A stretch of DNA of 64,000 nt from Candidatus Peregrinibacteria bacterium (GTDB lineage Bacteria; Patescibacteriota; Gracilibacteria; UBA1369). The stretch spans positions 8,050 to 72,049 of the forward strand of contig JAGQLQ010000013.1 in the NCBI GenBank assembly GCA_020429235.1, written 5' to 3'. The notes beneath the pieces were generated by a model that ran no database searches, was not told the origin of the DNA, and saw only the letters and a list, made by a program, of their open reading frames with translations. This document shows, in pieces, positions 1 through 64,000 of the stretch. The translations under genes were made by a program, and so were the position numbers. Numbering within the stretch: the first letter of the stretch is position 1; every line of letters starts with the position of its first letter.

Positions 1-708
1 GTGGTTCGCAGGCTTTCACTCATGGCTGAAACGCTGGCGCATGTATCACTTTTGGGTGTGGCAATTGGACTTTTCGCTGGCGTGCAACCGGTTATCACAG
101 CCACAGCAACAGCCGTACTGGCATCGCTCGGAATCGAGAAAATCCGTACGGGGAAAAAGATTTTTGGAGAGTCCGCGCTCGCGCTCTTTTTCTCAGGGAG
201 TTTGGCCGTGGCATCAATCCTCATGAGTCTCTCAAACGGCTTTCGCAGTAGTTTGTTCAGCTTTCTCTTTGGGAGCGTCACCACCGTCACGCAAACCGAT
301 CTTGTGCTCATTGCTGTTCTTGCGCTTATTCTTGTCGCAGCAGTTTTCTTTACCTATAAGGAACTTTTCCTCGTCTCATTCGACGAAGAACTCGCCCAGA
401 CAGGAGGGATCAACGCGCGCCTCATCAACCTCATCCTGGTCATTCTGGCCGCCATCACGGTCTCACTTTCCATCCGCATCGTCGGAATCCTTCTCATCGG
501 CGCGCTCATGATTATTCCCGTCGTTACCGCAGTTCAAATCGCCAAGAGTTTCAAGCAGGTCCTGGCCTACTCTATTGTGGCCTCGCTTCTCTCCGTCATA
601 TCGGGACTCTTCATCTCCTACTACCTGGACCTCCCAAGCGGAGGAACCATTGTCTGTATCGCGCTCGGCCTCTTCCTCATCAGCCTCATCGCCTCCAGAA
701 AGTCATAG
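1..708 (+). CDS. Metal ABC transporter permease (ABC-3 / ZnuB-MntB type), 5'-truncated by window edge
   Basis: Open from base 1. The product is a polytopic hydrophobic protein (LGVAIGLFAG..., ILLIGALMIIPV...) typical of Zn/Mn ABC-3 permeases. Confidence 0.7.
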   Translation: MVRRLSLMAETLAHVSLLGVAIGLFAGVQPVITATATAVLASLGIEKIRTGKKIFGESALALFFSGSLAVASILMSLSNGFRSSLFSFLFGSVTTVTQTDLVLIAVLALILVAAVFFTYKELFLVSFDEELAQTGGINARLINLILVILAAITVSLSIRIVGILLIGALMIIPVVTAVQIAKSFKQVLAYSIVASLLSVISGLFISYYLDLPSGGTIVCIALGLFLISLIASRKS

Positions 709-1059
709 CTAGCAGCCCTCCTTGGTAAAAGCCGGACCAGTATCCAGGGAGTAAACATCTGCAAAAAGTTCTTCATAACGTTTTTCGCTAATACCAATTT
801 TTAATGCCAGCCTCCTTGCTGCCTCAGATGACGCATGATTAATCTGTTCATTGGCAGAAGAAAGTTTTGCGAGGCTCCGACAGGTTTGAATATCCTCTTT
901 TACATGAGCAGCCAAACGACAAAAAACATCAGTATGAACCTTCTGCGAAATAATCAACCGAATAATAAGCAATTCATCAGAGGTATATTCAGCGCGGCGC
1001 TCAGCAACAACCGCACTCACAATATTCCCCAACTTTACAAACTCATTTGGCTTTGTCAT
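709..1059 (-). CDS. Hypothetical protein (116 aa)
   Basis: An ORF that fills the gap between flanking genes. I recognise no motif. Confidence 0.4.
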   Translation of the reverse strand: MTKPNEFVKLGNIVSAVVAERRAEYTSDELLIIRLIISQKVHTDVFCRLAAHVKEDIQTCRSLAKLSSANEQINHASSEAARRLALKIGISEKRYEELFADVYSLDTGPAFTKEGC

Positions 1060-1124
1060 GAAAACGTAATAAAGGCGATTCAGAATACCGCCTACTCAAA
1101 TTTTGTCAATGTTCTGCCCTCAAA

Positions 1125-2039
1125 CTAGGCTAACATCTTCACTGCCTCCTCCACGCTCGCATCCTCAATCGTCAGCGCGTAAATAGCATTGGTCATTTTC
1201 ACCGCTTCATCAAAAGATTTTTGATGAATATTCCTGCCGGTCGCGTTCCCCATTGCTCCGCTCACATGCAGTTGATCGTAGAGCTCTTTCAAAAACGACT
1301 CATTATCTTTCGACGATCCACCCGCGCACACAACCTTGGTTCTTCCGGCAGCCACAATTGCTTCCTGAAAATCCAAAGCCCGTTGCTGTTCGTTAGCGCC
1401 TTCCGCTTTTGGATAGTTCACTTTCGCAAAATCGGATCCCAAAGTCGCCGCAACCCCGGCAGCTCCCGCCACCAAATGCGGATCCTTCTCATCCGCCACG
1501 GCAGTCCCACGCGGATACATCCACAAGCAGGTTACCAGTCCATGTTCATGAGCTTTAAAAATCAACTGCGCCGCTTCCCGAAGCATAGTTGCTTCAAACT
1601 CACTTCCACAATACACCGTAAATCCTACCCCCAAAATATTCAGACCACTTCGCTTCTTAAACGAAGCCACCTGCTCCAAATCGTACCAGGCCAGGCTCAA
1701 TGGATCCTTCTGGCTTGTCTTCACCAAATGCGTTTTCGAATTCATTTTCACCATATAAGGCACCTCTTTATAATCCATTCCATATCGCGCAATCATCCCC
1801 AGCTGCGTCGCAAAAACACCAATATTCGCCGCATCTGCAACCTTAAAAAGGTGTTCAGGATCAGCAGCATCCTCATGAGCCAGATCCCCAACAAAGTCGT
1901 CATTTAAATGTTCCACCTTCTGGTCCCCCGCAAAAAGCATCAGTTTTCCAGTTCCACGAGTCATGGCATCATAGTTCTTTCTGTATTCATCGTGCATATT
2001 CGCCGGCACATCCAAAGGCACCAAAATATCGTTATTCAT
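1125..2039 (-). CDS. Class I fructose-bisphosphate aldolase, DhnA/FbaB (DeoC/LacD-like) family
   Basis: The 304 aa product has the family-typical N-terminus (KLMLFAGDQKVEHL) and a DFAKVNYP Schiff-base lysine region. Confidence 0.75.
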   Translation of the reverse strand: MNNDILVPLDVPANMHDEYRKNYDAMTRGTGKLMLFAGDQKVEHLNDDFVGDLAHEDAADPEHLFKVADAANIGVFATQLGMIARYGMDYKEVPYMVKMNSKTHLVKTSQKDPLSLAWYDLEQVASFKKRSGLNILGVGFTVYCGSEFEATMLREAAQLIFKAHEHGLVTCLWMYPRGTAVADEKDPHLVAGAAGVAATLGSDFAKVNYPKAEGANEQQRALDFQEAIVAAGRTKVVCAGGSSKDNESFLKELYDQLHVSGAMGNATGRNIHQKSFDEAVKMTNAIYALTIEDASVEEAVKMLA

Positions 2040-2112
2040 AGAAGAATAATTAGAGAATCAATCCTATCTTAAAGCAGGAAACCTCAATCGGCAAATCAAG
2101 CCGCAACCAACA

Positions 2113-2694
2113 TTACCGGAGCCAACCCTTCAAGTTCTCAATAGCCTGTCGTGCTTTTTGAACAATATGAACAGGCTCATCAGTCGGCAAAATATAAAAG
2201 GTGCATCCCCCATCTGCCAAATCTGCCTGGATCTCTTCCGGCTGCATCTTATAAAGAAACGATCGTTCCCACGCAAAATTATCTTTAGAAACATCAAACT
2301 CATCAATAACCATAAATCGCAGATATTTCCCATCAACCTGCTTCTGCTCATCCAGCGGGAGACCCTTATTCGAAACTGGAACAACCGTCGCACAACATTT
2401 ATGCCCAGGCTCAAAAAAATCTTTCTGTTCCTGCGTATTCATCCGCGCAATAATCTCAAGATAATGGTCAACAATTCGTGGCTCAAGCAGTCTCTCTACG
2501 ATAACCTCCTGCAAAAGCTCATGCACAGCTCTCTTGTAATCATCCATCTGAAAAGCTTCCACCAATTGCTTTCCAACAATTTCTCCACTCTTCATTTCTC
2601 CACACATCGCCATATGATCACCAATCATATCAGCAATTTGCTTTGAAGATTTCGGTCCTTCGCATCCACCAGCATGATTTACTCTATTATTCAC
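2113..2694 (-). CDS. Hypothetical protein (193 aa)
   Basis: Clean ORF lying 10 nt downstream of the kinase-like gene on the same strand. I recognise no motif. Confidence 0.5.
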   Translation of the reverse strand: MNNRVNHAGGCEGPKSSKQIADMIGDHMAMCGEMKSGEIVGKQLVEAFQMDDYKRAVHELLQEVIVERLLEPRIVDHYLEIIARMNTQEQKDFFEPGHKCCATVVPVSNKGLPLDEQKQVDGKYLRFMVIDEFDVSKDNFAWERSFLYKMQPEEIQADLADGGCTFYILPTDEPVHIVQKARQAIENLKGWLR

Positions 2695-2703
2695 GGGAGG
2701 AGA

Positions 2704-4491
2704 TTAAGAAGTAGGGAGGGATTCATAAGCATGTCTCAGCTTTTCCTGAAGTTCCAGCAGAGCACCTTCTCTATAGAGATTCTCACCCTGCGCGAACCAT
2801 GTAAAGGCATTATCAATAACAGAAAATTGTTCAACCGTCAAGTTTTGCTGAAAGATATCCTTCATATCCTGATCATAAATCGCCAGTAGCGACTGATTAT
2901 CAATCCCATAAAAGCGCTCCTCAGCATCTGCAGCAATATAGGCATCCTGTTCAGCACTTGTGGAGAAGGATGGAGTAAATGCCCAGTTTTTAAGAAGTTC
3001 CGGCTTGTCTTTTTCGGTCCGATAAAGACCATCATTCACAGCCAAAGGATTATTATCAATCACTTGTGTGTACCAGCCACCTTCAAGCTGGAATAAAATC
3101 ACATTCTCCCCTTTCAAATCACCATGAACATATTTTCTCTCTTGATATTCAGCAACACCATCAATCATTCCAATAAGAGCCCGAAGTGTATCGCGAACCG
3201 GTAATTCATTCGGAGCACGTCGCAAAGATTGCACGTTATCGGCCGACTCATAAACAATAAAGTCTTTGGTAATCTCCAATGCTGTATTGAGATGTTCAGA
3301 ATTCCAGCTTCGAACCACTTCGGCATTTTCACGCTCCTGATCAAAGAAAAACCCTTTAGTATGAGGAAGCTTGGCAGCTCCAAAACGAATCGAAGTATCT
3401 TCATTCACAAAATACTGGCAGCGATACACTCTCCCAAAACCACCTTCACCAAGCGTGTCGGTCACATAAGCACGAACGCGTTGATTGTCATCATCAACAC
3501 TTTCAAAATAAATACCCTCAGCAACGGTCTGAATTTCATCAGGTGAAAGAAGATCATGATTCTCAATCAAGAAAAGAAAGCTATCAACATCTCGCTCCTG
3601 TAAACGCAAAAGGGCCATACTCATAGGATCGTTCCGATCGTACTCCTCATTCAAAATAGTATGGCTCACCTCTACCAGTTTTTCATGCGTTGTATCTGGA
3701 TTTCGCAAAAGGTCACGGAAAAGCCGGGTATCGTCATACAATTGCTTATGCGATTCATACTCCCCGCGAACCTCATCCAGGAGTGGCAGAGCTTTCTGTT
3801 CAATCAGCATCGTAAGCACCTCATGGCCATAACGCCTGTACTCAAGCAATCTTTTCTCAAACGTTAAAAGGTATTCTCCAGTTGGCTTGTACACATCTCT
3901 TTGCGCAAGCAAAGCCAGGATATCAAGCCCTTGAATGTCAGAAACAAGCCGCCGATGAAATTTTTCATAGTGAGGATCCAATCCTTCATCAACCAAAAAG
4001 AATTTGTACAGATACCTTTTTCGCAGATACGGACTCTTCCAAAGCGTTGCAAAAAGCATTGATCGGGTACGTTCATCCGCAAACTGCACCAGCTGTAAAA
4101 GCATATCAGGCAAATCCTCAGCATGGTAATCCTTCAAATGAGCAATCAGATACGCAATGAGAGCCAACCGATCTGATGGACTCGTCATAGCTAATTCGCC
4201 GGAATTAAAGCGGCGAATAACATCTTGTAGTTCAGCTTGGCCAGCAAGAACCTTCTGCCGAAGCTCAGCACGCTCCTCAGGTGAAAGTGGACTATTCTTT
4301 TCTGTCGGAGCATCCAAAACCTCCGACACTTTTTTAGCCACATTGGTAACATTGTCATCAATGGCCGATTCTTCAGTTTGTGTATCCTGCTTTTTTTCAG
4401 GACGCTCAAGAGTCGGCAGATTTACATCCATGTCGGACATTGACGGCATATGCTCCTCAGTATCTTTTTGTTGATCTTCCCGTGGTTCCAT
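2704..4491 (-). CDS. Orphan protein with C-terminal eukaryotic-like protein kinase domain
   Basis: C-terminal kinase signatures are present: G-loop GEGGFGRV, AAK lysine, catalytic loop HGDLKGENV, and IDNN in place of DFG. The N-terminal ~340 aa are acidic/helical with no motif I recognise. Confidence 0.6.
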   Translation of the reverse strand: MEPREDQQKDTEEHMPSMSDMDVNLPTLERPEKKQDTQTEESAIDDNVTNVAKKVSEVLDAPTEKNSPLSPEERAELRQKVLAGQAELQDVIRRFNSGELAMTSPSDRLALIAYLIAHLKDYHAEDLPDMLLQLVQFADERTRSMLFATLWKSPYLRKRYLYKFFLVDEGLDPHYEKFHRRLVSDIQGLDILALLAQRDVYKPTGEYLLTFEKRLLEYRRYGHEVLTMLIEQKALPLLDEVRGEYESHKQLYDDTRLFRDLLRNPDTTHEKLVEVSHTILNEEYDRNDPMSMALLRLQERDVDSFLFLIENHDLLSPDEIQTVAEGIYFESVDDDNQRVRAYVTDTLGEGGFGRVYRCQYFVNEDTSIRFGAAKLPHTKGFFFDQERENAEVVRSWNSEHLNTALEITKDFIVYESADNVQSLRRAPNELPVRDTLRALIGMIDGVAEYQERKYVHGDLKGENVILFQLEGGWYTQVIDNNPLAVNDGLYRTEKDKPELLKNWAFTPSFSTSAEQDAYIAADAEERFYGIDNQSLLAIYDQDMKDIFQQNLTVEQFSVIDNAFTWFAQGENLYREGALLELQEKLRHAYESLPTS

Positions 4492-4588
4492 AAAACTGGA
4501 TAAATCTTATTATTATACCATAAATTGGAAGTTTAGTGAACTCCCAGGCCTGTAAAAGCCATGTTGTACAAAACCATTACAGTAATGA

Positions 4589-4616
4589 TTGACAAAAAAG
4601 CCTAAAATCCTTACAT
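4589..4616 (+). promoter_or_regulatory. Putative sigma70-type promoter for the 515 aa orphan gene
   Basis: TTGACA, then an 18-nt spacer, then TACATT, about 25 nt upstream of the ATG at 4642. The first 13 nt (TTGACAAAAAAGC) are identical to the promoter at 43309. Confidence 0.4.
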
Positions 4617-4641
4617 TTCTCCCCTCATTACACCATCAAAA

Positions 4642-6189
4642 ATGCGCCCAAAAGAGTCCCCATTTGAAGGAACAGTAGACGTTTCTGTGAGCAATTTGCA
4701 GCAGCCAGCTGCTCCTTTCAAAATAGGAAGAGAAATATCCGTCGGATACATCAACCAGGCCTTTCAAGGGCAAGACCCTTCACAGGAAACCGTCTCGATA
4801 AAGCAGGGGCAGGGTTCTCACCAGGAACAGCAAACCCAATTCGACCCACAAGAATATGTAAACTGGTACAGAGCCTTCCCAATCAATCCACGGGAGGTAA
4901 ACAAACAGTACCAGGAGTTGGAGCAACACATGGCCTACGCACTCACCAGCCTTGGTGAGCATTTGCCACAGGAAATCCAGGAACGATACCAACAAATAGC
5001 ACAAAATATTCACTCCTATCACGAAATGCAAATGGAGCTCCTGCGCACATCCCACCCGGATCCGGAGCAGCTCACAAAGACCGTCTTTACCGACACATTC
5101 GTTACCACGTGCGCCAAGCTCCTCAACGACATGAAGGCACTCGGGGAAAAGCTCTACCTTCGCCTCAACGAACAGGTGGTAAGAGAAAGACGCATGACAT
5201 TTCAGGCAAGCCAGGGCGGACAAGAGGTTCGCAAAAGATATCCATTTCTGGCAGACCGCTATACCACCAGCCTTGATACAGTGGAAAAGGCAAAAGAGGC
5301 ATACGAAAAGGAGGTTCGTGACGGGGTTGAAGTCGATTGCCATCAGGCATATGCAAATTTGAGGGGGCACGAGCATACCCAAAAATATCCCTTGGAAGCA
5401 ATAAAGCGCTACGCTCAGGATAAAACAGAAGCTGCTATTAAAAGCGCAATAGAAGCAGCGAATCTCCCTGACGAAGTAAAAATTCAGATATACCAACAAA
5501 TCCCAAAGGCGATTCATACATTCTCCTCGCACAGTAATGAACAGGAAACCGCCAGCTATATGAAGTTGGATCGAATCATCACCCGCAATCCCGAAACCGA
5601 GGATCTGCTGAGCGCTATTATTGCAAACCTCATCCGCGGATATGCCCTTTCATCAGCAGCCTATCGGGACGAAAATGAAAACTTGGCAATCCTGTGGGCA
5701 TATTCTTACGCCATACAGAAAGGACACACATTCTTTTTGAATTCAGAAAACTCTCAGCACAATGGAGCAATCGCCGATACAGTCTATATCCGTTCTCCAA
5801 AAATGAGCAGATTCTTATCGCAAGAAGGATTTTTCCAGCCACTCGAGCGGTACGATGCGGCATTCATCCCAGACTACCTGGCCCTCGCAATGGGCAACAA
5901 AAAACTGGAGTTTGTCGCAGCTCAGCTTCGGGACGGATTTTCATCACAGCAAAACGACAAACACACAATTGTAGGAAACCACAGCGCATTCCTGCTTTTC
6001 CAAAGATCGACAGCCAACCAGGAAATCCTGACAGGGTATAGTACCCAGGGCAAACCAGAAGCGGTTGTCCACATTGCTGAAACCGATGACGCTGTAACCA
6101 GGCTCAACAATCTTCGCCTGGATGCTGCCATGGCTATCCACGCACTCATGCAAAGATCAGGAGCATTGTCGATTCAAAAGGGGAGTTGA
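4642..6189 (+). CDS. Hypothetical protein (515 aa), divergent from the kinase-like gene
   Basis: Long clean ORF with no TM segment, no signal peptide and no motif I recognise. Confidence 0.6.
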   Translation: MRPKESPFEGTVDVSVSNLQQPAAPFKIGREISVGYINQAFQGQDPSQETVSIKQGQGSHQEQQTQFDPQEYVNWYRAFPINPREVNKQYQELEQHMAYALTSLGEHLPQEIQERYQQIAQNIHSYHEMQMELLRTSHPDPEQLTKTVFTDTFVTTCAKLLNDMKALGEKLYLRLNEQVVRERRMTFQASQGGQEVRKRYPFLADRYTTSLDTVEKAKEAYEKEVRDGVEVDCHQAYANLRGHEHTQKYPLEAIKRYAQDKTEAAIKSAIEAANLPDEVKIQIYQQIPKAIHTFSSHSNEQETASYMKLDRIITRNPETEDLLSAIIANLIRGYALSSAAYRDENENLAILWAYSYAIQKGHTFFLNSENSQHNGAIADTVYIRSPKMSRFLSQEGFFQPLERYDAAFIPDYLALAMGNKKLEFVAAQLRDGFSSQQNDKHTIVGNHSAFLLFQRSTANQEILTGYSTQGKPEAVVHIAETDDAVTRLNNLRLDAAMAIHALMQRSGALSIQKGS

Positions 6190-6510
6190 TGAATTTTGTA
6201 TTGAGAAACAAACGTAATCATATTGATTATGAGATTATATACAGAGACATGGATTTGAATCGTTTCATGTTGATAATAACCGATTCGGGCAAGATATTTC
6301 AGGAGAAAAAACTCTGAAAACGTAAAGACCATCAGGACAAAGCTATTTCATGTAGTTTTTGGGAAAGTTCTTAAAAGGTTTAATTTTTTCATACATTGCA
6401 TATACAAGTTTTTGGCTCCGGGCAAATCAACCCGACAAATATCAAAGTAAATTTACCGTTTAAATCATATATTTGTCGCATGTTTTTTGTTGGCATTTAT
6501 TTCGGAAATA

Positions 6511-7539
6511 ATGAGACGTAAGATAGTTGTTGTGATATTGGGGTTGTTTGCTCTGGGAGTTGTTGCTTTGGCAATTGGGTATAATTTTTTATATGGCGAC
6601 AAGGTCAGGTTAGGCGACAATGAGAGGTTGTTGGTAATACTCCCGGAAAATACCTACGAAGAGGTTTTCGGGATGATAACCGACTCCCTGGATATCGAGA
6701 ATCCGGAGATTCTTGATTGGGTGGCGAGAAAAAAATCCTATCCTTCACTTATAAAACCGGGACGATACCTTTTTAGCGGGGAGATGAGCTATGTTGATGT
6801 TATCGACAGGCTTAGATCCGGTGATCAGCAACCCGTTGAGGTAACCTTCAACAACATACGAACTTTGAACGATCTTGCGGGTAAAGTAGGCAAGCAAATT
6901 AAAGCCGACTCTGCGGAGATAATCGCTTTTATTGAGGATACCTCAAACTATGCGGAAGATGGGTTTAGCAGGGAGACCGTGATAGCTGTCTTCATCCCCA
7001 ATACATATGAGATGTATTGGAATACCTCAGCGGAAGGGTTCTACAAAAGGATGTTGCAGGAGTACCACAAATTTTGGAACGAAGAGCGTACAAACAAGGC
7101 CGCGGCAAAAGGGTTGGATCCTATAGGTGTGTCGATTTTGGCGTCGATAATCGACGATGAGGTGGTGAAAGCCGACGAGAAGCCGAGGATAGCTGGAGTT
7201 TATTTGAACAGGTTGGATAGAGGAATGCTACTTCAAGCTTGTCCCACAATAAAGTTCGCATTGAACGATTTCACTATCACCCGTGTTTTGAACAAGCATC
7301 TGATAGTTGAGTCGCCTTACAACACTTATAAATACAAAGGATTGCCTCCTGGTCCCATAGGGTGCCCGACTATAGAAGGGATAAACGCTGTACTGAACGC
7401 CGAGGAACATGATTATATATTTTTTGCCGCTAAAGCCGATTTCTCGGGCTATCATAATTTTTCGAAGACACTTAGCGAGCATAATAGGTACGCCGACGAA
7501 TACCAGAGAGAACTGGATAAGAGAAAGATTTTTGATTAG
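6511..7539 (+). CDS. mltG: Endolytic murein transglycosylase MltG (YceG family)
   Basis: N-terminal TM segment and the YceG signature block (RIAGVYLNRL... YNTYKYKGLPPGPIGCP). I moved the start to the ATG at 6511 (MRRKIVVV...). The gene lies in the AT-rich segment. Confidence 0.85.
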   Translation: MRRKIVVVILGLFALGVVALAIGYNFLYGDKVRLGDNERLLVILPENTYEEVFGMITDSLDIENPEILDWVARKKSYPSLIKPGRYLFSGEMSYVDVIDRLRSGDQQPVEVTFNNIRTLNDLAGKVGKQIKADSAEIIAFIEDTSNYAEDGFSRETVIAVFIPNTYEMYWNTSAEGFYKRMLQEYHKFWNEERTNKAAAKGLDPIGVSILASIIDDEVVKADEKPRIAGVYLNRLDRGMLLQACPTIKFALNDFTITRVLNKHLIVESPYNTYKYKGLPPGPIGCPTIEGINAVLNAEEHDYIFFAAKADFSGYHNFSKTLSEHNRYADEYQRELDKRKIFD

Positions 7540-7603
7540 AAAACAGCACTGATCCCTAATGATATTTTACCGGGAAAACCTTGGCCACGGAGGAATTCTT
7601 CGC

Positions 7604-8602
7604 TCATAAAACTACTTCAACCTCCCTTTCGAGATTTACGTTGAACTTTTCAGCTACAGAGTTCCTGATTTCTTCTGAGAGGTTGAGTATGTCCATGCCC
7701 GATGCTTTACCAAAATTAACAAGAACCAACGGTTGTTTGTCGTGTACCCCCGCATCACCCACTCTTATTCCTTTCCACCCACACTGGTCGATCAACCAAG
7801 CTGCTGACAGTTTTTTGTTGTTATCCGACTCATAATAAACTGGCATCTTTGGATAAACCGATAAAAGAGTTGCCGCAATTTGGGAACTTACCACCGGGTT
7901 TTTGAAAAAGCTTCCGGCATTGCCCAAAATTTTGGGATCGGGTAGTTTTTTCCCTCTAATGTTGATAACAGCTTTTCGGATGTTTATGGGGTTTATTTCT
8001 CCGAATCTGGCTATTTCATCTTGTAACCTGTCGTATTTATTGTCAGTTTTAAAAGACCTTGACAGCAAAAAGAAAACTTTGGTAATCAGATATTTATTTT
8101 TGAGTTCTTTTTTAAAGACGCTATCGCGGTAACCGAAATGGCACTCTTCGTTGTTGAACTCCCTTGTTTCACCGTTAGCCAGGCAGATGGCCCTGACTTT
8201 ACAGATGCTGTCTTTTGCTTCCGCACCATATGCCCCGATGTTCTGTACCGGAGAGGCTCCTACATTTCCTGGTATATCAGAAAGAGATTCAAGTCCGTGA
8301 TACCCATTCTCAACGCACCATCTTACAAGATCGTCCCAAACGACACCAGCACCGGCAGCGACAATCACCTTGTCGGTTCCGGCCATATCAACTGAAATGC
8401 CGCCCATTGTTGGTTGAATTACAGTGCCCACAACGTCGGCACAAAAAAGAAAATTTGAACCTCCCCCCAATACAATTGTTTTATCGGTTACAGGCAAAAT
8501 GGATTTGAGTTCTTCCTCGCTGGAGCAGGAGATAAATGTTTTGGCCTTGTAGTCGAGGTTAAAGGTATTGAGACCGAGTAGCGGGAAATTATGCTGGATC
8601 AT
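7604..8602 (-). CDS. murB: UDP-N-acetylenolpyruvoylglucosamine reductase, long (type I, E. coli/Bacteroidota-like) form
   Basis: The 332 aa product has the FAD-binding N-terminal domain (LGGGSNFLF) and the MurB C-terminal domain (SAAWLIDQCGWKG). It lies in the AT-rich segment. Confidence 0.85.
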   Translation of the reverse strand: MIQHNFPLLGLNTFNLDYKAKTFISCSSEEELKSILPVTDKTIVLGGGSNFLFCADVVGTVIQPTMGGISVDMAGTDKVIVAAGAGVVWDDLVRWCVENGYHGLESLSDIPGNVGASPVQNIGAYGAEAKDSICKVRAICLANGETREFNNEECHFGYRDSVFKKELKNKYLITKVFFLLSRSFKTDNKYDRLQDEIARFGEINPINIRKAVINIRGKKLPDPKILGNAGSFFKNPVVSSQIAATLLSVYPKMPVYYESDNNKKLSAAWLIDQCGWKGIRVGDAGVHDKQPLVLVNFGKASGMDILNLSEEIRNSVAEKFNVNLEREVEVVL

Positions 8603-8909
8603 TAACGTTCAAATAAGTTTGGTAAAAATACAAAATATTGGTCTTATGGAGGCGGAAATTTTGGATCTGGTCGCAAGATTAAAAAAAAATGGGACATTAA
8701 AAGGAATATTTGGCTGTTGAAGATTGTCATTGTAAGAAAACAGATTGAACCGTTTGGGGGCTTTTGTTAATAATTGTTAAACACAGATTATCAATAAGTC
8801 AGGGTTTCAATTTTATATAATTTTGTAAACAATTAAGTGATAATAATATCATAGATAAAAAGCAGAAATAAAGAAAAGAGCAAACGAACTCCACTCAAAA
8901 GCCCAGGAA

Positions 8910-9518
8910 TTAAAAGGCAAAAAATAGCATCGCCGCGGCCATAACCACCATCGACAAATCTTCCACCAACGTCACATTTGAAAGTGGCAGTTTCAAAAAA
9001 GTACCCAGGCAGGCACACATAATTTTCTGCTTTTTCATCATACTTCGAATCACTCCCAGGCTGCTAAATAGCATCAGTACCAATGTCACCCAGTTCACAA
9101 TATCCAGCTGAAAACGGATCAGATAAGCCAGTCCAAGCCCCACTTCCATCATCGCATACACATAACCATAAGCCGGAATCTTCATCGCCAGAAGATCATA
9201 CGTTGAGTATCCCTCAACAAACCCTTTCAAATCCAACATCTTCACCCCTCCAAACACCAAAAAAGCACCGGCCATAAAATTCATCATCACCTCCTGCCAC
9301 GCAAAATTCCCAGCAACAAAATCCCGCAGACCCGTTGCCGCTGCCGCCAAAGCAATCATCCCAATCAATGTAAACAGTTTGCCATACTCCTTGTCGTCCC
9401 CCTCTTTCTTAAGCTCCAGTTCAGACTCCTTCACCAAAGCCATACCGCACTTCGGACACTTTCCCGGCCCATCCTGCCGGACCTCCGGATGCATTGGACA
9501 TGTATACATTTCGTTCAT
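8910..9518 (-). CDS. Heavy-metal-binding (CPxH...CPxCGM) domain fused to MauE/DoxX-like membrane domain
   Basis: N-terminal YTCPMHPEV...GKCPKCGMAL motif, as seen in CopA N-terminal metal-binding domains. Four predicted TM helices follow. Confidence 0.6.
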   Translation of the reverse strand: MNEMYTCPMHPEVRQDGPGKCPKCGMALVKESELELKKEGDDKEYGKLFTLIGMIALAAAATGLRDFVAGNFAWQEVMMNFMAGAFLVFGGVKMLDLKGFVEGYSTYDLLAMKIPAYGYVYAMMEVGLGLAYLIRFQLDIVNWVTLVLMLFSSLGVIRSMMKKQKIMCACLGTFLKLPLSNVTLVEDLSMVVMAAAMLFFAF

Positions 9519-9533
9519 ACAGGGATTATAAAA

Positions 9534-10238
9534 CTAAGTCCTCCCCATGTAAAAATTCTTTTTCTTCGCATCAAAACGTTCAATCGCGTATCGCAGCATT
9601 GTTCGCGGCATAGTCCTATAATACTTCTTTAAAAACTGTTCTTCAGCCGATTGATCCTTCTTCCCAATCTCCCTCAGCGTCCACCCCACCGCCTTATGAA
9701 TCAGATCATGCGAATCGTTCACCAGAATCTCCGCGATAGCCAGCGCGTCCTCAAAATCTTTATCCGCAATAAAAGCAAACGTCGCAATCATAGCAATCCT
9801 CTTTTCCCACAAATCCTTACTTTGAGCAAAAGCATAAAGCGGCTTCCGGTCCTTATCCTTCAGCCACGCTCCCACAATCTTATGCGCACTGCTATCCACC
9901 AGATCCCAATTATTCACATACCGCGTACTACACATATAAAAATCATAAATCGATTTCTGTTCCGATTCCTCCGCGCGTTCAAATTTATAAACGAGCATAA
10001 AAAGCGCCGTTAGCCGATGTTCATGATAGCCACTCTGTAAAAGCTTCTCTACCTCAGGAAGCGACAGTTCCTTAAAATACTTTTTCGCCACTTTCCGCTG
10101 ATCCGGAACCGTAATCCCCAGGAACTTGTCACCCTCACCGTACTCACCTTTTCCCGTGCGGAAAAAACGCAAAGAATGTTTTGCCCTCACTGGATTTGCC
10201 AGCTGCTGAAGATCTTTTTTTATCTTTGGAAGACTCAT
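9534..10238 (-). CDS. DNA alkylation repair protein (AlkC/AlkD-like HEAT-repeat glycosylase family)
   Basis: Family-typical blocks: RFFRTGKGEYGEGDKFLGI, NNWDLVDSSA and HKAVGWTLRE. Confidence 0.8.
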   Translation of the reverse strand: MSLPKIKKDLQQLANPVRAKHSLRFFRTGKGEYGEGDKFLGITVPDQRKVAKKYFKELSLPEVEKLLQSGYHEHRLTALFMLVYKFERAEESEQKSIYDFYMCSTRYVNNWDLVDSSAHKIVGAWLKDKDRKPLYAFAQSKDLWEKRIAMIATFAFIADKDFEDALAIAEILVNDSHDLIHKAVGWTLREIGKKDQSAEEQFLKKYYRTMPRTMLRYAIERFDAKKKNFYMGRT

Positions 10239-10240
10239 AA

Positions 10241-10543
10241 TTACGACTTCTTTTTATCCAGTTTTTCAACCTTGAGGATTTTTACGCCAACATAAACCAC
10301 CAGCGCCACAATCACAAAATCAATCAAAGTGGTAACAAACGCGCCCCACATAATTTGTGATGAACCAATCGTCCATGAAGCACTACTCAAATCGCCAACC
10401 TTCCCAAGAAAAATCCCAACAAAAGGATTAATAATATTCTCCACCAGAGCAGTCACCACTTTCGAAATCGCTCCACCCAAAATAAAACCCACGGCCAATC
10501 CAACAACACCCTGCTCACGGATAAAATTTAAAAAACCTTTCAT
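10241..10543 (-). CDS. mscL: Large-conductance mechanosensitive channel
   Basis: MKGFLNFIREQGVVGLAVGFILGGA... and IINPFVG are MscL hallmarks. I moved the start to the internal Met. Confidence 0.8.
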   Translation of the reverse strand: MKGFLNFIREQGVVGLAVGFILGGAISKVVTALVENIINPFVGIFLGKVGDLSSASWTIGSSQIMWGAFVTTLIDFVIVALVVYVGVKILKVEKLDKKKS

Positions 10544-10596
10544 ACCAAAAAATGAGAGAATAAACGCTCTCATTCTACAAGGCTCCAGCAATCTCT

Positions 10597-11103
10597 TCAA
10601 ACACCAGGAAAAACCGGCGACTGTTCAACGATTTCAAACTGCCGCTGAATAACCGTGTTCGAGAAAAACAGCGTCGGCTCGCCATGATCCTTCGGCCCCT
10701 CAATCGTAATGCGCACATACGAATTATCGCTCAAGTTCACATGAACACTCTTATCAGCTTCAGGAGATCCAAACCATTGATTCACCTGATCCATATCAAA
10801 AGCCAGGTCAACAGGATCAATCTGAGCATTCAAAAACAAAAGATTAATCGTTTGGAGGGTGTCCTCAAGCTGGGAAAGATCAGCCTTGCGAAAAGCAGAT
10901 CGCAATATTTCGAAAAGATTTAAAATCCGGGTAGGTTCATCTTCGTCCAGCAATGCATCATCCTTTAGCGCATTATGAACAGCATCGTTAAAGCGCTGTG
11001 TTGGAATCTCTTCATCCCCAACAAATGAGTTTGGATCATCAGAAAAAGATTCAAGACAGGTATCAAGTTTCGGGAAATCATCAGTACGGTCTGGATGGCT
11101 CAT
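10597..11103 (-). CDS. Hypothetical acidic protein (168 aa)
   Basis: Clean ORF with no motif I recognise. Confidence 0.5.
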   Translation of the reverse strand: MSHPDRTDDFPKLDTCLESFSDDPNSFVGDEEIPTQRFNDAVHNALKDDALLDEDEPTRILNLFEILRSAFRKADLSQLEDTLQTINLLFLNAQIDPVDLAFDMDQVNQWFGSPEADKSVHVNLSDNSYVRITIEGPKDHGEPTLFFSNTVIQRQFEIVEQSPVFPGV

Positions 11104-11123
11104 GGAAGATAAAATAAAAAATA

Positions 11124-11594
11124 TTAACCGCGGGAAAATCCCTCGGTAGCCAAAAATGGTAGCCAGGATGTGGCGTCTTCAAAATCAAAAACATGTTCCT
11201 TTGACACGACTGGTGGCAAATATACAGGAGTCACAGACTCTTCAAATGTTGGAATGCTCACCACAGGAGTCAACTCCTCGGGAGGAGTAAAAGTCACTCG
11301 CGTCAGAAAAAAGACAGGAGAAGTAAGCTCCTCTTCAGTAGGAGTTTCATCCAAAACAAGAGTCTCAAACCCTCGAACTGGCGTTGTCATCATGTGGATA
11401 GGAAAAGGAGTCTCATCATCCTTCAGAATATCTTCCAGTTTTACGCGAATACCTTCGGCTATCTGACCGAAAAAAGCACGAGCCTGCTCCGCCTTATGGC
11501 TTCCAGGTCCGGCATCAATATCATCCAGTTCATACCCGACAATCAGGTTTTCAAGAGAGATGGGAGGGAGGTTTTTGTCCGAAAATTCTGACAT
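11124..11594 (-). CDS. Hypothetical acidic protein (156 aa)
   Basis: Clean ORF with no motif I recognise. Confidence 0.5.
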   Translation of the reverse strand: MSEFSDKNLPPISLENLIVGYELDDIDAGPGSHKAEQARAFFGQIAEGIRVKLEDILKDDETPFPIHMMTTPVRGFETLVLDETPTEEELTSPVFFLTRVTFTPPEELTPVVSIPTFEESVTPVYLPPVVSKEHVFDFEDATSWLPFLATEGFSRG

Positions 11595-11643
11595 AATTGT
11601 GAAAAATGTTCCGGGAAAAAATACGGACCCTTACATCTGAAGT

Positions 11644-11676
11644 CAACCCCACATTGTGCATTGCAATGTGAGGTTG
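11644..11676 (-). terminator. 13-bp hairpin between the 78 aa and 156 aa genes (terminator/attenuator-like)
   Basis: CAACCCCACATTG ... CAATGTGAGGTTG. The single mismatch becomes a G-U pair only on the minus strand. A T-run lies about 20 nt downstream on the minus strand. Confidence 0.4.
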
Positions 11677-11704
11677 ATTTCCACTGCAACAAAGTTGCAA
11701 TTTT

Positions 11705-11941
11705 CTATGAACTTTTCAATATATCTTGGGCCCTTTTCTCAAGTTTTTCCCAAGCCGATATAGTCTTTCGTTGGAGCTCTTCCGCCATCTCTTTTGAAGA
11801 TTTTTTCAGATTTTCATAGGCTTCTTCAAACTCCTTTTTTTCATTTTCAATTTTTGCTTCAGCTTGTTTTGCCTTTATATCAGCTATAAGTCGATGATAT
11901 TTTGCCTCAATTCCATCAAGTACACCTTCAACAATATCCAT
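11705..11941 (-). CDS. Hypothetical coiled-coil protein (78 aa)
   Basis: Small K/E-rich helical ORF. Confidence 0.45.
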   Translation of the reverse strand: MDIVEGVLDGIEAKYHRLIADIKAKQAEAKIENEKKEFEEAYENLKKSSKEMAEELQRKTISAWEKLEKRAQDILKSS

Positions 11942-11973
11942 AATTAAGTAGAGTTAAATAATAAGTAAAAAAC

Positions 11974-12309
11974 TTATTTTGCAACACTTCCCATAGCGCC
12001 AGCAAGAATACTCACGATCAACGCCATAAAGAAGGCTGGCCAAAATCCTTCAATTGTAAATCCATCAACCAGATTTGCTGCTAACCAAATCATCAAAGCA
12101 TTAATCACCAAAGTAAAAAGCCCCAAGGTTAAAATATTAACTGGTAAAGTCAAAAGTGTGACCAAGGGTTTCACAACAAGGTTAATGATTCCAAGAACAA
12201 CTGCCGCTACAAGAGCTGCACCAAATGAAGCAACGGTAACACCTGGAACAATATAGGCACCAATCATTACAGCCACTGTAGTGACAAGCCATATAATTAA
12301 GAGTTGCAT
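11974..12309 (-). CDS. Phage holin family 4-like (YvlD-type) small membrane protein
   Basis: MQLLIIWLVTTVAVMIGAYIVPGV...LVVKPLVTLLTLP pattern with four TM helices. I moved the start to the internal Met. Confidence 0.6.
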   Translation of the reverse strand: MQLLIIWLVTTVAVMIGAYIVPGVTVASFGAALVAAVVLGIINLVVKPLVTLLTLPVNILTLGLFTLVINALMIWLAANLVDGFTIEGFWPAFFMALIVSILAGAMGSVAK

Positions 12310-12405
12310 AAAGGATGGGGTTAAGTAATAATAATTTACGATATGACAATTAAAATATATCAATTTGAAATATAATTGTCAATATGAATCATTAAATTAA
12401 TCAAT

Positions 12406-12741
12406 ATGGAAAATAATTTTTACCAGGAGATTGGGAAGCGAATCCAAAAAGTTCGAAAAGAGCATCGTGTCTCTCAGCGCGAATTAGCATCAAAAATTGG
12501 CAAAAAATCCGCTACATACATTAACCTCATTGAATCTGGTAAAAGAAAGATCAGCATTTTTGGTCTTACCAAAATCGCCAACGCCTTGGAGGTCCCCATC
12601 AACACATTTATCCACAAAAATTACCTGGAGCTAAACTCCTCGGAGCTTTTGGAATTAGCACTCATTTCAGATCGCCAAATCAGCACTTCTCAACGTAAAA
12701 TGATCATGGAATTTATCGAATTCATCAAAACCAGAAAATAA
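12406..12741 (+). CDS. XRE-family helix-turn-helix transcriptional regulator
   Basis: The RKEHRVSQRELASKIGKKSATYINLIESGKR helix-turn-helix. Confidence 0.8.
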   Translation: MENNFYQEIGKRIQKVRKEHRVSQRELASKIGKKSATYINLIESGKRKISIFGLTKIANALEVPINTFIHKNYLELNSSELLELALISDRQISTSQRKMIMEFIEFIKTRK

Positions 12742-12794
12742 AATTTTCGGATGTTTGTGATCAGAATGGCGGGTGCGAATAAAAGAGTTCAAAG

Positions 12795-15071
12795 TTACCC
12801 CCTCTTCAATCGCAAACTATTCAGCACCACTGAAACAGAACTGAACGCCATAGCAGCACTGGCAATAATCGGCGATAAAAGGATCCCAAAAAACGGATAT
12901 AGCACCCCCGCCGCAACCGGAATCGCAACCACATTATATCCAAACGCCCACATCAAATTCTGCTTAATAATACTAAGCGTCTTATTGGAAATCTCAATCG
13001 CATCCACCACCTTGTCGATCGTTCCATGTACCAAAACCACATCGCCGGCCTCTTTGGCAACATCCGTCCCTGTCCCCATGGCAATTCCAATTTGAGCTTC
13101 AGCAAGTGCCGGAGCATCATTAATACCATCACCAACCATCGCCACAAACAGCCCTTCCTCTTTCAGCTTTCGAATCTGTTCAGCTTTTTCAGTCGGCAAA
13201 ACTCCCGCAATCACCCGATCAATTCCAAGCTCCCCAGCAATGTAACCTGCCGTCTCTTGATGATCACCAGTTAACATCACAACCTTGATCCCTTTTGCAT
13301 GGAGAGCCTTGACCGCTTCTGCTGCCTCACTCTTTGGTTTATCCAACAAAGCAAACAGGGCCACCTCTTTCCCTTCCACCGCCATCGAAACCACGGTCTT
13401 CCCCTGCGAATGCAGTTTCTCAGCCCTCTTCTGCAACGATGCATCGGCCTCAACACCGGCCTTCTTCATCAGCTTTTCATTCCCAATCACCACCTTTTCA
13501 CCCTTGTGCATACCGCTCACACCCATACCTTCATGCAGCTCAAACTCTTCAACCTTTACCTTCTCAAACGAAGCCCCCTCCTCTTCAGCCTTGGCAGTAA
13601 TTGCTTCTGAAAGCGGATGTTCAGACAAGTGCTCCAATGCCGCTGCAACCGCCAGCCAATCCTTCTCTTTCCCAGGCTCACAAAAAATCTCATCAACCAC
13701 TGGTTTTCCCTCCGTTAACGTTCCCGTTTTATCAAAAACAATCGCCTCAATTTTATGGGCATGCTCCAACGACTCCGCATTTTTAATAAGGATTCCATTC
13801 GCCGCCGCCTTTCCGGTTCCAACCATCACTGCTGTTGGCGTCGCAAGTCCCAGCGCACACGGGCAAGCAATAATCAAAATCGCAGTCGCAATATAAATGG
13901 CCGTAGAAAGGGTTCCTCCTGGCAGTTTAATACCAATCCCCGACGCAAAAAAGTACCAAAACACAAACCCAACAATCGCTATCGCAATCACAATCGGTAC
14001 AAAAATTCCAGAAATCTGATCAGCCAATTTTTGGATAGGAGCCTGAGTCCCCTGGGCTTCCTCAACCATACGAATGATCTGTGAAAGAAGAGTCTCCTCA
14101 CCAACCTTTTCAACCTTAAACTGAAAAGATCCCGTCTTATTCACCGTCGCACCAATCACACTATCCCCAACAGATTTCTCCACCGGAATCGATTCCCCCG
14201 TCACCGCGGATTCATCAATCGAAGCGCTTCCCTCAACAATAACTCCGTCCAACGCAATCTTTTCACCCGGTCGCACCACCACAATATCTCCTGCAGCAAG
14301 ATCATCTACTTTCAACTTCACCTCTTCCCCATTTTTCAAAACAGTCGCCTCCTTTGCCTGGAGTTCAAATAGTTTTTTGATCGCATCATTCGCCTGTGAT
14401 TTCGCCTTCGCTTCAAAAAATCGACCCAACAAAATAAAGAAAACAATAAATGCTGCTGCCTCAAAAAAGACCTCCTGTTGAATATCAGCAAACACCCATG
14501 GTGCGAACGTTACCACGGTCGAAAATGTCCATGCAGTCGTCGTGCCAAGGGCCACTAATGTATCCATATTGGCAGTTTTTGATTTAAGAGCACTCAAAGC
14601 ACCCGTAAAAAATCCACCGCCACCATAAAACAGAATAATCGATGCTAAAACAAACTGAACAACAAAGAAAACATTCATTTCAATTCCTGCCACATTAATC
14701 ATCCCAAGCGGAGCGTGCATCATTTCCACAACGCCAAACGCCTGCAAAATCATCATCACCATCATCACGGCAAAAGGTACGAGCGCCACGCCCGTCACCA
14801 ACAGTTTCCGCCGCAAAGCCTTATACTCCTTCATCTTCTCATCATCTTTCTGAGCTTCATCCTTCACCAGTTTATAGTTCCCAACACTCCCCACAATCTT
14901 CATCAGCTGATCAAAACTCAACTGCTCATCATCATATTCAATATTGAGCATCTCGGTTGAAAAGTTCACATTGGCCCTTTTGACCGCTTTTTGTTCGTTC
15001 AACTCCCTCTCAATCAAGGTCTTACAAGAGGCACAATGCATCCCTACAATAGAGTATGTTTCTTTTTTCAT
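12795..15071 (-). CDS. copA: Copper-translocating P1B-type ATPase
   Basis: N-terminal HMA domain (GMHCASC), CPC transmembrane metal site ([11 protein letters not shown]), DKTGTLT phosphorylation site and [10 protein letters not shown] hinge. Confidence 0.9.
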
Positions 15072-16426
15072 AGTAAAGGATTAGAGGTAAAGCTCACGAT
15101 AGCAGGGGTAACCATCCCCATTGAGCACGTGATTTTATAACTCCCCGCTGCTGGTTCTCCTAAATCAACCACATTCTCTCCCGGTTCAAGAAAATGGTAG
15201 CCATCCATCAAACCGAAAACACTTAATGCTACCGCGCAACCATAGGCTCCCTGATTATCTACCACCAGCTTCGTTGGTTTACCCGCTTCAAAAGTGGAAT
15301 CTCCGATCAAAAAATAGTCAAAATCTCGAGCCACAAGACTGATGACCTGTTCATTTTCAGAGGCCTGATAATTTGAGTGGAACTCAACATTTCCACTTCG
15401 TGAACCGCCAAGCTGGATGTCGGAAAGGCTCGGCAGACCAAGCACATTGAACTGACTATTAATGTTATAGAAAGCAAAGAAGATCAAAATAATTCCTACC
15501 ACCTGGTTGAACGCCAGACTCAAGTGCGGCTTGCTTCCAAAGCCAACACTCGTAAAACTAATAACGAGCAAAGCCGGCAGCGTTCCAAAAGCAAACGCCA
15601 ACATAATGCCTGCACCAGCCATAAAAGAGCCGGAAGCCAGCGCCGCCCCCTGAGCAATCAACGTAAACCCACAAGGAAGAAAGAAGGTCAAAGCTCCCAC
15701 AATATAGGCTGCACTTCCTTTTTCACTCTTTTCGGCAATACCAGAACTCAAAAATTTCGGCAGAGCTAAACGTACTTTTCGGGCAAACTCAAACTCCAGC
15801 ATTTGCAAAGCCAAAATCACCATCACAATCGAAATCACAATCACCAAAATCGCACTCAGCAAAAGCCCCTCAAACTGAATAGCCGAACCAATCGCCCCCA
15901 GTACTCCTCCCAAAACAAAGAAAGAAAAAATCCGTGAAGAATGGAACGCCGTATGCGATTGCAGTGCCTTCTTTTGCCAATGCTTTGAAAGCGACAAAAG
16001 AACACCACCTATCAGCGCCGCACAGCTGGACACACTGGCAATCAATCCCAGCAAGAATGCAGAAAAAAATGAAACTCGCCCATCTAGACTCACGAACCGT
16101 CCAAGCTGCAACTGTTCAAACACAAAGAAAAGTACCAGAACCAACACCGCAACGGTCAAACTCTTAAAAAGCTTTGGCTTTGGCCGATCATCAAACGGCT
16201 CATCAGACACTTTATAATTCAATTTTCGCAATCCAGCATTCAATTTCTTAAAATGGAATTTCGTCCCAGGTTGAAAATACACAGTTGCGCTATGACTATT
16301 CAAAGAGACGTCAGCGTACTCCACACCTTCAATCTTCAGGAACTCCTTTTCAAGAAGAACTTCACATGCGGAGCAGTGCATCCCCTGAACATAAATGGTT
16401 TTTTGGCTCAGATGTTCTTTTGACAT
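15068..16426 (-). CDS. HMA domain - TauE/DsbD_2-like membrane domain - cupredoxin-like domain fusion protein
   Basis: N-terminal GMHCSAC, a six-TM core, and a C-terminal beta domain ending ...YKITCSMGM. It overlaps the copA start by 4 nt, suggesting translational coupling. Confidence 0.7.
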
Positions 16427-16427
16427 A

Positions 16428-16700
16428 CTATTTATAGTTAAAGAGTGTCAGCAGTTCGCTCGTAGCTTTCTCAGTTTGGCCCGACTGAATATGATGAACG
16501 TGGCAGTTTTTAAGATGATCCTCGATCAAAAGCAGATCCACTTTCTTCAAAGCGCTCTGCACTGCCCGGGATTGATGAACAACATCAACGCAGTACACAT
16601 TGTCCTCCAGCATCTGTTCAATTTTTCGAAGATGCCCCTGGATTATTTTGACTCTATGAAGAGCTTTATCTTTCACCGTTTTTTTTCGCCGTCTATCCAT
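16428..16700 (-). CDS. csoR: Copper-sensing repressor, CsoR/RcnR family
   Basis: The 90 aa product carries the family pattern RVKIIQGHLRKI...CVDVVHQSRAVQSAL...HLKNC. Confidence 0.85.
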   Translation of the reverse strand: MDRRRKKTVKDKALHRVKIIQGHLRKIEQMLEDNVYCVDVVHQSRAVQSALKKVDLLLIEDHLKNCHVHHIQSGQTEKATSELLTLFNYK

Positions 16701-16716
16701 AAGTTATGATTTTAAA

Positions 16717-16740
16717 ATATCCCCCTAGGGGGGATTATAT
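16717..16740 (-). promoter_or_regulatory. CsoR-type operator overlapping a perfect -10 box of the csoR-copA operon
   Basis: ATATCCCCCTAGGGGGGATTATAT is a C5-TA-G6 pseudo-palindrome. On the minus strand, TATAAT overlaps its edge and TTGATT sits 18 nt upstream. Confidence 0.6.
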
Positions 16741-16804
16741 CATAAGTCCAAAGATAGAATCAATACTACCAAAAAATCCCTGATACTCAGGCCAGGGAAT
16801 ACAA

Positions 16805-16881
16805 TGGCGGAACGGACGGGACTCGAACCCGCGACCTCCTGCGTGACAGGCAGGCGTTCTAGCCAGCTGAACTACCGCTCC
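16805..16881 (-). tRNA. tRNA-Asp (GTC), CCA encoded
   Basis: Hand-folded cloverleaf: GGAGCGG acceptor stem, CTGTCAC anticodon loop, GGTTCGAGTCC T-arm. Confidence 0.9.
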
Positions 16882-16998
16882 ACATCAAATTGTCACTTGC
16901 CCGAAGGCCAGAGAATAATACTAACCGCACACAGGTTTTGCAAGCGGTTTTACTCTCCGCTATTATGCCTGCACAAAATCGCATCATAAAAGCCACAA

Positions 16999-18126
16999 AT
17001 GGCCACCATCGGCATCGACTGCAGAATGTACTCATCGCGCTTCACTGGCATCGGCCGCTACGTGTACGAGCTCACATCCAACCTCTTCAAAATCGACGAC
17101 CAGAATCATTACGTCCTCTTTTTTAACGATCCCGAATACAGCGAATTCACTCCGCCAAACGATCGTGTCACCAAAGTCCGGGCCAACGCGCGCCACTATT
17201 CACTTTCAGAACAGATCAAACTCCTCTTCCTCCTTCGCAAATACAAACTGGATCTCATGCATTTCACCCATTTCAACGCACCGATCCTCTTCCGCCACCC
17301 ATCCATCGTCACCATCCACGACCTCACGCTTTCCTTTTATCCAGGAAAGAAGATGACATCCGGCCTCTTCCGTCATGCCTACAAAAAGACGATCTCTTCC
17401 GCGGTGAAGAACGCCAAAAAAGTGATCGCCGTCAGCCAAAACACTAAGAAAGATATTCAGGAAATCCTCCACACCGACCCATCCAAAATAGAAGTGATAT
17501 ACGAAGGCGTAAACGCCAACTTCCGCCCGATCGAAGATGAAACCTATAAGATGAAACTCAAAGAAAAGTTGGGGATAAGCGGACCTTTCCTTCTCTATAC
17601 CGGCGTGTGGCGCACCCACAAAAACCTGCAAAACCTTATCCGCGCGTTTTCTATCCTAAAAAAGGAGTATGGATACGACGGCAATCTGGTCATCACCGGC
17701 AAACACGATCCAACCTACGCCAAAGAGATCTTCCGCCTCACCTCAGAGCTCGCCCTCACCCAGGACATCATTTTCACCGGCATGGTCGAAGAACTGGAAC
17801 TCATCGCCCTCTACTCGGCAGCCCAGGTCTACGTCTTCCCATCACTCTACGAAGGCTTCGGCCTTCCTCCATTAGAAGCCATGCAATGTGGTACACCGGT
17901 CGCTACCAGCTCTGCATCCTGCATGCCAGAAATCTGCGGCGAAGACAACGCCCTCTTTTTTGATCCGCAATCCCCTCAAGACATGGCTGAAAAAATCTTT
18001 CGCCTCGCCAGCGAACATACCCTCCCCGAAAAACTTATCGAAAACGGTTTCCAGCGGGTCAAACAGTTCAGCTGGGAAACCATGGCCAAAGAAACCCTCG
18101 CCCTCTATAATGAGTGCCTTAACTAA
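16999..18126 (+). CDS. Glycosyltransferase family 1 (GT4-type, GT-B fold)
   Basis: C-terminal EGFGLPPLEAMQCGTPV motif; 375 aa. Confidence 0.8.
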   Translation: MATIGIDCRMYSSRFTGIGRYVYELTSNLFKIDDQNHYVLFFNDPEYSEFTPPNDRVTKVRANARHYSLSEQIKLLFLLRKYKLDLMHFTHFNAPILFRHPSIVTIHDLTLSFYPGKKMTSGLFRHAYKKTISSAVKNAKKVIAVSQNTKKDIQEILHTDPSKIEVIYEGVNANFRPIEDETYKMKLKEKLGISGPFLLYTGVWRTHKNLQNLIRAFSILKKEYGYDGNLVITGKHDPTYAKEIFRLTSELALTQDIIFTGMVEELELIALYSAAQVYVFPSLYEGFGLPPLEAMQCGTPVATSSASCMPEICGEDNALFFDPQSPQDMAEKIFRLASEHTLPEKLIENGFQRVKQFSWETMAKETLALYNECLN

Positions 18127-18133
18127 AGTCACT

Positions 18134-18487
18134 ATGTGGAAATCCCTTCAAGACATCCTCCCCAAAGCCGCCGGTAAATACAACTTTGCCGGAACATTAA
18201 AGGCAATCGAGGTCTGCCAGGAGTACCGCAACATCGCCAAAGAGATCTTCACGGAAGAAGCCCTTAAAAGCACTTTCCCAAAATCATTTAAGGAAGGCAG
18301 CTTTACTATTGGCGCTCTTAACTCTGCCTGGGCCAACAAAATCCAGATGAATAAACACCGTATTCATCAATCTCTCCAAAAAAAATTCGGTGAAAAAGCA
18401 GTCCACACAGTAAAAATAGAAATCGCCGAAAAACTCCCGACTGACGCCGCCCTGCAGGAGCCTCCAGCCAGCCAAGAAACAGCTTGA
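18134..18487 (+). CDS. DUF721 (DciA-like) protein
   Basis: The internal ATG at 18134 gives a 117 aa protein with the DUF721 pattern (...GSFTIGALNSAWANKIQMNKHRI...). The longer track ORF overlaps the glycosyltransferase gene. Confidence 0.6.
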   Translation: MWKSLQDILPKAAGKYNFAGTLKAIEVCQEYRNIAKEIFTEEALKSTFPKSFKEGSFTIGALNSAWANKIQMNKHRIHQSLQKKFGEKAVHTVKIEIAEKLPTDAALQEPPASQETA

Positions 18488-18551
18488 CAACACGACAATA
18501 AAAGCTACACTAAACGAGCTAAAATCCAATTATCCTTTAATTTAAAACATT

Positions 18552-19031
18552 TTGCTACGAATCAGACTAACGAGAACAGGAAAAAAAGGACAACCAAGTT
18601 ACCGTGTTGTCGTAGCCGAAAAAAGTAAGGCTGTAAAACGAAAATACTTAGAATTACTCGGGCACTATCTGCCTGCGGTTCAACCAAAAAAGGTGGAACT
18701 CAACAAAGAACGAATCGAATATTGGATTAGCAAAGGAGCACAGCCAACCGATACAGCTGCTGCACTCTTTAAGAGTCAGGGGATGGATGGCATGGAAAAA
18801 TTCATGGAACCACGAAACAAGAAAAAGAAGAAGAAGGGTGAACAGCCAGAGGAAGAGGCGGCTCCAGCAGCAGCCCCTGCCCCTGCCGCAAGTGCAGATG
18901 CACCGGCTGCCGCACCGACTGAAGAAGCAAAGTCTGAAGAACCTGCAAAGGAGGAAGCCCCTGCTGAAGAGCCTAAAGCAGAGGAAAAACCTGCTGAAGA
19001 AGAAGCAAAAGAAGACGCTCCAGCTGCCTAA
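18552..19031 (+). CDS. rpsP: 30S ribosomal protein S16 with ~75 aa A/E/K/P-rich C-terminal extension
   Basis: MLRIRLTRTGKKGQPSYRVVVAE... from a TTG start. The tail is low complexity. Confidence 0.9.
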   Translation: MLRIRLTRTGKKGQPSYRVVVAEKSKAVKRKYLELLGHYLPAVQPKKVELNKERIEYWISKGAQPTDTAAALFKSQGMDGMEKFMEPRNKKKKKKGEQPEEEAAPAAAPAPAASADAPAAAPTEEAKSEEPAKEEAPAEEPKAEEKPAEEEAKEDAPAA

Positions 19032-19096
19032 CTGGCAGAAGATTTTACAGATCGAAGCTTTTTACGCTACAATTCAAATAATCTAACCTATTCACC

Positions 19097-19381
19097 ATGG
19101 ACGACAAAGATTTTGCAACCGGGCCAGATCGGGATTTTGTCGAGTTCATTGTTAAACAGATCGTCGAAAACCCTGATGATGTAGAAGTAACCCGCTCGGT
19201 CGACGAGATGGGAGTCCTCATCACGCTCAAGGTCCACAAAGACGACATGGGTAAAGTCATCGGAAAGAATGGACAAACTGCCAAATCTCTCCGTATACTT
19301 CTTCGCGTCATTGGATCAAAAAACAATGCCCGCGTGAACCTCAAAATCGTCGAACCAGACGGCACCGAGGTCATGGCTTAA
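19097..19381 (+). CDS. KH-domain RNA-binding protein (YlqC/UPF0109 family)
   Basis: The GKVIGKNGQTAKSLR GXXG loop, in the conserved position after rpsP. Confidence 0.8.
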   Translation: MDDKDFATGPDRDFVEFIVKQIVENPDDVEVTRSVDEMGVLITLKVHKDDMGKVIGKNGQTAKSLRILLRVIGSKNNARVNLKIVEPDGTEVMA

Positions 19382-19402
19382 ATCACATAATCATCGCTTG
19401 CT

Positions 19403-19753
19403 ATGGGAGATTCCATTATCGAATCGGCACAACAGTACGACATCGTTGAAATTATTAACAAAGGGCTTGCATATGCCATTATCATTGCAGGTTTTCTTTC
19501 AGTCGTATTCATTTTCATGGGAGGGATCTCATTCATTCTTTCTGGCGGACAGGAAGACAAAATCAAGCAGGCAGTCGGAACCATCCGCTACGCTATCATC
19601 GGTTTGATCATCACTATTCTTGCCGTTGTAATCGTCGCGACTGTTGGTCGTGTCATCGGACTCGACATCATCCGCTACATCAACTTCTCAGACATCATCG
19701 AAAACATCTCCAGCATTTCTGACAGCGCTGGAGGAAGCCGCAGCCTGGATTAA
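19403..19753 (+). CDS. Small two-TM pilin-like protein (TrbC/VirB2-like class common in CPR genomes)
   Basis: TM - GGxxFxLSGGQEDKIKQ - TM architecture. It is a paralogue of the gene at 49387..49779. Confidence 0.5.
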   Translation: MGDSIIESAQQYDIVEIINKGLAYAIIIAGFLSVVFIFMGGISFILSGGQEDKIKQAVGTIRYAIIGLIITILAVVIVATVGRVIGLDIIRYINFSDIIENISSISDSAGGSRSLD

Positions 19754-19831
19754 GGTATTGGTTAGAGAGATTTAATTTTTCTTTAATCCTCATGAAGGTA
19801 TATTATATATACTCCTTTAACGAACGAAGAT

Positions 19832-20377
19832 ATGGCCAATAATCTATTAAACAAAGAGCAAAAGGAAAAAATAGGATCTACAGTAGATCAACTATTGCAT
19901 GAGTATACGACTGATTTTAATCAGTGGCAGGTGCTCAAGAGTATAGCTGATAAAAATGGTATAGAGTTGAAACAGGCACCTCTTCAGGATATCTCGGGCA
20001 TTCTCTATAAGGATCAAGACGAAAAATGGAAGATCATTGTTAACCAAGATGATTCAAATACGCGAAAGCTGTTTACCACTGCTCACGAACTAGGACATTT
20101 TTTTCTGCACAGAGATGAAAGTGAAAAATTCATCGATAGTGAACTAGTACAGGCATGCTTTGGAAGAACCGAGCTAACAAAGTTCCAAAAAAAAGAAATT
20201 GAAGCAAATGAGTTTGCGGGAGAGCTACTGATGCCTGAATCAATTATAAAGAGGGAACTCAAAGACAACAAAGATGGCAAGCCGAAAAGAGAGAAAGTTG
20301 AACAACTAGCTGCAAAGTTCAATGTTTCGACGCTTGCGATGATAACTCGATTAAGAAATCTAGGGTATGACGCCTGA
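19832..20377 (+). CDS. ImmA/IrrE-family metallopeptidase (DUF955)
   Basis: HELGHFFLH zinc motif followed by a downstream EANEFAGELLMP block. The gene is low in G+C. Confidence 0.75.
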   Translation: MANNLLNKEQKEKIGSTVDQLLHEYTTDFNQWQVLKSIADKNGIELKQAPLQDISGILYKDQDEKWKIIVNQDDSNTRKLFTTAHELGHFFLHRDESEKFIDSELVQACFGRTELTKFQKKEIEANEFAGELLMPESIIKRELKDNKDGKPKREKVEQLAAKFNVSTLAMITRLRNLGYDA

Positions 20378-20588
20378 TAACAATGATCTACAGACCTTTT
20401 TAAAGAATACGGGGACAACTCCACTGATAGTTGACCGATCTGAGGCAGAGAAGGAAGCCAATGCGGACTTAATGAAAGAAAAGCTGTCTCGAGTAAGATG
20501 GCGAAGGCGTGGAGAAGGAGCTCTTTTGCTACTTGCAGTAGAAGTATTTGTATTTTTAATAGGCATGGTTTTGTATTTATCAAGATGA
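20367..20588 (+). CDS. Small C-terminally membrane-anchored protein (73 aa), start overlaps ImmA stop
   Basis: The ATG overlaps the end of the ImmA gene. There is one C-terminal TM helix (ALLLLAVEVFVFLIGMVLYL). Confidence 0.35.
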   Translation: MTPDNNDLQTFLKNTGTTPLIVDRSEAEKEANADLMKEKLSRVRWRRRGEGALLLLAVEVFVFLIGMVLYLSR

Positions 20589-20635
20589 AGAGTTTTGAAG
20601 AACTGGAAAAGAGGATTGATTCATGAAAAACAGCT

Positions 20636-20710
20636 GTGTCATTTTTGAGTGATCATGCATCACGAAAAATAAGGTCGAGCGTACATGCTAGCGAGACCTT
20701 ACGATGACAC
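20636..20710. repeat. Structured element, copy 1 (outer 7-bp stem, two internal hairpins, invariant 18-nt loop)
   Basis: Outer stem GTGTCAT/ATGACAC. Hairpin 1 is GTGAT-CATGC-ATCAC. Hairpin 2 is AAGGTC-GAGCGTACATGCTAGCGA-GACCTT. The same architecture recurs at 47963..48056. Confidence 0.55.
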
Positions 20711-20724
20711 TTGTTTTGAATGGA

Positions 20725-21288
20725 TTATTCCTCTTTGCTACCGGTCTTCTGAAGAATTCCCCGCACAATATGCTTCCAATCATATGGAAAGCTGTACGTT
20801 TCATGTGCGCGAACAAGTGCGCGGAAAATTTCCCACGGCCCCATTTTCGCAAAAGTAAAAGCGTTTCCAGTCTCTTCACTGGCATTATAGTTCTCCAAAA
20901 GCGGTGATTTATCCAATCCAACCACCACCACACCATGAGCCAAAAGTCGTGCCACGTCGCCCATATGCTCTTCAAAAACAAGCGCCATATCGGCTGCCTC
21001 TAAATACTTTTCAAGAGCAGCATCGTTGCGGCCATCTTTCATATTCACCCATGTAATCTTCCCTTTAGTTGTATCCTCTCCACTGGCCGGCTCTTCATCA
21101 TCAACCACCACTATATTACTCGTCAAAATAAGCATCCCTTCCAAAAGCTGAAAGAACTCATCCTTTTTAAGTCCCTTATTGGGAGCAAAAACAACCAAAA
21201 GTGGATCTTTCACGCTGGTACCTTTCACCACCTCTTTTTTGGCCGATTTTTTCGACTCAACCAGCATTTGGTATTCACTTTTGGACAT
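20725..21288 (-). CDS. Stand-alone GT-B C-terminal-domain protein resembling the C-terminal half of glycogen/starch synthases
   Basis: ...GNAFTFAKMGPWEIFRALVRAHETYSFPYDWKHIV resembles the GlgA C-terminus, but there is no N-terminal Rossmann half. I placed the start at MSKSEY. Confidence 0.4.
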   Translation of the reverse strand: MSKSEYQMLVESKKSAKKEVVKGTSVKDPLLVVFAPNKGLKKDEFFQLLEGMLILTSNIVVVDDEEPASGEDTTKGKITWVNMKDGRNDAALEKYLEAADMALVFEEHMGDVARLLAHGVVVVGLDKSPLLENYNASEETGNAFTFAKMGPWEIFRALVRAHETYSFPYDWKHIVRGILQKTGSKEE

Positions 21289-21374
21289 GCGTGGGGTAGA
21301 AAGTAACAAGTAACAATCCAATAATTATAGCAGAAAAGAGGCCGGTTTTCCATCCTCATAAAGCCAAAAACTCC

Positions 21375-22277
21375 ATGAAAAAGCTTATTTTGATTGACGG
21401 AAATGCAATTTTCCATCGTGCATATCATTCTCTACCTCCTTTTAAGACCAGCAAAGGCGAAACCACCAATGCTATCTACGGATTTGTCCGCATGCTCATT
21501 GAGCTCTACATGAATGAACAACCTGACTATTTGGGAATTGCCTGGGACAGAAAAGCTCCAACTTTCCGTAAAAAAATGTTCGACGACTATAAAGCCACCC
21601 GTTCAGCACCACCGGAAGACCTCTATCCGCAGCTTCCCCGCCTCAAAGAGATTGTTGAAGCTTTCCGCATTCCACAGCTGGAAAAAGATGGATTCGAAGC
21701 CGACGATCTCCTTGGAACCGCCGCTCACAAAGCCGAACAGGAAGAAGGAGTGGACATCACCATCCTCACCGGCGACCAGGACGCCTTCCAGCTCGTCTCT
21801 CCAAAAACCACAGTTATGACACCTATAAAAGGTGTTACTCAGGTCAAACGCTATCAGGCAGCTGAAGTGGAAGAAAAATTCGGCGTCCGCCCGGACCAGA
21901 TTATCGACTACAAAGCCATTAGCGGAGACACATCCGACAACATTCCCGGAGTACCCGGTATTGGACCAAAAGGAGCGTCAGAACTACTCCAAAAATACGG
22001 AGATCTGGACAACATCTACGATCATTTGGACGAGCTGAAGCCAGGCCACAAATCAAAACTGGAAGACAACAGAGAGATTGCGTACATGAGTCAAAAACTC
22101 GCAACCATCCACTGCGACGCCCCCCTGGAATTTAACCTCGCGGACTATTCAGTCCATGACATTGACTATCCAACCGTCGAAAAACTGTTTGATGAACTCG
22201 AATTCAACTCCCTCACCCGTAAACTCGACCAACTCAAAGACACCATCCGCCCGGAGGCGCAGCAGGCACTATTTTAA
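21375..22277 (+). CDS. 5'-3' exonuclease (Pol I N-terminal/FEN-like domain only)
   Basis: LILIDGNAIFHRAYH, GDQDAFQL and ISGDTSDNIPGVPGIGPK (H3TH) motifs. There is no polymerase domain. Confidence 0.85.
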   Translation: MKKLILIDGNAIFHRAYHSLPPFKTSKGETTNAIYGFVRMLIELYMNEQPDYLGIAWDRKAPTFRKKMFDDYKATRSAPPEDLYPQLPRLKEIVEAFRIPQLEKDGFEADDLLGTAAHKAEQEEGVDITILTGDQDAFQLVSPKTTVMTPIKGVTQVKRYQAAEVEEKFGVRPDQIIDYKAISGDTSDNIPGVPGIGPKGASELLQKYGDLDNIYDHLDELKPGHKSKLEDNREIAYMSQKLATIHCDAPLEFNLADYSVHDIDYPTVEKLFDELEFNSLTRKLDQLKDTIRPEAQQALF

Positions 22278-22354
22278 GTATGCGGAAAACATTGCGAAAA
22301 TCCGGGCCATATACTATATTCCTATCAGTCTCTTTTTCATAAAATCATCAATAA

Positions 22355-23593
22355 ATGCCGAAAGCGAGAGTAATCGCTAGCCTCGATATTGGAAGCTCAA
22401 AGATCCGAACCGTCGTTGGCACACTCGAAGAAAAATCACCTGTGCCAAATATTATCGGCGTTGGAATCGCACCATCAACCGGCCTTCGAAAAGGATCGGT
22501 TATTGACGTAGAAGAAACCATTAGCAGTATCTCATCTTCATTGGAAGATGCGGAGCGGATGGCAGGAGAACCAATCAATCATGTATTCCTTGGAATTGGT
22601 GGAAACCATATTGAATCCATTAACTCAAAGGGAGTTATTGCCGTTTCAAACGCAACAAACGAAATCACCGAAGACGACGTTGATCGTGTTTTGGAAGCAG
22701 CTCAAGCCGTTTCTATTCCAGGAAACCGCCGCATTCTGCGCATTATTCCAAAATCATTCACGGTCGACGAGCAAAAAGGCATCAAATACCCAGTGGGAAT
22801 GACAGGAATCCGCCTTGAAGTGGATGCCCACATTATTACCGGACTCGTTCCAAGCGTGAAGAACATTGAAAAATGTGTATTGCAAGCCGGTGTGGATATC
22901 GATGACATCATCCCTTCTTGCCTTGCTGCATCAGAAGCGGTGCTTTCAAAGAGACAGAAAGAGCTTGGAGTTGTGGTAGTGGATATTGGATCAGGAGGAA
23001 CAGCAGTGAGTGTTTTTGAAGAAGGAACAACCCTGCACACAGCAATCCTCCCTGCAGGAGGAGAAAACGTAACCAACGACATTGCTATTGGACTGCGAAC
23101 CTCAATCGACACCGCAGAAAAGATTAAAATCGAATACGGAACCTGCAACCCTGCAGACGTGAACGACCGGGAAATTATTGACCTTTCACTCATTTCAAAA
23201 ATCGACACCCAGAAAGTTTCCAAGAAACTTATGGCAGAAATCATTCAGGCCCGATACCACGAAATCTTTGTTCTGGTAAAAGACGAGCTCGCAAAGATCC
23301 ACCGCGACGGTATGCTCCCGGCCGGAGTTGTCCTTACCGGTGCTGGTGTAAAAATGCCAGGAACAATCGACCTTGCGCGTGAAACACTCAACCTTCCGGT
23401 ACAGATTGGATTCCCTCAGAACTTCGACGGAGTGGTCGACAAAATCGACGATCCAGCTTATGCTACTGCTATAGGTTTGATCCTTTGGGGATCACGCCTT
23501 GAGCACCGAACCTATGGCTTCTCACTCAAAGGACTCGACTTTAGGAAGGCTATGGGCGGCATGAAAGACTGGGTTAAGAACCTCTTTCCCTAA
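22355..23593 (+). CDS. ftsA: Cell division protein FtsA
   Basis: Actin-fold motifs (SLDIGSSKIR, VVDIGSGGT) and position directly upstream of ftsZ. Confidence 0.9.
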   Translation: MPKARVIASLDIGSSKIRTVVGTLEEKSPVPNIIGVGIAPSTGLRKGSVIDVEETISSISSSLEDAERMAGEPINHVFLGIGGNHIESINSKGVIAVSNATNEITEDDVDRVLEAAQAVSIPGNRRILRIIPKSFTVDEQKGIKYPVGMTGIRLEVDAHIITGLVPSVKNIEKCVLQAGVDIDDIIPSCLAASEAVLSKRQKELGVVVVDIGSGGTAVSVFEEGTTLHTAILPAGGENVTNDIAIGLRTSIDTAEKIKIEYGTCNPADVNDREIIDLSLISKIDTQKVSKKLMAEIIQARYHEIFVLVKDELAKIHRDGMLPAGVVLTGAGVKMPGTIDLARETLNLPVQIGFPQNFDGVVDKIDDPAYATAIGLILWGSRLEHRTYGFSLKGLDFRKAMGGMKDWVKNLFP

Positions 23594-23691
23594 GCAAGAC
23601 AGAACATTAAAAAATCTTCTTGACATTTTATCAAGTGACGGGTAAAAATAGTAATCCACTTAAAAAATAAGTACTCTTTACGTACCCTCCT

Positions 23692-24927
23692 ATGGCTACC
23701 AATCATCAAAAAGACTCGCTTCGAAATCTCTTTTCAGGATCGGGTTCATCACAAACAGGTAAGCGCACACAAGAAGTCGTGCCAGAAGTAAGTCCAATTG
23801 CTCTTATTAAAGTAGTTGGTGTTGGTGGTGCCGGTGGAAACGCTTTGAATCGAATGATCAAATCGAACCTCCGTGGCATCGAATTTATTGCAGTGAATAC
23901 AGATGCACAAGCACTCTATCACTCAGAAGCGCCAACAAAGATCAACATTGGTAAAGCCACAACACGAGGACTCGGAGCTGGTTCAAATCCAGACATTGGA
24001 CGACAGGCTGCTGAAGAGTCAGCAGAAGAGATTCGACAACAATTGGAAGGTGCAGACATGGTCTTCATCACAGCCGGTATGGGAGGAGGAACCGGTACAG
24101 GTGCAGGTCCTGTCATTGCAGACATCGCCAAAGAAATGGGAGTTCTGACCGTTGGAGTGGTTACAAGACCATTCTCATTCGAAGGACATCGACGAATTCA
24201 ACAGGCAGAAGACGGAATTGAGAATTTGAAGAACAAGGTAGATACACTTATCACCATCCCAAACGACAAGATTCTTTCTATCATCGACAAAAAAACACCA
24301 CTCACCGAAGCATTCACCGTTTGTGACGATGTACTTCGGCAGGGTGTACAAGGTATTGCTGACTTGATCACCGTTCACGGAATGATCAACGTTGACTTTG
24401 CCGACGTGAAGACCGTTATGGAAAATGCCGGATCAGCCCTTATGGGTATTGGATACGGAGCTGGAGAAAACCGGGCACTCGAAGCTGCAAAAGCCGCTAT
24501 CGAAAGCCCACTTCTTGAGCTTTCAATCGACGGTGCGAAGGGTGTTCTCTTCAACATTACTGGTGGAAACGACCTCAGCATGTTCGAAGTAGACGAAGCA
24601 GCCAAGATCATTACCGAAGCTGCAGACCCGGATGCCAACATCATCTTTGGTGCAGTTATCAACGATTCATACACAGGAGAAATCAAAATTACTGTTGTAG
24701 CAACAGGATTCGACGAATCACTCCGATCAGGAACTTCTGTACTCCGACAACACTCAGCACTTGGAGGATCATTCAGCAGCAACCCACTCGGAAAATCTTC
24801 GACTGCAACTCCAGCCAATCCAACTGCAACTCCAACCAATGGAGCTGACAAAGACATGAAATCAAACCAACCAGTACAAGAAAGCGAACTCGACATCCCG
24901 GCATTCATCCGAAAAAAGATGAACTAG
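23692..24927 (+). CDS. ftsZ: Cell division GTPase FtsZ
   Basis: GVGGAGGNA and the [11 protein letters not shown] tubulin signature. The C-terminal DIPAFIRKK peptide is the FtsA-binding tail. Confidence 0.95.
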
Positions 24928-24955
24928 CCCACGCGAAGCTCAGTAAAACAATCAA

Positions 24956-24996
24956 AAAGCCCGCCATCCCCAAAAAAGATCGCGGGCTTTTTTCTT
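24956..24996. terminator. Bidirectional rho-independent terminator between ftsZ and the convergent 119 aa gene
   Basis: AAAGCCCGC ... GCGGGCTTT stem, flanked by an A-run upstream and TTTTTCTTT downstream. Confidence 0.7.
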
Positions 24997-25002
24997 TCTA
25001 TG

Positions 25003-25362
25003 CTAAAAGAGACCTAGAAATTTCTTCTTTTTCCCTTCCTCTGGAGCCGGATTCTTCTCATCCAGCTCTTCCAAAAGCGCTTCAGGATTCTCCTCTGCAC
25101 TAGCCACGCGCTCTTGATCCTGCAAAACAGCACGGCTCAAGTCACGCTCTGCTTCCTTAAGGTCAGCCAACATTCCATCAAAATCTGGTTGTGGAACAGC
25201 AGCCTCTTCACGCAAAATCGCAATCGAGTCACGTATTTCCTGTTCGCTCGATTCCATAAGGGTGGCAATCATCTGTTGTCGAACCTCTGGCCGCATCTCC
25301 CGAAAAGTCGGAGAAACAGCGAGCAAACCTTTCAATTCTTGTTGTAGATCAGCTAGAGCCAT
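25003..25362 (-). CDS. Hypothetical protein (119 aa)
   Basis: Clean ORF 18 nt downstream of the 484 aa gene, with an acidic body and a KKKKFLGLF tail. Confidence 0.5.
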   Translation of the reverse strand: MALADLQQELKGLLAVSPTFREMRPEVRQQMIATLMESSEQEIRDSIAILREEAAVPQPDFDGMLADLKEAERDLSRAVLQDQERVASAEENPEALLEELDEKNPAPEEGKKKKFLGLF

Positions 25363-25380
25363 GCCATTTCAAGTTAGGAA

Positions 25381-26835
25381 CTACGCAGTTGCAGAATCAA
25401 TCTTCACTTCTCCTTGTGCATATCGAACACCGGTATCAACCTTAGCATCATCACCCTTCTTCTCTACTGGTCCCCATGCAACTTTATTATCACCAATCTC
25501 GACAAAGTGTTTTTGACCTGTAGCACCTGTTCCTTCCATTCGCACAGAAGTAATGTTATTAGCTTTTGCAAGCTTGGCGATATCTTCTGCCATACCTTGT
25601 ATAATCTTTGGCATATCACCAACCTGTGGAGCTGAAGAAGCCATAATCAAATCTTTTGCAATCTTATTGATTTTTTTCTGTGCGAATTCCTTTGATTCAG
25701 CAGCAGAAGCTGATACACGTTCAGGCTTTGTATCTGAATTTACGAGTACAATTGTCCCAGTCAAGACGCCTTCTTCAGTTGAACCCTCTTCCTCATAAGG
25801 GATTGGTTGATCCTTCTCTGATTTTCCTTTCATATAAAGTTTCCCATCTGGATCCTTAAAGACTGAAATACCATTTCCAAGATCAATTTTTGACCCAACA
25901 GGAGCTGCCTTAAGCCATTCCACATCTTTTCGGAATTGATCTCGATTTTTATCAAGATTTTCTTGAGATTTTTCTCCCTCAGAAGAGGCAGGGAACTTAG
26001 CCATATCCTTTCGTTCAGGATCCTTATTGAATACAATTTCTTGACGGATACCTTCTACATTTTGATGCCCCTTCCCAGTGATCCACCATTCAATACGAAC
26101 AGATTGACCATCGGTTGAAGGAGTAATAACAGCTCGAATCAAGTTATTCTTGGCCATTTCTCTTGTATAGAGCGCATCACCTTTCTCTTTCTTAATTTCA
26201 AGCTGCTTGCCTCCACATTTCTTAATCAAAGCTTCCGCATCAACAAGGTCGTCCTCCTGCCGAAGCATAGCCTCAATACTCGATTGAACCTTCTGATCAG
26301 TCGTAGCCTCCTTCACCTCTGGCGTAACCTCTTCTTGTTTTGGTTCTGGAGCAGGAGCAGCATTAGGATTGAATTCAATGTCTCCATAATTAGTGAGAAG
26401 TTTATCATCCAATGGATCACTACTAGTGACAGCAGCTTTATATTCCTCATTAAACGCTTTTACTTTTTGAGACAACTTGCTCTTAACAGCTTCTTGTTGA
26501 GCTTTCACCTGATCAATAGCATCCATAATGGTATTAAACGTCTCAACACCCTTCTTAATAGCATCCCGAAGACTTTGTGGCATTCCAGCTTTAATATAAC
26601 TCTGCTCATATTCACCCTCAAATTCAGTACCACTTATGGTCACTTTATACTGTTGTGATATATCATCAAACCTCTTCTGGAGAGCATTTACAACTGGTAT
26701 AACAGATGATTCTAACTCTTCCAAAGTTTTCCATGTTTCTTTCCCAGCCTCTATATCTTGAGAAGGTGCTTCTTGAGGTGCCGAACTTGGCTTGTTTTTG
26801 AAGATGAGTCGAGATTCTGCAAAGAACTTTTTCAT
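25381..26835 (-). CDS. Hypothetical protein (484 aa)
   Basis: Long clean ORF with no TM segment or known motif. A TGcTATAAT extended -10 lies upstream on the minus strand, near 26870. Confidence 0.55.
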   Translation of the reverse strand: MKKFFAESRLIFKNKPSSAPQEAPSQDIEAGKETWKTLEELESSVIPVVNALQKRFDDISQQYKVTISGTEFEGEYEQSYIKAGMPQSLRDAIKKGVETFNTIMDAIDQVKAQQEAVKSKLSQKVKAFNEEYKAAVTSSDPLDDKLLTNYGDIEFNPNAAPAPEPKQEEVTPEVKEATTDQKVQSSIEAMLRQEDDLVDAEALIKKCGGKQLEIKKEKGDALYTREMAKNNLIRAVITPSTDGQSVRIEWWITGKGHQNVEGIRQEIVFNKDPERKDMAKFPASSEGEKSQENLDKNRDQFRKDVEWLKAAPVGSKIDLGNGISVFKDPDGKLYMKGKSEKDQPIPYEEEGSTEEGVLTGTIVLVNSDTKPERVSASAAESKEFAQKKINKIAKDLIMASSAPQVGDMPKIIQGMAEDIAKLAKANNITSVRMEGTGATGQKHFVEIGDNKVAWGPVEKKGDDAKVDTGVRYAQGEVKIDSATA

Positions 26836-26918
26836 ATTTATTTTGGTTTAGGAAATTTTTAAATCCCTTAATTATAGCACAAAAAAGCCTTTCAAAAAAG
26901 CCCTTCAAAGGCAAAGTT

Positions 26919-27662
26919 CTATTCACACCAGCTCAGCCACAATTGAAACAGCTCCCCATTTTCGGGGTGAGCCAAATCCAGTTCCGGATGCCATTGCAAT
27001 CCTAAAATACCTTTATCTTTCAACGAATACGCCTCAACCAAGCTGTCTGGACTCCGGGCCTCCACCTGCAACTCTTTGGCCAAAGCATCCACTCCCTGAT
27101 GATGATAACTATTCACATTCATCCGGTCTTTTTCATACACAGAACGCAAAAGGCCGCCCTCTTCCAGAATCACATCATGAAAACACTCTTCCATATTTTC
27201 GAGCGAAAAATCATCGGAATTCTCATCTTTATACGCAATGTGATCAATAAAACCCTCCTTTTTCGAAAGCTCCTGATGAAGCGTTCCCCCAAGAACCACA
27301 TTAATCAGCTGCATCCCGCGACAAAGCCCCAGCATGGGAATCCCTCTTTCATAACAGATTTTTACCAGAGCCACCTCAAAAATATCCCTATGCCGTTGAA
27401 CCTTTTTGGCCGATTTGCCCTCCTGGTTATACCAGGAAGGACACACATCGCTTCCTCCCTGCAAAATCATCCCGGAAACATCTTCCAGGTAGTGTTCAGC
27501 CACTTTTAAGGCTTCCTCCATACTATCCAGCTGGGTATGGGCAAAAGGCATAATCGGCAGAAAATCCTGGTCAATCAAATAGTCCGTCACCGATGTGATT
27601 GCATGTGCGCGAACCTGCTTCTCAAACTGAGAAAATCGGGGCGGAATAAGTATTTTTCGCAT
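26919..27662 (-). CDS. Class I glutamine amidotransferase, peptidase C26 (gamma-glutamyl hydrolase / PuuD-like)
   Basis: The GLCRGMQLINVVLGGTLHQ nucleophile elbow and a LGLQWHPE histidine block. Confidence 0.8.
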   Translation of the reverse strand: MRKILIPPRFSQFEKQVRAHAITSVTDYLIDQDFLPIMPFAHTQLDSMEEALKVAEHYLEDVSGMILQGGSDVCPSWYNQEGKSAKKVQRHRDIFEVALVKICYERGIPMLGLCRGMQLINVVLGGTLHQELSKKEGFIDHIAYKDENSDDFSLENMEECFHDVILEEGGLLRSVYEKDRMNVNSYHHQGVDALAKELQVEARSPDSLVEAYSLKDKGILGLQWHPELDLAHPENGELFQLWLSWCE

Positions 27663-27723
27663 GAGCTGGAGCAGAAATTATGGTAAGGTGGCGGATGAAC
27701 CCCAATTATTCAAAGTTATCAAC

Positions 27724-28719
27724 ATGAGTCTGGCGGTAAGTGAAGCAAAAAATCCCAAGTCGTTCAACGCATTTGTAAAAAATCATCCCCTCGGTACTGT
27801 ACACCAATTATGGGAATGGGGCGAGTTTCAGGCAAAATCAGCGAATCGTGACCAGTTTTGGGCACTCCAGCTGGAAGAAAATGGATCGATTACCGGCACA
27901 GCATTGGTTATCCGCCAACGCCTTCCATTTGGCAAAAACTGGCTCTACTGTCCGCGTGGACCCCTTCTTGACTACTCAAAAAAAGAGCACGTTCAGGCAC
28001 TTTTCAGTCACATTCAATCCCTTGCTAAAAAAGAAAACAGTCTTTTTTTTAGGTGGGATCCGCCCCTTACTTCGTTAGAGGAAGGGAAGCAGGCTATTAC
28101 TCAAACCCAATCCCGCCCCGCGCATGCCCACTACCAACCGGAAAGCACGCTCATCGTTGATTTAACACCCTCAGAAGAGGAAATCCTGGCACAAATGAAG
28201 TCCAAGGGCAGATACAACATAAAAGTTGCCCAAAAACATGGTGTCACCATCACCGAATCACATGACATAGAAGCCTTTTATAGCCTCTTCAAAGAAACCA
28301 CATCTCGCGACGATTTTAGCGGCCACCCACTCACATATTACCAAAACATGGTCAAAGCCACCGGGGCCAGACTGTTCCTGGCAATGTATGAAAACAAACC
28401 CATCGCCGGTGCCATCGTCACCTATTTCAATAAAACCGCCACCTACTATTACGGCGCCTCATCCGACCAAAACCGTAATGTTATGGCACCGTATCTGCTC
28501 CACTGGCACATCATGCAGGATGCCAAAAATCAGGGCTACACCGAATACGATCTCTTTGGAATCGCACCAGAAAACGCCAAAAACCACCCCTGGCAGGGTG
28601 TTACCAGCTTCAAACTCAAATTCGGTGGCACACGAATCAACTATATCGATGCCCAGGAAATCGTCTATCAACCACTCTGGTTCTGGATCATGAAAATCGT
28701 CAAAAAACTCCGACGATAA
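27724..28719 (+). CDS. FemAB-family peptidoglycan interpeptide-bridge aminoacyltransferase
   Basis: SKGRYNIKVAQKHGV, ATYYYGASS and GVTSFKLKFGG blocks. I moved the start to the ATG at 27724, because the track start overlaps the divergent upstream gene. Confidence 0.75.
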   Translation: MSLAVSEAKNPKSFNAFVKNHPLGTVHQLWEWGEFQAKSANRDQFWALQLEENGSITGTALVIRQRLPFGKNWLYCPRGPLLDYSKKEHVQALFSHIQSLAKKENSLFFRWDPPLTSLEEGKQAITQTQSRPAHAHYQPESTLIVDLTPSEEEILAQMKSKGRYNIKVAQKHGVTITESHDIEAFYSLFKETTSRDDFSGHPLTYYQNMVKATGARLFLAMYENKPIAGAIVTYFNKTATYYYGASSDQNRNVMAPYLLHWHIMQDAKNQGYTEYDLFGIAPENAKNHPWQGVTSFKLKFGGTRINYIDAQEIVYQPLWFWIMKIVKKLRR

Positions 28720-28863
28720 CTACGATTCAAACTGGTCCAGCTGTTCCAAAAACGCTTCAGCCTTTTTTCTCAACTCTTCATAACTCTTAAGAGCCTTTTC
28801 ATTTTCAGCATGCATCGCATCCACCATCTCTAATCCCAGTTGTAAAAGTTTGTCGTCCTTCAT
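28720..28863 (-). CDS. Possible 47 aa coiled-coil ORF trailing the orphan operon
   Basis: My own translation is MKDDKLLQLGLEMVDAMHAENEKALKSYEELRKKAEAFLEQLDQFES. It starts 10 nt after the stop of the 856 aa gene and is below the ORF-track length cutoff. Confidence 0.25.
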   Translation of the reverse strand: MKDDKLLQLGLEMVDAMHAENEKALKSYEELRKKAEAFLEQLDQFES

Positions 28864-28872
28864 CTCCAAAAA

Positions 28873-31443
28873 TTAAGAAATACGAGGATCATATGCCGAA
28901 TCCACAACCACCACATTCATGCCATGGTACGCCATCGCGTGTGAAATTGGCAGGTGGTGTTCCTTCCCGCCCTTTGGCCACGATTCATGGAGCGCGCCAA
29001 TCGTCAAAAATGAAACCTCATCGGATGACCGCAAAACCTGATCGGCCAGATATGACGCAATAAAGGCATTATGCGCATCCATCCGATACAACAAGCTCTC
29101 TTTCCCTTCCATAATCAAATTTTTCGACTCATCAAAATCGTATCCGCGAACATCCAGGCCATTCCCTGCAACAAGCTTGGCTTGAAAAGAAGCATAATCA
29201 AACTGCTCCCGATATTCCGGAGGAACATTTTTTTTCATCTCCTCAATAGCCGTTGAAATATGCTCTTTTGGAATAGTTTTCGGAAAATCCTGCATCGAAT
29301 AGTTGCGGGGCGTTCCTTCATCATAAACAGTATCAATAAATCCGGCTTCATACGCGCGTAAAATAGCATCACGAATCTCTGCCTGAGAATCTGCAGTGGA
29401 TCGGCCTCCCCCTTCACCGGCCATTGATTGTGCTTTTTTCTCAGTTTCCGCATCAAGACTCAAACCCGGAACAGCCGGGTGAGCCTGCATAAAAAGAACG
29501 ACAGTTTTTGCATTTGGATTCGCGCTTTCCACAACATATGACGGATGAATTTCAAGTTTCTTTAATTGATCCACCGCTTCACGTAGTGAATTAGAGCCAA
29601 CTCCCTCAATCTCTTCAATCCCAACTTTCTTCACGCCGGACTTCTCCACTTCAGCTTTCATCTCTGTGGCAATCTCCTCAAATGCCGTATCAATGTGTGT
29701 TTCTTTCTTCGAGTCAAAGTCACCCCGCAGATCCTTATACGTTTTTTCCAAAGCAAAAAGATCCGGGTCTTTTGGATGATCTTTCTTGAGTTGGTCCAAA
29801 AGTTTCTTGGAATCATCCAGGATTTTTTCAACCGATTGACCGGACGCTTTCAATTTTTCATCATCTTCCATTAAAATCACCAGCTTCTCACGGAGTTTGT
29901 CCGCAGGAGATTCTGGGGCTTGTTCAACATTCTTTTTATAAAGTTTCCCATACTTTCCCTCAGGGGCTGGCGTTGGTGACGGAGCTGGTCCGGGAGCCGG
30001 ACTTGGTGTCTGTTTGTCTTCTTTTTGTCGTGCTGCCTCACGCTCATCAGCCTTTCTTTTCTCCTCTTGTTGCACCGCGGCATCATCCAGTTCACTATCC
30101 ATCGACTTCACTTTTGTCAAAATCGACTCCATATAACTGAGCGACGAATCCACCTGTTTCGACATCACGAGCAACTCATCTGTACTACTAAACTCACTTA
30201 CGAGAATTTTTTTCATATCCTTTTCAGCATAAGCAAGCCGTTGATTCACAACATCAATATCCTCTTCAGAAAAATGATTCAGTGATTCATTCCGTTTCAT
30301 CATCCTTGCCGCTGCATCATTCACACTCTTATAGGTCGTCTCCAAACTGCTTCCCAGTTTCTGTGCATACTCAATCGCCTCAACCCGAAGCGCCTCTTTC
30401 ACCCGATCAATTTGTCTGGCATCATCAGTAGAGCCAATATCCTCAGGATTTTTCTGTAAAAACATCCGATCATCCGGATTTTTCAACTTCAATCCAACGC
30501 CTTTTTCAAGCTGCTCTGCATATTTTTGAAGACCGGTAAACTCATCCTGCACGCTCTTTTTTTCATCCATCCATTCATTCGGAGAAAGCACCAGCGCCAA
30601 CGCGTGCATCTGATGTTTCCCGGTTTCCAGATCAAGCCGGTCCGGATCCTCCGGCTTTTGGTTGTCCGGTAAATTTAAAACATTTCCATAATTTTTAATG
30701 GTCTGCAAAAGATACGCGCGATAAGCAGATTCATCTTTTTGTGAAAGATTTTCCCCGGCAGCCATCAGGTAAGCGACAGCAAAACCTTCGCTTTCCTTGG
30801 CCAGTTTTAGATCTTTGACCATGTTCAGATACTTCTCCATATTCAAACCCTTTGCTGTATTTTCCAGATTTAAATGAGCATCAAAATTCAAATTCCACCC
30901 ATCATCAGAATGCTCATACACATCAACCGCCTTCTTAAACCACGCTTCTCCAAGCTTATCACTTATCATGGACCAACCAGCCAAAAAACCATTCAAGCGA
31001 TTCCGTGCCGGACTGACAGCATTCTCTTCCCCCCACCATTCATAATCAGTGATCCTCGCGTCCGAAGCATCGGGATCGGTCACTCCAAATGCCCATTCCC
31101 GCTTTTTCTGGACCTTATCAAGTCGCCCCTGCAGCGTATCTTTTAAAGAAAGAAGCTTATTCTGCATCGCGATCGACCGCTGAACCTCTTTCGACATAAA
31201 CTTACGCGCCAGCGTTTGCTTGTCCTTCTCCATATTTTTCATGGAATCCAGTCTCCCCAAAAGCCGATCGCGGGTTTGTTTCAACCACTCGATCTGCCGA
31301 TTCATATGTTCGTTGTCGGTGTATCCCTTAAAATGATCCTTTACACGCTGAATCTCTTCCCGATAAGCATCCTTAATATCGTCCGCCTTTACATCATCGC
31401 CGGCATCAATCCGAAACCCAAGTTGTTGCAGATTCATAGCCAT
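28873..31443 (-). CDS. Hypothetical protein (856 aa), third gene of orphan operon
   Basis: Long clean ORF. It has a Pro-rich linker (PSPAPGPAPSPTPAP) and a C-terminal ~270 aa globular region with QAH and GALH histidine motifs. Confidence 0.6.
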   Translation of the reverse strand: MAMNLQQLGFRIDAGDDVKADDIKDAYREEIQRVKDHFKGYTDNEHMNRQIEWLKQTRDRLLGRLDSMKNMEKDKQTLARKFMSKEVQRSIAMQNKLLSLKDTLQGRLDKVQKKREWAFGVTDPDASDARITDYEWWGEENAVSPARNRLNGFLAGWSMISDKLGEAWFKKAVDVYEHSDDGWNLNFDAHLNLENTAKGLNMEKYLNMVKDLKLAKESEGFAVAYLMAAGENLSQKDESAYRAYLLQTIKNYGNVLNLPDNQKPEDPDRLDLETGKHQMHALALVLSPNEWMDEKKSVQDEFTGLQKYAEQLEKGVGLKLKNPDDRMFLQKNPEDIGSTDDARQIDRVKEALRVEAIEYAQKLGSSLETTYKSVNDAAARMMKRNESLNHFSEEDIDVVNQRLAYAEKDMKKILVSEFSSTDELLVMSKQVDSSLSYMESILTKVKSMDSELDDAAVQQEEKRKADEREAARQKEDKQTPSPAPGPAPSPTPAPEGKYGKLYKKNVEQAPESPADKLREKLVILMEDDEKLKASGQSVEKILDDSKKLLDQLKKDHPKDPDLFALEKTYKDLRGDFDSKKETHIDTAFEEIATEMKAEVEKSGVKKVGIEEIEGVGSNSLREAVDQLKKLEIHPSYVVESANPNAKTVVLFMQAHPAVPGLSLDAETEKKAQSMAGEGGGRSTADSQAEIRDAILRAYEAGFIDTVYDEGTPRNYSMQDFPKTIPKEHISTAIEEMKKNVPPEYREQFDYASFQAKLVAGNGLDVRGYDFDESKNLIMEGKESLLYRMDAHNAFIASYLADQVLRSSDEVSFLTIGALHESWPKGGKEHHLPISHAMAYHGMNVVVVDSAYDPRIS

Positions 31444-31463
31444 TCACATGCGTTGGTCAGGAA

Positions 31464-33794
31464 CTAAGCGGTCTTTTTAGGAGCAAAGAAATCTTCCTTC
31501 TTTTTGTCCTCTTCCTTTTTCACTTCCACAATCACCTTCTTCTCCGCACCATCTTCTTTATAGGTCACGCTGTAGAATCCAGGATCCTGATCTTTCACCT
31601 TCTCCTGAACCTTCTGTGGGACATCCTCTTTTTTAAGATGATCACCCCTTTCTGCAGCTTCCGCCTTGGCAACATCAATCGGGTCTTTTGCAAAAGCCTC
31701 AAGACCTTTATCTCCGCCACCCTCTTTTGGAGCTCCGCTTGGTTGTCCACCTGGAGCCTGTGATGGCTTGGCATTCGTCGGATCTTTTTCTACCTCTCCA
31801 GAATCCTTTCGTTCAATACCAAGACCCTTTTCCCATCCAAGAACCTTTGGCATTCGCTTCTTCAAAGAGTCCAATTCTTCCTTGTTCGACTCAAGCCATG
31901 CCTTCTTATCTTCAGCTTTTTCATACGCTGCCTTCATACTCACAGCCTGTCGGTACTGCGTTGGAGAAGTTCGTGAAGCCGTATGATCAGTCATCACAAG
32001 AAGAACTTTGCTGGTATCCGCCTTATCTTTTTCAAGTTGCTCATCAACTTTTGGCTTCTTTTCTTCTTCTTTCTGCTCCTGCTTTTTTTGAGCTTTTTCC
32101 AGGTCTGATTTGTAGTTATAAGCAGCGCGGATGTTAGCGTCAATCAACTTCCGAATTCGTTCTTGAGCCTCAAGATCACCCATCAAAGCTTTCCCACCAC
32201 CAGCCAGCTGAACTTCATCACGAATTCGCTTCATAAGTTCACTATCACGACCAAGCTTGTCATTGATCATAGCCTTATACTTCTTCAAAAATTCAGGATC
32301 CTTTTTCCCATACATTTGATCAGCACCTTCCATTAGGCCGGCAATCATTGCGAGGCCCTTCCCACCAACCATATAACGAAGAGTCTCATCTCCATAAGCA
32401 CTAGAATGATCCATAATATACTTACTAATATCCAAATCATTCACATTCATTTTTGCAGAATCAAAATTCCCACCCATCATTTTCGCCAAAGTTCGTTGAG
32501 CAATTCTATCCCATTCAGATGGGTCATTACTTGCCCACATAGCTCCTTCCAATGCACTGCGAATCATTGCAAGTCGGCTCGGATCATCAATCTCTTCATT
32601 GAACTGAATCTTTCCCAAAACAGTATCAATAAAATTAGAGCGATCCTTTTCCGCCCCATGAAGGACTTCTTTTAGTTGTTCAGAATCACCATGCTCTTTT
32701 AGCCATTGGGCTGGAGAAAGAATATCCTGATCATTAGTCCCTTTATTCAACTTATCCATAAAATCTGCATCGCCCATCTTTTCTTGGACATAAGCCTGGT
32801 AGGCCTTAAACGCTCCAGGGGCATTATGCTTTTCAGAAAAATATTTATCAGCAGAAGCCATCTTTCCAAGAATATGGCCCACAGCTTTTGGCTTATCTAC
32901 AGGCGCTCCCATTCTTTCAGTAACATGCTTGAACATGCTCATATCTTTTACATTCGATTTTTCATCAGGTTGAAAAGACGCATCGTAAACAAACCAGTTA
33001 ATCTGTCTTTTATCGCCACCATTCTCAAGTCTTTGTTTTTTGATTTTTTCAACCAAAGCATCAGCAGCTTCTTTTCCTTGTTCTTCATACGTCGTTTGAA
33101 CTGTTTCGGTAAGGAAATCGAGCTGATCTGTACGGGTCCAGTTGGTTGAACCTCCAGCAGCTTTCCCTTCAACATGTTGTTGCATCTGCATCCCCTTCGC
33201 AAAATGGCTATCATCATTCAAGGGAGCAGACTGATGGAACTGAAAGTTCTTCTTTACCGATGCTTTCACAGTATCCCAGTTTCCTTCATCCTCTTTGTTT
33301 GGATGATTTTGTCGCAATTCAACATCATGCGCTTCCATCTCAAGCACAATTGATTGTCGATACTTGGTCGCCTCTTCTTTAATCTCAGCATTGCGAGCTT
33401 TTACCGCAGATTCAATCTTACCCAAAGAAGTGTCTCGCGCAGTTTCGAGCTCTTTTTTGTATTGCTTCAATTTCTCAGGAATTTTCTTTTTTTCCGCCTC
33501 AATATCAGATTTCAATTTATCCTTGTTCGGATCATCATCCTTAATCGCTGCCAATTTCGCATCAAGCATCCCCTCCAATTCTGTCTTCTTGGAATCAACT
33601 TTTCCTTTAATAATCCCATCATAGTACGTCTTGTCAGTATCAGATTTGTACTCAGTCACGGTTTCCGCCTTCTTGGCAGCTTCAATTTTTGACCCCTCTG
33701 TTTCAGAAAAAGGATTCTCAGACGGTCCACCTTCATAAACAAATCGAGGACCCATGGAAGGGACAAAGTTTGTGTGACAGTATAAAAATTTCAT
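31464..33794 (-). CDS. Hypothetical K/E-rich protein (776 aa), second gene of orphan operon
   Basis: Long clean ORF with 20-nt gaps to both neighbours and no motif I recognise. Confidence 0.6.
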   Translation of the reverse strand: MKFLYCHTNFVPSMGPRFVYEGGPSENPFSETEGSKIEAAKKAETVTEYKSDTDKTYYDGIIKGKVDSKKTELEGMLDAKLAAIKDDDPNKDKLKSDIEAEKKKIPEKLKQYKKELETARDTSLGKIESAVKARNAEIKEEATKYRQSIVLEMEAHDVELRQNHPNKEDEGNWDTVKASVKKNFQFHQSAPLNDDSHFAKGMQMQQHVEGKAAGGSTNWTRTDQLDFLTETVQTTYEEQGKEAADALVEKIKKQRLENGGDKRQINWFVYDASFQPDEKSNVKDMSMFKHVTERMGAPVDKPKAVGHILGKMASADKYFSEKHNAPGAFKAYQAYVQEKMGDADFMDKLNKGTNDQDILSPAQWLKEHGDSEQLKEVLHGAEKDRSNFIDTVLGKIQFNEEIDDPSRLAMIRSALEGAMWASNDPSEWDRIAQRTLAKMMGGNFDSAKMNVNDLDISKYIMDHSSAYGDETLRYMVGGKGLAMIAGLMEGADQMYGKKDPEFLKKYKAMINDKLGRDSELMKRIRDEVQLAGGGKALMGDLEAQERIRKLIDANIRAAYNYKSDLEKAQKKQEQKEEEKKPKVDEQLEKDKADTSKVLLVMTDHTASRTSPTQYRQAVSMKAAYEKAEDKKAWLESNKEELDSLKKRMPKVLGWEKGLGIERKDSGEVEKDPTNAKPSQAPGGQPSGAPKEGGGDKGLEAFAKDPIDVAKAEAAERGDHLKKEDVPQKVQEKVKDQDPGFYSVTYKEDGAEKKVIVEVKKEEDKKKEDFFAPKKTA

Positions 33795-33813
33795 GATGCG
33801 AGTTTTTTAGTTT

Positions 33814-34176
33814 TTATATTTTTTTCAAAATTTGTTCAGCAGCTTCACGCTCTTTCTCTTCAGCTTTTGCACGAGCCTCTTTTTGGGGCTCTTCAAAATA
33901 CTGTTTCTCAAGTTCGGTAGCCGTAATGTTAAAATCATCAATCGCCTCCTCCCGATCTTTCAAAAAGTCAGCATTAATTTTCCCAATAGCCTCCTCTTCA
34001 TGTTTCAGATGAAGATACAATTTCCGAAGTAGTCCAAAATCTTTTGCCTCAATAGCTGCATCAATTCTTGTTTTTTCTTCGACCGATAAACTCTGTACCG
34101 CCAGCGATTTTCCATAGAGATCCAGGAATCGCTCAAGGGTGAAAGAGTCGTCATGATCTGCCATCATTTGTGACAT
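33814..34176 (-). CDS. Hypothetical helical protein (120 aa), first gene of orphan operon
   Basis: Clean ORF directly downstream of an extended -10 promoter. Confidence 0.5.
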   Translation of the reverse strand: MSQMMADHDDSFTLERFLDLYGKSLAVQSLSVEEKTRIDAAIEAKDFGLLRKLYLHLKHEEEAIGKINADFLKDREEAIDDFNITATELEKQYFEEPQKEARAKAEEKEREAAEQILKKI

Positions 34177-34199
34177 AGGAAGGTTTTTAGTATCTCAAT

Positions 34200-34208
34200 A
34201 TTATAACA
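34200..34208 (-). promoter_or_regulatory. Extended -10 element (TGTTATAAT) for the 120/776/856 aa operon
   Basis: The minus strand reads TGTTATAAT about 25 nt upstream of the ATG at 34176. Confidence 0.4.
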
Positions 34209-34246
34209 CAAATCGAAAATTAAACAAATGGGACATAGATCCAAAA

Positions 34247-36493
34247 CTATCCCACGGAGAGCGCCGCGATTTCCGTACTAAACACAAATTTGGAGTCCCG
34301 AAAAGCCTGCAAAAGAGCGCTGGACTCCTCATCACTCATTTCCTGAATTAATTTCACTACATTATTGCGCACAGAATCCGGGAAGTTCCGGTAGTGAGAT
34401 AAAGCAAAATCCAACTCTTTCATCTCATCCTGCTGAACGTAACCCAACAGCTTTTGCGTAAACAGCTCTGTGTGCTCAGTATCTCCCAGCTCAATCAGCG
34501 TCACCAGCGCGTGAAGTTGAAGATGTTCATCTCCATTTTCAAGCTGTTCGTGAACATACTCTTTGTCCCATGTCGCCTTAATCGATCCCAAAATAGACAA
34601 AGTACATTCCACCGCCTTCGGATCATTCGAAGCCAAAAGTCCTGTTAAACGAGGCAGAACTTTAATCCGCATCTCTTCAAACTGCCACAGACCCGTAATC
34701 GATTCACTTTGCAGCTCCAAATATTTGCTATCCAGAAATGGCTCCAGATAAGGAATAATCCCACGATCCCGAAACGTCGCCAGTGTCTTCAAAACATTCT
34801 GCTGAATCTGCACATCCTTATCCCGCAAATGAAGTTCCAAAAAGCTCATCACATCCTCAAGGTCAAAATACTTGAGTGCCGCGATCACCTCCGACTTCAC
34901 ATACGCCGGCATTCCACTCAGCAAAACTTTCTCATAAGTCCTCAACAAATAGTGTTTCGTTACCGGCACCGCGTCCAGCCTTTTCGCCGTTTGGATAATC
35001 ATATTAATCGCGTGAATCGCCTCCAGTTTCATTTTTGGATCTTCATCCTGTTCCAAAATCTTCGTCAGATCCACAATCGTCTGGGCATTCCCAATCCCAC
35101 CCAAACTTCCGATTACCCGGGCCTTCACATTGCCCTCCAAAGTAGGAAGTTCCAGCATTCGCCGCAAATAAGGTTCGCCACTTTTAATCGAAGAAGCTTC
35201 CGAAAAAAGATCAATCGACTGAAGTTTCAAAAACTCATCCTGGCTATTCAAATTGGCTTTCAACTGGCCAAAATACAACCGTTTCATACGGATTGAAATA
35301 GGGATCAAAAGAGCCGCGACAGCAAGAATCACACCAGTATTCAGGGTCGATTCCAAAGCAATATCATTCGTGTAGAGAAGGAGGATTAACGAAAATCCAA
35401 TCATACCCAGCGAATAAAAAAGTCCATGAATCAAAAAGTGAACACCGCGTTCAAACTCTTCTGGAACCACCGACAGCATCTGACTCAAACAGATCTCATA
35501 GTAGGAAAAGTGAGAGAGCGAGAAGACCAAAAATACAGCAATAACCGCTGGATAAGTCAGTCCCATAAGTGACGCAATAAGCGTTACAGCCAGCACACTG
35601 GCAGGAAAGAAAATAAGCATGTTACTCACCCCATAGCGGAAAAGCAGGCGTCGGACCAGCATAGTACTAATAAGCCAGGCCCCCAAACTTCGCACCATGT
35701 AAACCAAACCCAGAATCTCCGTAAGTATTCCGTGCCCAAAATTTTCACCCAAAACCGTCTTCAGTTTAAAGTCGATACTAATGTGAAGTCCCACAAAAAG
35801 AATCACCACAATCATCAAAAGCCGATACAGCTTCGACTCACCAAACAGATATATCCCACCCTTTTTAATCTCATCAAAAAGGCTCGATTTATGTGCCTCA
35901 TGAAGAGTTTTCGTCAGCTCATATTTAAACTTCCGACCCACAATCGTAATCAAAATCAGAACCACAAACAAACCGGCAATAGCCAAGGTTCCAATCCCCA
36001 AAAATTCATGAATCAACTTGTACGGCTCCGCAAAAAGTGCACCCAAAACCAGCCCCAGATTCATAAATCCAAGCACAAACGGCAGGTACCGTTTGGATTG
36101 GAGAGGAGTAAAAATCGACGAAGTAAACTGCGTTAACAAACCTTCATGGAGCCACATAACCAAAAACGCGATCACAAAAAAGTAGAACGAATGAGCAAAC
36201 TCCCCAATATGCAAAAAGAGCAGTGCCACATAGTTCACGATAAAAAACAGAATCGCAGCCGCAAAAAGTTTGTCGGCCTTCATCTTCTCCGCTGCTATCG
36301 CGTTCGTCACAGAATACAAAAGCACCAATCCAGACACCGCCACAATGGAGAACGGCAAGTGTTCCGGCCCCAGCTCCAAAAGGAAAATTCCAAGCGCATG
36401 GATAAAGTTAGCCATGGCCACGAACCCCAGAAAAAACGCCAGGGTCCCCATGAAGAATTTTTTCGCGAACTCTTTTCGCATAAATAAGGGCAA
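34247..36493 (-). CDS. Polytopic MFS/nucleotide-transporter-like membrane domain fused to C-terminal HEAT-repeat domain
   Basis: About 11-12 TM helices over the first ~400 aa, followed by ~330 aa of HEAT/armadillo-like repeats (...ARVIGSLGGIGNAQTIVDL..., ...EVIAALKYF...). Confidence 0.6.
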   Translation of the reverse strand: MPLFMRKEFAKKFFMGTLAFFLGFVAMANFIHALGIFLLELGPEHLPFSIVAVSGLVLLYSVTNAIAAEKMKADKLFAAAILFFIVNYVALLFLHIGEFAHSFYFFVIAFLVMWLHEGLLTQFTSSIFTPLQSKRYLPFVLGFMNLGLVLGALFAEPYKLIHEFLGIGTLAIAGLFVVLILITIVGRKFKYELTKTLHEAHKSSLFDEIKKGGIYLFGESKLYRLLMIVVILFVGLHISIDFKLKTVLGENFGHGILTEILGLVYMVRSLGAWLISTMLVRRLLFRYGVSNMLIFFPASVLAVTLIASLMGLTYPAVIAVFLVFSLSHFSYYEICLSQMLSVVPEEFERGVHFLIHGLFYSLGMIGFSLILLLYTNDIALESTLNTGVILAVAALLIPISIRMKRLYFGQLKANLNSQDEFLKLQSIDLFSEASSIKSGEPYLRRMLELPTLEGNVKARVIGSLGGIGNAQTIVDLTKILEQDEDPKMKLEAIHAINMIIQTAKRLDAVPVTKHYLLRTYEKVLLSGMPAYVKSEVIAALKYFDLEDVMSFLELHLRDKDVQIQQNVLKTLATFRDRGIIPYLEPFLDSKYLELQSESITGLWQFEEMRIKVLPRLTGLLASNDPKAVECTLSILGSIKATWDKEYVHEQLENGDEHLQLHALVTLIELGDTEHTELFTQKLLGYVQQDEMKELDFALSHYRNFPDSVRNNVVKLIQEMSDEESSALLQAFRDSKFVFSTEIAALSVG

Positions 36494-36520
36494 AATAATC
36501 CCCTTATTCTACCACAAAAA

Positions 36521-37015
36521 TCAGTTTTTTGCCACCTTCTGTCCGCCTCCCTGCTCCTTAACCCGGTCAATGTAGAGCATCCCATCCAGATGATCCACTT
36601 CATGCTGCACAATCCGCGCATTCAAACCTTTCAACTTCAAAACATGCTCATTTCCTTTCACATCCAAAAATTTCACCGTTAACTCCGTCGCCCGTGCCAC
36701 CTTGTCAAACTTCCCCGGCAGACTCAGGCATCCCTCTTCCGCCACCTCCATCTCTTCACCCATCTCTACAATCTCTGGATTCACCATGTCCACAATCAGT
36801 TCATGATCTGTACCATTGTTAAAAAAACAGACCACCACCCGGTCATTCACGCCCACCTGCGGCGCGGCCAGACCAATCCCATTCGCGTCATGCATAGTCT
36901 CTTCCATATCCACAAAAAACTTCGACAATTTCTTCTTGTTTATTTTTTTCACCGGATCAGAAACGGTCCGCAAAATCTTGTTGTCGCTCCCTTTTTCAAT
37001 CGGAATCAGAGCCAT
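36521..37015 (-). CDS. def: Peptide deformylase
   Basis: GIGLAAPQVG, EGCLSLPG and HEVDHLDG motifs. I moved the start to MALIPIEK. Confidence 0.9.
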   Translation of the reverse strand: MALIPIEKGSDNKILRTVSDPVKKINKKKLSKFFVDMEETMHDANGIGLAAPQVGVNDRVVVCFFNNGTDHELIVDMVNPEIVEMGEEMEVAEEGCLSLPGKFDKVARATELTVKFLDVKGNEHVLKLKGLNARIVQHEVDHLDGMLYIDRVKEQGGGQKVAKN

Positions 37016-37074
37016 AAAGCAAAAGTAAAAATACGGCAGCCATTGTAGCAACAGTTCTCCAACTCGACAAATAA

Positions 37075-38163
37075 CTAAAGCTTCTTCAGCTCAGCCTCAA
37101 TAAAGCCATCCAGTTCACCATCAAAAACTTTGTCCGGATTATTTTCCTCATATCCGGTCCGATGATCTTTCACCATGGTGTACGGCTGCAAAACATACGA
37201 ACGGATCTGATTCCCCCAGGCAATTTCCTGTTTTTCCCCACGAATTTTGGCAATTTCATCAACCTGTTGCTGCTCTTTTAGGTCATGGAGTTTCGCCACC
37301 AGAATTTTCATAGCCCGCTCTTTATTCTGGAGCTGACTTCTTTCATCCTGACAGGTCACCACAATATTCGTCGGAATATGAGTGATTCGCACCGCGGAGG
37401 AAGTCTTATTCACGCTTTGCCCACCCGCCCCGGACGACCGGAACGTATCAATCCGCAAATCACCTTTATCAATCTCCTCAACTTCAGTTTCCGGCAAATC
37501 CGGCAAAACATCCACAAAAGCAAACGAAGTTTCCCGCGAATTCTTTGAATTAAAAGGCGACAGCCTCACCAACCGATGCACTCCACGTTCGCCTTTCAAA
37601 TATCCATACGCGTGCATTCCCCGCACAAAAACAGTCACACTTTTCAGCCCAACCTCTTCACCGGGCGACTTTTCCACCACTTCAACGCTAAACTCCTGAT
37701 TCTCCGCATACCGCAAGTACATGCGAAGGAGCATATCCGCAAAATCCATCGCATCCTTCCCCCCGGTCCCCGCGTGAATACTCACAATCGCATCATATTT
37801 ATCGTATCTCCCACTCAAAAACGTCTTCACTTCCAGTTTCCGCCACCCCTTTTCCAAATCTTCCACCATCGTCTTAAACTCTGCCGCAGTTTCCGGGTCC
37901 GCCTCAATATCGATCGATGGGAACAGCCCGACCAGCTCATCACAGTCATTCTTCATTTTTTCCCACTCCTCCACCTCTTTCTGCACATCACTCAACTGCT
38001 TGGAAACAAGCTGAGCCCGCTCCTGATCATTCCAAAAATCCGGATCCTGTGTTTCCGCCGTCAGCTTTTGGATCTGATCTTTCAGAGATGAAAGGTCGAT
38101 CTTCTTCAGAGCGGCAGCCACCTCTTCCACCACGGTATCAAGTGTTTGTTTATGTTCATGCAT
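37075..38163 (-). CDS. prfB: Peptide chain release factor 2, encoded in a single uninterrupted frame
   Basis: SPF tripeptide (RLSPFNS) and GGQ (SGAGGQSVN). The 362 aa are read without a frameshift site. Confidence 0.9.
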   Translation of the reverse strand: MHEHKQTLDTVVEEVAAALKKIDLSSLKDQIQKLTAETQDPDFWNDQERAQLVSKQLSDVQKEVEEWEKMKNDCDELVGLFPSIDIEADPETAAEFKTMVEDLEKGWRKLEVKTFLSGRYDKYDAIVSIHAGTGGKDAMDFADMLLRMYLRYAENQEFSVEVVEKSPGEEVGLKSVTVFVRGMHAYGYLKGERGVHRLVRLSPFNSKNSRETSFAFVDVLPDLPETEVEEIDKGDLRIDTFRSSGAGGQSVNKTSSAVRITHIPTNIVVTCQDERSQLQNKERAMKILVAKLHDLKEQQQVDEIAKIRGEKQEIAWGNQIRSYVLQPYTMVKDHRTGYEENNPDKVFDGELDGFIEAELKKL

Positions 38164-38229
38164 ACCAAAAGTTTAGCACAAACTTTTCAATCTATGGTAG
38201 AGTAGCTCCGCCGCGATTAATCGAACCAC

Positions 38230-39765
38230 ATGTCAGTCGCAAGAAAAATTCTCATGAATACGGGTGCCCAGATTGGAGCCAAAGCAGTTTTGGCCTTCAT
38301 CGGATTCGCCACTGTTCGCTTCATTACCAACTATCTTGAAGTAGAAGGATACGGATACTACACCGGTGTCTACGACTTCATCGCCTTTTTTGGAATCGCT
38401 TCAGACCTTGGACTCTACACCATCGCCGTCCGCGAAATGGCTCGCGATGAGAAAAATGTCGACAAAATCATCGGAAACGTCCTCACCATCCGCACCATCC
38501 TGGTACTCATCACCATGACGTTGGCCTTTGTTTCAGCCTTTTTTTATCTCCCAACAGACTCAAATTTCTTCCTGCCGGGAGCCGTGGCAATCGGTGCAAC
38601 CGCCACCATTTTTGCACTCCTCACCGGAACCGTTTCTTCCGTTTTGCAGGTGCACTACAAAATGCAGTACAACGCATTCGCATCCGTGGTTGGAAAGGTC
38701 GTCACACTCGCTTACATGGTGTATGTGATCTTCATCTGGAACCCGGGTGTGAGTGAAGCCGGATTCTATCATCTCTTTGTAGCTGGAATTATCGGGAACA
38801 TTTTCCTCTTTGGAATCTCCCTCTATTATGCCAAAAAGTTTGCCAACATTCGTTTCCAGCTGGATTGGAAATTCATGAAAGGAGTGATCGTCAAATCGCT
38901 TCCGTACGGATTGGCACTCATCCTCAACAACCTCTATTTCCGCATCGGATCGCTCATGCTCGTCCGTATGTCAGGACCGGAGCAAACCGCACTTTACGGA
39001 CTTCCACTCCGCGTTTTGGAAGCCATTGCCATCCTGCCGCTCTACTTCATGAACGCGGTCCTTCCAACCCTCACCAAAACACTGAAAGAAAAATCCGAAC
39101 GATACAAACAGGTTATCCAGTACTCTTTCGATGCCCTGGTTATGGGAGGAGTCGCCATGGCAGTCGGAATGTCCGCCATCTCGTATCAGGTCATCTATCT
39201 CCTTTCAAACGAAGACTTCCTTACCAACCCTGCCACAGGCTTTTACGGTGCCGACGTCGCCCTGCAAATTGTTATTTTCGCGCTGGCATTCTCATTTATT
39301 AATACTCTTTTCGGATTCACACTCGTCGCAATCGGAAAGCAGTCAAAACTGCTCTACGTAAACGGAACCGGAGCAGTGCTGGCCATTATTCTCAACCTTT
39401 TCCTTATTCCTGAGCTTGGTGCCCGCGGAGCCGCTATCACCGATATTATTGTCGAAATGTTTGTGGCGCTCGCAGCGTATCTTTTCGCCAAGAAATACCT
39501 CGACTTCAAAATCAGTCTTAAGAATACATTCAAAATCATCGCCGCCGCTGCCGCTATGGGAGCTGCCGTTCACTTTGGCGCAGAGCCAACCTATAACCTC
39601 TTCGGCCTTGGCAATAAAAACATCCTTCTCCTTATCCCACTCGGAGGAATCATCTACATCAGCCTCCTCTTTATCATGAAGGTCATCACTCCGGAAATGA
39701 TCGCCCTCGTCCGTAAGCCAAAGAAAGAGACGCCAAAGACAGAAGGAGATATCGACGGAAATTAA
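38230..39765 (+). CDS. MOP-superfamily flippase (MurJ/Wzx-like)
   Basis: The 511 aa product has about 14 TM helices and an N-terminal pattern typical of polysaccharide/lipid II flippases. Confidence 0.7.
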   Translation: MSVARKILMNTGAQIGAKAVLAFIGFATVRFITNYLEVEGYGYYTGVYDFIAFFGIASDLGLYTIAVREMARDEKNVDKIIGNVLTIRTILVLITMTLAFVSAFFYLPTDSNFFLPGAVAIGATATIFALLTGTVSSVLQVHYKMQYNAFASVVGKVVTLAYMVYVIFIWNPGVSEAGFYHLFVAGIIGNIFLFGISLYYAKKFANIRFQLDWKFMKGVIVKSLPYGLALILNNLYFRIGSLMLVRMSGPEQTALYGLPLRVLEAIAILPLYFMNAVLPTLTKTLKEKSERYKQVIQYSFDALVMGGVAMAVGMSAISYQVIYLLSNEDFLTNPATGFYGADVALQIVIFALAFSFINTLFGFTLVAIGKQSKLLYVNGTGAVLAIILNLFLIPELGARGAAITDIIVEMFVALAAYLFAKKYLDFKISLKNTFKIIAAAAAMGAAVHFGAEPTYNLFGLGNKNILLLIPLGGIIYISLLFIMKVITPEMIALVRKPKKETPKTEGDIDGN

Positions 39766-41060
39766 AAACCTTCAACAATCTCTTTAAAGCGATCGCCGCG
39801 CTCTTTGTAGTTTTTGAACATATCAAAGCTGGCCGCCGCAGGAGAAAGAATCACAAACTCTCCCTCTTGAGCGATGTCCTCAGCCAGATTTACAGCATCC
39901 TCAAAATGCTCACACCGATAAATCTTCACCGGAAACTCTTGCGGTTCAGCCTTTTTCAGCTCCTCTTCCATCTTGTCCGCAGTCACGCCAATCAAAATCA
40001 CAGACTTCACATTTTCACTATTTTGAAGGTCTTTCGCCCATTCTGAATAGTCAGAATTCTTCTCACTTCCACCGCAAATCAAATGGGTTTCACCTTCAAA
40101 CGCGTGTGCGGCAGCGATACACGTTTCCGGAGTGGTAGAAAACGAATCGTTATAAAACTTCACTCCATCCTTTTCACGCACCAACTCTAACCGATGCGGC
40201 AACCCGGCAAACGAATAGAGCACCTTTTGAATAGCCGGAATCGGCACATCAATCCATCGACACACCGCCACCGCAGCCATAACATTTTCCAAATTATGCG
40301 GCCCCGGCAATGCCACCTTCTTGGCCATTCCCACCATCTCACAGGTATTCGGCGTACAGTACAAAATAACCGGACCTTCGGTGTGCACTCCTTCTTTCAA
40401 CGGCAACTTCCGGCTTACCTCCATAACATGGCCTTTGGCCTCCTTTTTAAACTCTTCCGCGTACTCATAATCAGCATTCAAAACCAGCAAATCATCCGCT
40501 CCCTGGCCCCGCGCAATATTCTTTTTCGCATCCCAATATTCCGCTTTATCGGCATGATAGTCTAAATGCTCGCTGGTAGTCATCAGCACCACAGCCACGT
40601 GCGGCGAAACCTCCAAATCCTGCAACTGAAAACTCGACATCTCCAAAACCGTCCATGAATCCTCTTTTAAATCATCCAAAAACTCCAAAGGTGGAGTCCC
40701 AATATTTCCACCCAAATGGGCATCCCGCCCATCCTCTTTCAACATCTCAAAAATCAAAGTCGAAGTCGTTCCCTTTCCCTTCGTTCCTGTCACACCAATC
40801 ACTTTCCCCTTGGCATGCTCCATAAAAAACTTGGTCGCACTCGTCATTTCTCCCTCAAAATCTTTGAATCGATCCAGCTTCACCCCCGGACTCCGAAACA
40901 ACACATCACACTTCTTTGCTTCTTCAAAATCACCTCCTTTTCCCTCCAATTTTTCATCAAAAACCGTCACATTTGAATACCCATGCGCCGACAAATACTT
41001 CTCAACCGCCTGGCCTTCCACACCACTGCCCAAAATACCAATATGCGAATCCTTATTCAT
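39762..41060 (-). CDS. murD: UDP-N-acetylmuramoylalanine--D-glutamate ligase
   Basis: The GVTGTKGKGTTSTL P-loop and Mur ligase middle and C-terminal domains. I moved the start to MNKDSHIGILG. Confidence 0.85.
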   Translation of the reverse strand: MNKDSHIGILGSGVEGQAVEKYLSAHGYSNVTVFDEKLEGKGGDFEEAKKCDVLFRSPGVKLDRFKDFEGEMTSATKFFMEHAKGKVIGVTGTKGKGTTSTLIFEMLKEDGRDAHLGGNIGTPPLEFLDDLKEDSWTVLEMSSFQLQDLEVSPHVAVVLMTTSEHLDYHADKAEYWDAKKNIARGQGADDLLVLNADYEYAEEFKKEAKGHVMEVSRKLPLKEGVHTEGPVILYCTPNTCEMVGMAKKVALPGPHNLENVMAAVAVCRWIDVPIPAIQKVLYSFAGLPHRLELVREKDGVKFYNDSFSTTPETCIAAAHAFEGETHLICGGSEKNSDYSEWAKDLQNSENVKSVILIGVTADKMEEELKKAEPQEFPVKIYRCEHFEDAVNLAEDIAQEGEFVILSPAAASFDMFKNYKERGDRFKEIVEGF

Positions 41061-41267
41061 GAAAAAAATGTAAAAAAGAAAGTGGCAAAAATATACCACC
41101 ATAGACATTTCTAGCATAGCCATGTACACTCAAATCCAATAGGCACAGATGTGCAAGCCTCGACCACGGCTCTAAAGTGTGGTACTATAATCTGACATTT
41201 TTCGTTCGACTGCGGCGTCAGTCAACGACCAATAAACTTTTATATCATAATTCGAAAGAACAAGTTT

Positions 41268-43220
41268 ATGAGTAACAACAAGGGAAGTGGCTCTCAGGAT
41301 AGTCCAAAAAAAGAGAGCAAGCTCGACGCATGGTTGCGCCAAACATTACAAGGCGGCAGCCAGCCTGCTGGAACAAAAACCGAGCATAAAAAAGGTCCAT
41401 CAAAGCCTTCAAACAAGAGAAATTCCGGCAAACCAAAACATCAATCGCGAAACTCTTCGCCAAAATCTTCACAAAAGAACAAGAGTTTTCGCTCAGGAAA
41501 GCGCTTTAAAAAGCAGCCTTTTAACAAGTCTCGTCATTCACATGGCAACTTTAAAGGCAAACTTCGCTGCATTCCAATTGGTGGACTCAACGAAGTCGGG
41601 AAGAACTGTATGGTTCTGGAATACGAGGAAGAGATCATCATCATCGATATGGGATATCAATTCCCGGAAGCCGATCTTCTTGGCGTGGATTACATCATTC
41701 CAGACCTCTCATACTTAAAAGGAAAGGAAAAAAAGATCCGCGGAATCATCTTTACCCACGGCCATCTTGACCACATTGGAGCTGTTTCATACCTGATCCC
41801 GGAACTGGGATTCCCGGAAATGTACGGAGCGCAGCTCACCATGAGCCTTATTCAAAAGCAGATTGAAGAGTTTGGACTGGTCAATCAATCAAAGATTAAT
41901 GTGGTCACCAGTAAAGACACCCTTCAACTGGGACCGTTCAACATTAGTTTCTTTGGAGTGAATCACAGCATCCCGGATTCACTGGGAGTAGTGGTCAAAA
42001 CACCAGCCGGAAACATTGTCCACACCGGTGATTTCAAATTCGATCTCACCCCATCTGGAAACCAAAAACCGGCAGAATTCGACAAAATCAGCGCACTCGC
42101 ACATCAGGACATTTCTGCACTATTCATCGACTCAACCAACGCCCTCAAACCAGGACACACCATCACCGAACAAAAGATCGGTGACTCATTGGAAGAGATC
42201 GTCAAAAACACCAACGGACGTATTATCATTGCATCGTTTTCGTCTCAAATTGGACGTTTACAGCAGATCGTGAACGCAGCCGTGAAGTTCGATCGAAAGA
42301 TCATCCTGAGCGGCCGCAGCCTTATCGACAACTTTGCAATCGCCAGCAAAATTGGATATCTGCGCGTGCCACAAGGTCTCACAACAGATATTTTCCGTGC
42401 GAAAAAAATCCCACCAGAAAAATCAATCGTCCTCACGACGGGTAGTCAGGGAGAGGATTTCGCTGCACTCAGCCGTATGTCTATGGAAGAGCACAGCAAA
42501 ATCAAAATCAAACCAGGCGACACCGTTGTTCTCTCCTCTTCTCCAATTCCAGGAAACGAAAAGGCCGTTACCAAGGTGATTAACAACCTTTCCCGGCTTG
42601 GAGCACGGATTATCAACAACAACATTATGGATGTCCACACCTCTGGACACGCCGCGCAGGAAGACCTCAAGCTCATGATGACGCTGGTCAAACCACGCAA
42701 TGTGGTTCCAATTCACGGTGAATACTTCATGCGCCAAGGTTGCAAAGCTCTGGCCACATCACTCGGCTACTCAGACAGCCAGGGAATCGTTATAGAAAAC
42801 GGCGATGTCCTTGAAATCGAAAACAACGACGCGGTCTACAAAGGTGAAAAAGTCGAAAATAAATACATTATGGTCGACGGACTTGGCGTAGGAGACATCA
42901 GCGCGCAAGTTATTATGGATCGTCAGACACTCGCGGAAAATGGTGTACTCGTCATTATGATGGAAGTCGATGCCAAGAGCCGCAAACCAAAAGGAAAAGT
43001 CGAAGTAATTTCACGCGGATTCATCTACATGAAAGAATCAGATGAATTGGTCAAAACCATTGGTGAAAAAGCCCACGAACACTACCTCAAGCTCCTGAGT
43101 AAGCGCCCGGACGCCAACCGCAACGAGGCCAAAAAGTACCTCCGCGAAAGCCTGGACAGCTTTGTACAGCAAAAAATCGACCGATCACCACTCATCTTAC
43201 CAGTGATCATCGAGAAATAA
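41268..43220 (+). CDS. rnj: Ribonuclease J with ~95 aa basic K/S-rich N-terminal extension
   Basis: Metallo-beta-lactamase motif THGHLDHIG, beta-CASP region and RNase J C-terminal domain. Confidence 0.9.
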   Translation: MSNNKGSGSQDSPKKESKLDAWLRQTLQGGSQPAGTKTEHKKGPSKPSNKRNSGKPKHQSRNSSPKSSQKNKSFRSGKRFKKQPFNKSRHSHGNFKGKLRCIPIGGLNEVGKNCMVLEYEEEIIIIDMGYQFPEADLLGVDYIIPDLSYLKGKEKKIRGIIFTHGHLDHIGAVSYLIPELGFPEMYGAQLTMSLIQKQIEEFGLVNQSKINVVTSKDTLQLGPFNISFFGVNHSIPDSLGVVVKTPAGNIVHTGDFKFDLTPSGNQKPAEFDKISALAHQDISALFIDSTNALKPGHTITEQKIGDSLEEIVKNTNGRIIIASFSSQIGRLQQIVNAAVKFDRKIILSGRSLIDNFAIASKIGYLRVPQGLTTDIFRAKKIPPEKSIVLTTGSQGEDFAALSRMSMEEHSKIKIKPGDTVVLSSSPIPGNEKAVTKVINNLSRLGARIINNNIMDVHTSGHAAQEDLKLMMTLVKPRNVVPIHGEYFMRQGCKALATSLGYSDSQGIVIENGDVLEIENNDAVYKGEKVENKYIMVDGLGVGDISAQVIMDRQTLAENGVLVIMMEVDAKSRKPKGKVEVISRGFIYMKESDELVKTIGEKAHEHYLKLLSKRPDANRNEAKKYLRESLDSFVQQKIDRSPLILPVIIEK

Positions 43221-43240
43221 TCCTCCACACAAAGAAACAC

Positions 43241-43270
43241 AAGGACCATTACCGTAATGGTCCTTTTTCT
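43241..43270 (+). terminator. Rho-independent terminator after rnj
   Basis: AAGGACCATTA-CCG-TAATGGTCCTT followed by TTTCTT. Confidence 0.65.
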
Positions 43271-43308
43271 TATGCGTTGTAAAAAGCGCACAAAAAGATG
43301 GAAAAGTC

Positions 43309-43337
43309 TTGACAAAAAAGCAAAAAGTTACTATTTT
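43309..43337 (+). promoter_or_regulatory. Putative sigma70-type promoter for the FHA-like giant gene
   Basis: TTGACA, a 17-nt spacer, then TATTTT. The first 13 nt are identical to those at 4589. Confidence 0.45.
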
Positions 43338-43368
43338 ACCTCCCTTCAGGAAGAATCATATTTTTGTT

Positions 43369-46300
43369 ATGAATAAGCCAAAAAATCCAGACAGCAGCGA
43401 TATCAGGGATTCAAATGAAGTCGATCCAACTGCCCACACGGAGCATGCAATGCCCGTTATGCCAGAGATCGACGAGAGTATTCCAGAAGATCAAAGAGTG
43501 ACATTGCCGGTCATTTCCCCTGAAGATCTTGGGAAAGTTGGCCATGCCAAAACCGAACATGACATGCATGCCATTGAGCCAACAATAGCTGTAGAAGCCA
43601 TTACCGACCTCAAGGATCTTCCACCGGCAAAAATAGTTTCTATGCCTCCGCCGGCTCCATCAATAGCACCACCATCAATTAGGGTAAGGCAGGATGAAAG
43701 TTTCATCGAAAATTTCGATGTTATTGATAGATCGGTAGCCATAATCACAAATGAAAAAGGATCAGCCACTATTGCCACCATCCCTCTGTTTACCGGATTC
43801 AGCACCAACCACTACGATGGAAATGAAGAGTACGATCCAAAAGCATCATTTTTCACCATCGGAACCGATCCGCTTTGTGATATCCACTTGGAAAAGATCG
43901 ACAATCCTTGCATTCAGCCGCACCACGCGATTATCAAAATCCAGAATGGAAAGGCTTTCATTCGCGGAAAAGAAGGACTGGTAAGGCTCAACGGTGAACC
44001 GGCAATAACATGGCAGGAAGTCGATCCCGAAAAAGACATTGTAAAAATCATTCCAAAACAGGGAAATCATGGCGTAAAAATCATGGAGCCACGATACCTC
44101 AAAATAAATCCACGTCAGGTTCACATTGAGGAAGAAGACCAGAAAGTCATGATCGACACACTGCGAACTCGCGCAACAAATGTCGTAAAAGCAATGAATC
44201 AGGCAATACAAACACTCTTGAAAGATCCAGCGCACAACCCAGAATTAGCAGAAAAAGTTCAGCAGTTGGGAGCACTTCTTCAGGAGCTCATCGATATCGA
44301 CACTGACATAGGATATTGCTGTCTTAAAAGCCACGCCCTCTTCTTCATGCGATATTTCGATATCGCAAAAGAGACAAAGGACCAAATGGAAAACGTCCTC
44401 GCAGAGGTTCGTGGAATAGACGGTATTCGCGCAGAAATCGACGAAAGAACAAAACGCATCGAAGCAATGGAAAAAGCTCACCACAGCAGAGCATGTGAAC
44501 TCTGGGAAGTTGATGACATCCATTTCACACCGGACGAAGACCCACTCAACAAAGAACAGGTACCATACGTTTTCCGCTGTCCGGTCTTTACCATAAAAAA
44601 GAATGGAGGAATGACGTCAAAACCAGTCCCAATGCTCATCCCGGCTATGGATATTGGAACCCATCCGGTGTGTCACATTGAGCTTGATCCATCATCAGAA
44701 TCCAAACCAAACAGCAAGAACCACATTGCCCCATTTGCCGGAAAACTTTTTTATCAATACGAAGGCGGAGAACGGGTTCTGTACTTCCAATATCTCCAGC
44801 CAAACGTTCTCATCAAGAGCACGGAAACATCAGCCAAAAAAGTACCGCCACCAACAGAAACCTTCAGAGTTACCGAAGACATGACTATTCATATTGGAGG
44901 TTACGAACTCAAAGTGGATAACCGGACCCATGGATTTACCTATGGCTCAATCAAAAATGACCTTCTTGGCAGCATCGAAAAGCCAGGAATTATTGATGAA
45001 CTTTTCGAATGCATAGATGATCAGGCAGTCACAACATGGGAACAAGATGACCAGGCTATACGCTACCTTCAAGCGATTATTGAAGGCATTGAACAAAGCA
45101 ATCTCCCGGAAGAAGAAAAGCAGGAGTTCCGCGATAAGTATCAGGAAAAATATGAAAAAATTACCCTAAAACTTATTGGAAAGATTCAGGATGGATGGCG
45201 TGAAGAGGAACCACATGCAGATTCAGGACATTTCCAGACACTGCTTCTTTTTGCTCAGGCAGAAGACGGATTTGCAAGAGAGGCACAATGTATGTACGCG
45301 CCGGACGGGATTCTGAAGTACGAAGCAGAAAGAAGAGTCCATATCTACACCAGGAATCATCATCGCGCTCTTCCAGAAAGCGAAAATACAATACTAGGAA
45401 GATGGAAAAACAGATCTACAAGACAATGGGTAGAACCAGATGTGAATCCAACTGCAGCAGTAGAAGTGGCCCGTTTCCTTGAATTTGGACTCATTGAAGA
45501 CGAGCAAGTGGAAGACCTTGGACGCTTCACAGATCGTATTCAGAAGATTCTCAAAGTTCGCGAACAGTTCAGAAAACTCGACAACGACCACACCAATTTA
45601 GAGGAAATCCTGGAGCTCAGAGATCTCTGCAACAACCTTTCCATGAATGACATTTTTGCTGCCGAAGAGATTGAAACCAGAAACCTTCACATTGAAGTGG
45701 ACATGAAACCCGAAGGAAAAGCCAGAGAGTATGTCCGAAAAATCTGTATTTTTCAGGCAAGAAAAGCCTTTAAGCGACTCAAGGAAAGCAATGACCCGGA
45801 ACACATCCGTGCTGACGAAGCCCTTATTACAGGACTCTGCGTCGTAGGAATCATGCAAAAATTTGAACTCATCGATAACGTAAATGACTTCATTCCTCAG
45901 GATGAAATCGACGCCATCATTAGTCAAAAACGGGAAGAAAACCCAGCCGCAACCGATGAAGAACTAAGAAATCAAATTAAGACTCAGGAGGCCAACGACC
46001 TCATCAGTGAACAGCTCACCAAGGCAGAAGCACTGGAACAGGCCGAAAAAGCACGTGAAAGACTGGAAGAAGACATTAATCAGGCCGTAAAACATGTGGC
46101 AATCATTCAGGATCAAAACATGAATGCCCGCGACAAAAAAGGTATGTCTTTTGAAGAGTTGCAGCAGATGATGCCACTAACAAAAGTGGTTTTTAGTCCG
46201 GGACTCCGAAAAGTCATGGACGACACAACCTATGACCTTCACGTTGATGAAATAGAATACAATGCTGGGAAAGCACGAGCAAAAGCCACTCCAACACGTT

Positions 46301-46800
46301 TAAACTGGCATCGAATCTTTAAACAATGGATAGGCCGCTTTCAAAGCGGACTTCGTCTTGTTGGAAGAAAATCCCTCAGTTCAGGCGAAAACCTGGAAGC
46401 CATGTATCAAATGGTCGATTATGCACTGACACAGGGATACGTTGATCAGGAAGATTTCAATGAAATACATGGGGAACTCCGTCGTGCCGCCAAAGCAAAG
46501 CAATATAAGACGGCAGCTTCTGCAGCAGCAGTGACAAATTTCGATTATCTGGAACAGACTCCTATTCACAAATACAGCACACCACGAGACAAAGATTTTT
46601 ATGAAAGTGTCAAAAATGAAATCACAGCGCAAAAACTTCAGCAGATGATAGATGGATACAGATCAGGGACTGCTAATGAGAAATTTAAGTATCAAATGAA
46701 GATAAAAGAACTTCAAAGAAAAGAGCCAATCGCGACCGACATCCTGAAAAGAATGGATCTAACAGCAAAAGAACGAGACCTTTTACAATTAAGCGCGTAA
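43369..46800 (+). CDS. Giant orphan protein (1143 aa) with two FHA-like segments
   Basis: FFTIGTDPLCDIHL...HHAIIKIQNGKAFIRGKEGLVRLNGEP, plus a second segment MDIGTHPVCHIELD.... The rest is helical with no known motif. I placed the start at the ATG downstream of the promoter. Confidence 0.55.
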   Translation: MNKPKNPDSSDIRDSNEVDPTAHTEHAMPVMPEIDESIPEDQRVTLPVISPEDLGKVGHAKTEHDMHAIEPTIAVEAITDLKDLPPAKIVSMPPPAPSIAPPSIRVRQDESFIENFDVIDRSVAIITNEKGSATIATIPLFTGFSTNHYDGNEEYDPKASFFTIGTDPLCDIHLEKIDNPCIQPHHAIIKIQNGKAFIRGKEGLVRLNGEPAITWQEVDPEKDIVKIIPKQGNHGVKIMEPRYLKINPRQVHIEEEDQKVMIDTLRTRATNVVKAMNQAIQTLLKDPAHNPELAEKVQQLGALLQELIDIDTDIGYCCLKSHALFFMRYFDIAKETKDQMENVLAEVRGIDGIRAEIDERTKRIEAMEKAHHSRACELWEVDDIHFTPDEDPLNKEQVPYVFRCPVFTIKKNGGMTSKPVPMLIPAMDIGTHPVCHIELDPSSESKPNSKNHIAPFAGKLFYQYEGGERVLYFQYLQPNVLIKSTETSAKKVPPPTETFRVTEDMTIHIGGYELKVDNRTHGFTYGSIKNDLLGSIEKPGIIDELFECIDDQAVTTWEQDDQAIRYLQAIIEGIEQSNLPEEEKQEFRDKYQEKYEKITLKLIGKIQDGWREEEPHADSGHFQTLLLFAQAEDGFAREAQCMYAPDGILKYEAERRVHIYTRNHHRALPESENTILGRWKNRSTRQWVEPDVNPTAAVEVARFLEFGLIEDEQVEDLGRFTDRIQKILKVREQFRKLDNDHTNLEEILELRDLCNNLSMNDIFAAEEIETRNLHIEVDMKPEGKAREYVRKICIFQARKAFKRLKESNDPEHIRADEALITGLCVVGIMQKFELIDNVNDFIPQDEIDAIISQKREENPAATDEELRNQIKTQEANDLISEQLTKAEALEQAEKARERLEEDINQAVKHVAIIQDQNMNARDKKGMSFEELQQMMPLTKVVFSPGLRKVMDDTTYDLHVDEIEYNAGKARAKATPTRLNWHRIFKQWIGRFQSGLRLVGRKSLSSGENLEAMYQMVDYALTQGYVDQEDFNEIHGELRRAAKAKQYKTAASAAAVTNFDYLEQTPIHKYSTPRDKDFYESVKNEITAQKLQQMIDGYRSGTANEKFKYQMKIKELQRKEPIATDILKRMDLTAKERDLLQLSA

Positions 46801-46905
46801 TTGAGAACCTCGCCGAAGCTGCCCTTTGGGCATTTTCAGTGAGGCGCTCAAACTCGATCAAATTCAACAAACTCAAAGGGCCTTGTGCCCAGAAAGGATA
46901 GTGAA

Positions 46906-47799
46906 ATGGCTATCACGGAAAACATTGCCAAATGGGAACTGGGCCACCAGGGACTGGATCCCGAAGCGGAGCATCTGAGAGAAGCATTCTCATACATGCC
47001 CAACGAAGGCCTGGCCGATCAAGGGGAATGGGAGGGCTTTCTGAATGCCATCGAAGAAGCTCTCCAGGACAAGGCTGAAGAAGACAACGGCGGAAATCTG
47101 CCGGAGGACTTCACGTTGCCCGACTGGCGCGACTACAGCACGGTCCTGGCCGAGTGCCCGGCGGAGATCAAAAGCGGGGAACCTCCGCTATTGGCTCCAC
47201 CGGACATTCATGTTCCACCACCGCCAGATCTCTTCGGAGGCCCTCCCCCGGGAATAATGGTGGACATGGAGGTAGGTGATGACAACGGTGAGGAGGAGCC
47301 TCCTCCTCCCGAGAACGTGGAGGAGCCGGAGGAGAAGAGCGGGTGGACTCGCTTGGCAGCTCTGGCCACCTTCGCCTGCCTGATCGGATTCGTCGTTTTG
47401 GCCTGGCATCAAGGCTGGTTCTTGGAGTACGACAACAAGGATGACAAGGTCGTCATCAACGATCCAAACGACAAGTCCGAAGAGAAGTCGGAGGCTCCGA
47501 CACCCCCCGTCGATCCACCTCCTGTGGTGGTGGTGACCATCCCAACTGAACCAGAAGAGCACCCCACGCCGACCGACAAAGGCGACAACATCAAAGTCAT
47601 CTGCAACGTCAGCCAGACGCTCGTCAGCGGCTGCAGCAATGTTCCGGAAGACTGCAAAGTCAACCCGGGACTCTGGCCACACATCAGGGCTACTTGCAGT
47701 GGGGAGATCTACTGCTCACAACATGGCGGTCCTGCTGCCGGTGGCCGCGGCAAGAACGCGGAGCTAACGCTCAAGAAGGAGTGGTGCAAGCCTTCCTGA
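46906..47799 (+). CDS. Proline-rich single-pass membrane protein with Cys-rich C-terminal domain, in GC-rich island
   Basis: AGGA-type SD 8 nt upstream of the ATG at 46906, PPPP tracts, one TM helix (LAALATFACLIGFVVLAW) and 7 Cys in the last ~70 aa. Codon usage is strongly GC-shifted relative to neighbours. Confidence 0.5.
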   Translation: MAITENIAKWELGHQGLDPEAEHLREAFSYMPNEGLADQGEWEGFLNAIEEALQDKAEEDNGGNLPEDFTLPDWRDYSTVLAECPAEIKSGEPPLLAPPDIHVPPPPDLFGGPPPGIMVDMEVGDDNGEEEPPPPENVEEPEEKSGWTRLAALATFACLIGFVVLAWHQGWFLEYDNKDDKVVINDPNDKSEEKSEAPTPPVDPPPVVVVTIPTEPEEHPTPTDKGDNIKVICNVSQTLVSGCSNVPEDCKVNPGLWPHIRATCSGEIYCSQHGGPAAGGRGKNAELTLKKEWCKPS

Positions 47800-47877
47800 G
47801 CAACACGATCGAGGCGCGCCCGTACCAACGGGCCCCACCATCCACTAGGACAGTGCGGGCGCCCCTCGGTCAAACCT

Positions 47878-47916
47878 GAACCCCGCGTCGCCACAAGCCA
47901 CGCGGGGTTCTTTCTT
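47878..47916 (+). terminator. Strong rho-independent terminator closing the GC-rich island
   Basis: GAACCCCGCG - 13-nt loop - CGCGGGGTTC followed by TTTCTT. Confidence 0.75.
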
Positions 47917-47962
47917 AAATAAGCAAAAATATCTCCCTCCTATTTGAGCGAGATATTTCAGA

Positions 47963-48056
47963 GTGAATCAGTTGTGCAAATCTCAATGGATCATGATCCA
48001 TTGAAATAAAGGCGAGCGTACATGCTAGCGAGCCTTTACCTTTGCACTTGATTCAC
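47963..48056. repeat. Structured element, copy 2
   Basis: Outer stem GTGAATCA..GTGCAAA / TTTGCAC.TGATTCAC. Hairpin 1 is CAATGGATCATGATCCATTG. Hairpin 2 is AAAGGC-GAGCGTACATGCTAGCGA-GCCTTT. The 18-nt loop is identical to copy 1. Confidence 0.55.
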
Positions 48057-48076
48057 AATGAAATGTCGAGTGATCC

Positions 48077-48162
48077 TGGTGGGCAGGGAGGGATTCGAAC
48101 CCCCGAAGGCGTAAGCCATCAGATTTACAGTCTGACCTCGTTGACCGCTTGAGTACCTACCC
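48077..48162 (-). tRNA. tRNA-Tyr (GTA), long variable arm, CCA encoded
   Basis: Hand-folded: GGGTAGG acceptor stem, CTGTAAA anticodon loop, class II variable arm, GGTTCGAATCC T-arm. Confidence 0.9.
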
Positions 48163-48172
48163 ACATTTTCAA

Positions 48173-48248
48173 TGGAGCCACCTGTCGGACTCGAACCGAC
48201 GACCCACTGTTTACAAAACAGTTGCTCTACCAGCTGAGCTAAGGTGGC
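48173..48248 (-). tRNA. tRNA-Thr (TGT), CCA encoded
   Basis: Hand-folded: GCCACCT acceptor stem, TTTGTAA anticodon loop, GGTTCGAGTCC T-arm. Confidence 0.9.
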
Positions 48249-48351
48249 TCATAGTGCGGCAAAATCAGCTTTTCAAGTCAATCAGAAACATGCTGACGCC
48301 ACAGCAAAAGGATGATATGGTATTAGCTCGAGAGTGTCAATAAAAGGATTA

Positions 48352-49293
48352 ATGACCGACAAAATAGCACAATTCATCCAAAAATTCCCAAACGTTGAAC
48401 AAAATAAACCTCTCGCTCCTTTCACTACACTTCAGGTTGGAGGTCCGGCAGACCTTTACTACGCCCTCACAGACATCAACGAAACAGAAGATCTCCTCAA
48501 TACCGCAAAAGAGCTCAAAATTCCCTATTTCATCCTTGGTGGCGGCTCCAACACTGTTTTTCATGAAAACGGCTTCCGTGGCCTCATTATTCACGTCAAA
48601 GCAAAAACAATCACCGTAGAGGAGGATCGAATCATCGCCGATGCAGGAGCACTCCTCTCTCTGGTCCTTCAAACCGCCAGAAAAAACGGCCTCATCGGCA
48701 TGGAAAAGTTTATGGGACTTCCGGGAACCGTTGGAGGAGCTGTCCGCGGCAACGCCGGAGCTTTCGGCATCGAAACCAAAGATGTCTTCGAAAAAGCCCT
48801 CATTTACAACGAAGAAAAAGGCATTCATGAAGAAACCGCCGAATATTTCAATTTCAAGTATCGATCATCCACTGTTAAAGCACGAAAAGGCCAGGACATT
48901 GTCCTTCAGGTCACCTACAAACTCCAAAAAGGCGATCCAGCGGCAGTTATGAAAGAGAACGCCACGGTCATCGCCAGCCGCCTCAAAAAACAGCCGGCAG
49001 GAAAAAACACCGGCTCATTCTTCAAAAATCCACGCCCCTTCGACTCAGCGGAAGGTCCGGCAATCCATGCTGGAAAACTCCTGGATGAAGCCGGATGTAA
49101 AGGCCTCAGCGTAGGTGAAATTCAGGTGTCAGACCAACACGCCAACTGGATAATGAACCAGGGCAACGCCACTCAAACTCAGGTCATCGAGCTTATGAAA
49201 GCCATGCAATCACGGGTAAAAGAGAAGTTCGGTATCGACCTTGAACCGGAAGTTCAGTTCGTCGGCGAAACCGGACCACTCACTTTCAACTAG
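48352..49293 (+). CDS. murB: UDP-N-acetylenolpyruvoylglucosamine reductase, short (type II, Gram-positive-like) form
   Basis: PLAPFTTLQVGGPADLY, ILGGGSNTVF and GSFFKNP motifs, with host-like codon usage. I placed the start at the ATG at 48352. Confidence 0.85.
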   Translation: MTDKIAQFIQKFPNVEQNKPLAPFTTLQVGGPADLYYALTDINETEDLLNTAKELKIPYFILGGGSNTVFHENGFRGLIIHVKAKTITVEEDRIIADAGALLSLVLQTARKNGLIGMEKFMGLPGTVGGAVRGNAGAFGIETKDVFEKALIYNEEKGIHEETAEYFNFKYRSSTVKARKGQDIVLQVTYKLQKGDPAAVMKENATVIASRLKKQPAGKNTGSFFKNPRPFDSAEGPAIHAGKLLDEAGCKGLSVGEIQVSDQHANWIMNQGNATQTQVIELMKAMQSRVKEKFGIDLEPEVQFVGETGPLTFN

Positions 49294-49386
49294 CACATAC
49301 AAAAAAATCACTTGAGCCACTTGCCTTTAAAAGGCTTTTCTGGTAGAATTAACAGAAGAATAAAATAAAAACTTTACCCCCTACCC

Positions 49387-49779
49387 ATGAAGAACACTCT
49401 TCTCAAAGCAAAGCGAACAGTCGCTGCCGCTACAACCGGTGCTGCCGTGTTTATGTACAGCACTCTGCCAGCAATGGCACAACTTATTAGCCCAACTGAT
49501 CAACCAGGTCGTCTTGCTGAGGCTACTGGTGGACAAGGTTCATTCCGTGACCTTCTCCTTACCTTCCTCAACTTCTTCCTTGGATTCCTCGGTCTTTTGG
49601 CTGTTATTATGGTTATTTACGGAGGTGTTCTTTATGTAACAGCTGCTGGTAACCAGGAAAATATCGACAAAGGAAAGAAGATTATCATGTATGCCGTTAT
49701 TGGTATCGTGATCATCCTTCTCGCTTTCGCTCTCGTGAACACTCTTCTTGGAGGTCTCGGAGCCGGAGGAGATGTCTAG
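49387..49779 (+). CDS. Small pilin-like protein with signal peptide and two TM helices (paralogue of 19403..19753)
   Basis: Signal-like N-terminus ending PAMAQ, then TM - GGVLYVTAAGNQENIDKGKK - TM. Confidence 0.5.
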   Translation: MKNTLLKAKRTVAAATTGAAVFMYSTLPAMAQLISPTDQPGRLAEATGGQGSFRDLLLTFLNFFLGFLGLLAVIMVIYGGVLYVTAAGNQENIDKGKKIIMYAVIGIVIILLAFALVNTLLGGLGAGGDV

Positions 49780-49796
49780 TCAAAAGAAAACAAAGA

Positions 49797-49826
49797 AAAG
49801 CCCGCTCACAAAGCGGGCTTTTTTGT
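49797..49826 (+). terminator. Rho-independent terminator after pilin-like gene
   Basis: AAAGCCCGCT-CACAA-AGCGGGCTTT followed by TTTTG. A TATAAT for the next gene overlaps its tail. Confidence 0.75.
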
Positions 49827-49855
49827 TATAATGCGAGCAATTTTCTTTCAAACAA

Positions 49856-51055
49856 ATGATGACCGGCCGACAATCCTATCTACGTGCTCTGCAAGCCAAT
49901 ATCTGGAAAATGTATCTGTACAGGTCTTTCAGCTGGTTCATGGTTATGTTGCCAATTCTGGTCCTTTTCTACCAGGAACAAGGGTTAAGCATGTTTCAAA
50001 TAGTATCCCTACAAGCCATTTTTTCGGTGACAGTACTTCTTACAGAGGTTCCTTCGGGTTACCTTGCGGACGTCATTGGGCGGAAAAAATCACTCATCAT
50101 GGGGGCTATCCTTGCGGCATTAGGACTTGGCATATACAGCATTGCCAACGGTTTTGTAGAACTTCTTTTTGCAGAAATCACACTGGGAATAGCCGCAGGA
50201 TTCACATCTGGCGCAGATGCCGCCCTTCTCTACGATAGTCTTTTAGAACTTCAAAAAGAGGAGCAGTATCAAAAAATATTTGGGAAATACATGGCGATAG
50301 GTAACTTTGCCGAAGGTATAGCCAGTATTCTTGGTGGATTTTTAGCGCTCATAAGCCTTCGCACCCCGGTAATAGCCCAGGCATACGTATATCTTCTGGC
50401 AATTCCCGTCGCCTTTTCGCTCAAAGAACCAGCAAAAAAGGTCTATCACATTGCTGAAGGAAACCTTAAAGAGATCCTCAACGCAGCCAAATACGCGCTT
50501 ATTGAAAACAAGGAGGTAAAGTGGCTCCTACTCTTTGGAGCTTTCATTGGAACCTCCACTTTCACGGTTATCTGGTTTATCCAGCCCTACTGGAAAGAAA
50601 TGAATATTCCACTCGAATATTTTGGTATTCTCTGGGCACTTTTACAGTTCACCACTGGTGGATTTTCCATCATCGCCCACAAATTTTCCAAAAAAATCCG
50701 CCTTCTCCATATCCTTACCTTTCTGGTTATTCTGGATATAGCCGCATTCATTGCCATTGGCTTCTATCAGGCCCTTTGGGGAGCCCTCATTTTCTTCATT
50801 TTCTACATGGTTCGCGGCATTAAAACTCCCATTCTTGACGATGCCATGAACAAGCGAATCCCTTCACATCGCCGCGCCACCATTCTGTCTATTCAAAGCC
50901 TCTGCATGCGCTTAAGCTTCGCCATTATTGGACCTTTTATAGGATGGATAGCCGACGTTTACACCATGAGTCAGGCCTTTTACATGGCAGCAGCAATATT
51001 CCTGATCCTTATTGGATCAACATTAATCGGACTCAAAAAAAATAAGGTCGTTTAA
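49856..51055 (+). CDS. MFS transporter
   Basis: The 399 aa product has 12 predicted TM helices and the GYLADVIGRKK loop motif. Confidence 0.75.
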   Translation: MMTGRQSYLRALQANIWKMYLYRSFSWFMVMLPILVLFYQEQGLSMFQIVSLQAIFSVTVLLTEVPSGYLADVIGRKKSLIMGAILAALGLGIYSIANGFVELLFAEITLGIAAGFTSGADAALLYDSLLELQKEEQYQKIFGKYMAIGNFAEGIASILGGFLALISLRTPVIAQAYVYLLAIPVAFSLKEPAKKVYHIAEGNLKEILNAAKYALIENKEVKWLLLFGAFIGTSTFTVIWFIQPYWKEMNIPLEYFGILWALLQFTTGGFSIIAHKFSKKIRLLHILTFLVILDIAAFIAIGFYQALWGALIFFIFYMVRGIKTPILDDAMNKRIPSHRRATILSIQSLCMRLSFAIIGPFIGWIADVYTMSQAFYMAAAIFLILIGSTLIGLKKNKVV

Positions 51056-51058
51056 ACC

Positions 51059-51292
51059 CTATTCGTCTTCTTCAATAATGTACGCTGGCAGTTTTCCGCT
51101 ACTCATCAGCCACATCATAATGGCAATACCAAGAAAAACCACACTGATGACAATATAGCCAAACAGCCCTAGTTCACCTTGTTCCGGACTAAAAAACTCC
51201 AAATAGGTAATAAAAATCCACAACAAAACAAACATTGGCATCATAATCCAACGAATCCATTTTGGGAGAAAAACTTTTTTCGTCTTTTTCAT
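51059..51292 (-). CDS. Small two-TM membrane protein (77 aa)
   Basis: I moved the start to MKKTKKVF, because the longer track ORF runs into tRNA-Pro. Confidence 0.45.
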   Translation of the reverse strand: MKKTKKVFLPKWIRWIMMPMFVLLWIFITYLEFFSPEQGELGLFGYIVISVVFLGIAIMMWLMSSGKLPAYIIEEDE

Positions 51293-51306
51293 GAGCAATG
51301 TGTAAA

Positions 51307-51383
51307 TGGTCGGGGTGAGAGGGCTCGAACCTCCGACCTCACGGTCCCAAACCGTGCGCGCTAGCCAACTGCGCCACACCCCG
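51307..51383 (-). tRNA. tRNA-Pro (TGG), CCA encoded
   Basis: Hand-folded: CGGGGTG acceptor stem, TTTGGGA anticodon loop, GGTTCGAGCCC T-arm. Confidence 0.9.
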
Positions 51384-51450
51384 AAATCAAATTTGCTTCA
51401 GTAATTTAAAGGCATTGAAGCCCTAAAGTCAATGCCGCTATACTGCATAT

Positions 51451-51963
51451 ATGGAAAAATACTATCGCCAAACCATCGGTTTACCCGTGATTTCGCATTC
51501 CAGACAGCCACTCACGCGTGTTCGGGATGTCATTATCGACACGGACAAAGGCAAAATCGTTGGCTTTTTTGTGATGGGAGGATCAAATCATGTTGTTGCC
51601 CCAATTGATATCCTTGAGTGGAACAGCGTCATCATGATCAACGATCAGGAAGACATTATTGAACCGGATGAGGTTCATACCATTCGTGAAGCACTAAAAA
51701 AAGACGCAACAATTTTCAAAAAAAGGGTCTACACCAAAAGTGGTGACTACTTGGGCAAAGTGCTCGATTTTGGCATGAACAGTCAGCTCTACGAACTCAC
51801 AGTCATCATTGTCTCAAAAGCCTTTCTCAGCCTCTTTTTCTGGGATAAAAAAATCATCTCCTCTAAAGACATCATCCGCATCAAGCCGGACCGCATCATT
51901 GTTAAAGACCTGGTACAAACCGTTCCAATGGAAAAATTTCAGGTCGACATGGCATCGCCATAG
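51451..51963 (+). CDS. PRC-barrel domain protein (two YlmC/YmxH-like repeats)
   Basis: GLPVIS...LTRVRDVIIDTDKGKIVGFFV and a second similar half. Confidence 0.6.
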   Translation: MEKYYRQTIGLPVISHSRQPLTRVRDVIIDTDKGKIVGFFVMGGSNHVVAPIDILEWNSVIMINDQEDIIEPDEVHTIREALKKDATIFKKRVYTKSGDYLGKVLDFGMNSQLYELTVIIVSKAFLSLFFWDKKIISSKDIIRIKPDRIIVKDLVQTVPMEKFQVDMASP

Positions 51964-51980
51964 AGTGGACAATTGTCTGT

Positions 51981-52487
51981 CTACTCATCATCTTCCGCAA
52001 TAACACGCCATTTGTCGTGTCCCACAATTTCATCCTGAAGAGCATACATACGTTTTCGATCATATTTGGTTTCATGATCAAAGCCAAATACATGCAAAAG
52101 TCCGTGAATAAACAGGTATGTCGACTCATCTTTTGGTGGAATTCCATGCTCTTTGGCCTGTTTATGAGCCGTATCAACAGAAATAAAAATCTCTCCCACC
52201 ATATCTTCGCCAGGAAAAGGGCTTTCCTCAAAGTAGCTAAGAGAAATCACATCAGTCGGCTTATCCATATCGCGATAGTTTCGATTCAACTGCTGAATTT
52301 CCTGATCACTCACAAAAAACGCTTTTACCACACCTCCATGCATCTTCTTTGCCAATTCCGCATCTTTCTTCAAGACCTGAATAGCTTTTTGATAAATTGG
52401 ATCCAAATCACTTTCAACAAGATCGCATTCATGACAACGTTGATTCACCTCCAATGTAAACGGTTTATCTTCGTGGTCTTTATGCAT
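51981..52487 (-). CDS. ybeY: rRNA maturation endoribonuclease YbeY
   Basis: The HGLLHVFGFDHE zinc motif. I moved the start to MHKDHEDK, 4 nt after the upstream stop. Confidence 0.85.
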   Translation of the reverse strand: MHKDHEDKPFTLEVNQRCHECDLVESDLDPIYQKAIQVLKKDAELAKKMHGGVVKAFFVSDQEIQQLNRNYRDMDKPTDVISLSYFEESPFPGEDMVGEIFISVDTAHKQAKEHGIPPKDESTYLFIHGLLHVFGFDHETKYDRKRMYALQDEIVGHDKWRVIAEDDE

Positions 52488-52491
52488 AAAA

Positions 52492-53247
52492 TTAAGCTCC
52501 GGGATTACGAATAGCAAATGCCTGACTCTGAAGCTGATCATCCATGCCCTTAGAAGCCATTTGAGCGTTTTGAATCATTTCGTTGAGTTCACCAACGGTA
52601 ATAATCTCATCAGGCCGGAAATAGTCAATTTCTGGGGTTATACCGTGTTCGAATGCAAAGTTCAGATAGCGGTTATACCACCAGTTCTCTTCATATGTGA
52701 GAGCTTCATCCAGATATGGGGTTGAATGAACGGTTTCCTCTTCAGAAACCTCAAAACGTTCCTCCCAATCCATGAGGTCAGAAGCGCCCAAAACAATCTT
52801 CAAAGCCTGAATACGTGACATCACAATTTCCGGACGAAAAGGAGTATCCTCCTCCTGCAAATAGCCATGTACCAGTCCAAGCATAGATGCCACATTAATA
52901 TCATGGTAAAAACGAGAATTTGGAGTTACATCCGGATAGAGGCTCAAGAAAGGCTCAAAAGCAATACCATCAAAGTCTGACATAGCCGAAAAAACAAAGA
53001 AACACTCATCCAGATGGTTTTGGCAGGATGTTAGGAAGGATGATTCCCGCTCTGCAAGCTGAAAAGAGGTAACAATAGTCGACACCACCTCTCCGCGAGT
53101 CAGTAAACGCGACTCATACTCATGGTCTGGATTTCGTATAGCAGCAAAAGCTCTTTGCTGAGAAAAAAGCAGCAGCACAAAGGCGGCAGCCAGGGAGAAC
53201 AACAGGTAACGATTCCCACCAATACGTCGATATATACTTCGATTCAA
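52492..53247 (-). CDS. Secreted hypothetical protein (251 aa), possibly with SLH-like segments
   Basis: Signal peptide (LLFSLAAAFVLLLFSQQRAFA). The LTRGEVVSTIV and MSRIQALKIVL segments resemble SLH repeats. Confidence 0.45.
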   Translation of the reverse strand: MNRSIYRRIGGNRYLLFSLAAAFVLLLFSQQRAFAAIRNPDHEYESRLLTRGEVVSTIVTSFQLAERESSFLTSCQNHLDECFFVFSAMSDFDGIAFEPFLSLYPDVTPNSRFYHDINVASMLGLVHGYLQEEDTPFRPEIVMSRIQALKIVLGASDLMDWEERFEVSEEETVHSTPYLDEALTYEENWWYNRYLNFAFEHGITPEIDYFRPDEIITVGELNEMIQNAQMASKGMDDQLQSQAFAIRNPGA

Positions 53248-53329
53248 GAGTTTTCCGATTAAAGAGCTTAACTTTAATTATATGGATTTCGATGATGAAG
53301 TAAAGGGACTTCAGGACAAATACTCCTTA

Positions 53330-53460
53330 TCAGTCTTGTCGACATCGAGTCGACAGTGGACAGAAGGAAGAGACTTGAAGCTAGACATTTGTCGACATGC
53401 TGTCTACAATGTCGATAAGTTTGTCGACTCGATGTCGACTTAATGTCAATAGACAAGGTA
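53330..53460. promoter_or_regulatory. Divergent intergenic region packed with TGTCGACA-type palindromes
   Basis: Five exact GTCGAC cores plus GTGGACA, TAGACA, GTCTACA, GTCGATA and GTCAATAGACA variants within about 130 nt. Confidence 0.55.
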
Positions 53461-54084
53461 TCAATGGCAGAAAATTTCCAAACAGACAGAAAAGCAGCTG
53501 CAAAACTGCTAAATGTGTCGGTCAGGACAGTAGACAGGTACATTGCTTCAAATAGATTGTCTATTCAACGTCGAGACAATAGAATTTGGCTTTCAAAAAA
53601 GGATATAGTTGAATTTAGAGATGGCCGACAAGTAGACACGTCTGATGTCGATATGTCTATAGACGTCGATAGCCAAAATAGTGTGGACAGGAGCACCGCG
53701 GGTGTCGACTCATTGTCGACACCCGCGGAAAAAATTTCCGCAAACAAAAAAGCACGTTCCGCATCCACCATTTATAAAAAGCTCTACGAACAAACCCACG
53801 AAGAACTTAAAAACGCACAAAAACGGCTGGAAGGTGCCAACTACCGAGTCGGACAACTGGAGTCACTGGTAAAAGAGAGCGTACCACTTCTGGACCATCA
53901 ACGCCTCCTTGGTGAGGAAAAGGCAGAAAGATTCCAATTGGAAGAAGAGGTGGAAACCCTCCGTGACAAAATCGAACGAATGAAAACAAAGATCAAAGAA
54001 GAGACCTTCAGTCGAAAAGCTTATTTGATAGCACTTTTCATCATCCTGCTCCTCCAGCCACTCTGGCTGCTCCTTCTCCGCTAA
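53443..54084 (+). CDS. Excisionase/MerR-type HTH protein with coiled coil and C-terminal membrane anchor
   Basis: AAKLLNVSVRTVDRYIASNRLSIQRRDNRIWLSKKDIVEF (HTH_17-like), a coiled coil, and the tail anchor AYLIALFIILLLQPLWLLLL. An alternative start lies at 53464. Confidence 0.65.
   Translation: MSIDKVSMAENFQTDRKAAAKLLNVSVRTVDRYIASNRLSIQRRDNRIWLSKKDIVEFRDGRQVDTSDVDMSIDVDSQNSVDRSTAGVDSLSTPAEKISANKKARSASTIYKKLYEQTHEELKNAQKRLEGANYRVGQLESLVKESVPLLDHQRLLGEEKAERFQLEEEVETLRDKIERMKTKIKEETFSRKAYLIALFIILLLQPLWLLLLR
53696..53728. repeat. Perfect 14-bp inverted repeat inside the HTH gene
   Basis: CCGCGGGTGTCGAC - TCATT - GTCGACACCCGCGG, followed by AAAAAATTT. Confidence 0.8.
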
Positions 54085-54630
54085 TTACTGGATCAACTCA
54101 ATCGGAATAATATCCAGCTCTAATTTCGGATGCTCTTCTTCACGAACAAGAAAAGGATAGTTTCGAATCCATGAATCATCTGGAAAGACTGGAGCAGTAT
54201 CAAATGATCCTTGAAGCCAGACAATAGGCTCTGGTTCCTCTTTTTTATAAACAGGAAGATCAAAATCGAAATGCAAACTTGATTCTTGAAAAGAATCAAA
54301 ACGGCTCACAGGAACCTCTTTATGAACCTCAACCATTTCAGGCTCAGCCTCACATACACCTCCTTCACTATCAACAGCGCCACCGAATGAAGAATCCGGG
54401 CAAACCTGAGCAACCTGATTGGCTGTTGAAGTTTGAACATCATGAGCATTGAGCGCCAGTCCGAGCATAGTCCCACCACAAAGTATCATCCCATTTCTAA
54501 ATCGGGACTCCTTTTTAAGCTTGGCCTGGTTTCGTGTAAGACCATCAATAATTTCCTGCTGCTTATGCACCTGAGCTTTAAGATCATCAAGTTGATCAGT
54601 AAGTCCGTGACTACGGTGGGGGCTATTCAT
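54085..54630 (-). CDS. Hypothetical coiled-coil / single-TM protein (181 aa)
   Basis: N-terminal coiled coil (LDDLKAQVHKQQEIIDGL), then a TM helix (MILCGGTMLGLAL). It lies downstream of the two DUF881 genes. Confidence 0.5.
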   Translation of the reverse strand: MNSPHRSHGLTDQLDDLKAQVHKQQEIIDGLTRNQAKLKKESRFRNGMILCGGTMLGLALNAHDVQTSTANQVAQVCPDSSFGGAVDSEGGVCEAEPEMVEVHKEVPVSRFDSFQESSLHFDFDLPVYKKEEPEPIVWLQGSFDTAPVFPDDSWIRNYPFLVREEEHPKLELDIIPIELIQ

Positions 54631-54699
54631 AGATTCTGTTTAAATTACAACAATAAAAATATTGCGCCTTTTAATAATTTTGTCAAAAAAGAGCTATTG

Positions 54700-55347
54700 C
54701 TACAAAACTTTCTCCATGGTGACAGCATCTCTTTGCTCAACCACAACTTCGACACCATTCACCGAACGTTGTAGCCGCTCAATAATACCTTCGGGCTGGA
54801 TAAGAGCATTTTCCAAAACAGACCTCTCTCCAATTGCCTCAATGGTGTAAGGCTCATTCAAAATCACAGAATTAATCATAATTTGCCCACTTGGAATGGT
54901 GTCAAAACCAGCTGTCTTATTCGTTAATCGGATAGAATTAACACTCACAGCTTCTGCCCCGGCGGAAAGAAGTTCATTAACCATATCCGTAAGCCATAAA
55001 GCTTGAATATCACCAGAAATCTGAACATGAAGCCCAGGACCGGAGATATCAATCTTACCGGTAAGTGCTTCATACTGATCAATCTCCTCGCGAACACTGT
55101 CGAGCGCGTCCTGATTATTCGAAACCTTCACGAGTTGATCCTCCAAATCATCAATTTCATCACGCAATTGACCATTGGTATCCTTCAAAATCTGAATCTC
55201 CCGAAAAACATCCGAGCGGTTATTCCGGTTAATCACATCACTCACATCCTCAAAAGATCGGGCCTGCAACGCAATCAAAAATCCCAGCAACACTGCTGTC
55301 AAAAGTATTGATACCTCTCTTTTCTTTATGTTGTGCAATTGCTTCAT
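54700..55347 (-). CDS. DUF881 (YlxW/YlxX-like) division-associated membrane protein
   Basis: N-terminal TM helix, coiled coil and C-terminal DUF881 pattern (...GPGLHVQISGD...IRLTNKTAGF...). Confidence 0.75.
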   Translation of the reverse strand: MKQLHNIKKREVSILLTAVLLGFLIALQARSFEDVSDVINRNNRSDVFREIQILKDTNGQLRDEIDDLEDQLVKVSNNQDALDSVREEIDQYEALTGKIDISGPGLHVQISGDIQALWLTDMVNELLSAGAEAVSVNSIRLTNKTAGFDTIPSGQIMINSVILNEPYTIEAIGERSVLENALIQPEGIIERLQRSVNGVEVVVEQRDAVTMEKVL

Positions 55348-55349
55348 AC

Positions 55350-56120
55350 TTACTGTTTGGTTACATCAACTTCAGAAATGTACTGTGAACTCAGATTTCC
55401 ACTATATTCGGGAATCAAAATCCCTTCTTTACTCTGTGCCATAAATTGAATATTCAAATCTTTCGTCCGCTTTGCCAGATCGGGAAGAGCAGTTGGATCA
55501 TTAAGTCGCTGCATAATAACATCAGGACTACCGAGTGCAGAAACAGTAAATGGCGGTAAAAGATGAAAGTTGTTCACCAGAATAGTATTTCCAACGGAAG
55601 AAATAGAGGTAGTGGCAATCACCCGTTGCCCATTAATAGAAATAGCCTGAGCCCGGGCTGTTCGCAGAATGTTCACAATATCCCTCAAATCCGAAGCATG
55701 AACCAAAGACTGGCTGACAGTGTCAGGATTGTCACGATTCACAAAAATCCCATCATCAATAACAATTTCAACACCTGGCCCACGTAGTGAAGTAAGACCA
55801 ATCTCTTCCTTTAAAGCCTTCAATGTTTCCAGGTTAGCCGTTTGAATTGAAGCCTCAGCTCTCTCTTGAGCTTCAGAAATTTCTGTCCGTAATCCCACAA
55901 TCTTTGATTTCAAAAGTCCTTGATCATCAACATAACCATCAATCAAATCCTTTTGAGCACGTAACTCATCACTCAAAAATGTGGATGAAGGAATAGAACT
56001 TTGAAACTGAACCGTTAAAAGAGCACCAATAAAAAGCCCGGTCACGACAAAAACCGCGCTCAACTTCCAATCTTTTTTAAATTGTTGCTCCTGTTTTTCC
56101 ATACCACTTTTATACAGCAT
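55350..56120 (-). CDS. DUF881 (YlxW/YlxX-like) division-associated membrane protein, second paralogue
   Basis: Same architecture (...RGPGVEIVIDDG...ISINGQRV...). Confidence 0.75.
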   Translation of the reverse strand: MLYKSGMEKQEQQFKKDWKLSAVFVVTGLFIGALLTVQFQSSIPSSTFLSDELRAQKDLIDGYVDDQGLLKSKIVGLRTEISEAQERAEASIQTANLETLKALKEEIGLTSLRGPGVEIVIDDGIFVNRDNPDTVSQSLVHASDLRDIVNILRTARAQAISINGQRVIATTSISSVGNTILVNNFHLLPPFTVSALGSPDVIMQRLNDPTALPDLAKRTKDLNIQFMAQSKEGILIPEYSGNLSSQYISEVDVTKQ

Positions 56121-56165
56121 GCAGGGAGAATTGTCATTCTGTTAGCAACTGACTATACTCCAATC

Positions 56166-56990
56166 ATGATTGGAGTATTCGATTCCGGCTACGGCGGGCT
56201 GACCATCCTGAAAGAGTTTCTACGCGAGCTCCCTGAATATGACTATATGTATTTAGGGGACAATGCCCGCGCGCCCTACGGTAATCGCAGTCATGAAGCG
56301 GTAAAGTCGTTTGCTGAAGAAGGGATTCAATACCTTTTTAGCAAAGGATGCATCCTGATTATTATTGCTTGCAACACTGCATCCTCGCAGGTTTTGAGAG
56401 AACTTCAGGAAGAGTATCTGCGTACACCAAAAGTCACAGACCGGAAAATCCTTGGAGTCATTAAGCCATTGGCCGAAAAATCAGCAAAAATAACAACAAA
56501 AAAACGAATTGGAGTAGTCGGAACCCGGGCAACTGTGCAGGCAAAAAGCTACGATCATGAACTTCAATCCCTGGACCCGACTATTCAGGTGTACAGCCAG
56601 GACTGCCCACTGCTGGTCCCACTGGTAGAAGAAGGATGGAGCCACAAGCCGGAAGGCCGCATGATACTCAAAAAATATCTTCGACCGCTCAAGAGTGCGA
56701 ACGTCGACACCCTTATTTTAGGATGCACACACTATCCTTTCCTCATCAAAGATTTTCGACAGATCATGGGAAAGAGTGTGAATATACCTCATCCCGGAGA
56801 GGTTGTATCAGCATCTTTGAAAGACTATCTTCAAAGACATCCGGAAATCGAACAATTGCTCTCCAAAAAGGAAGGTCGCCATTTTCTCACAACCGACGAT
56901 CCAGTTCGATTTAAAGAGGTTGGTGATCGTTTTATGAAAACAGATCTTAAGAATATTCAAAAAGTTGATATCACAAAAACGACGAAATGA
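56166..56990 (+). CDS. murI: Glutamate racemase
   Basis: IGVFDSGYGGLTIL, IIACNTAS and LGCTHYPFL catalytic cysteine blocks. I moved the start to the ATG at 56166. Confidence 0.85.
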   Translation: MIGVFDSGYGGLTILKEFLRELPEYDYMYLGDNARAPYGNRSHEAVKSFAEEGIQYLFSKGCILIIIACNTASSQVLRELQEEYLRTPKVTDRKILGVIKPLAEKSAKITTKKRIGVVGTRATVQAKSYDHELQSLDPTIQVYSQDCPLLVPLVEEGWSHKPEGRMILKKYLRPLKSANVDTLILGCTHYPFLIKDFRQIMGKSVNIPHPGEVVSASLKDYLQRHPEIEQLLSKKEGRHFLTTDDPVRFKEVGDRFMKTDLKNIQKVDITKTTK

Positions 56991-58144
56991 ACGTAAAGAC
57001 CAAAATTTTTTCAGCCATCCTCCTAGTCACTTTTATTGTAGCACTTGTATACGATGCGCAAATTGTCCAGTTTGTCGAAAGTCAGAGAAACGAGACCCTT
57101 AACCGCATCATGTATCTGCTCACAGATCTGGGGCTCTTTTTTATTCTGAGTGGACTAGCCACCTATCTCATTTACAAACGTCGTTACACCGAACTCTTGC
57201 TCATGGCGGCAGCAGCGCTACTCTCACTGGAAACAGCATACATCCTCAAAAAACTTTTTCAGGTCCCCAGACCGGACAACATTGCCGTGGAACAATTAAC
57301 GCACGCAACAGGGTGGGCATTCCCAAGTATTCATGCGGCAATCGTTTTGTCGCTTGCCCCTTTTATGAAAAGAACATTGGAGTCAAAACCCATAAGAGGC
57401 ACAATACTGGCACTCCTCATTCTTATAGCTGTCAGCCGCATGTATCTGGGTGTCCACTACCTCAGCGATATTATTTTTGGAGGATTTTTAGGATATATCC
57501 TGGCTCTAACACTCATTTATCTGGAGCAGCGATACCAAATAGCTGAGCGTTTCATTTATCACTTACAAAGTAAGCGCGAAGTTCGCCGCCAATCAGCCCA
57601 CCTGACCACGGGACTTCTGATTATTCTACTCGTAAAACTCAATGTCCTTAACACAGTAATACTGGGTGCCATTTTGGCGGTAGGCGGGATTCTTTCTCTT
57701 ATATCCCGCTACACAAAAATTCCCATCATCTATCAAATTCTCCGCACTTTTGAACGCCCAAAACAGATGAAAACTTTCCCAGGGAAGGGATCATTCTTTC
57801 TTGTTATGGGATCCTTTTTAGCATTAATCCTTTTTCCCGAACCTGTTGCCCTGGCATCTATTGCCATCATGGCTATTGGAGACTCCCTCACCACCCTTAT
57901 TGGTGTTTACTTCGGACATATAAAAAGCCCAACCAACAATCTAAAACATTTAGAAGGTACAGCTTTGGCTATCATTGCCGGAACGATCGCTGCTTTTAAC
58001 TTTGTCTCTTTTGAAAAAGCCTTTATTGGAACATTTGTCGCTATGCTTTTTGAGGCCCTTACAATCCGCCACATCGACAGAGTTATCGATGATAATCTCC
58101 TCATTCCGATTGTTGCCGGACTCACCATGACCCTCATCCTCTAG
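56987..58144 (+). CDS. PAP2 lipid phosphatase fused to a polyprenol/dolichol-kinase-like (CTP-transferase family) membrane domain
   Basis: PAP2 motifs KKLFQVPRP, PSIHAA and SRMYLGVHYLSD in the first half, followed by ~190 aa with 6 further TM helices. Confidence 0.6.
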   Translation: MNVKTKIFSAILLVTFIVALVYDAQIVQFVESQRNETLNRIMYLLTDLGLFFILSGLATYLIYKRRYTELLLMAAAALLSLETAYILKKLFQVPRPDNIAVEQLTHATGWAFPSIHAAIVLSLAPFMKRTLESKPIRGTILALLILIAVSRMYLGVHYLSDIIFGGFLGYILALTLIYLEQRYQIAERFIYHLQSKREVRRQSAHLTTGLLIILLVKLNVLNTVILGAILAVGGILSLISRYTKIPIIYQILRTFERPKQMKTFPGKGSFFLVMGSFLALILFPEPVALASIAIMAIGDSLTTLIGVYFGHIKSPTNNLKHLEGTALAIIAGTIAAFNFVSFEKAFIGTFVAMLFEALTIRHIDRVIDDNLLIPIVAGLTMTLIL

Positions 58145-58203
58145 ATAATTGACGGAATATTATAAAATGATATTATGGCTAGCCTGTCAATAAATAAGAA
58201 AGT

Positions 58204-58833
58204 ATGAAAATTACTTCACTGCCAAAAATAGTAGCAGGTATAGATCTCAATGATCGCGAAATGCGAGGAGCTCTCCAGGGAATGAAAGAAGCCATCCCTA
58301 ATGATAGCCAACTTACATTTGCCATTTTAGAACAAGAAGGTGAAATTCAATTTCCAGTATACAAAAATGGCCTTCAAGGAGCATCAAAACATATTGCCAT
58401 CATTCGAGACAGACTCTTGAAAGCACTAAAAGGAACGCAGGGAATAGGGGAAATCACCTATATCTATAATCCCTGCAATAGTATCACCATGCAGGAAGAT
58501 ATTCAGTTGCGGGAAGATGGAGAAATTCAGGTCACAAATTGGCACATTGATAGCCACGGTGACTTTTTCTTCTGCAGTTTTGGCGATATAGCTTCAATCG
58601 AAATGCTTGAAGGAACACTAGAGCTCAAAGCAACGAAACTCGATTCGGAAGACGAAACCTTTGCCCGGGAGCTCCTGGAAAAAGCAACAGCTGCCGAAAA
58701 AGACAGATCAATGAAAATGATAGCTATACCTGACGGCAATATTTGCTACATAGACCGGGTAAACATTCACCGCCGCGGCTTATGTAGAAAAGAAGGAGCA
58801 CGCCACACTTTTCTCATAGATAAGTTAGTATAG
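58204..58833 (+). CDS. Hypothetical protein (209 aa); weak HxD...H cupin/2OG-oxygenase-like pattern
   Basis: WHIDSHGD and a later VNIHRR. This gene is lower in G+C than its neighbours. Confidence 0.45.
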   Translation: MKITSLPKIVAGIDLNDREMRGALQGMKEAIPNDSQLTFAILEQEGEIQFPVYKNGLQGASKHIAIIRDRLLKALKGTQGIGEITYIYNPCNSITMQEDIQLREDGEIQVTNWHIDSHGDFFFCSFGDIASIEMLEGTLELKATKLDSEDETFARELLEKATAAEKDRSMKMIAIPDGNICYIDRVNIHRRGLCRKEGARHTFLIDKLV

Positions 58834-58841
58834 AAAAGGTT

Positions 58842-60644
58842 CTACTCCCATTCAATGGTTCCCGGTGGTTTATTCGTCACATCATAAAAAACACCAGTTA
58901 TACCTTCAACCTTCATTAATCGTTCAGTCAGCTCAGAAACAAGATCCATATTCATCTTATAAAAACTGGCAGTCATAGCCTCAGTACTTTGTACAGGCCG
59001 TAAAACAATCGCCTCTCCAAACTCCCGGTTAATACTCAACGGAATCAGAACCGTTGGGAATTGCCAGATATCCTGCAACAAGCCTTTTTCAACAATAAAA
59101 TCGTTCACGACAGCATCGGCTTCCTGCAAAAGTTCCACACGTTCACGAGTCATAAACACTTTCTGAACATTCATCTCTTCAATTTTCGATGGATAACACA
59201 TCCACAAAACACGATTCAGCTCGTCGTTCCGGTTAATCACATCGGTTGCAATTGCGTCCATTTCATCAAAACTCACGTCACCATGAATAACCAGCGGGTT
59301 CCGGTACGTCCGGAAATCCCCCTGCACACCAACCGATTGAATCGGCAAAATATATGCCTGCAAACCTTTTTCTTTCAACTCTTCATTAATCTTATTTTCC
59401 AAAAGAGTGTGGTTATGAGGATACTTCTCCTCCTGTGCACACAAACATCGAACGCCCAGCCCGGGACCGGGAAAAGGATGTCTCCACACCAAAGATTTGG
59501 ACAATCCAAGCTTTTCCCCAACCGCACGCACCTCATCTTTATACAATTGCGCTAAAGGTTCTATAAGTTTGCCTTGTTTCAACAACTCCTCAATCCGGGC
59601 CACCCGGTTATGGTGAGTTTTAATCACTGCAGCATGACGGGTCCCTCCACTTTCAATAGTATCCGGATAAATGGTCCCCTGGCCCAAAAGCCAGTCATCA
59701 GGATTCAGTCCCAACTCTTCAGAAACATTTGCCTGAACCTTTAAAAAGAGATCCCCAATAATCTTTCGTTTGGCTTCTGGATCATAAATACCATTCAAAG
59801 CCTGAAAATACATTTCACTGGCATCGGCAACATGCAAATTTTCAAATCCGGCCCCTTTCAAACTCTCTTCAACCTGTTGCCGTTCATTTTTTCTAAGCAA
59901 ACCAGTATCGACAAACAGACCATAAACACGATCCGACCCGAGAGCTTTATCTAAAAGAACAAAGGCAACCGTAGAGTCCACGCCTCCACTCACAAGCATA
60001 AAAACCTTCTTATCTTGAACCTTCTTCTTCACCACCTCAATCTCCTCTTCAATAAATTTTTCAATACTCCATTCACGTTTCACCTGGCATAGATCCAAAA
60101 AGTTTTCGAGCATCTTCATACCATGCTCGGTATGAGTCACCTCCAAATGAAACTGTGTTCCATAAAAATTCTTTTCAAAATTGGCCAACGCTGCCCACTC
60201 CCCAGATCTGGTAGAACCAATCACCTCATATCCAGGAGGAAGTTCCATCACGCTGTCTCCATGACTCATCCACACTTGTTCTTTTGAATCCAATCCGGCA
60301 AAAAGACCTTCAGCCTTTTTCACTTCCACTTCCGCCAAGCCATACTCACGTGAATCCGGTTCGTGCTTCACCTCGGCCCCCTGCATATGAGCCAGAAGCT
60401 GATGCCCATAACAGATACCCAAAATCGGCACGCCTAAATTCAAAATCGCATCATCTGCCTTTGGAGAGTTCGCATCGTAAACACTCTCCGGACCCCCGGA
60501 AAAAATGATGCCTTTGTAATCTTTCAAATCCTCAGCTTTGGTTTCCGGATCCAGAATTTCCGAATACACATTCAGTCGCCGCACCCGATTCGCAATCAAG
60601 TGGGCATATTGTCCGCCAAAATCCAGTACAGCAATTTTATCCAT
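58842..60644 (-). CDS. guaA: GMP synthase (glutamine-hydrolysing), long 600 aa form
   Basis: GATase domain (GICYGHQLL), SGGVDSTV PP-loop and C-terminal ...KPPGTIEWE. There is extra sequence in the C-terminal domain. Confidence 0.9.
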   Translation of the reverse strand: MDKIAVLDFGGQYAHLIANRVRRLNVYSEILDPETKAEDLKDYKGIIFSGGPESVYDANSPKADDAILNLGVPILGICYGHQLLAHMQGAEVKHEPDSREYGLAEVEVKKAEGLFAGLDSKEQVWMSHGDSVMELPPGYEVIGSTRSGEWAALANFEKNFYGTQFHLEVTHTEHGMKMLENFLDLCQVKREWSIEKFIEEEIEVVKKKVQDKKVFMLVSGGVDSTVAFVLLDKALGSDRVYGLFVDTGLLRKNERQQVEESLKGAGFENLHVADASEMYFQALNGIYDPEAKRKIIGDLFLKVQANVSEELGLNPDDWLLGQGTIYPDTIESGGTRHAAVIKTHHNRVARIEELLKQGKLIEPLAQLYKDEVRAVGEKLGLSKSLVWRHPFPGPGLGVRCLCAQEEKYPHNHTLLENKINEELKEKGLQAYILPIQSVGVQGDFRTYRNPLVIHGDVSFDEMDAIATDVINRNDELNRVLWMCYPSKIEEMNVQKVFMTRERVELLQEADAVVNDFIVEKGLLQDIWQFPTVLIPLSINREFGEAIVLRPVQSTEAMTASFYKMNMDLVSELTERLMKVEGITGVFYDVTNKPPGTIEWE

Positions 60645-60656
60645 GGAACTCTTGTA

Positions 60657-62390
60657 TCACAAATCCAAAATTCGCTCCAGCTCATCCGCATATCCACCTT
60701 CCGGTTTTGATTGGATAAAGTGAACATTTCGCGCCTCTAAATCACGGAACTCTGCCAGAAGCGGAATGAGTTCATCTTTTAAACTACTCAACTCAGCCGA
60801 CAATGTTTGCTCATCCAGCAGTCGGGCATACTCAAGATAATATTCAAACGTGTTTTTCGGATACACCTGAAGAAGCATTTTATAACCAGCCACAGCATCA
60901 TCAAACCGCCCTTCCTCAACGGCGACTCGTGCCAGTTCAGCCAGTGCATGGTGATCAAATTCATCATAGTCTAATTGTTGCTGCGCCACCTCTTTTCGTA
61001 GTTCATAATCATCTGATTCTTGCAGGCTGTTGATTTTTCCAACCAGTTCCCATTGTGGAAGAATCGGTCCATAGATCGGATTTGCATAGTATACGGCAGT
61101 ACCAATAATGGCAGCTGTAAAAACAAAGATCATAATATTGACGCGAGCCTTTTCCAGGCGCCCAATCATTGTAAGGGCGAGCCACCATAACATCGTGATT
61201 GAAAAAAAGTTCAGATTAAAATCGACCATACTATGAGCCATCAACCCAAAGATCCCGGCCCACACAAAACGGTCCAAAGAGTCCGTATCTTTTTTAAAAG
61301 GATTATTCTGCCAAAACAGCATTCCCAGGAAAATCACAAAAAAGATAGCAGCAGGCAATCCCCGTTCAACGGCATACTTTAAAAGAACATTATGAGGATG
61401 ATCCGAAAGCGCCAAGAATCCATGCTGTACCTGTGGATAAACGGATTTAAAACTTACAGGCCCAAATCCAAAGAGCGGGTCTTTGGCAATAAGTGAAAAC
61501 GACCCAGTAAAAAACTCCACTCGTTCACTGATGGATGTTCCTCCTGCCTCCTCAGAAAAGGTCAGGCGATCTGTAACATTCGTAGAGTGATGAGCCGACG
61601 ACTTTATACTCTGAAGAGTCCACGCACCTCCAATCAAGAAAACAAGAGCCAGCACAATTGGCAGAATAGCCCTCTTTTTAGGACGAATATCTTTCCAGAA
61701 AAATATCAGCAGAGCCAGAAGCTCGGCCCCAAAAGCAATATAGCCGGCTCGTGAAAAGCTCATCCACATACCAACAAGGAGAAATCCAATCACAACACCC
61801 TTAAGCCAATCCCATTTTTTAATACGAAACAAGGCAGCCAGTGCCAGAGGGAATGCCAATAAAAAGTAGGAGGCAAACGCATTCGGCCATGCATCAGCTT
61901 TAATAGCAGGATTATAAAAGAGACCAAAAAAACGAAGGTGATCGGTTTGCAAAAAGGCGTACGTTCCCACAATCAGATGGATTCCCAGTGCAACAAGGGC
62001 AAACCAGGGAGCATATTTCCGGATCATCTCGCGATACTCCGACATCGAGAACATCAAAAAAGTTGTGGCACCAATCCACAATACAAAAATTTCAGTAAAC
62101 CCAAACGTACGGACTTCTCCAAGCACCCAGGCCAGAGTTGACCAAAGTACAAACCCTGCCAGCGCCCATGGGGTTTTCACCTGACCATCTTTCCAGCCGG
62201 CAAACACGAACAACACAACTCCCAACAGCAAGAAGCACGCCACTGCATAAAAAGGAGAAAAACTCTGAATGATATCAAACTTATTTGTCCCCGGTACCGC
62301 GTGAAAAGCTATCGGAAGCGCCAAAAATCCCCAGACATATACTGTCCGAATAACATGCAGTATCCGTGACCGCTTCAAGGTTTTACCCAT
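60657..62390 (-). CDS. O-antigen ligase/polymerase-like (Wzy_C) membrane protein with C-terminal TPR-like domain
   Basis: About 12 TM helices with the SFSRAGYIAFG loop, then a soluble helical-repeat tail. Confidence 0.6.
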   Translation of the reverse strand: MGKTLKRSRILHVIRTVYVWGFLALPIAFHAVPGTNKFDIIQSFSPFYAVACFLLLGVVLFVFAGWKDGQVKTPWALAGFVLWSTLAWVLGEVRTFGFTEIFVLWIGATTFLMFSMSEYREMIRKYAPWFALVALGIHLIVGTYAFLQTDHLRFFGLFYNPAIKADAWPNAFASYFLLAFPLALAALFRIKKWDWLKGVVIGFLLVGMWMSFSRAGYIAFGAELLALLIFFWKDIRPKKRAILPIVLALVFLIGGAWTLQSIKSSAHHSTNVTDRLTFSEEAGGTSISERVEFFTGSFSLIAKDPLFGFGPVSFKSVYPQVQHGFLALSDHPHNVLLKYAVERGLPAAIFFVIFLGMLFWQNNPFKKDTDSLDRFVWAGIFGLMAHSMVDFNLNFFSITMLWWLALTMIGRLEKARVNIMIFVFTAAIIGTAVYYANPIYGPILPQWELVGKINSLQESDDYELRKEVAQQQLDYDEFDHHALAELARVAVEEGRFDDAVAGYKMLLQVYPKNTFEYYLEYARLLDEQTLSAELSSLKDELIPLLAEFRDLEARNVHFIQSKPEGGYADELERILDL

Positions 62391-63914
62391 TTATTCAGGT
62401 TTCATAAGAGGGAACAGCACTGTGTCCTTCAAATTATCTTGGTTGGTCAAAAGTGCTACAAATCTGTCGACGCCCAATCCCCAACCAGACATTGGCGGCA
62501 TTCCATGTTCCATCGCCTTCAAATAATCTTCATCCATTGGCATCGCCTCCTCGTCACCGCTGGCCTTTGCAGCAGCCTGGCGTTCAAGCCGCTCGCGTTG
62601 ATCCGCCGGATCAACCAGCTCGCTGTACGCATTCACAACCTCCCACGTATTCACCAAAAGCTGGAAGGTATCAGCCAGCCGCTCATCATCATCACTGCGT
62701 CGCGCTAACGGTTTTGTATCCACCGGATGCCGAATCACGAAACATGGTTGAATCAACTTTGGCCGGGACACCTTCTTATAAAGAGCGTCACAAAGATTTC
62801 CGTAACCCATTGTATCCATCTTTTCAATCTGAATTCCTGCCTTTTTAATGGCCGCTCGCAATCCATCGGCATCACCGTAAAAATCCAACACCTGAATCCC
62901 ACAATCTTTCTCAATAATTTCTGTAAAATGCAGTCGCGGCCACGGCGGCGTAAAGTCAATCAACTCCTTATTTCCATCACGATCCATCAGTTCCACCTTC
63001 AAATCCCCGGCAACCTCCTGAATAACCTGTGACAAAAACTGCTCGGTAAACGTCATGTTATCCTCAAAATTCCAGTACGAACCGTAATATTCCAGCATGG
63101 TAAACTCCTGCAAATGAGAAGGATCGATTCCTTCATTGCGGAAACATTTCGCAAACTCATACACGCGATCAAACCCACCAACAATGGCTCGCTTCAGGTA
63201 TGTCTCCGGCGCAATCCGCAAAAACATATCAATATCCAAAGCATTGTGATGCGTCTCAAACGGCTTCGCCGCCGCCCCGCTCGCCACAGAAGTCAAAATC
63301 GGCGTTTCCACTTCCACAAAATTATGACTATCCAGATAGTTACGCATCGCAGTAATAAGCCGAGTACGGAACATAAAACGTTCCCGGGTCTCCTCATTCG
63401 TCAACAAATCCAAATATCGCTGCCGATACATCGCCTCCCGATCTTTCAATCCATGAAACTTCTCTGGCAAAGGCCGAAGCGTCTTTCCCAAAAGCTGAAA
63501 CTCTTTTACCAAAACAGTCAGCTCACCGTGACGGGTCACAAAAAATTCACCGGTCGCACCCAAAAAATCGGCAACATCAATCTTTTTCAACATCTTATAA
63601 ACATCCTCACCAACCACATCCTTCATAAAGCAAATTTGCAACTGTCCGGTATGATCCTGTAATCGGGCAAAAGTCAGCTTCCCATGAGATCGCACCAACA
63701 TTAATCGCCCACAAACACGCACATCTTCCCGCGGAGACTTACCAATAATCTCCAATTCCCGAACCTCACCATCTTCACCAAGAGCTTTCGCCTCAGCCAA
63801 AGTATGGGTTCTTTCAAAACGGTCCGGATATGGCTGCACACCAGTTTCCCGCAGGTCCCCAACCTTTTTCTTACGATCTTCAAACTCATTACTGATTTGC
63901 TGCTGATCTGTCAT
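62391..63914 (-). CDS. lysS: Lysine--tRNA ligase, class II
   Basis: OB-fold N-domain and class II motifs (FRNEGID..., GLGVDRFVALL). I placed the start at MTDQQQ. Confidence 0.9.
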   Translation of the reverse strand: MTDQQQISNEFEDRKKKVGDLRETGVQPYPDRFERTHTLAEAKALGEDGEVRELEIIGKSPREDVRVCGRLMLVRSHGKLTFARLQDHTGQLQICFMKDVVGEDVYKMLKKIDVADFLGATGEFFVTRHGELTVLVKEFQLLGKTLRPLPEKFHGLKDREAMYRQRYLDLLTNEETRERFMFRTRLITAMRNYLDSHNFVEVETPILTSVASGAAAKPFETHHNALDIDMFLRIAPETYLKRAIVGGFDRVYEFAKCFRNEGIDPSHLQEFTMLEYYGSYWNFEDNMTFTEQFLSQVIQEVAGDLKVELMDRDGNKELIDFTPPWPRLHFTEIIEKDCGIQVLDFYGDADGLRAAIKKAGIQIEKMDTMGYGNLCDALYKKVSRPKLIQPCFVIRHPVDTKPLARRSDDDERLADTFQLLVNTWEVVNAYSELVDPADQRERLERQAAAKASGDEEAMPMDEDYLKAMEHGMPPMSGWGLGVDRFVALLTNQDNLKDTVLFPLMKPE

Positions 63915-64000
63915 AAATCTTTGAATAATAAGAACAAAGCTCTGCAAGTGTAGCACAAAATCCACCTCCGTGAAGCCAAAGCTTGCTACGAAAGTCCATC

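Follow-up and report, generated by a model that had tools for sequence, protein, structure and literature searches.

A small family of strand-specific branched hairpins with invariant loops in Peregrinibacteria

Background

Almost nothing is known about the non-coding elements of bacteria of the Candidate Phyla Radiation (CPR). The window analysed here, a stretch of 64,000 nucleotides from a Peregrinibacteria contig, contains two intergenic segments of about 75 and 94 nucleotides for which an earlier note, made from the letters, proposed a common fold. An outer helix and two hairpins, the second presenting an identical 18-nucleotide loop, were described in both, with stems that differ in sequence and stay paired. 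The two segments raise the question of whether they represent a selected single-stranded fold, of RNA or of single-stranded DNA (ssDNA), or a plain duplication and, in the first case, which strand folds and in which form it acts.

Two elements in the window

The window contains the 18-mer GAGCGTACATGCTAGCGA exactly twice, each time on the plus strand (20677-20694 and 48014-48031), and no further window match appeared when up to three mismatches were allowed (chance expectation ~0.02). Folding of the cores of the two segments, hereafter copy 1 and copy 2, gave z scores of -3.2 and -6.4, respectively, on the plus strand, and the folds agree with the outer helix and two hairpins described for both. 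The quoted stems are also right, both those of the outer helix (GTGTCAT/ATGACAC versus GTGAATCA..GTGCAAA/TTTGCAC.TGATTCAC) and those of the second hairpin (AAGGTC/GACCTT versus AAAGGC/GCCTTT). The fold of the ~75- and ~94-nt segments is thus real, but the closing helix runs further out than was thought, which extends the elements to ~129 and ~116 nt.

The full element of copy 1 (20608..20736, plus strand), of subtype A, is an inverted repeat with imperfect 30-nt arms (20608-20637/20707-20736) that are 77% complementary. A long imperfect closing helix, P1, carries a three-way-junction head, and the fold of the 129-nt plus strand has 48 pairs and an energy of -49.0 kcal/mol. The core (20636..20710, plus strand), which comprises the inner 7 bp of P1 and the arms P2 and P3, was read from the fold and scores 100.9 bits with the covariance model described below. 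According to the fold and the pair counts, P2 (20643..20669, plus strand) consists of UUUU, a tandem GA, GUGAU, the loop CAUGC, AUCAC, a second tandem GA and AAAA, and has 11 stacked pairs if G·A is counted. The P3 arm (20670..20701, plus strand) is a 7-bp stem, instead of the 6 bp given earlier, closing the invariant 18-mer, in which a tandem G·A and GC/GC precede a 10-nt loop and which includes TAGCGA and GAGCGT.

Copy 2 (47952..48067, plus strand), of subtype B, is likewise an inverted repeat, with imperfect arms of 19 nt (47952-47970/48049-48067) that are 84% complementary. The full element folds at -49.7 kcal/mol, and its core (47974-48047) scores 66.8 bits with the covariance model. Its P2 arm (47981..48006, plus strand) is entirely Watson-Crick paired, is capped by the loop CAUG and lies within the palindrome GGATCATGATCC; its P3 arm (48007..48038, plus strand) holds the invariant 18-mer.

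On one side, copy 1 is flanked by an ImmA/IrrE-like gene and a 73-aa ORF and, on the other, by a gene of unknown function (20725..21321, minus strand; 198 aa as listed). The last three codons and the stop of the latter lie within the outer arm of copy 1, and the C-terminal tail of its product is unlike that of every relative. Copy 2 lies between a gene for a proline-rich protein and tRNA-Tyr (48077..48162, minus strand), and relatives diverge from the window right after the 3' end of this tRNA. A pilin gene is also listed among the neighbours of copy 1, as are MurB and tRNA-Tyr among those of copy 2. Copy 1 is the sole hairpin of its gap, and copy 2 stands beside two ordinary terminator hairpins. 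The distances of 14 nt to the stop of the 20725 gene and 20 nt to tRNA-Tyr, measured earlier from the shorter segments, are correct, but the position 3' of minus-strand units gives no pointer to the functional strand, as the fold favours the plus strand.

Further copies and extent of the family

An exact-word scan with the 18-mer over one genome per species (185,579 species) returned two real additional copies, one each in MAGs of Peregrinibacteria (L001) and Peribacteria (L002). Homologues therefore exist, though they are few: the exact 18-mer is found once in each of these two genomes and twice in the window. Both additional copies preserve the architecture but differ in their stems. The occurrence of further copies of one architecture with compensated stems bears out the proposal of a selected single-strand fold, RNA or ssDNA, rather than a plain duplication. 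The sole 18-mer match in metagenomes (L003) was rejected as a chance match, since it consists of the ribosome-binding site and ATG of an antitoxin-like gene and has no stems. A covariance model built from two copies recovered all four copies at 60-101 bits and nothing else in the window, and a scan of ~300 kb from relatives with the covariance model revealed no diverged copies besides those reported here. Four independent full copies, one orthologous copy (L014) and two truncated remnants (L004 and L024) make up the family, which is spread over three species-level lineages.

The 18-mer has no match in viral contigs. Its 14-mer core has 72 matches there, none with the architecture and with covariance-model scores of at most 21.5 bits, and blastn searches against plasmids (72,556) and phages gave no match. 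When the whole window was compared with Rfam 15, only four tRNAs reached the gathering threshold, and at E<=10 the two copies showed just scattered matches of 12-19 bits, far under threshold, in agreement with the earlier statement that the segments could not be assigned to a known RNA family. A full-text literature search for the loop sequence found no paper, and searches for RNA motifs of Peregrinibacteria found nothing relevant. The elements are thus a small, previously undescribed family of branched hairpins of ~115-140 nt, confined to a few Peregrinibacteria.

Architecture and covariation

P1 is a closing helix of ~30-37 pairs that extends outward as an imperfect inverted repeat; in L002 it comprises 31 perfect pairs. 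The outer arms of different copies are unrelated (shuffle test not significant). The three-way junction has hardly any unpaired bases, and the P2 and P3 arms that leave it are of equal length, with ~11 stacked pairs each in every copy. P2 has 11 stacked pairs and is capped by the loop CAUG or CAUGC. In subtype A (copy 1 and L001) the loop is CAUGC and P2 contains tandem G·A pairs, whereas in subtype B (copy 2 and L002) the loop is CAUG, Watson-Crick pairs stand in place of the G·A pairs and P2 is a perfect palindrome centred on CATG. The motif GATCATG, on which the first hairpin was said to be built, is not the conserved piece, which is the loop CAUG(C); the two further copies read GCATCATGC and GGAACATGTTCC. 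Similarly, the 18 nucleotides of the second hairpin are identical in sequence as claimed, but they are structured and not an open loop: the 7 pairs of P3 are followed by C-G, a tandem G·A/A·G, G-C, C-G and a 10-nt loop, GUACAUGCUA.

The invariant parts are the 20-mer CGAGCG...GCGAG and the CAUG loop, and ~40% of the stem positions differ. In the covariation alignment, which comprises the four independent sequences fitted to the structure model, 97% of the pair cells are standard, a share that falls to 30-39% if the 3' partners are shifted by 1-3 columns. Eighteen of 25 pairs are altered on both sides, and the observed measures were reached by none of 500 shuffles. Judged by these shifted controls, the maintenance of pairing beside fixed loops is hardly in doubt.

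A three-way junction with tandem G·A pairs and a possible loop-loop contact might also belong to a self-cleaving or self-assembling RNA, a particular form of the RNA explanation, in which the junction with docked loops would be a catalytic core, or palindromic loops (CAUG, GUAC and GCUAGC, read directly in the sequence) would drive the formation of homo-oligomers. Bacterial hammerhead and twister ribozymes have a sporadic, neighbour-independent intergenic distribution, to which that of the present family is similar. The search at E<=10, however, gave no match to any ribozyme family, the copies lack the hammerhead core CUGAUGA...GAAA, the terminal loops rather than the junction hold the invariant bases, and no mark of a cleavage site was seen. 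We consider such an RNA very unlikely.

The folding strand

The minimum-energy structures of the full elements in the plus orientation contain 9 G·U pairs versus 0 A·C mismatches, the form that a G·U pair of the opposite strand would take (binomial p=0.004), together with 21 G·A/A·G cells that make up about ten tandem G·A motifs, each in the Y-GA-R context. This orientation is the more stable one in all four copies, by 3.0, 1.1, 10.3 and 6.8 kcal/mol. Since DNA energy parameters rank the strands in the same way, the folding strand is identified by this comparison, which does not distinguish RNA from DNA. The folding strand is C- and A-rich, and as this composition would favour the opposite pattern, the strand asymmetry looks selected and not the result of mutation bias. 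The fold is strand-specific, on the strand carrying GAGCGTACATGCTAGCGA, and the family is a real and selected one of structured elements, new to Rfam and to the literature searched, with a biological role that is putative.

These counts also bear on the idea that the elements act as duplex DNA, palindromes such as GGAnCATGnTCC being operators of a dimeric protein or else functionless palindromes kept by template switching at quasi-palindromes. The perfect palindrome of the subtype B P2 would suit this idea, as would the perfect pairs of L002, which suggest templated copying, and the presence of other nested hairpins at the same sites in these genomes. Neither a duplex nor a neutral palindrome, however, is expected to show the excess of G·U over A·C and the tandem G·A pairs on one strand, against the composition bias; moreover, the 18-mer is not palindromic, the half-sites differ between copies, and neutral palindromes would not hold 22 loop bases invariant. 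An action as duplex DNA therefore appears most improbable.

The GC skew of the window is strong and uniform (-0.16), with all four tRNAs and most long ORFs on the minus strand. At the L001 and L002 loci the skew is +0.19 and +0.18, respectively, and the element occupies the minus strand of the locus. All four independent copies therefore fold on the C-rich strand. By the usual reading of skew, the C-rich strand would be the lagging-strand sequence, that is, the leading-strand template, although this orientation evidence is suggestive only, as four copies in the same orientation have a chance of 1 in 8.

Genomic context and transcription signals

The L001 copy is flanked by sufB and sufD and the L002 copy by TspO and DUF1761, and no neighbour gene is common to the four copies compared. 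Three of the four lie between convergent genes, 10-69 nt past a gene or tRNA end. The L001 copy is inside the suf operon, and its folding strand is antisense to the mRNA (the sufB-sufD transcript in L001 and L014). The folding strand is co-directional with the upstream gene in copy 1 (20 nt past the stop) and in L002 (127 nt past the stop). Promoter and terminator scans revealed no pattern common to the copies, and the terminator scan called none of them. The folding strand of L001 carries a site resembling a promoter (TGGACA, 18 nt, GAAAAT), whose end lies 4 nt upstream of the closing helix. In three of the four copies, an A-run leads into the inner P1 and a T-rich run comes after it (AAAACA...TGTTTT, AAAAAA...TTTTTT).

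With these flanks, the closing helix might stop or pause transcription in both directions as a two-way terminator or insulator, the head being a passenger or stabiliser. The location of three copies shortly downstream of convergent gene or tRNA ends, and of copy 1 as the only hairpin in its gap, is in line with such a role. It is nevertheless unlikely: apart from the result of the terminator scan, copy 2 is accompanied by ordinary terminator hairpins, relatives manage with a single plain hairpin at the copy 2 site, and the suf copy is inside an operon, where termination would be harmful. The 22 invariant loop bases and the strand bias would also be left unexplained.

Four other candidates were rejected. 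A riboswitch is ruled out by position, as the elements are not located in a 5' leader, and a conserved small ORF starting from the loop ATG is ruled out because frames of 8-80 codons are alike only in the invariant bases. The two window copies are not attL and attR of an island, the intervening DNA being syntenic housekeeping sequence in relatives (exonuclease, FtsA, FtsZ). Avoidance of restriction sites was dropped as well, since CATG and GTAC are not avoided and CTAG alone is.

Presence, absence and truncation among relatives

At the copy 1 site, L007 and L008 (neighbours ~77-80% identical) have neither an island nor the element, and the pilin and downstream genes overlap. L004, a 94% relative, has a different island, in which only the left flank, the 5' arm and half of P2 are left; this remnant is 85% identical over 69 nt and is followed by unrelated sequence. 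At the copy 2 site, the gap from a plain terminator to tRNA-Tyr measures 24 nt in two relatives, and L009, a closer relative, has flanks that are 96-100% identical but an unrelated, hairpin-rich filler of 190 nt. Nested hairpins of other kinds were seen to occupy the same sites in these genomes.

L024 (GCA_041389165.1), 99.86% identical downstream, is without a 90-nt stretch of the window (47916..48005) that contains the 5' arm of P1, P2 and a further hairpin; P3 and the 3' arm remain. This further hairpin, with its T-run (47922..47960, minus strand), was read from the sequence outside the copy 2 element and is also the terminator-like part of a weak PyrR alignment. It was not called by a simple terminator scan, and it is possibly the terminator of the tRNA-Thr/tRNA-Tyr unit, a candidate role read from the letters.

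At the suf site, three relatives (SufB 92-93% identical) have an empty sufB-sufD spacer of 11 nt, compared with 163-165 nt, element included, in L001 and L014. L014 and L024 come from one assembly, of the same species as the window, so that this organism has the suf copy together with a truncated copy 2. Between L001 and L014, identity is 90.5% overall but rises to 98-99% over ~300 nt centred on the element, which points to recent recombination or strong constraint as the probable cause. Two similarities, that of the outer arm of L001 as a relic of the sufD start and that between the arms of copy 1 and L001, failed shuffle tests (p=0.05-0.46 range), and an inverted duplication of the host flank was therefore dropped.

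Since the stems differ throughout between copies of one species, these copies are not recent transposition products of one another. The empty sites in relatives, the half-deletion and the antisense position in the suf operon indicate an accessory cassette and not a housekeeping gene; as judged from these alleles, the element is dispensable. The family offers a clean case: compensation in the stems is strong, the folding strand is clear, the loops do not vary, and near-identical strains carry filled, empty or half-deleted alleles. The natural presence/absence alleles are ready-made controls for metatranscriptomic and biochemical tests.

A structured RNA or a folded DNA strand

In this small family of four independent copies, the acting form may be a folded RNA or a folded ssDNA. 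We favour a small structured non-coding RNA that is recognised through its loops, with a probability of roughly 0.4, the ssDNA signal discussed below being a close rival. In the proposed mechanism, the cassette would work as a folded single strand, the one bearing GAGCGTACATGCTAGCGA, and we infer that this strand would be an RNA that arises from the C-rich strand through read-through transcription or a weak promoter of its own. The two loops might kiss (CAUG with CAUG), or each might offer CAUGC to a dimeric partner; covariation is silent on the CAUG:CAUG contact, because both loops never vary. A conserved trans factor would recognise the fixed loop surface, and the helices, which would need only to stay paired, could drift by compensated changes. 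The element is independent of any neighbour gene and is gained, lost and truncated between close relatives, probably in part via homologous recombination of its flanks.

The exchange of tandem G·A pairs in the subtype A P2 for Watson-Crick pairs in subtype B, the usual behaviour of an RNA helix, argues for RNA, as do the promoter-like site of L001, the co-directional upstream genes of two copies and the matched arms with potentially kissing loops. The absence of a promoter or terminator pattern common to the copies and the antisense copy in the suf operon count against it, and since the folding strand is always C-rich, transcription of an RNA gene would run head-on into replication in every copy. 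It is unusual for bacterial small RNAs to have closing helices as long as the 30-37 pairs seen here, with 31 perfect pairs in one copy, and the element is dispensable, being absent in relatives, half-deleted in a 99.9%-identical strain and decayed in L004. Given the lack of common transcription signals, the copy antisense to an operon and the single orientation relative to skew, a DNA-level reading is nearly as likely. As an RNA, the element would define a new class of structure, in which the minimal junction is unusual and twin arms present CAUGC.

As a DNA signal, the C-rich strand would fold when single-stranded, and a protein would read its hairpin loops. It could be a priming signal like the single-strand origins (sso) of rolling-circle plasmids, with an RNA polymerase primer that stops at CS-6, or else the substrate of a hairpin-recognising recombinase or transposase; the fixed orientation would reflect the mode of action, or insertion at the replication fork. 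Plasmid single-strand origins are folded single strands of ~160 nt that work in one orientation only and have little conserved except the RSB and CS-6 sequences. CS-6 (TAGCGA/T) is in the loop of these origins and ends the primer made by RNA polymerase. The invariant loop of the present elements contains TAGCGA, which fits the CS-6 consensus, and the near-copy GAGCGT, although a 6-mer match in an 18-nt loop has a chance of ~0.6% and the motif was picked out after the sequence had been seen.

The comparison with single-strand origins covered a pT181-type sequence and six further plasmid sso regions. When the pT181, pLNU4 and pCJFA-182_2 regions and the four copies were folded with DNA parameters, each gave a long imperfect hairpin with a branched head and one more stable strand (the plus strand here). 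Like ssoA (pT181 palA and pMV158 ssoA), the elements are cassette-like, strand-specific, imperfect long hairpins of 115-180 nt with a two-hairpin head, in which short motifs alone are conserved, the stems are variable and the head contains the CS-6 hexamer, located here in the P3 loop region of all copies. The RSB block, in contrast, is not a feature of the family: TTTATGCCGAGAAAA is conserved in six plasmid sso, and here only L001 is similar (11/15 positions), unlike copy 1, copy 2 and L002 (~8/14). In plasmids the RSB stands clear of the stem, but the stretch resembling it here is part of P2, and the combination CATGCAT and GCCGAG was rejected as an RSB match because CATGCAT is not conserved among sso sequences. 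Furthermore, the invariant block here is 20 nt plus the CAUG loop, and the elements are chromosomal, intergenic and located in CPR genomes, with no Rep gene, double-strand origin or plasmid or phage context. Without the RSB feature, with another position of the similar stretch and outside a replicon context, the likeness to sso concerns a possible mode of action and not membership.

Further observations agree with a DNA signal. The four independent copies are oriented alike with respect to GC skew, and one of them is antisense in an operon. The element behaves as inserted DNA, as judged from the empty and filled sufB-sufD spacers and the truncated derivatives, and its long, partly perfect stems fit DNA hairpin signals. 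Tandem G·A pairs in the Y-GA-R context and G·T pairs are stable in DNA also. Against it, no transposase, integrase, Rep, relaxase or reverse transcriptase was found among the 27 window proteins scanned, and no Rep, relaxase, transposase or integrase at the suf locus; the plasmid, phage and viral-contig searches gave no match; the folding strand would be the leading-strand template and not the usually exposed lagging-strand template; and the stem differences between copies of one species speak against recent transposition. On balance, the ssDNA signal is a distinct but tentative possibility, which would extend sso-like or hairpin-site biology to the chromosomes of a lineage without a described system. 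Its most specific form, a chromosomal, replication-oriented ssDNA cassette of CPR bacteria whose CS-6 loops recruit RNA polymerase or primase, as an sso counterpart on the leading-strand template spread by recombining incoming single strands, would be a long shot.

Comparison with other folded elements

Whether RNA or DNA, the elements resemble several known systems. The REP and MITE sequences are also short palindromic intergenic insertions at gene ends, polymorphic between relatives. They have many near-identical copies with conserved arms, whereas the present family has 1-3 copies per genome and conserves its loops alone, the arms differing completely between copies. No terminal repeats or flanking target duplications of the MITE type were seen at the copies. 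As regards IS200/IS605 ends, the window proteins scanned included no Y1 transposase, and no common flank motif was apparent by eye.

The favoured structured RNA would share with the purine riboswitch aptamer and with hammerhead stems I and II a closing helix and two matched arms whose loops could pair and whose helices covary. It differs from such docked-loop three-way-junction RNAs in its junction almost without unpaired bases, which leaves no ligand pocket, in its position outside 5' leaders, in its far longer closing helix and in the lack of an Rfam match. The phi29-type pRNA has a long helix formed by its ends, a central three-way junction and kissing loops, and its structure is kept while its sequence is poorly conserved. 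The present elements are alike in these respects, with two loops capable of 4-bp kissing, but the pRNA loops covary between phages and the pRNA lies beside packaging genes, whereas the loops here are invariant and outside a phage context.

The attC sites of integrons are strand-specific folded sites of 60-140 nt at gene 3' ends, with variable sequence and kept structure, as in the present family. In chromosomal integrons, the folding strand of attC is on the leading-strand template, as in the element. The arms of the four copies, however, lack the R''/R' cores (RYYYAAC / GTTRRRY), there is no array or nearby integrase, and it is the loops that are conserved here rather than the base of the stem.

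Copy sites in relatives

Next to copy 1 of the element, a branched hairpin with invariant loops, window positions 19832-20588 form a variable island, which holds an ImmA/IrrE-type metallopeptidase gene (Peptidase_M78) and, overlapping that gene, a 73-aa ORF with a hydrophobic tail. The island is absent from two relatives (L007 and L008), in which the flanking genes overlap at this place, and is replaced by an unrelated 138-aa gene in L004, a 94% relative. Nested hairpins were also found at the copy 1 site of L004 (9262-9375). The final codons of the downstream gene fall within the outer arm of these hairpins (GTCCTTTCAATAT), the partner of which is an inverted copy 100 nt distant, and thus hairpins at this site can take in coding ends.

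At the copy 2 site, the close relative L009 carries a different filler of 190 nt (9535-9725), itself built of hairpins. This filler contains a perfect palindrome (AAAAGTGTTCACGTGAACACTTTT), which is similar to a parS site but two bases short, and a long hairpin with AGCGTAC and GAGCGAG, which echo the loop of the element.

In L014, the suf locus of a genome of the same species as the window (GCA_041389165.1), the element is inserted between sufB and sufD. Within positions 11583-14068 of this locus, the translation of the called sufD range contains an extra stop, and ~1.7 kb are without a called gene at the place that holds a cysteine desulfurase gene in relatives. The suf operon may be decaying downstream of the inserted element.

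Other structured sequences in the window

A further strongly folding intergenic element (z ~ -4.9) lies at window 53338-53439. It is composed of perfect 18-nt inverted repeats (GTCGACATCGAGTCGACA), with additional repeats containing GTCGAC inside it, and is located immediately upstream of a helix-turn-helix gene (HTH_17, 53443-54084) that is divergent from the gene at 52492-53247. This region is probably the operator of the HTH_17 regulator.

A G+C-rich hairpin was observed directly 3' of the stop of a 304-aa gene (window 47807-47873). It is kept in three relatives, with both-side changes at 3 pairs and an apical part that varies among them. A search of Rfam gave no match for this hairpin, which could be a 3'-UTR structure or a small RNA.

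Gene content and strand composition

Two MurB-type genes, each with FAD_binding_4 and MurB_C domains, are located 40 kb apart in the window (7604-8602 and 48334-49293) of this small CPR genome. The GC skew is strong and uniform across positions 1-64000 (-0.16), A exceeds T, and the minus strand carries all four tRNAs and the majority of the long ORFs, which together indicate that the window lies within one replichore with the plus strand as the lagging strand.

Follow-up and report, generated by a model that had tools for sequence, protein, structure and literature searches.

Four tightly spaced genes on the minus strand of the window (the whole stretch of 64,000 nucleotides that was analysed) encode proteins of 120, 776, 856 and 47 aa, hereafter p120, p776, p856 and p47, and constitute one transcription unit. 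The recurring parts of this operon suggest an undescribed protein-targeting or effector system. The best explanation, to which we give a probability of about 35%, is that the operon encodes an effector complex which is targeted by leader and adaptor and comprises an enzyme together with its inhibitor. The complex would then be specific to the family but assembled from an undescribed toolkit that occurs class-wide, and the locus would function in the manner of a polymorphic effector-immunity locus. The features used throughout the text are given below, in coordinates of the window.

34222-34227, minus strand: -35-like hexamer TTGTTT, with a 16-nt spacer to the extended -10
34200..34230, minus strand: promoter, with the extended -10 TGTTATAAT at 34200-34208 (read directly from the sequence)
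33814..34176, minus strand: p120, acidic all-helical small protein (ORF; match to alignment A4, E 2e-30)
31464..33794, minus strand: p776, large helical leader-bearing protein (ORF; AF2 mean pLDDT 70.5)
33723..33794, minus strand: leader of p776, MKFLYCHTNFVPSMGPRFVYEGGP (motif MK-x(6-25)-[RK][LF][VIA][FY]-x(2-5)-P)
31995..33614, minus strand: replaced-allele block of p776, aa 61-600 (DNA identity and dS against strain G001)
31467..31844, minus strand: C-terminus of p776, with a Pro/Gly-rich disordered linker (aa 651-709) and a small beta domain (aa 707-758) (AF2 pLDDT, DSSP)
28873-31443, minus strand: p856, whole ORF of 856 aa
30016..31443, minus strand: N-terminal all-alpha domain of p856 (N-domain), aa 1-476 (alignment A1; AF2 pLDDT ~85-90)
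29914..30015, minus strand: Pro-rich linker of p856, aa 477-510, the swap junction (pLDDT <50)
28873..29913, minus strand: C-terminal domain of p856 (C-domain), aa 511-856, a helical YP-x-DPD segment plus an alpha/beta hydrolase-like part (family alignment)
28720..28863, minus strand: p47, small helical partner (internal ATG of a 49-aa TTG ORF at 28720-28869)

Anatomy of the operon and searches for known families

The initial annotation had described a self-promoted operon of three genes and a possible fourth, and this description held. The genes lie behind the extended -10 TGTTATAAT and are separated by 19 nt (p120-p776), 20 nt (p776-p856) and 3-9 nt (p856-p47). This promoter was absent from the listing of the consensus scan because its -35 is weak. 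The position of the operon between an MFS+HEAT fusion on one side and FemAB on the other was also confirmed. The products had been called K/E/D-rich with long helical stretches; composition (K 13.9, E 9.9 and D 8.8% in p776) and the AF2 models of p776 and p856, in which long helices predominate, agree on this point. Instead of the one Pro-rich linker noted initially, two Pro-rich, disordered linkers were found, at aa 477-510 of p856 and aa 651-709 of p776. Cysteine is scarce, with none among the 856 residues of p856 and only one in p776, located within the leader, as against 0.83% on average in the proteome; charged coiled-coil proteins are also typically Cys-depleted.

The Kyte-Doolittle profiles (19-residue windows) peaked at 0.47-0.99 in the three large products and at 0.01 in p47; the neighbouring transporter reached 2.87. 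Since no window of the products exceeded 1.0, they lack a TM helix or a Sec-type signal, as the initial annotation had proposed. Inspection of the products for Sec or Tat signals (a hydrophobic N-terminus, or a twin-arginine motif followed by an h-region) and for TM helices was likewise negative. Type VII-like export was rejected because EssC is absent: no multi-domain ATPase of the EssC type was found, the one FtsK_SpoIIIE match per genome being a ~760-aa single-domain protein in 13 of 13 genomes. LXG and WXG100 domains were absent from the products at E values up to 1 (Pfam, NCBIfam), and no membrane machinery linked to the operon genes was found.

Neither Pfam, NCBIfam, PADLOC, PHROGs nor PDB sequences (single and profile searches) gave significant matches to the operon products, and the AF2 models of p776 and p856 had none in the PDB by Foldseek. 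The family searches also covered 8 homologues, 30 leader proteins, 21 small proteins, 63 C-domain relatives and the LDWGGG module described below. PADLOC also left a free-standing C-domain homologue unmatched, and no description of these families was found in a literature search. Profile and structure searches thus placed none of the products in a known family. They are nevertheless more than plain lineage-specific orphans: p120 belongs to a family that is class-wide, the p776 leader is shared with many unrelated proteins and the terminal domain of p856 is a separate gene elsewhere.

A shared leader and a class-wide small protein

The leader motif of p776 is common to at least 30 large, Cys-poor and otherwise unrelated proteins, and its Arg does not vary among 30 aligned proteins, whose similarity is confined to this N-terminal motif. 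An HMM of the leader, trained on other genomes only, ranked four large orphans as the top four of the 1250 ORFs of genome G000, namely a 1020-aa protein (E 3e-6), p484 (3e-4), p776 in third place (1e-3) and a 1969-aa protein (0.011). The leader was modelled by AF2, with low confidence, as a beta-hairpin (E4-7, E17-20), and it is followed by an acidic, Pro-rich stretch instead of a hydrophobic core. The database gene call for p776 begins at M14, which would truncate the leader. Homologues of p776 in other genera occupy the same position in the operon, and two genera that lack a p776 gene have the leader on the p856-like protein itself. The first ~24 residues of p776 may constitute a targeting or assembly signal.

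The protein p120 belongs to a family of helical proteins of ~115 aa that is present in 94 of the 151 class genomes and has no Pfam or PDB match; in the sister strain p120 is 99% identical (dN/dS 0.02). The leader-bearing proteins are usually encoded immediately after a p120-like gene. Directly downstream of 14 of the 41 small-family genes there is a leader-bearing ORF, against a background of 6.5% (binomial P = 1.5e-7). The genome contains 6-7 leader proteins and three small-family genes, so that the pairing is not one to one. Some family members end with a KKKKFLGLF-type tail or with a TM segment, which suggests that they act at the membrane. We propose that p120 is an adaptor or chaperone. 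As a small acidic helical adaptor it would bind the leader, and both together would direct the complex of p776 and p856 to the membrane or the cell surface via a non-Sec route. In a wider form of this proposal, the leader and the ~115-aa family would represent an unrecognised targeting or export pathway of Peregrinibacteria/CPR outside Sec, Tat and type VII, which would carry large, fast-diversifying effectors, some of them with swappable enzymes and inhibitors, to the surface or to partner cells. We advance this generalization only tentatively.

Conservation, synteny and allele replacement

The operon lies at the same site beside FemAB throughout one Peregrinibacteria family. Profile A1, which represents the N-domain of p856, matched 8 of 8 genomes of this family but none of 73 genomes that belong to the order's other families. 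At least ten genera retain the gene order def/(MFS-HEAT), p120-like, p776-like and p856-like, convergent with FemAB, i.e. the three genes are conserved together in relatives. Synteny across genera also extends to a larger block, ftsA-ftsZ / p119-p484 / FemAB / operon / def. The MFS-HEAT fusion is frequent in the class (45 of 121 genomes), and its candidacy as a dedicated membrane partner was rejected, since a small-family or leader gene was found alongside it in 0 of 29 loci outside the family. That the operon adjoins the MFS-HEAT gene reflects no more than local synteny.

Comparison with strain G001 revealed that the core of p776 is a replaced allele between two 97%-identical strains, under purifying selection. 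DNA identity falls to 56-87% within aa 61-600, compared with ~97% in the flanks, and the core shows a dS of 0.93 with a dN/dS of 0.30, versus a dS of 0.08-0.34 in the flanks. Accelerated evolution of p776 in situ was rejected because synonymous divergence is also ten-fold up and dN/dS is 0.30; import of an allele is therefore preferred. The same replaced pattern was observed in p484 and p119, with a dS of ~2.

Some of these data would also be accounted for by an intracellular, membrane-associated scaffold or cytoskeleton of the envelope or division apparatus, in which the leader would be a docking or assembly strand, the small proteins would be tethers and the C-domain would have a housekeeping enzymatic or regulatory role. 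The syntenic block with ftsA-ftsZ, the MinD/FtsA-like C-terminal amphipathic tails or TM anchors of p119-type proteins, the universality of p856-type proteins in the family and the purifying selection (dN/dS 0.02-0.34) are in line with such a structure, as are the absence of an export signal and the long, helical, charged proteins with Pro-rich linkers. The top Foldseek rows, although non-significant, were spectrin-, vinculin- and catenin-like helical bundles. The Mycoplasma terminal-organelle proteins HMW1, HMW2, HMW3 and P65 are large, acidic and helical or coiled, with Pro-rich linkers and without signal peptides. They resemble the operon products in those traits, in a reduced, host-dependent bacterium, a comparison of a general kind; unlike them, the operon lacks EAGR boxes, and nothing in the terminal organelle corresponds to the leader or the small partner. 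Replacement of whole alleles in p776 and p484/p119 between 97%-identical strains is, however, unusual for a core cytoskeleton, and so is a p856 C-terminus swapped with a patchy domain that brings its own small partner. In addition, synteny in 1-Mb genomes is weak functional evidence. A scaffold is a somewhat less probable explanation than the effector complex.

Hypothetical proteins are abundant in CPR genomes and no product of the operon could be assigned to a biochemical function, as would be expected if the genes had no common function and were fast-evolving filler of a reduced genome, co-transcribed by chance, with a leader that merely reflects composition or translation at the N-terminus. 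Conservation of gene order across genera and purifying selection within the above range argue against this, as do the independent detection of the leader by the HMM, the adjacency between small-family and leader genes (P = 1.5e-7) and the pairing of the C-domain with p47-like ORFs in 11 loci (see below). This makes it very improbable.

The exchangeable C-terminus of p856 and its small partner

The N-domain of p856 is kept throughout the bacterial family. Its aa 134-296 are distantly paralogous to aa 208-369 of p776 (hhalign of A1 against A2, probability 51%, E 1.5e-4), and from this alignment p856 appears to be a leaderless distant paralogue of p776; it travels with p776. In most genera the linker is followed by an SH3-like segment and a ~400-aa 'LDWGGG' module instead of the C-domain. 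Three kinds of C-termini were found on the shared N-domain of p856-type proteins, namely the LDWGGG module, the module plus the C-domain, and the C-domain alone. A conserved N-terminal part with alternative C-termini, as in the architecture of polymorphic toxins, is thus present. Identification of the SH3-like segment as SH3b was rejected; the pattern is similar, but without Pfam or PDB-profile support.

The C-domain family (~350 aa) comprises 93 representative clusters, mostly of free-standing proteins. With residues numbered along the C-terminal fragment (window:28873-29919), H147, E201, G259, G308 and H311 are invariant in 63 members, and S178, Q179, R279, N284 and E312 are nearly so. It occurs patchily, with matches in 8 of the 151 class genomes and 2 of the 301 phylum genomes, for which reason a housekeeping CPR gene was discarded. 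No signal peptides were found in the free-standing copies, so this enzyme may act inside the cell.

Members of the TIKI / TraB-PrgY-GumN / erythromycin esterase / ChaN superfamily, to which the C-domain is assigned only tentatively, include the effector domain RRSP and HopBA1. On p856 of the source genus, the C-domain would be a hydrolase-like domain with a His/Glu/His(+Glu) set as in this superfamily. It may share the beta-alpha alternation of TIKI/TraB proteins: in the AF2 model, strands 636-639, 646-652, 705-707, 813-817 and 842-848 alternate with helices (pLDDT 30-75, from 3 informative sequences). The residue pattern may correspond as well, with His…Glu…His-Glu plus Arg/Asn in the TraB motif order GxxH…E…RN…GxxH…L…G. 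Enzymes of the TIKI superfamily carry a 2His/2Glu set on a parallel beta-sheet core with flanking helices, and TIKI domains occur as effectors with varied appended domains (PMC6254334). Profile similarity to TraB is weak. Hhalign of A5 (the C-domain) against a 15-sequence TraB profile gave a single match of 6.7% probability (E 0.0055), in which GAxHE…LAYxGxNV is paired with VGxGH…LLxxKGYQIV, i.e. the expected GxxH…G-x-V motifs. Nothing matched when A5 was aligned with E. coli YbaP alone, and the PF01963 profile had zero matches in the genome. By hmmscan, one of the 63 members matched TraB_PrgY_gumN with an E of 0.027, below the cut-off. Unlike TIKI/TraB proteins, the C-domain has Q-x-H-P rather than G-x-x-H as its first motif, no above-threshold Pfam match and a low-confidence model; unlike known TIKI members, it has a conserved helical YPNDPD segment and a dedicated ~50-aa partner.

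The gene of this partner had been regarded as a possible fourth gene. Homologous ORFs of 47-61 aa accompany the same C-terminal domain at 11 other loci. In G046, G019 and G047 such an ORF immediately follows the fused domain; in L057, L066, L067, L068, L069, L070, L072 and L073 it immediately precedes the free-standing domain gene and often overlaps it. No p47-like ORF was found in genera with a p856 lacking the C-domain. Since the C-domain is always accompanied by a ~50-aa partner gene, the 47-aa ORF is real, and a spurious ORF was rejected by the recurrent pairing. We infer that p47 is the cognate binding partner of the C-domain, most likely an inhibitor.

The free-standing form, with a ~50-60-aa gene immediately upstream of and overlapping a ~350-aa enzyme gene, resembles type II toxin-antitoxin pairs. 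Accordingly, an intracellular toxin-antitoxin or anti-phage locus was considered, where the C-domain would be a toxic hydrolase, p47 its antitoxin and the large helical parts of p776 and p856 sensors, the allele block reflecting an arms race with phages. The occurrence of free-standing pairs in unrelated neighbourhoods and their patchy distribution fit this explanation; allele turnover and effector swapping on a conserved body are frequent in defence systems, and an export signal would be unnecessary. However, p47-type proteins lack a DNA-binding motif, the gene order in the window is reversed, with the enzyme (of putative toxicity only) fused to a 500-aa carrier, and PADLOC and PHROG searches were unmatched. 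The operon is also universal in the family at one fixed chromosomal position, not in variable islands, the C-domain and p47 are missing from most genera, and neither the leader of many unrelated proteins nor the class-wide small family is explained. A locus of this type is therefore unlikely.

The preferred explanation, an effector complex, finds its closest parallel in polymorphic toxin or LXG-Lap-immunity loci of Gram-positive type VII secretion systems. Common to both are a small helical gene upstream of a large modular protein, a conserved N-terminal part with an exchangeable C-terminal domain and a small cognate gene adjoining, and allele turnover by recombination. The operon differs in that its products lack LXG, WXG100 or any other trafficking domain and its genome lacks an EssC ATPase. 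The enzyme domain of the complex would act on another cell (host, partner or competitor), and p47 would shield the producer. Immunity fits poorly with most genera, because they have a different conserved p856 module with no small gene after it; the absence of such a gene after this commonest module is a further difference from LXG-Lap-immunity loci. The initial annotation had guessed at interaction factors or a scaffold. Both guesses are retained, and the evidence leans, short of proof, towards a role in conflict or interaction because of the swapped C-terminal domain with its cognate mini-protein and the allele replacement.

Attachment to other cells is the presumed way of life of CPR bacteria, about half of whose genes are unannotated. 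The locus provides testable parts, i.e. a leader, a small family in ~60% of the class genomes and an enzyme-like domain with a mini-partner. The short leader can be searched for in any genome, which yields a list of candidate cargo. Should the leader prove to direct targeting, the effectors of an entire uncultured lineage could be approached through it; otherwise the parts still define four new protein families, and the locus is a clear example of allele replacement in a genome of 1.2 Mb.

Operon layout and searches for known families

The minus-strand series of three, possibly four, genes with tight gaps behind an extended -10, proposed in the initial annotation, was found as described in the 1.23-Mb genome assembly (77 contigs), both the ORFs and the promoter sequence being located. 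The products are named by their length in amino acids.

33814-34176, minus strand, ORF of p120
31464-33794, minus strand, ORF of p776
28873-31443, minus strand, ORF of p856
28720-28869, minus strand, short fourth ORF (p47) with a TTG start; read from an internal ATG, two codons further on, it is 47 aa long
34200-34208, minus strand, extended -10 TGTTATAAT; the hexamer TTGTTT lies 16 nt further upstream

The intergenic gaps were 19 nt, 20 nt and then 3-9 nt. Because its -35 is weak, the TGTTATAAT promoter was not picked up by a consensus scanner. Composition counts and gene annotation agreed with the annotated K/E/D richness of the products and with an MFS+HEAT fusion and FemAB as neighbours. 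The reported lack of TM helices also held, since no operon product contained a hydrophobic segment (Kyte-Doolittle maximum 0.99, versus 2.87 in the neighbouring transporter). The Pro-rich linker is present, although the AF2 models revealed two rather than one (p856 477-510 and p776 651-709).

No significant match for the operon products was obtained in Pfam, NCBIfam, PADLOC, PHROGs or a PDB sequence search, and Foldseek against the PDB returned nothing significant for the AF2 models of p856 and p776, which bears out the claim that these proteins carry no recognisable domain. Eight homologues, 30 leader-bearing proteins, 21 small proteins and the alternative C-terminal module were likewise without significant family match. 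The p856 N-domain was modelled confidently as all-alpha (pLDDT ~85-90). The p776 model combines a helical core with a disordered linker and, at the C-terminus, a small beta domain.

The shared leader and the small partner family

The large neighbouring ORFs at this locus and its counterparts in relatives have a common N-terminal motif (the leader), consisting of M-K, 6-25 aromatic-rich residues with Cys frequent at position 4-7, [RK]-[LF]-[VIA]-[FY] and an acidic Pro-rich stretch. It reads MKFLYCHTNFVPSMGPRFVYEGGP in p776 and MKKFFAESRLIFKNKP in the p484 of the window (also listed as MKKFFAESRLIF). Thirty leader-bearing proteins of 140 to 1969 aa can be aligned in the leader alone, with an invariant Arg. 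When a leader HMM trained without this genome was run on its 1250 ORFs, the best four were all large orphans (E-values from 3e-6 to 0.011, with noise from 0.1). Two genera lack a p776 gene, and in them the leader is borne by the p856-type protein. The public gene call for p776 (P0006, 763 aa) begins at Met14 and cuts off most of the leader; Met1 is preferred as the start because this N-terminus is conserved across the family. Further leader-bearing, Cys-poor proteins, none with a significant Pfam domain, are encoded on other contigs of the genome (L060-L063):

C43:1340-5158, 1272 aa
C55:6162-9224, 1020 aa
C71:979-6888, 1969 aa
C76:1020-2816, 598 aa

The p120 protein and p119 belong to the same family of acidic, helical proteins of ~115 aa with the conserved C-terminal end AE-x-LL-x-x-L. 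Of 151 genomes in the class, 94 encode a member. A leader-bearing ORF directly follows 14 of 41 small-family genes (30 loci), against a background of 6.5% (binomial P 1.5e-7). The second orphan pair of the window is built from this same toolkit:

25003-26835, p119 (small-family member) and p484 (leader protein)

Some small-family members carry a C-terminal KKKKFLGLF-type tail or a TM segment. The tail is KKKKFLGLF in p119 and KKKKFGIF in a relative (L027:4641-5030), and it resembles the membrane-targeting tails of MinD and FtsA. An intracellular membrane scaffold close to division genes is a rival explanation of the operon that we consider rather unlikely. Elsewhere in the class, in other families (L039, L042, L047, L050, L052, L053), a conserved subfamily of ~126 aa (motif KFPDLVEMIK-S-x-SM-x-x-EER-x-YW…LPVM) is encoded between greA and valS; four of these loci (L039, L047, L052, L053) have a gene for a PrsW-like membrane protease next to it. 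At L067, a PrsW gene likewise lies ahead of a free-standing pair of p47 and C-domain genes. A third member in this genome (C2:8739-12110, L064) has a Gln-rich N-terminal extension and is last in an operon of three charged orphans, and a weaker 111-aa relative stands directly before a 2083-aa orphan (C69:35251-41834, L065).

Conservation of the operon and allele replacement

The three genes do occur jointly in relatives: the order def/(MFS-HEAT), p120-like, p776-like and p856-like, convergent with FemAB, was shared by 10 or more genera within the family to which this genome belongs. With a profile of the p856-type alignment, such a protein was present in 8/8 sampled family genomes and in 0/73 genomes representing the order's other families. 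Residues 134-296 of p856 match 208-369 of p776 (hhalign, probability 51%, E 1.5e-4), suggesting that the two large proteins are probably ancient paralogues. The p856 homologue is a single 1431-aa ORF in one genome (G046, L027:7954-12249) and two overlapping ORFs of 1155 and 439 aa in another (G019, L009:8005-12481), a split for which the candidate causes are frameshift, recent fission and assembly error. Another p856-type protein (G007, L031:348-3410) contains an inserted glycine-zipper segment, GTGVGAALGTGVSGPLGTVVGTVVGAAAG (Pfam Gly-zipper_YMGG, E 2e-4), possibly a membrane-inserting element within an otherwise soluble family.

Comparison with a sister strain gave flanks ~97% identical, with p856, p120, FemAB and MFS-HEAT near-identical in both strains; p776 residues 61-600 fell to 56-87% DNA identity, with dS 0.93 (surroundings 0.08-0.34) and dN/dS 0.30, and p484 and p119 reached a dS of ~2. 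Judged from these sequence comparisons, the divergent p776 core, p484 and p119 are imported alleles under purifying selection, not products of decay.

The p856 C-terminus and the possible role of the operon

In most genera the p856-type N-domain is followed by an SH3-like segment and a ~400-aa 'LDWGGG' module; genus g19 has an additional domain (C-domain) after this module, and in the genus of the window the C-domain alone follows the Pro linker, without LDWGGG. An exhaustive profile search gave 93 representative clusters of the C-domain, mostly free-standing proteins of ~350 aa without signal peptides. Its distribution is patchy (2/301 genomes in the phylum sample, 8/151 in the class sample). 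Among 63 members H147, E201, G259, G308 and H311 are invariant and S178, Q179, R279, N284 and E312 nearly so. A helical p47 homologue of 47-61 aa lies directly 3' of every fused C-domain copy and directly upstream of eight free-standing copies, frequently overlapping; genera whose p856 has no C-domain leave no room for such an ORF. By this comparative criterion p47 is a real gene tied to the C-domain, because homologous ORFs accompany the domain and are missing without it.

The motif order of the C-domain (β-strand-x-H, E, R…N on a helix, GAxHE, L…G-x-V-V-V) resembles that of TraB. TIKI-superfamily enzymes have a 2His/2Glu set and a parallel β-sheet core, and are known as effector domains (PMC6254334). 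PF01963 matched 1/63 members, weakly (E 0.027), E. coli YbaP alone gave no match to the C-domain, and the lone hhalign match of a 15-sequence TraB profile fell on the expected C-terminal motifs at a probability of just 6.7%. Membership of the C-domain in TIKI/TraB is thus unproven.

An effector-immunity reading of the operon is opposed by the lack of any visible export route for its products (no signal peptide, EssC or linked membrane machinery), and a toxin-antitoxin or defence role inside the cell is an alternative, which we regard as improbable. The effector-immunity reading is also weakened because no small gene follows the commonest C-terminal module and because the MFS-HEAT association does not hold elsewhere; MFS-HEAT fusions of ~800 aa occur in 45/121 genomes of the class. 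A second MFS-HEAT paralogue in this genome (C62:25214-27433) is 33% identical, with one in-frame TGA reported. In favour of the effector-immunity reading are the C-terminus, which is modular and has a cognate small gene, the patchy distribution of the C-domain, the replaced alleles, the depletion of Cys and the combination of a shared leader with a small helical partner encoded alongside. We put the probability that the operon is an effector-immunity locus with a dedicated targeting signal at roughly one in three.

Follow-up and report, generated by a model that had tools for sequence, protein, structure and literature searches.

The HTH gene at 53464..54084 (+) carries an array of short motif copies that is non-random, evolutionarily conserved and tied to this gene, spanning both its promoter and the 5' half of its coding sequence. 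Its conservation, spacing and selection as DNA, the build of the protein and the overlap with the promoter are what the analysis establishes. The reading that fits best is an array, centromere-like or acting as an operator, to which the gene's own protein would bind. We infer that the encoded protein is the binder of the array, and to the same extent that it acts in repression, adopts a particular oligomeric state and has a role in chromosome positioning or division. On balance, the protein probably binds in cis to this array within its own gene, repressing itself and tethering the locus to the membrane. Chromosome organisation and partition in candidate-phyla bacteria are essentially unknown, with no culture available for genetics, and the locus provides a concrete and testable candidate. 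As a one-gene system composed of an array and a membrane-anchored putative binder, its parts could be moved into a model host.

The window, which is the whole 64-kb stretch of DNA analysed, contains 17 copies of GTCGAC compared with 7.6 +/- 2.7 in shuffled sequences, none of the 100 shuffles reaching 17. A recount placed seven of these at 53338, 53349, 53391, 53423, 53434, 53704 and 53715, exactly as listed in the earlier note, and the other ten are distributed over the remaining ~63.6 kb, an ordinary density. The palindrome TGTCGACA has four exact copies in the window, three of them in the array region, and allowing at most one mismatch it has 36 matches, 11 of which lie within 53337-53721. 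Comparison of the gene family yielded the element T[ACG]GACA (in its wider form wRT[A/C/G]GACA), which has 21 strand-specific matches in 53337-53721, where ~0.46 are expected, and 76 in the rest of the window (~1.2 per kb). No second cluster of T[ACG]GACA was present in the 64 kb, every other 150-nt stretch having three matches or fewer. The degenerate copies GTGGACA, GTCTACA, GTAGACA and GTCGATA, which had been described around the palindromes, were all found in the array region, as were the split copies TGTCAATAGACA at 53444 and TGTCTATAGACG at 53654 and, in the coding part, the repetitive V-D peptide VDTSDVDMSIDVDSQNSVDRSTAGVDSLSTP.

Upstream of the gene, the array begins with a distal block (53337..53362, unstranded) of the form TGTCGACA-tcgag-TCGACA-g-TGGACA, with four half-sites at spacings of 11 and 7, located between two divergent promoters; orthologues have an equivalent '+'-oriented block. 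The divergent SLH-like gene (52492-53247) has a promoter-like site at 53277..53304 (-), consisting of TTTACT, 16 nt and TATAAT. The predicted core promoter of the HTH gene (53382..53410, +) matches the consensus at 10 of 12 positions, though the likeness of TAGACA and TGGACA to TTGACA makes this prediction partly circular. Its -35 hexamer TAGACA (53382-53387, +) is a motif copy, its 17-nt spacer contains the palindrome TGTCGACA (53390-53397) and its -10 element TACAAT (53405-53410, +) is overlapped by TGTCTA (53401-53406). The 5' UTR block (53410..53455, unstranded) consists of TGTCGA at 53410, 53422 and 53433 followed by the split palindrome TGTCAATAGACA at 53444-53455, with spacings of 12, 11 and 11 bp, and ends 8 nt upstream of the start codon; its place in orthologues is taken by a '-'-oriented block terminating in TGTCTATAGACA or TGTCTATGGACA. 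The gene probably starts at the ATG at 53464 and not at 53443, which gives a protein of 206 aa, the length of every called homologue, and the entire TGTCAATAGACA copy therefore falls in the 5' UTR.

Inside the gene, two sites (53531..53563, unstranded) lie in codons of the DNA-binding domain: GTAGACAG, whose codons spell V-D-R within the recognition helix TVDRY, and TTGTCTAT, whose codons spell L-S-I. Sites are present at these two positions in 47/78 and 46/78 orthologues, respectively. The intragenic array proper occupies linker codons (53633..53721, unstranded), encodes VDTSDVDMSIDVDSQNSVDRSTAGVDSLST and comprises TAGACA at 53633, TGTCGA at 53646, TGTCTA (TAGACg) at 53654, TGGACA at 53684, TGTCGA at 53703 and TGTCGACA at 53714. 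Recomputation also recovered the perfect inverted repeat of 14 bp with a 5-nt loop that had been reported here (53696..53728, unstranded; CCGCGGGTGTCGAC tcatt GTCGACACCCGCGG), with arms at 53696-53709 and 53715-53728 and two motif copies at its apex. As RNA it folds at -35.3 kcal/mol (z = -7), and its stem is preserved by compensatory changes (covariation) in seven relatives; no known RNA family was found in 52400-54700.

The comparison set comprised 79 orthologous loci from Peregrinibacteria and Peribacteria, with some counts made on 74, 76, 78 or 80 loci. TAGACA is present at the HTH-gene locus in 79/79 and is enriched 41-fold within -300..+400 of the gene (763 observed, 18.7 expected), and equivalent arrays at orthologous loci, which the earlier note had proposed looking for, are common across the lineage. 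The palindrome TGTCGACA did not hold as the conserved unit, which across the 79 loci is instead the asymmetric 7-8-mer wRTAGACA. This unit varies at one degenerate position, which gives rise to GTCGAC, a form commonest in the genome of the window and in more G+C-rich genomes. The choice of A, C or G at that position, including the use of TCGACA, seems to follow genomic G+C content, and a search for covariation between recognition helix and motif variant across the family gave nothing convincing.

The architecture involves two arrays per locus, one in the promoter (median 7 sites) and one in the codons of the disordered linker (median 6 sites), both having at least three sites in 58/76 loci and at least one of them doing so in 73/76. 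Loci carry 13-20 or more phased sites, reaching about 25 in L074. Distances between sites of the same orientation peak at 10-11, 22, 33 and 44 bp, and the oriented blocks upstream of the start codon follow the order +, -, +. In 51/74 loci the -35 hexamer coincides with a motif copy, and in 47/74 a copy lies within the spacer, which is 16-18 nt long in relatives. No comparable cluster was found away from the HTH gene and its divergent neighbour, either within +/-10 kb in 80 genomes or in the 64-kb window; secondary arrays all lie beside the HTH gene, and the outliers inspected in the flanks were weak clusters of 3-5 sites at a few places, with no gene family hit repeatedly. The protein can do without the array, which is missing from a few family members (L043, L047, L070 and L075). 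A metagenome-wide scan for three direct TAGACA repeats was uninformative on arrays away from the HTH gene, the loci listed (at least 120) including two with the HTH gene and consisting mostly of eukaryotic or other satellites.

The description of the gene product as an excisionase/MerR-type HTH protein with a coiled coil (long helix) and a C-terminal membrane anchor was borne out. The protein comprises a winged HTH (residues 5-56), a disordered linker of ~30 residues (58-87) and a long helix (88-205) in which RLEGANYRVGQLE is invariant; residues 88-185 of this helix precede the transmembrane segment at its C-terminal end (187-205, YLIALFIILLLQPLWLLLL). In the AlphaFold2 model the DNA-binding domain is a strand-helix-helix-hairpin-helix at residues 5-56 (pLDDT about 90), a MerR-type winged helix like that of the RacA/RocS/RicO/Par anchors. 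As in those anchors, it is followed by a linker, of varying length across the alignment, and a predicted coiled coil. The C-terminal 19 residues are fully hydrophobic (mean Kyte-Doolittle hydropathy 2.57), and the segment LFIILLLQPLW is conserved; we infer this tail to be equivalent in function to the membrane or pole element of the anchors.

Foldseek ranked the DNA-bound RacA DNA-binding domain first in the PDB (5i44; prob 1.0, rmsd 2.2 A). Other top matches were Xis of mycobacteriophage Pukovnik (4j2n), direct-repeat-bound BldC (6ama) and pSK1 Par on centromere DNA (8csh), with TubR among weaker ones; E-values for these fold matches were 0.02-0.09. HTH_17 matches 27/29 family members and MerR 15/29. 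A PDB profile search gave no significant sequence relatives with a solved structure (RacA E = 0.79, Pukovnik Xis E = 0.16), DUF536, the domain of RocS and Par, is absent from the 29 members, and NCBIfam and PADLOC searches returned weak HTH-only or coiled-coil noise and nothing else. A canonical MerR activator was considered and rejected: where such activators have a dimerisation helix right behind the DNA-binding domain, this protein has a 30-residue disordered linker, it has no C-terminal effector domain, and its promoter has a 17-nt spacer instead of one of 19-20 bp.

Several characterised systems share parts of this arrangement. The architecture described for RacA (PMC4914108), in which a divergent disordered linker joins the winged helix to a coiled coil, is the one seen here, and RocS, RicO and probably Par have an additional C-terminal membrane-binding helix (PMC11500499; bioRxiv 10.64898/2026.03.06.710092). 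The N-terminal MerR-type winged helix, linker and coiled coil are common to RacA of B. subtilis, RocS of S. pneumoniae, RicO of S. aureus and the present protein, and these three recognise short clustered motifs bounded by TG...CA, a likeness to the present array. However, RocS and RicO reach the membrane by an amphipathic helix and RacA by DivIVA, whereas an integral transmembrane tail is predicted here, and the 25 regions of RacA and 9 sites of RicO extend over 600-700 kb around the origin, in contrast to one ~400-bp array on the protein's own gene. They are also proteins of Firmicutes with no significant sequence similarity to the protein described here, which is without DUF536 and derives from a candidate phylum (CPR). 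With a true transmembrane anchor, the locus may carry the RacA/RocS/RicO/Par type, itself recognised only recently, beyond the Firmicutes.

The staphylococcal single-protein plasmid partition system pSK1 Par resembles the locus in being a one-gene system whose protein combines winged helix and coiled coil with a predicted membrane-binding C-terminus (PMC11500499). It is encoded on a plasmid, whereas the present gene is chromosomal with phylum-wide synteny and an array that extends into the coding sequence, and no sequence homologue of the HTH protein was found in plasmid records. The centromere-like repeats of pSK1 Par are reported by Simpson 2003 and Chan 2022 to lie directly upstream of its own gene. 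BldC and Xis bind cooperatively, head to tail, on direct repeats that follow one another at roughly one turn of the helix. BldC of Streptomyces and Xis have the same small winged-helix fold, and their repeat mode matches the 10-11 bp period found here, but they are single-domain proteins of 55-70 residues with neither coiled coil nor membrane anchor. In parC/ParR of R1 and tubC/TubR, tandem repeats of ~11 bp lie beside and across the promoter of the binder's own gene, combining autoregulation with the formation of a partition complex. Promoter-embedded phased repeats of the parC/tubC/pSK1 par type are a feature of the locus family, with a median of 7 upstream sites, the present locus included. 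The parC and tubC systems use a partner NTPase, but no such partner or motor gene (ParM, TubZ or ParA) is encoded near this locus, and ParR is a ribbon-helix-helix protein whereas the present one has a winged helix and is itself predicted to be membrane-anchored.

Under the preferred reading of a self-encoded binding array, each winged-helix monomer would read one wRT[A/C/G]GACA copy, and copies of the same orientation one helical turn apart (10-11 bp) would align the domains head to tail, as in Xis and BldC. The linker and long helix would then allow dimers or tetramers to span blocks of opposite orientation, and perhaps to connect the promoter array with the intragenic one about 250 bp away. 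With motif copies making up the -35, the spacer, the -10 edge and the 5' UTR, occupancy of the array should silence the gene's own promoter in negative autoregulation. Because the protein would be fixed in the membrane, occupancy would necessarily also hold the chromosomal locus there, placing the locus with RacA, RocS, RicO and pSK1 Par as a tether of DNA to membrane that a single gene supplies. The layout of the array is conserved across the lineage, and the locus therefore looks like a self-regulating DNA-to-membrane tether similar to RacA, RocS and RicO.

A more far-reaching form of this proposal, possible but doubtful, is that a single self-contained 'kinetochore gene' positions or segregates the small chromosome of Peregrinibacteria. 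The tail-anchored protein would load in cis on the array in its own promoter and linker codons, its nascent DNA-binding domain leaving the ribosome just as the linker array is transcribed. The resulting patch would be the membrane attachment point of the chromosome, beside the DUF881 and murI envelope genes. Long retention of the array could have let the DNA motif set the linker sequence, with one clade also keeping the covarying 14-16 bp hairpin.

It is rather unlikely that the protein is instead an ordinary autoregulated transcription factor and the array an elaborate operator, possibly with looping between promoter and intragenic sites. The real targets would then be single sites in other parts of the genome, such as at genes of the envelope or of division, and the anchor would sequester or regulate the factor, for instance through proteolytic release, without positioning DNA. 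The motif copies covering the -35, spacer and 5' UTR are consistent with this, as are the weak clusters of 3-5 sites at a few places in the flanks and the precedent of FtsR, a MerR-type protein beside division genes that controls ftsZ in Corynebacterium (PMC6683498); many other arrays or single sites genome-wide could make the protein an ordinary regulator with a regulon. However, the 13-20 or more phased sites per locus far exceed the needs of autorepression, and a second array persists within the coding sequence even though the protein sequence pays for it. Moreover, the protein ends with its transmembrane helix and has no extracytoplasmic sensor domain, 1.1 Mb of flanks contained no recurrent second target, and no motif cluster is present at ftsA/ftsZ in the window.

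It is improbable that a different protein, or sigma region 4 of RNA polymerase through -35-like words, binds the array and that the HTH gene is only a target. TAGACA and TGGACA do differ from TTGACA by one mismatch, but the array tracks the gene family over about 80 genomes, including the coding sequence and both strands. The subfamily that lost the array also altered its linker, and oriented blocks with 10-11 bp repeats suit the binding mode of the fold, as in BldC and Xis.

The genes around the locus are ybeY, two DUF881 genes and murI, in agreement with the earlier note, and the order ybeY, SLH-like gene, HTH gene, two DUF881 genes, murI is kept in 55-62 of 80 loci, with the divergent arrangement with the SLH-like gene kept in 57/80. 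A literature search on DUF881 and on HTH or division proteins of Peregrinibacteria found nothing relevant. A replication origin with iterons or DnaA-box-like repeats, or a mobile-element attachment site with its excisionase, is very improbable at this position. Short-repeat arrays are a usual feature of origins, short repeats have been reported near the origin of Ca. Peribacter riflensis (PMC4736985), and HTH_17 is the excisionase family. Against an origin, no GC-skew sign change occurs in the window or in any of 33 orthologous loci (0/33, 8-kb flanks), and a scan of large ORFs in the window turned up neither dnaA nor dnaN. The suggestion of an iteron, in its replication-origin sense, was not borne out, and an origin was rejected on GC skew. 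Against a mobile element, synteny on the chromosome is conserved across the lineage, the annotated neighbours include neither an integrase nor an att context, and phage and plasmid collections contain no homologues. An excisionase of such an element was likewise rejected, for at 206 residues, and with its coiled coil and transmembrane helix, the protein is no small single-domain Xis encoded beside an integrase.

The claim that the DNA motif constrains the protein sequence was upheld by reading frames, strands and synonymous-codon bias. Across the family, the intragenic motif is encoded as V/I-D-x 216 times and as x-V-D/Y 62 times, and on the opposite strand as M/V/L-S-T/I in 143 cases. V-D pairs are written GT[ACG]GAC in 163 of 186 cases (88%), compared with 20% in flanking ORFs. 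Sites in several frames and on both strands, together with this bias, indicate that it is the DNA and not the peptide that is selected. That a repetitive VD/MSID peptide is the selected feature and the DNA motif its by-product is scarcely credible and was ruled out, for although VD, MSID and (M/L/V)ST look conserved in the protein alignment, the same word is enriched in the non-coding promoter, the three frame and strand combinations give unrelated peptides, the synonymous-codon bias is strong and the region is predicted to be disordered. The intragenic array coincides with the residues modelled as disordered (58-87, pLDDT < 50, AlphaFold2), and the subfamily without arrays is also without the VD and MSID peptides. 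The gene is an unusually clear case of a putative protein-binding DNA motif overriding amino-acid and codon choice in the gene of its own binder.

The seven GTCGAC sites that an earlier note on this DNA had placed over the promoter and 5' half of the HTH gene (53464..54084, + strand) were all recovered, at 53338, 53349, 53391, 53423, 53434, 53704 and 53715, together with the degenerate copies, split copies, V-D-rich peptide and perfect 14-bp inverted repeat (53696-53728) described there. The 64-kb window has 17 copies of GTCGAC, a count reached by 0/100 dinucleotide-preserving shuffles of the window (7.6 +/- 2.7). A refutation test proposed in the note, that the word might be common everywhere, was also run: the ten sites outside the array match the chance prediction, so there is no general over-representation. 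TGTCGACA is found exactly four times in the window, three of them within the array region, and 11 of its 36 window matches with at most one mismatch fall inside 53337-53721. The same interval holds 21 strand-specific matches to T[ACG]GACA, versus about 0.46 expected from the remainder of the window, in which the maximum is three per 150-nt stretch. That maximum is reached only at 38326-38500 and at 51940-52125, where three or four isolated copies (TCGACA, TGGACA, TGTCTA, TGTCGA), probably due to chance, lie at the convergent 3' ends of a PRC-barrel gene and ybeY.

The HTH protein belongs to a compact, undescribed family with 357 close matches and, at 50% identity, 483 representatives, each about 200-300 residues long; members that carry a name are annotated no further than as hypothetical proteins from Peregrinibacteria, Peribacteria or 'Gracilibacteria'. 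The window itself is from the genome of an uncultured member of the Peregrinibacteria, and one orthologous locus (L001, contig CALMAI010000027.1) encodes a protein 99% identical to that of the window. The repeat unit was sought in 80 orthologous loci with flanks of up to 10 kb. In an unbiased k-mer comparison, made without the window's own genome, of positions -300..+400 around the gene start with the flanks, the top k-mer was TAGACA, which was enriched 41-fold (763 observed vs 18.7 expected) and present in 79/79 loci, whereas GTCGAC was enriched only 16-fold, contradicting the palindrome as the repeat unit. Alignment of all GACA-containing sites gave the consensus w-R-T-[A>C,G]-G-A-C-A. C is frequent at the degenerate position in the window's genome, a tendency also of the more G+C-rich genomes in the set, and many window copies therefore read as the SalI palindrome. 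The original observation is confirmed, and strengthened by the comparative sequence data.

Across the family the sites fall into two arrays, at -150..-1 (median 7 sites) and +150..+300 (median 6 sites), with at least three sites in both arrays in 58/76 loci and in at least one array in 73/76. Measured from the conserved RTVDRY codons, the first array has the block order '+', '-' and a second '+', and its final element, immediately 5' of the ribosome-binding site, is usually TGTCTATAGACA or TGTCTATGGACA. In this upstream array the distances between equally oriented copies have maxima at 10-11, 22, 33 and 44 bp, which places the copies on one face of the DNA helix; most inverted copies read TGTC-TATA-GACA or TGTCGACA. 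Two more sites occur, one over the V-D-R codons of the recognition helix (window 53531-53536; 47/78 loci) and one over conserved L-S-x codons 33 bp further downstream (window 53558-53563; 46/78 loci). Because these occur in about 60% of orthologues, even in the DNA-binding domain codons seem to be selected so that they hold sites. Larger or second arrays are present in L074, with about 25 copies over 450 bp (-512..-60), and in L010 (-630..-310), L073 (-900..-640) and L205 (1430-1510), where extra copies occupy the 5' codons of the divergent gene and again force VD/ID peptides.

The best sigma-70-like promoter for the HTH gene in the window consists of TAGACA (53382), 17 nt and TACAAT (53405-53410). 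Its spacer holds TGTCGACA, its -10 element is overlapped by TGTCTA, and the 5' UTR is filled with four more motif copies. The -35 hexamer is itself a motif copy in 51/74 relatives, a count that is raised somewhat by the motif's similarity to TTGACA, and an additional copy lies within the spacer in 47/74.

Selection on the linker peptide was rejected as an explanation of the intragenic copies. The motif is read there 216 times as V/I-D-x (frame 1 of the '+' strand), 143 times as M/V/L-S-T/I (frame 1 of the '-' strand) and 62 times as x-V-D/Y (frame 2 of the '-' strand), unrelated peptides that share one DNA word. Linker V-D dipeptides are encoded by GT[ACG]GAC in 163/186 cases (88%), versus 20% in flanking ORFs, and GTTGAT, the commonest background encoding (29%), is down to 4%. 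The apparent conservation of VD, MSID and (M/L/V)ST, which map to residues 58-87, disordered in the AlphaFold2 model, is therefore an imprint of the DNA sites. This signature of selection for a DNA motif inside coding sequence is unusually clean and of interest in itself. In an array-less subfamily (L043, L047, L070, L075) a lysine-rich linker replaces the VD/MSID linker and the architecture of HTH, long helix and membrane anchor is kept, which may represent a switch to non-specific DNA binding.

Pfam returned HTH_17 (E = 8e-6, slightly below the gathering score) and MerR for the HTH protein, and HTH_17 matched 27/29 family members. The AlphaFold2 model (mean pLDDT 79) comprises a winged helix (residues 5-56), a disordered linker and a single long helix (88-205), whose confidence drops around the conserved SVPLL segment and which contains RLEGANYRVGQLE, invariant across the family and suggestive of a specific protein contact. 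The hydrophobic YLIALFIILLLQPLWLLLL (last 19 residues; mean hydropathy 2.57) ends the protein, which is therefore predicted to be tail-anchored. Foldseek matches were confined to the winged helix (E-values 0.02-0.09, probability 1.0) and included RacA on DNA (5i44), Pukovnik Xis (4j2n), BldC on direct repeats (6ama), GlnR and the pSK1 Par domain on centromere DNA (8csh); a PDB sequence search returned only Xis and RacA, both below significance.

The most economical reading of the sequence evidence is that the array is bound by the HTH protein encoded on it. Proteins of the Xis/BldC/RacA fold are known to form multimers, head-to-tail or closely packed, on repeats spaced by one helical turn, and the linker and long helix would make the HTH protein multivalent. 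Array occupancy is predicted to autorepress the gene, because the sites overlap its promoter, and the bound array would be tethered to the membrane through the transmembrane tail. The chromosome anchors RacA, RocS and RicO and the pSK1 Par plasmid system have been described as working as such tethers (PMC4914108; PMC11500499; bioRxiv 10.64898/2026.03.06.710092), and the HTH gene with its array could be a variant form of this type. The anchor is a transmembrane helix here but an amphipathic helix in RocS and RicO, and the sites are concentrated on the HTH gene itself, whereas those of RacA and RicO are spread around the origin. The data do not establish that the HTH protein belongs to the RacA/RocS/RicO/Par family; the PDB sequence search gave no significant homology to it, and none of 29 HTH family members has a DUF536 domain. 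Such a tether could have a role in positioning the chromosome, or it could be a side effect of an autoregulator that is bound to the membrane.

The earlier interpretation is partly supported: the evidence favours a self-targeted binding array, but neither a palindromic unit nor a replication iteron. No GC-skew switch occurs in the window or in the loci with long flanks (0/33), so the locus is not an origin. No relatives of the HTH protein were found in the phage or plasmid collections searched, and no Rfam family at the locus.

The gene order, with ybeY and the SLH-like gene divergent from the HTH gene, two DUF881 genes convergent with it and then murI in the orientation of HTH, is kept in 55-62/80 loci. 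In most relatives the nearer DUF881 gene directly follows the HTH gene. The window has between them an extra 181-aa ORF (54085-54630, - strand) with no family match, an N-terminal coiled-coil-like region and one hydrophobic segment, which is limited to the window's clade (192 aa in L081). The window also contains ftsA, ftsZ, murB and a Mur ligase, with no motif cluster near them. ftsA and ftsZ lie 30 kb upstream of the HTH locus, and at E <= 1e-5 Pfam gave no match for three very large ORFs, of 856, 776 and 1163 aa (together 22355-24927, 28873-33794 and 43309-46800). Genes for tRNA-Pro, tRNA-Tyr, tRNA-Thr and tRNA-Asp are located at 51307-51383, 48077-48248 and 16805-16881 (all - strand); part of an 'ORF' at 51059-51379 is read through tRNA-Pro, and the 5' end of this ORF is probably spurious or too long.

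The inverted repeat at 53696-53728 is a GC-rich hairpin at the 3' end of the intragenic array; its 14-bp arms combine two motif copies, spaced by 11 bp, with six to ten additional complementary bases. The outer arms vary in seven relatives of 54-87% protein identity (CCGCGGG, GCAGCGGA, GCGCCGGA, GGCGGCGGA, GCGACAGGA), and complementarity is preserved despite these differences (98% of cells paired), with 5/15 stem pairs changed on both sides and covariation equalled in 0/500 shuffles; when the structure is slid by one to three columns, no more than 22-55% of cells are paired. The covarying hairpin (window 53696-53741; L002 4617-4653; also L081, L083, L085, L086 and L087), or cruciform, is restricted to the window's clade, not family-wide; the RNA folding energy of the stem in the window is -35.3 kcal/mol (z = -7). 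The stem may act in RNA, through pausing or processing, or in DNA, as a cruciform or by presenting two sites; alternatively, template-switch correction of a quasi-palindrome might maintain it. Its 3' arm is overlapped in the window by another small palindrome, GCGGAAA-AAA-TTTCCGC (53725-53741), and the orthologous loci L015 and L022 carry GAAAATTTC-type palindromes at the equivalent relative position.
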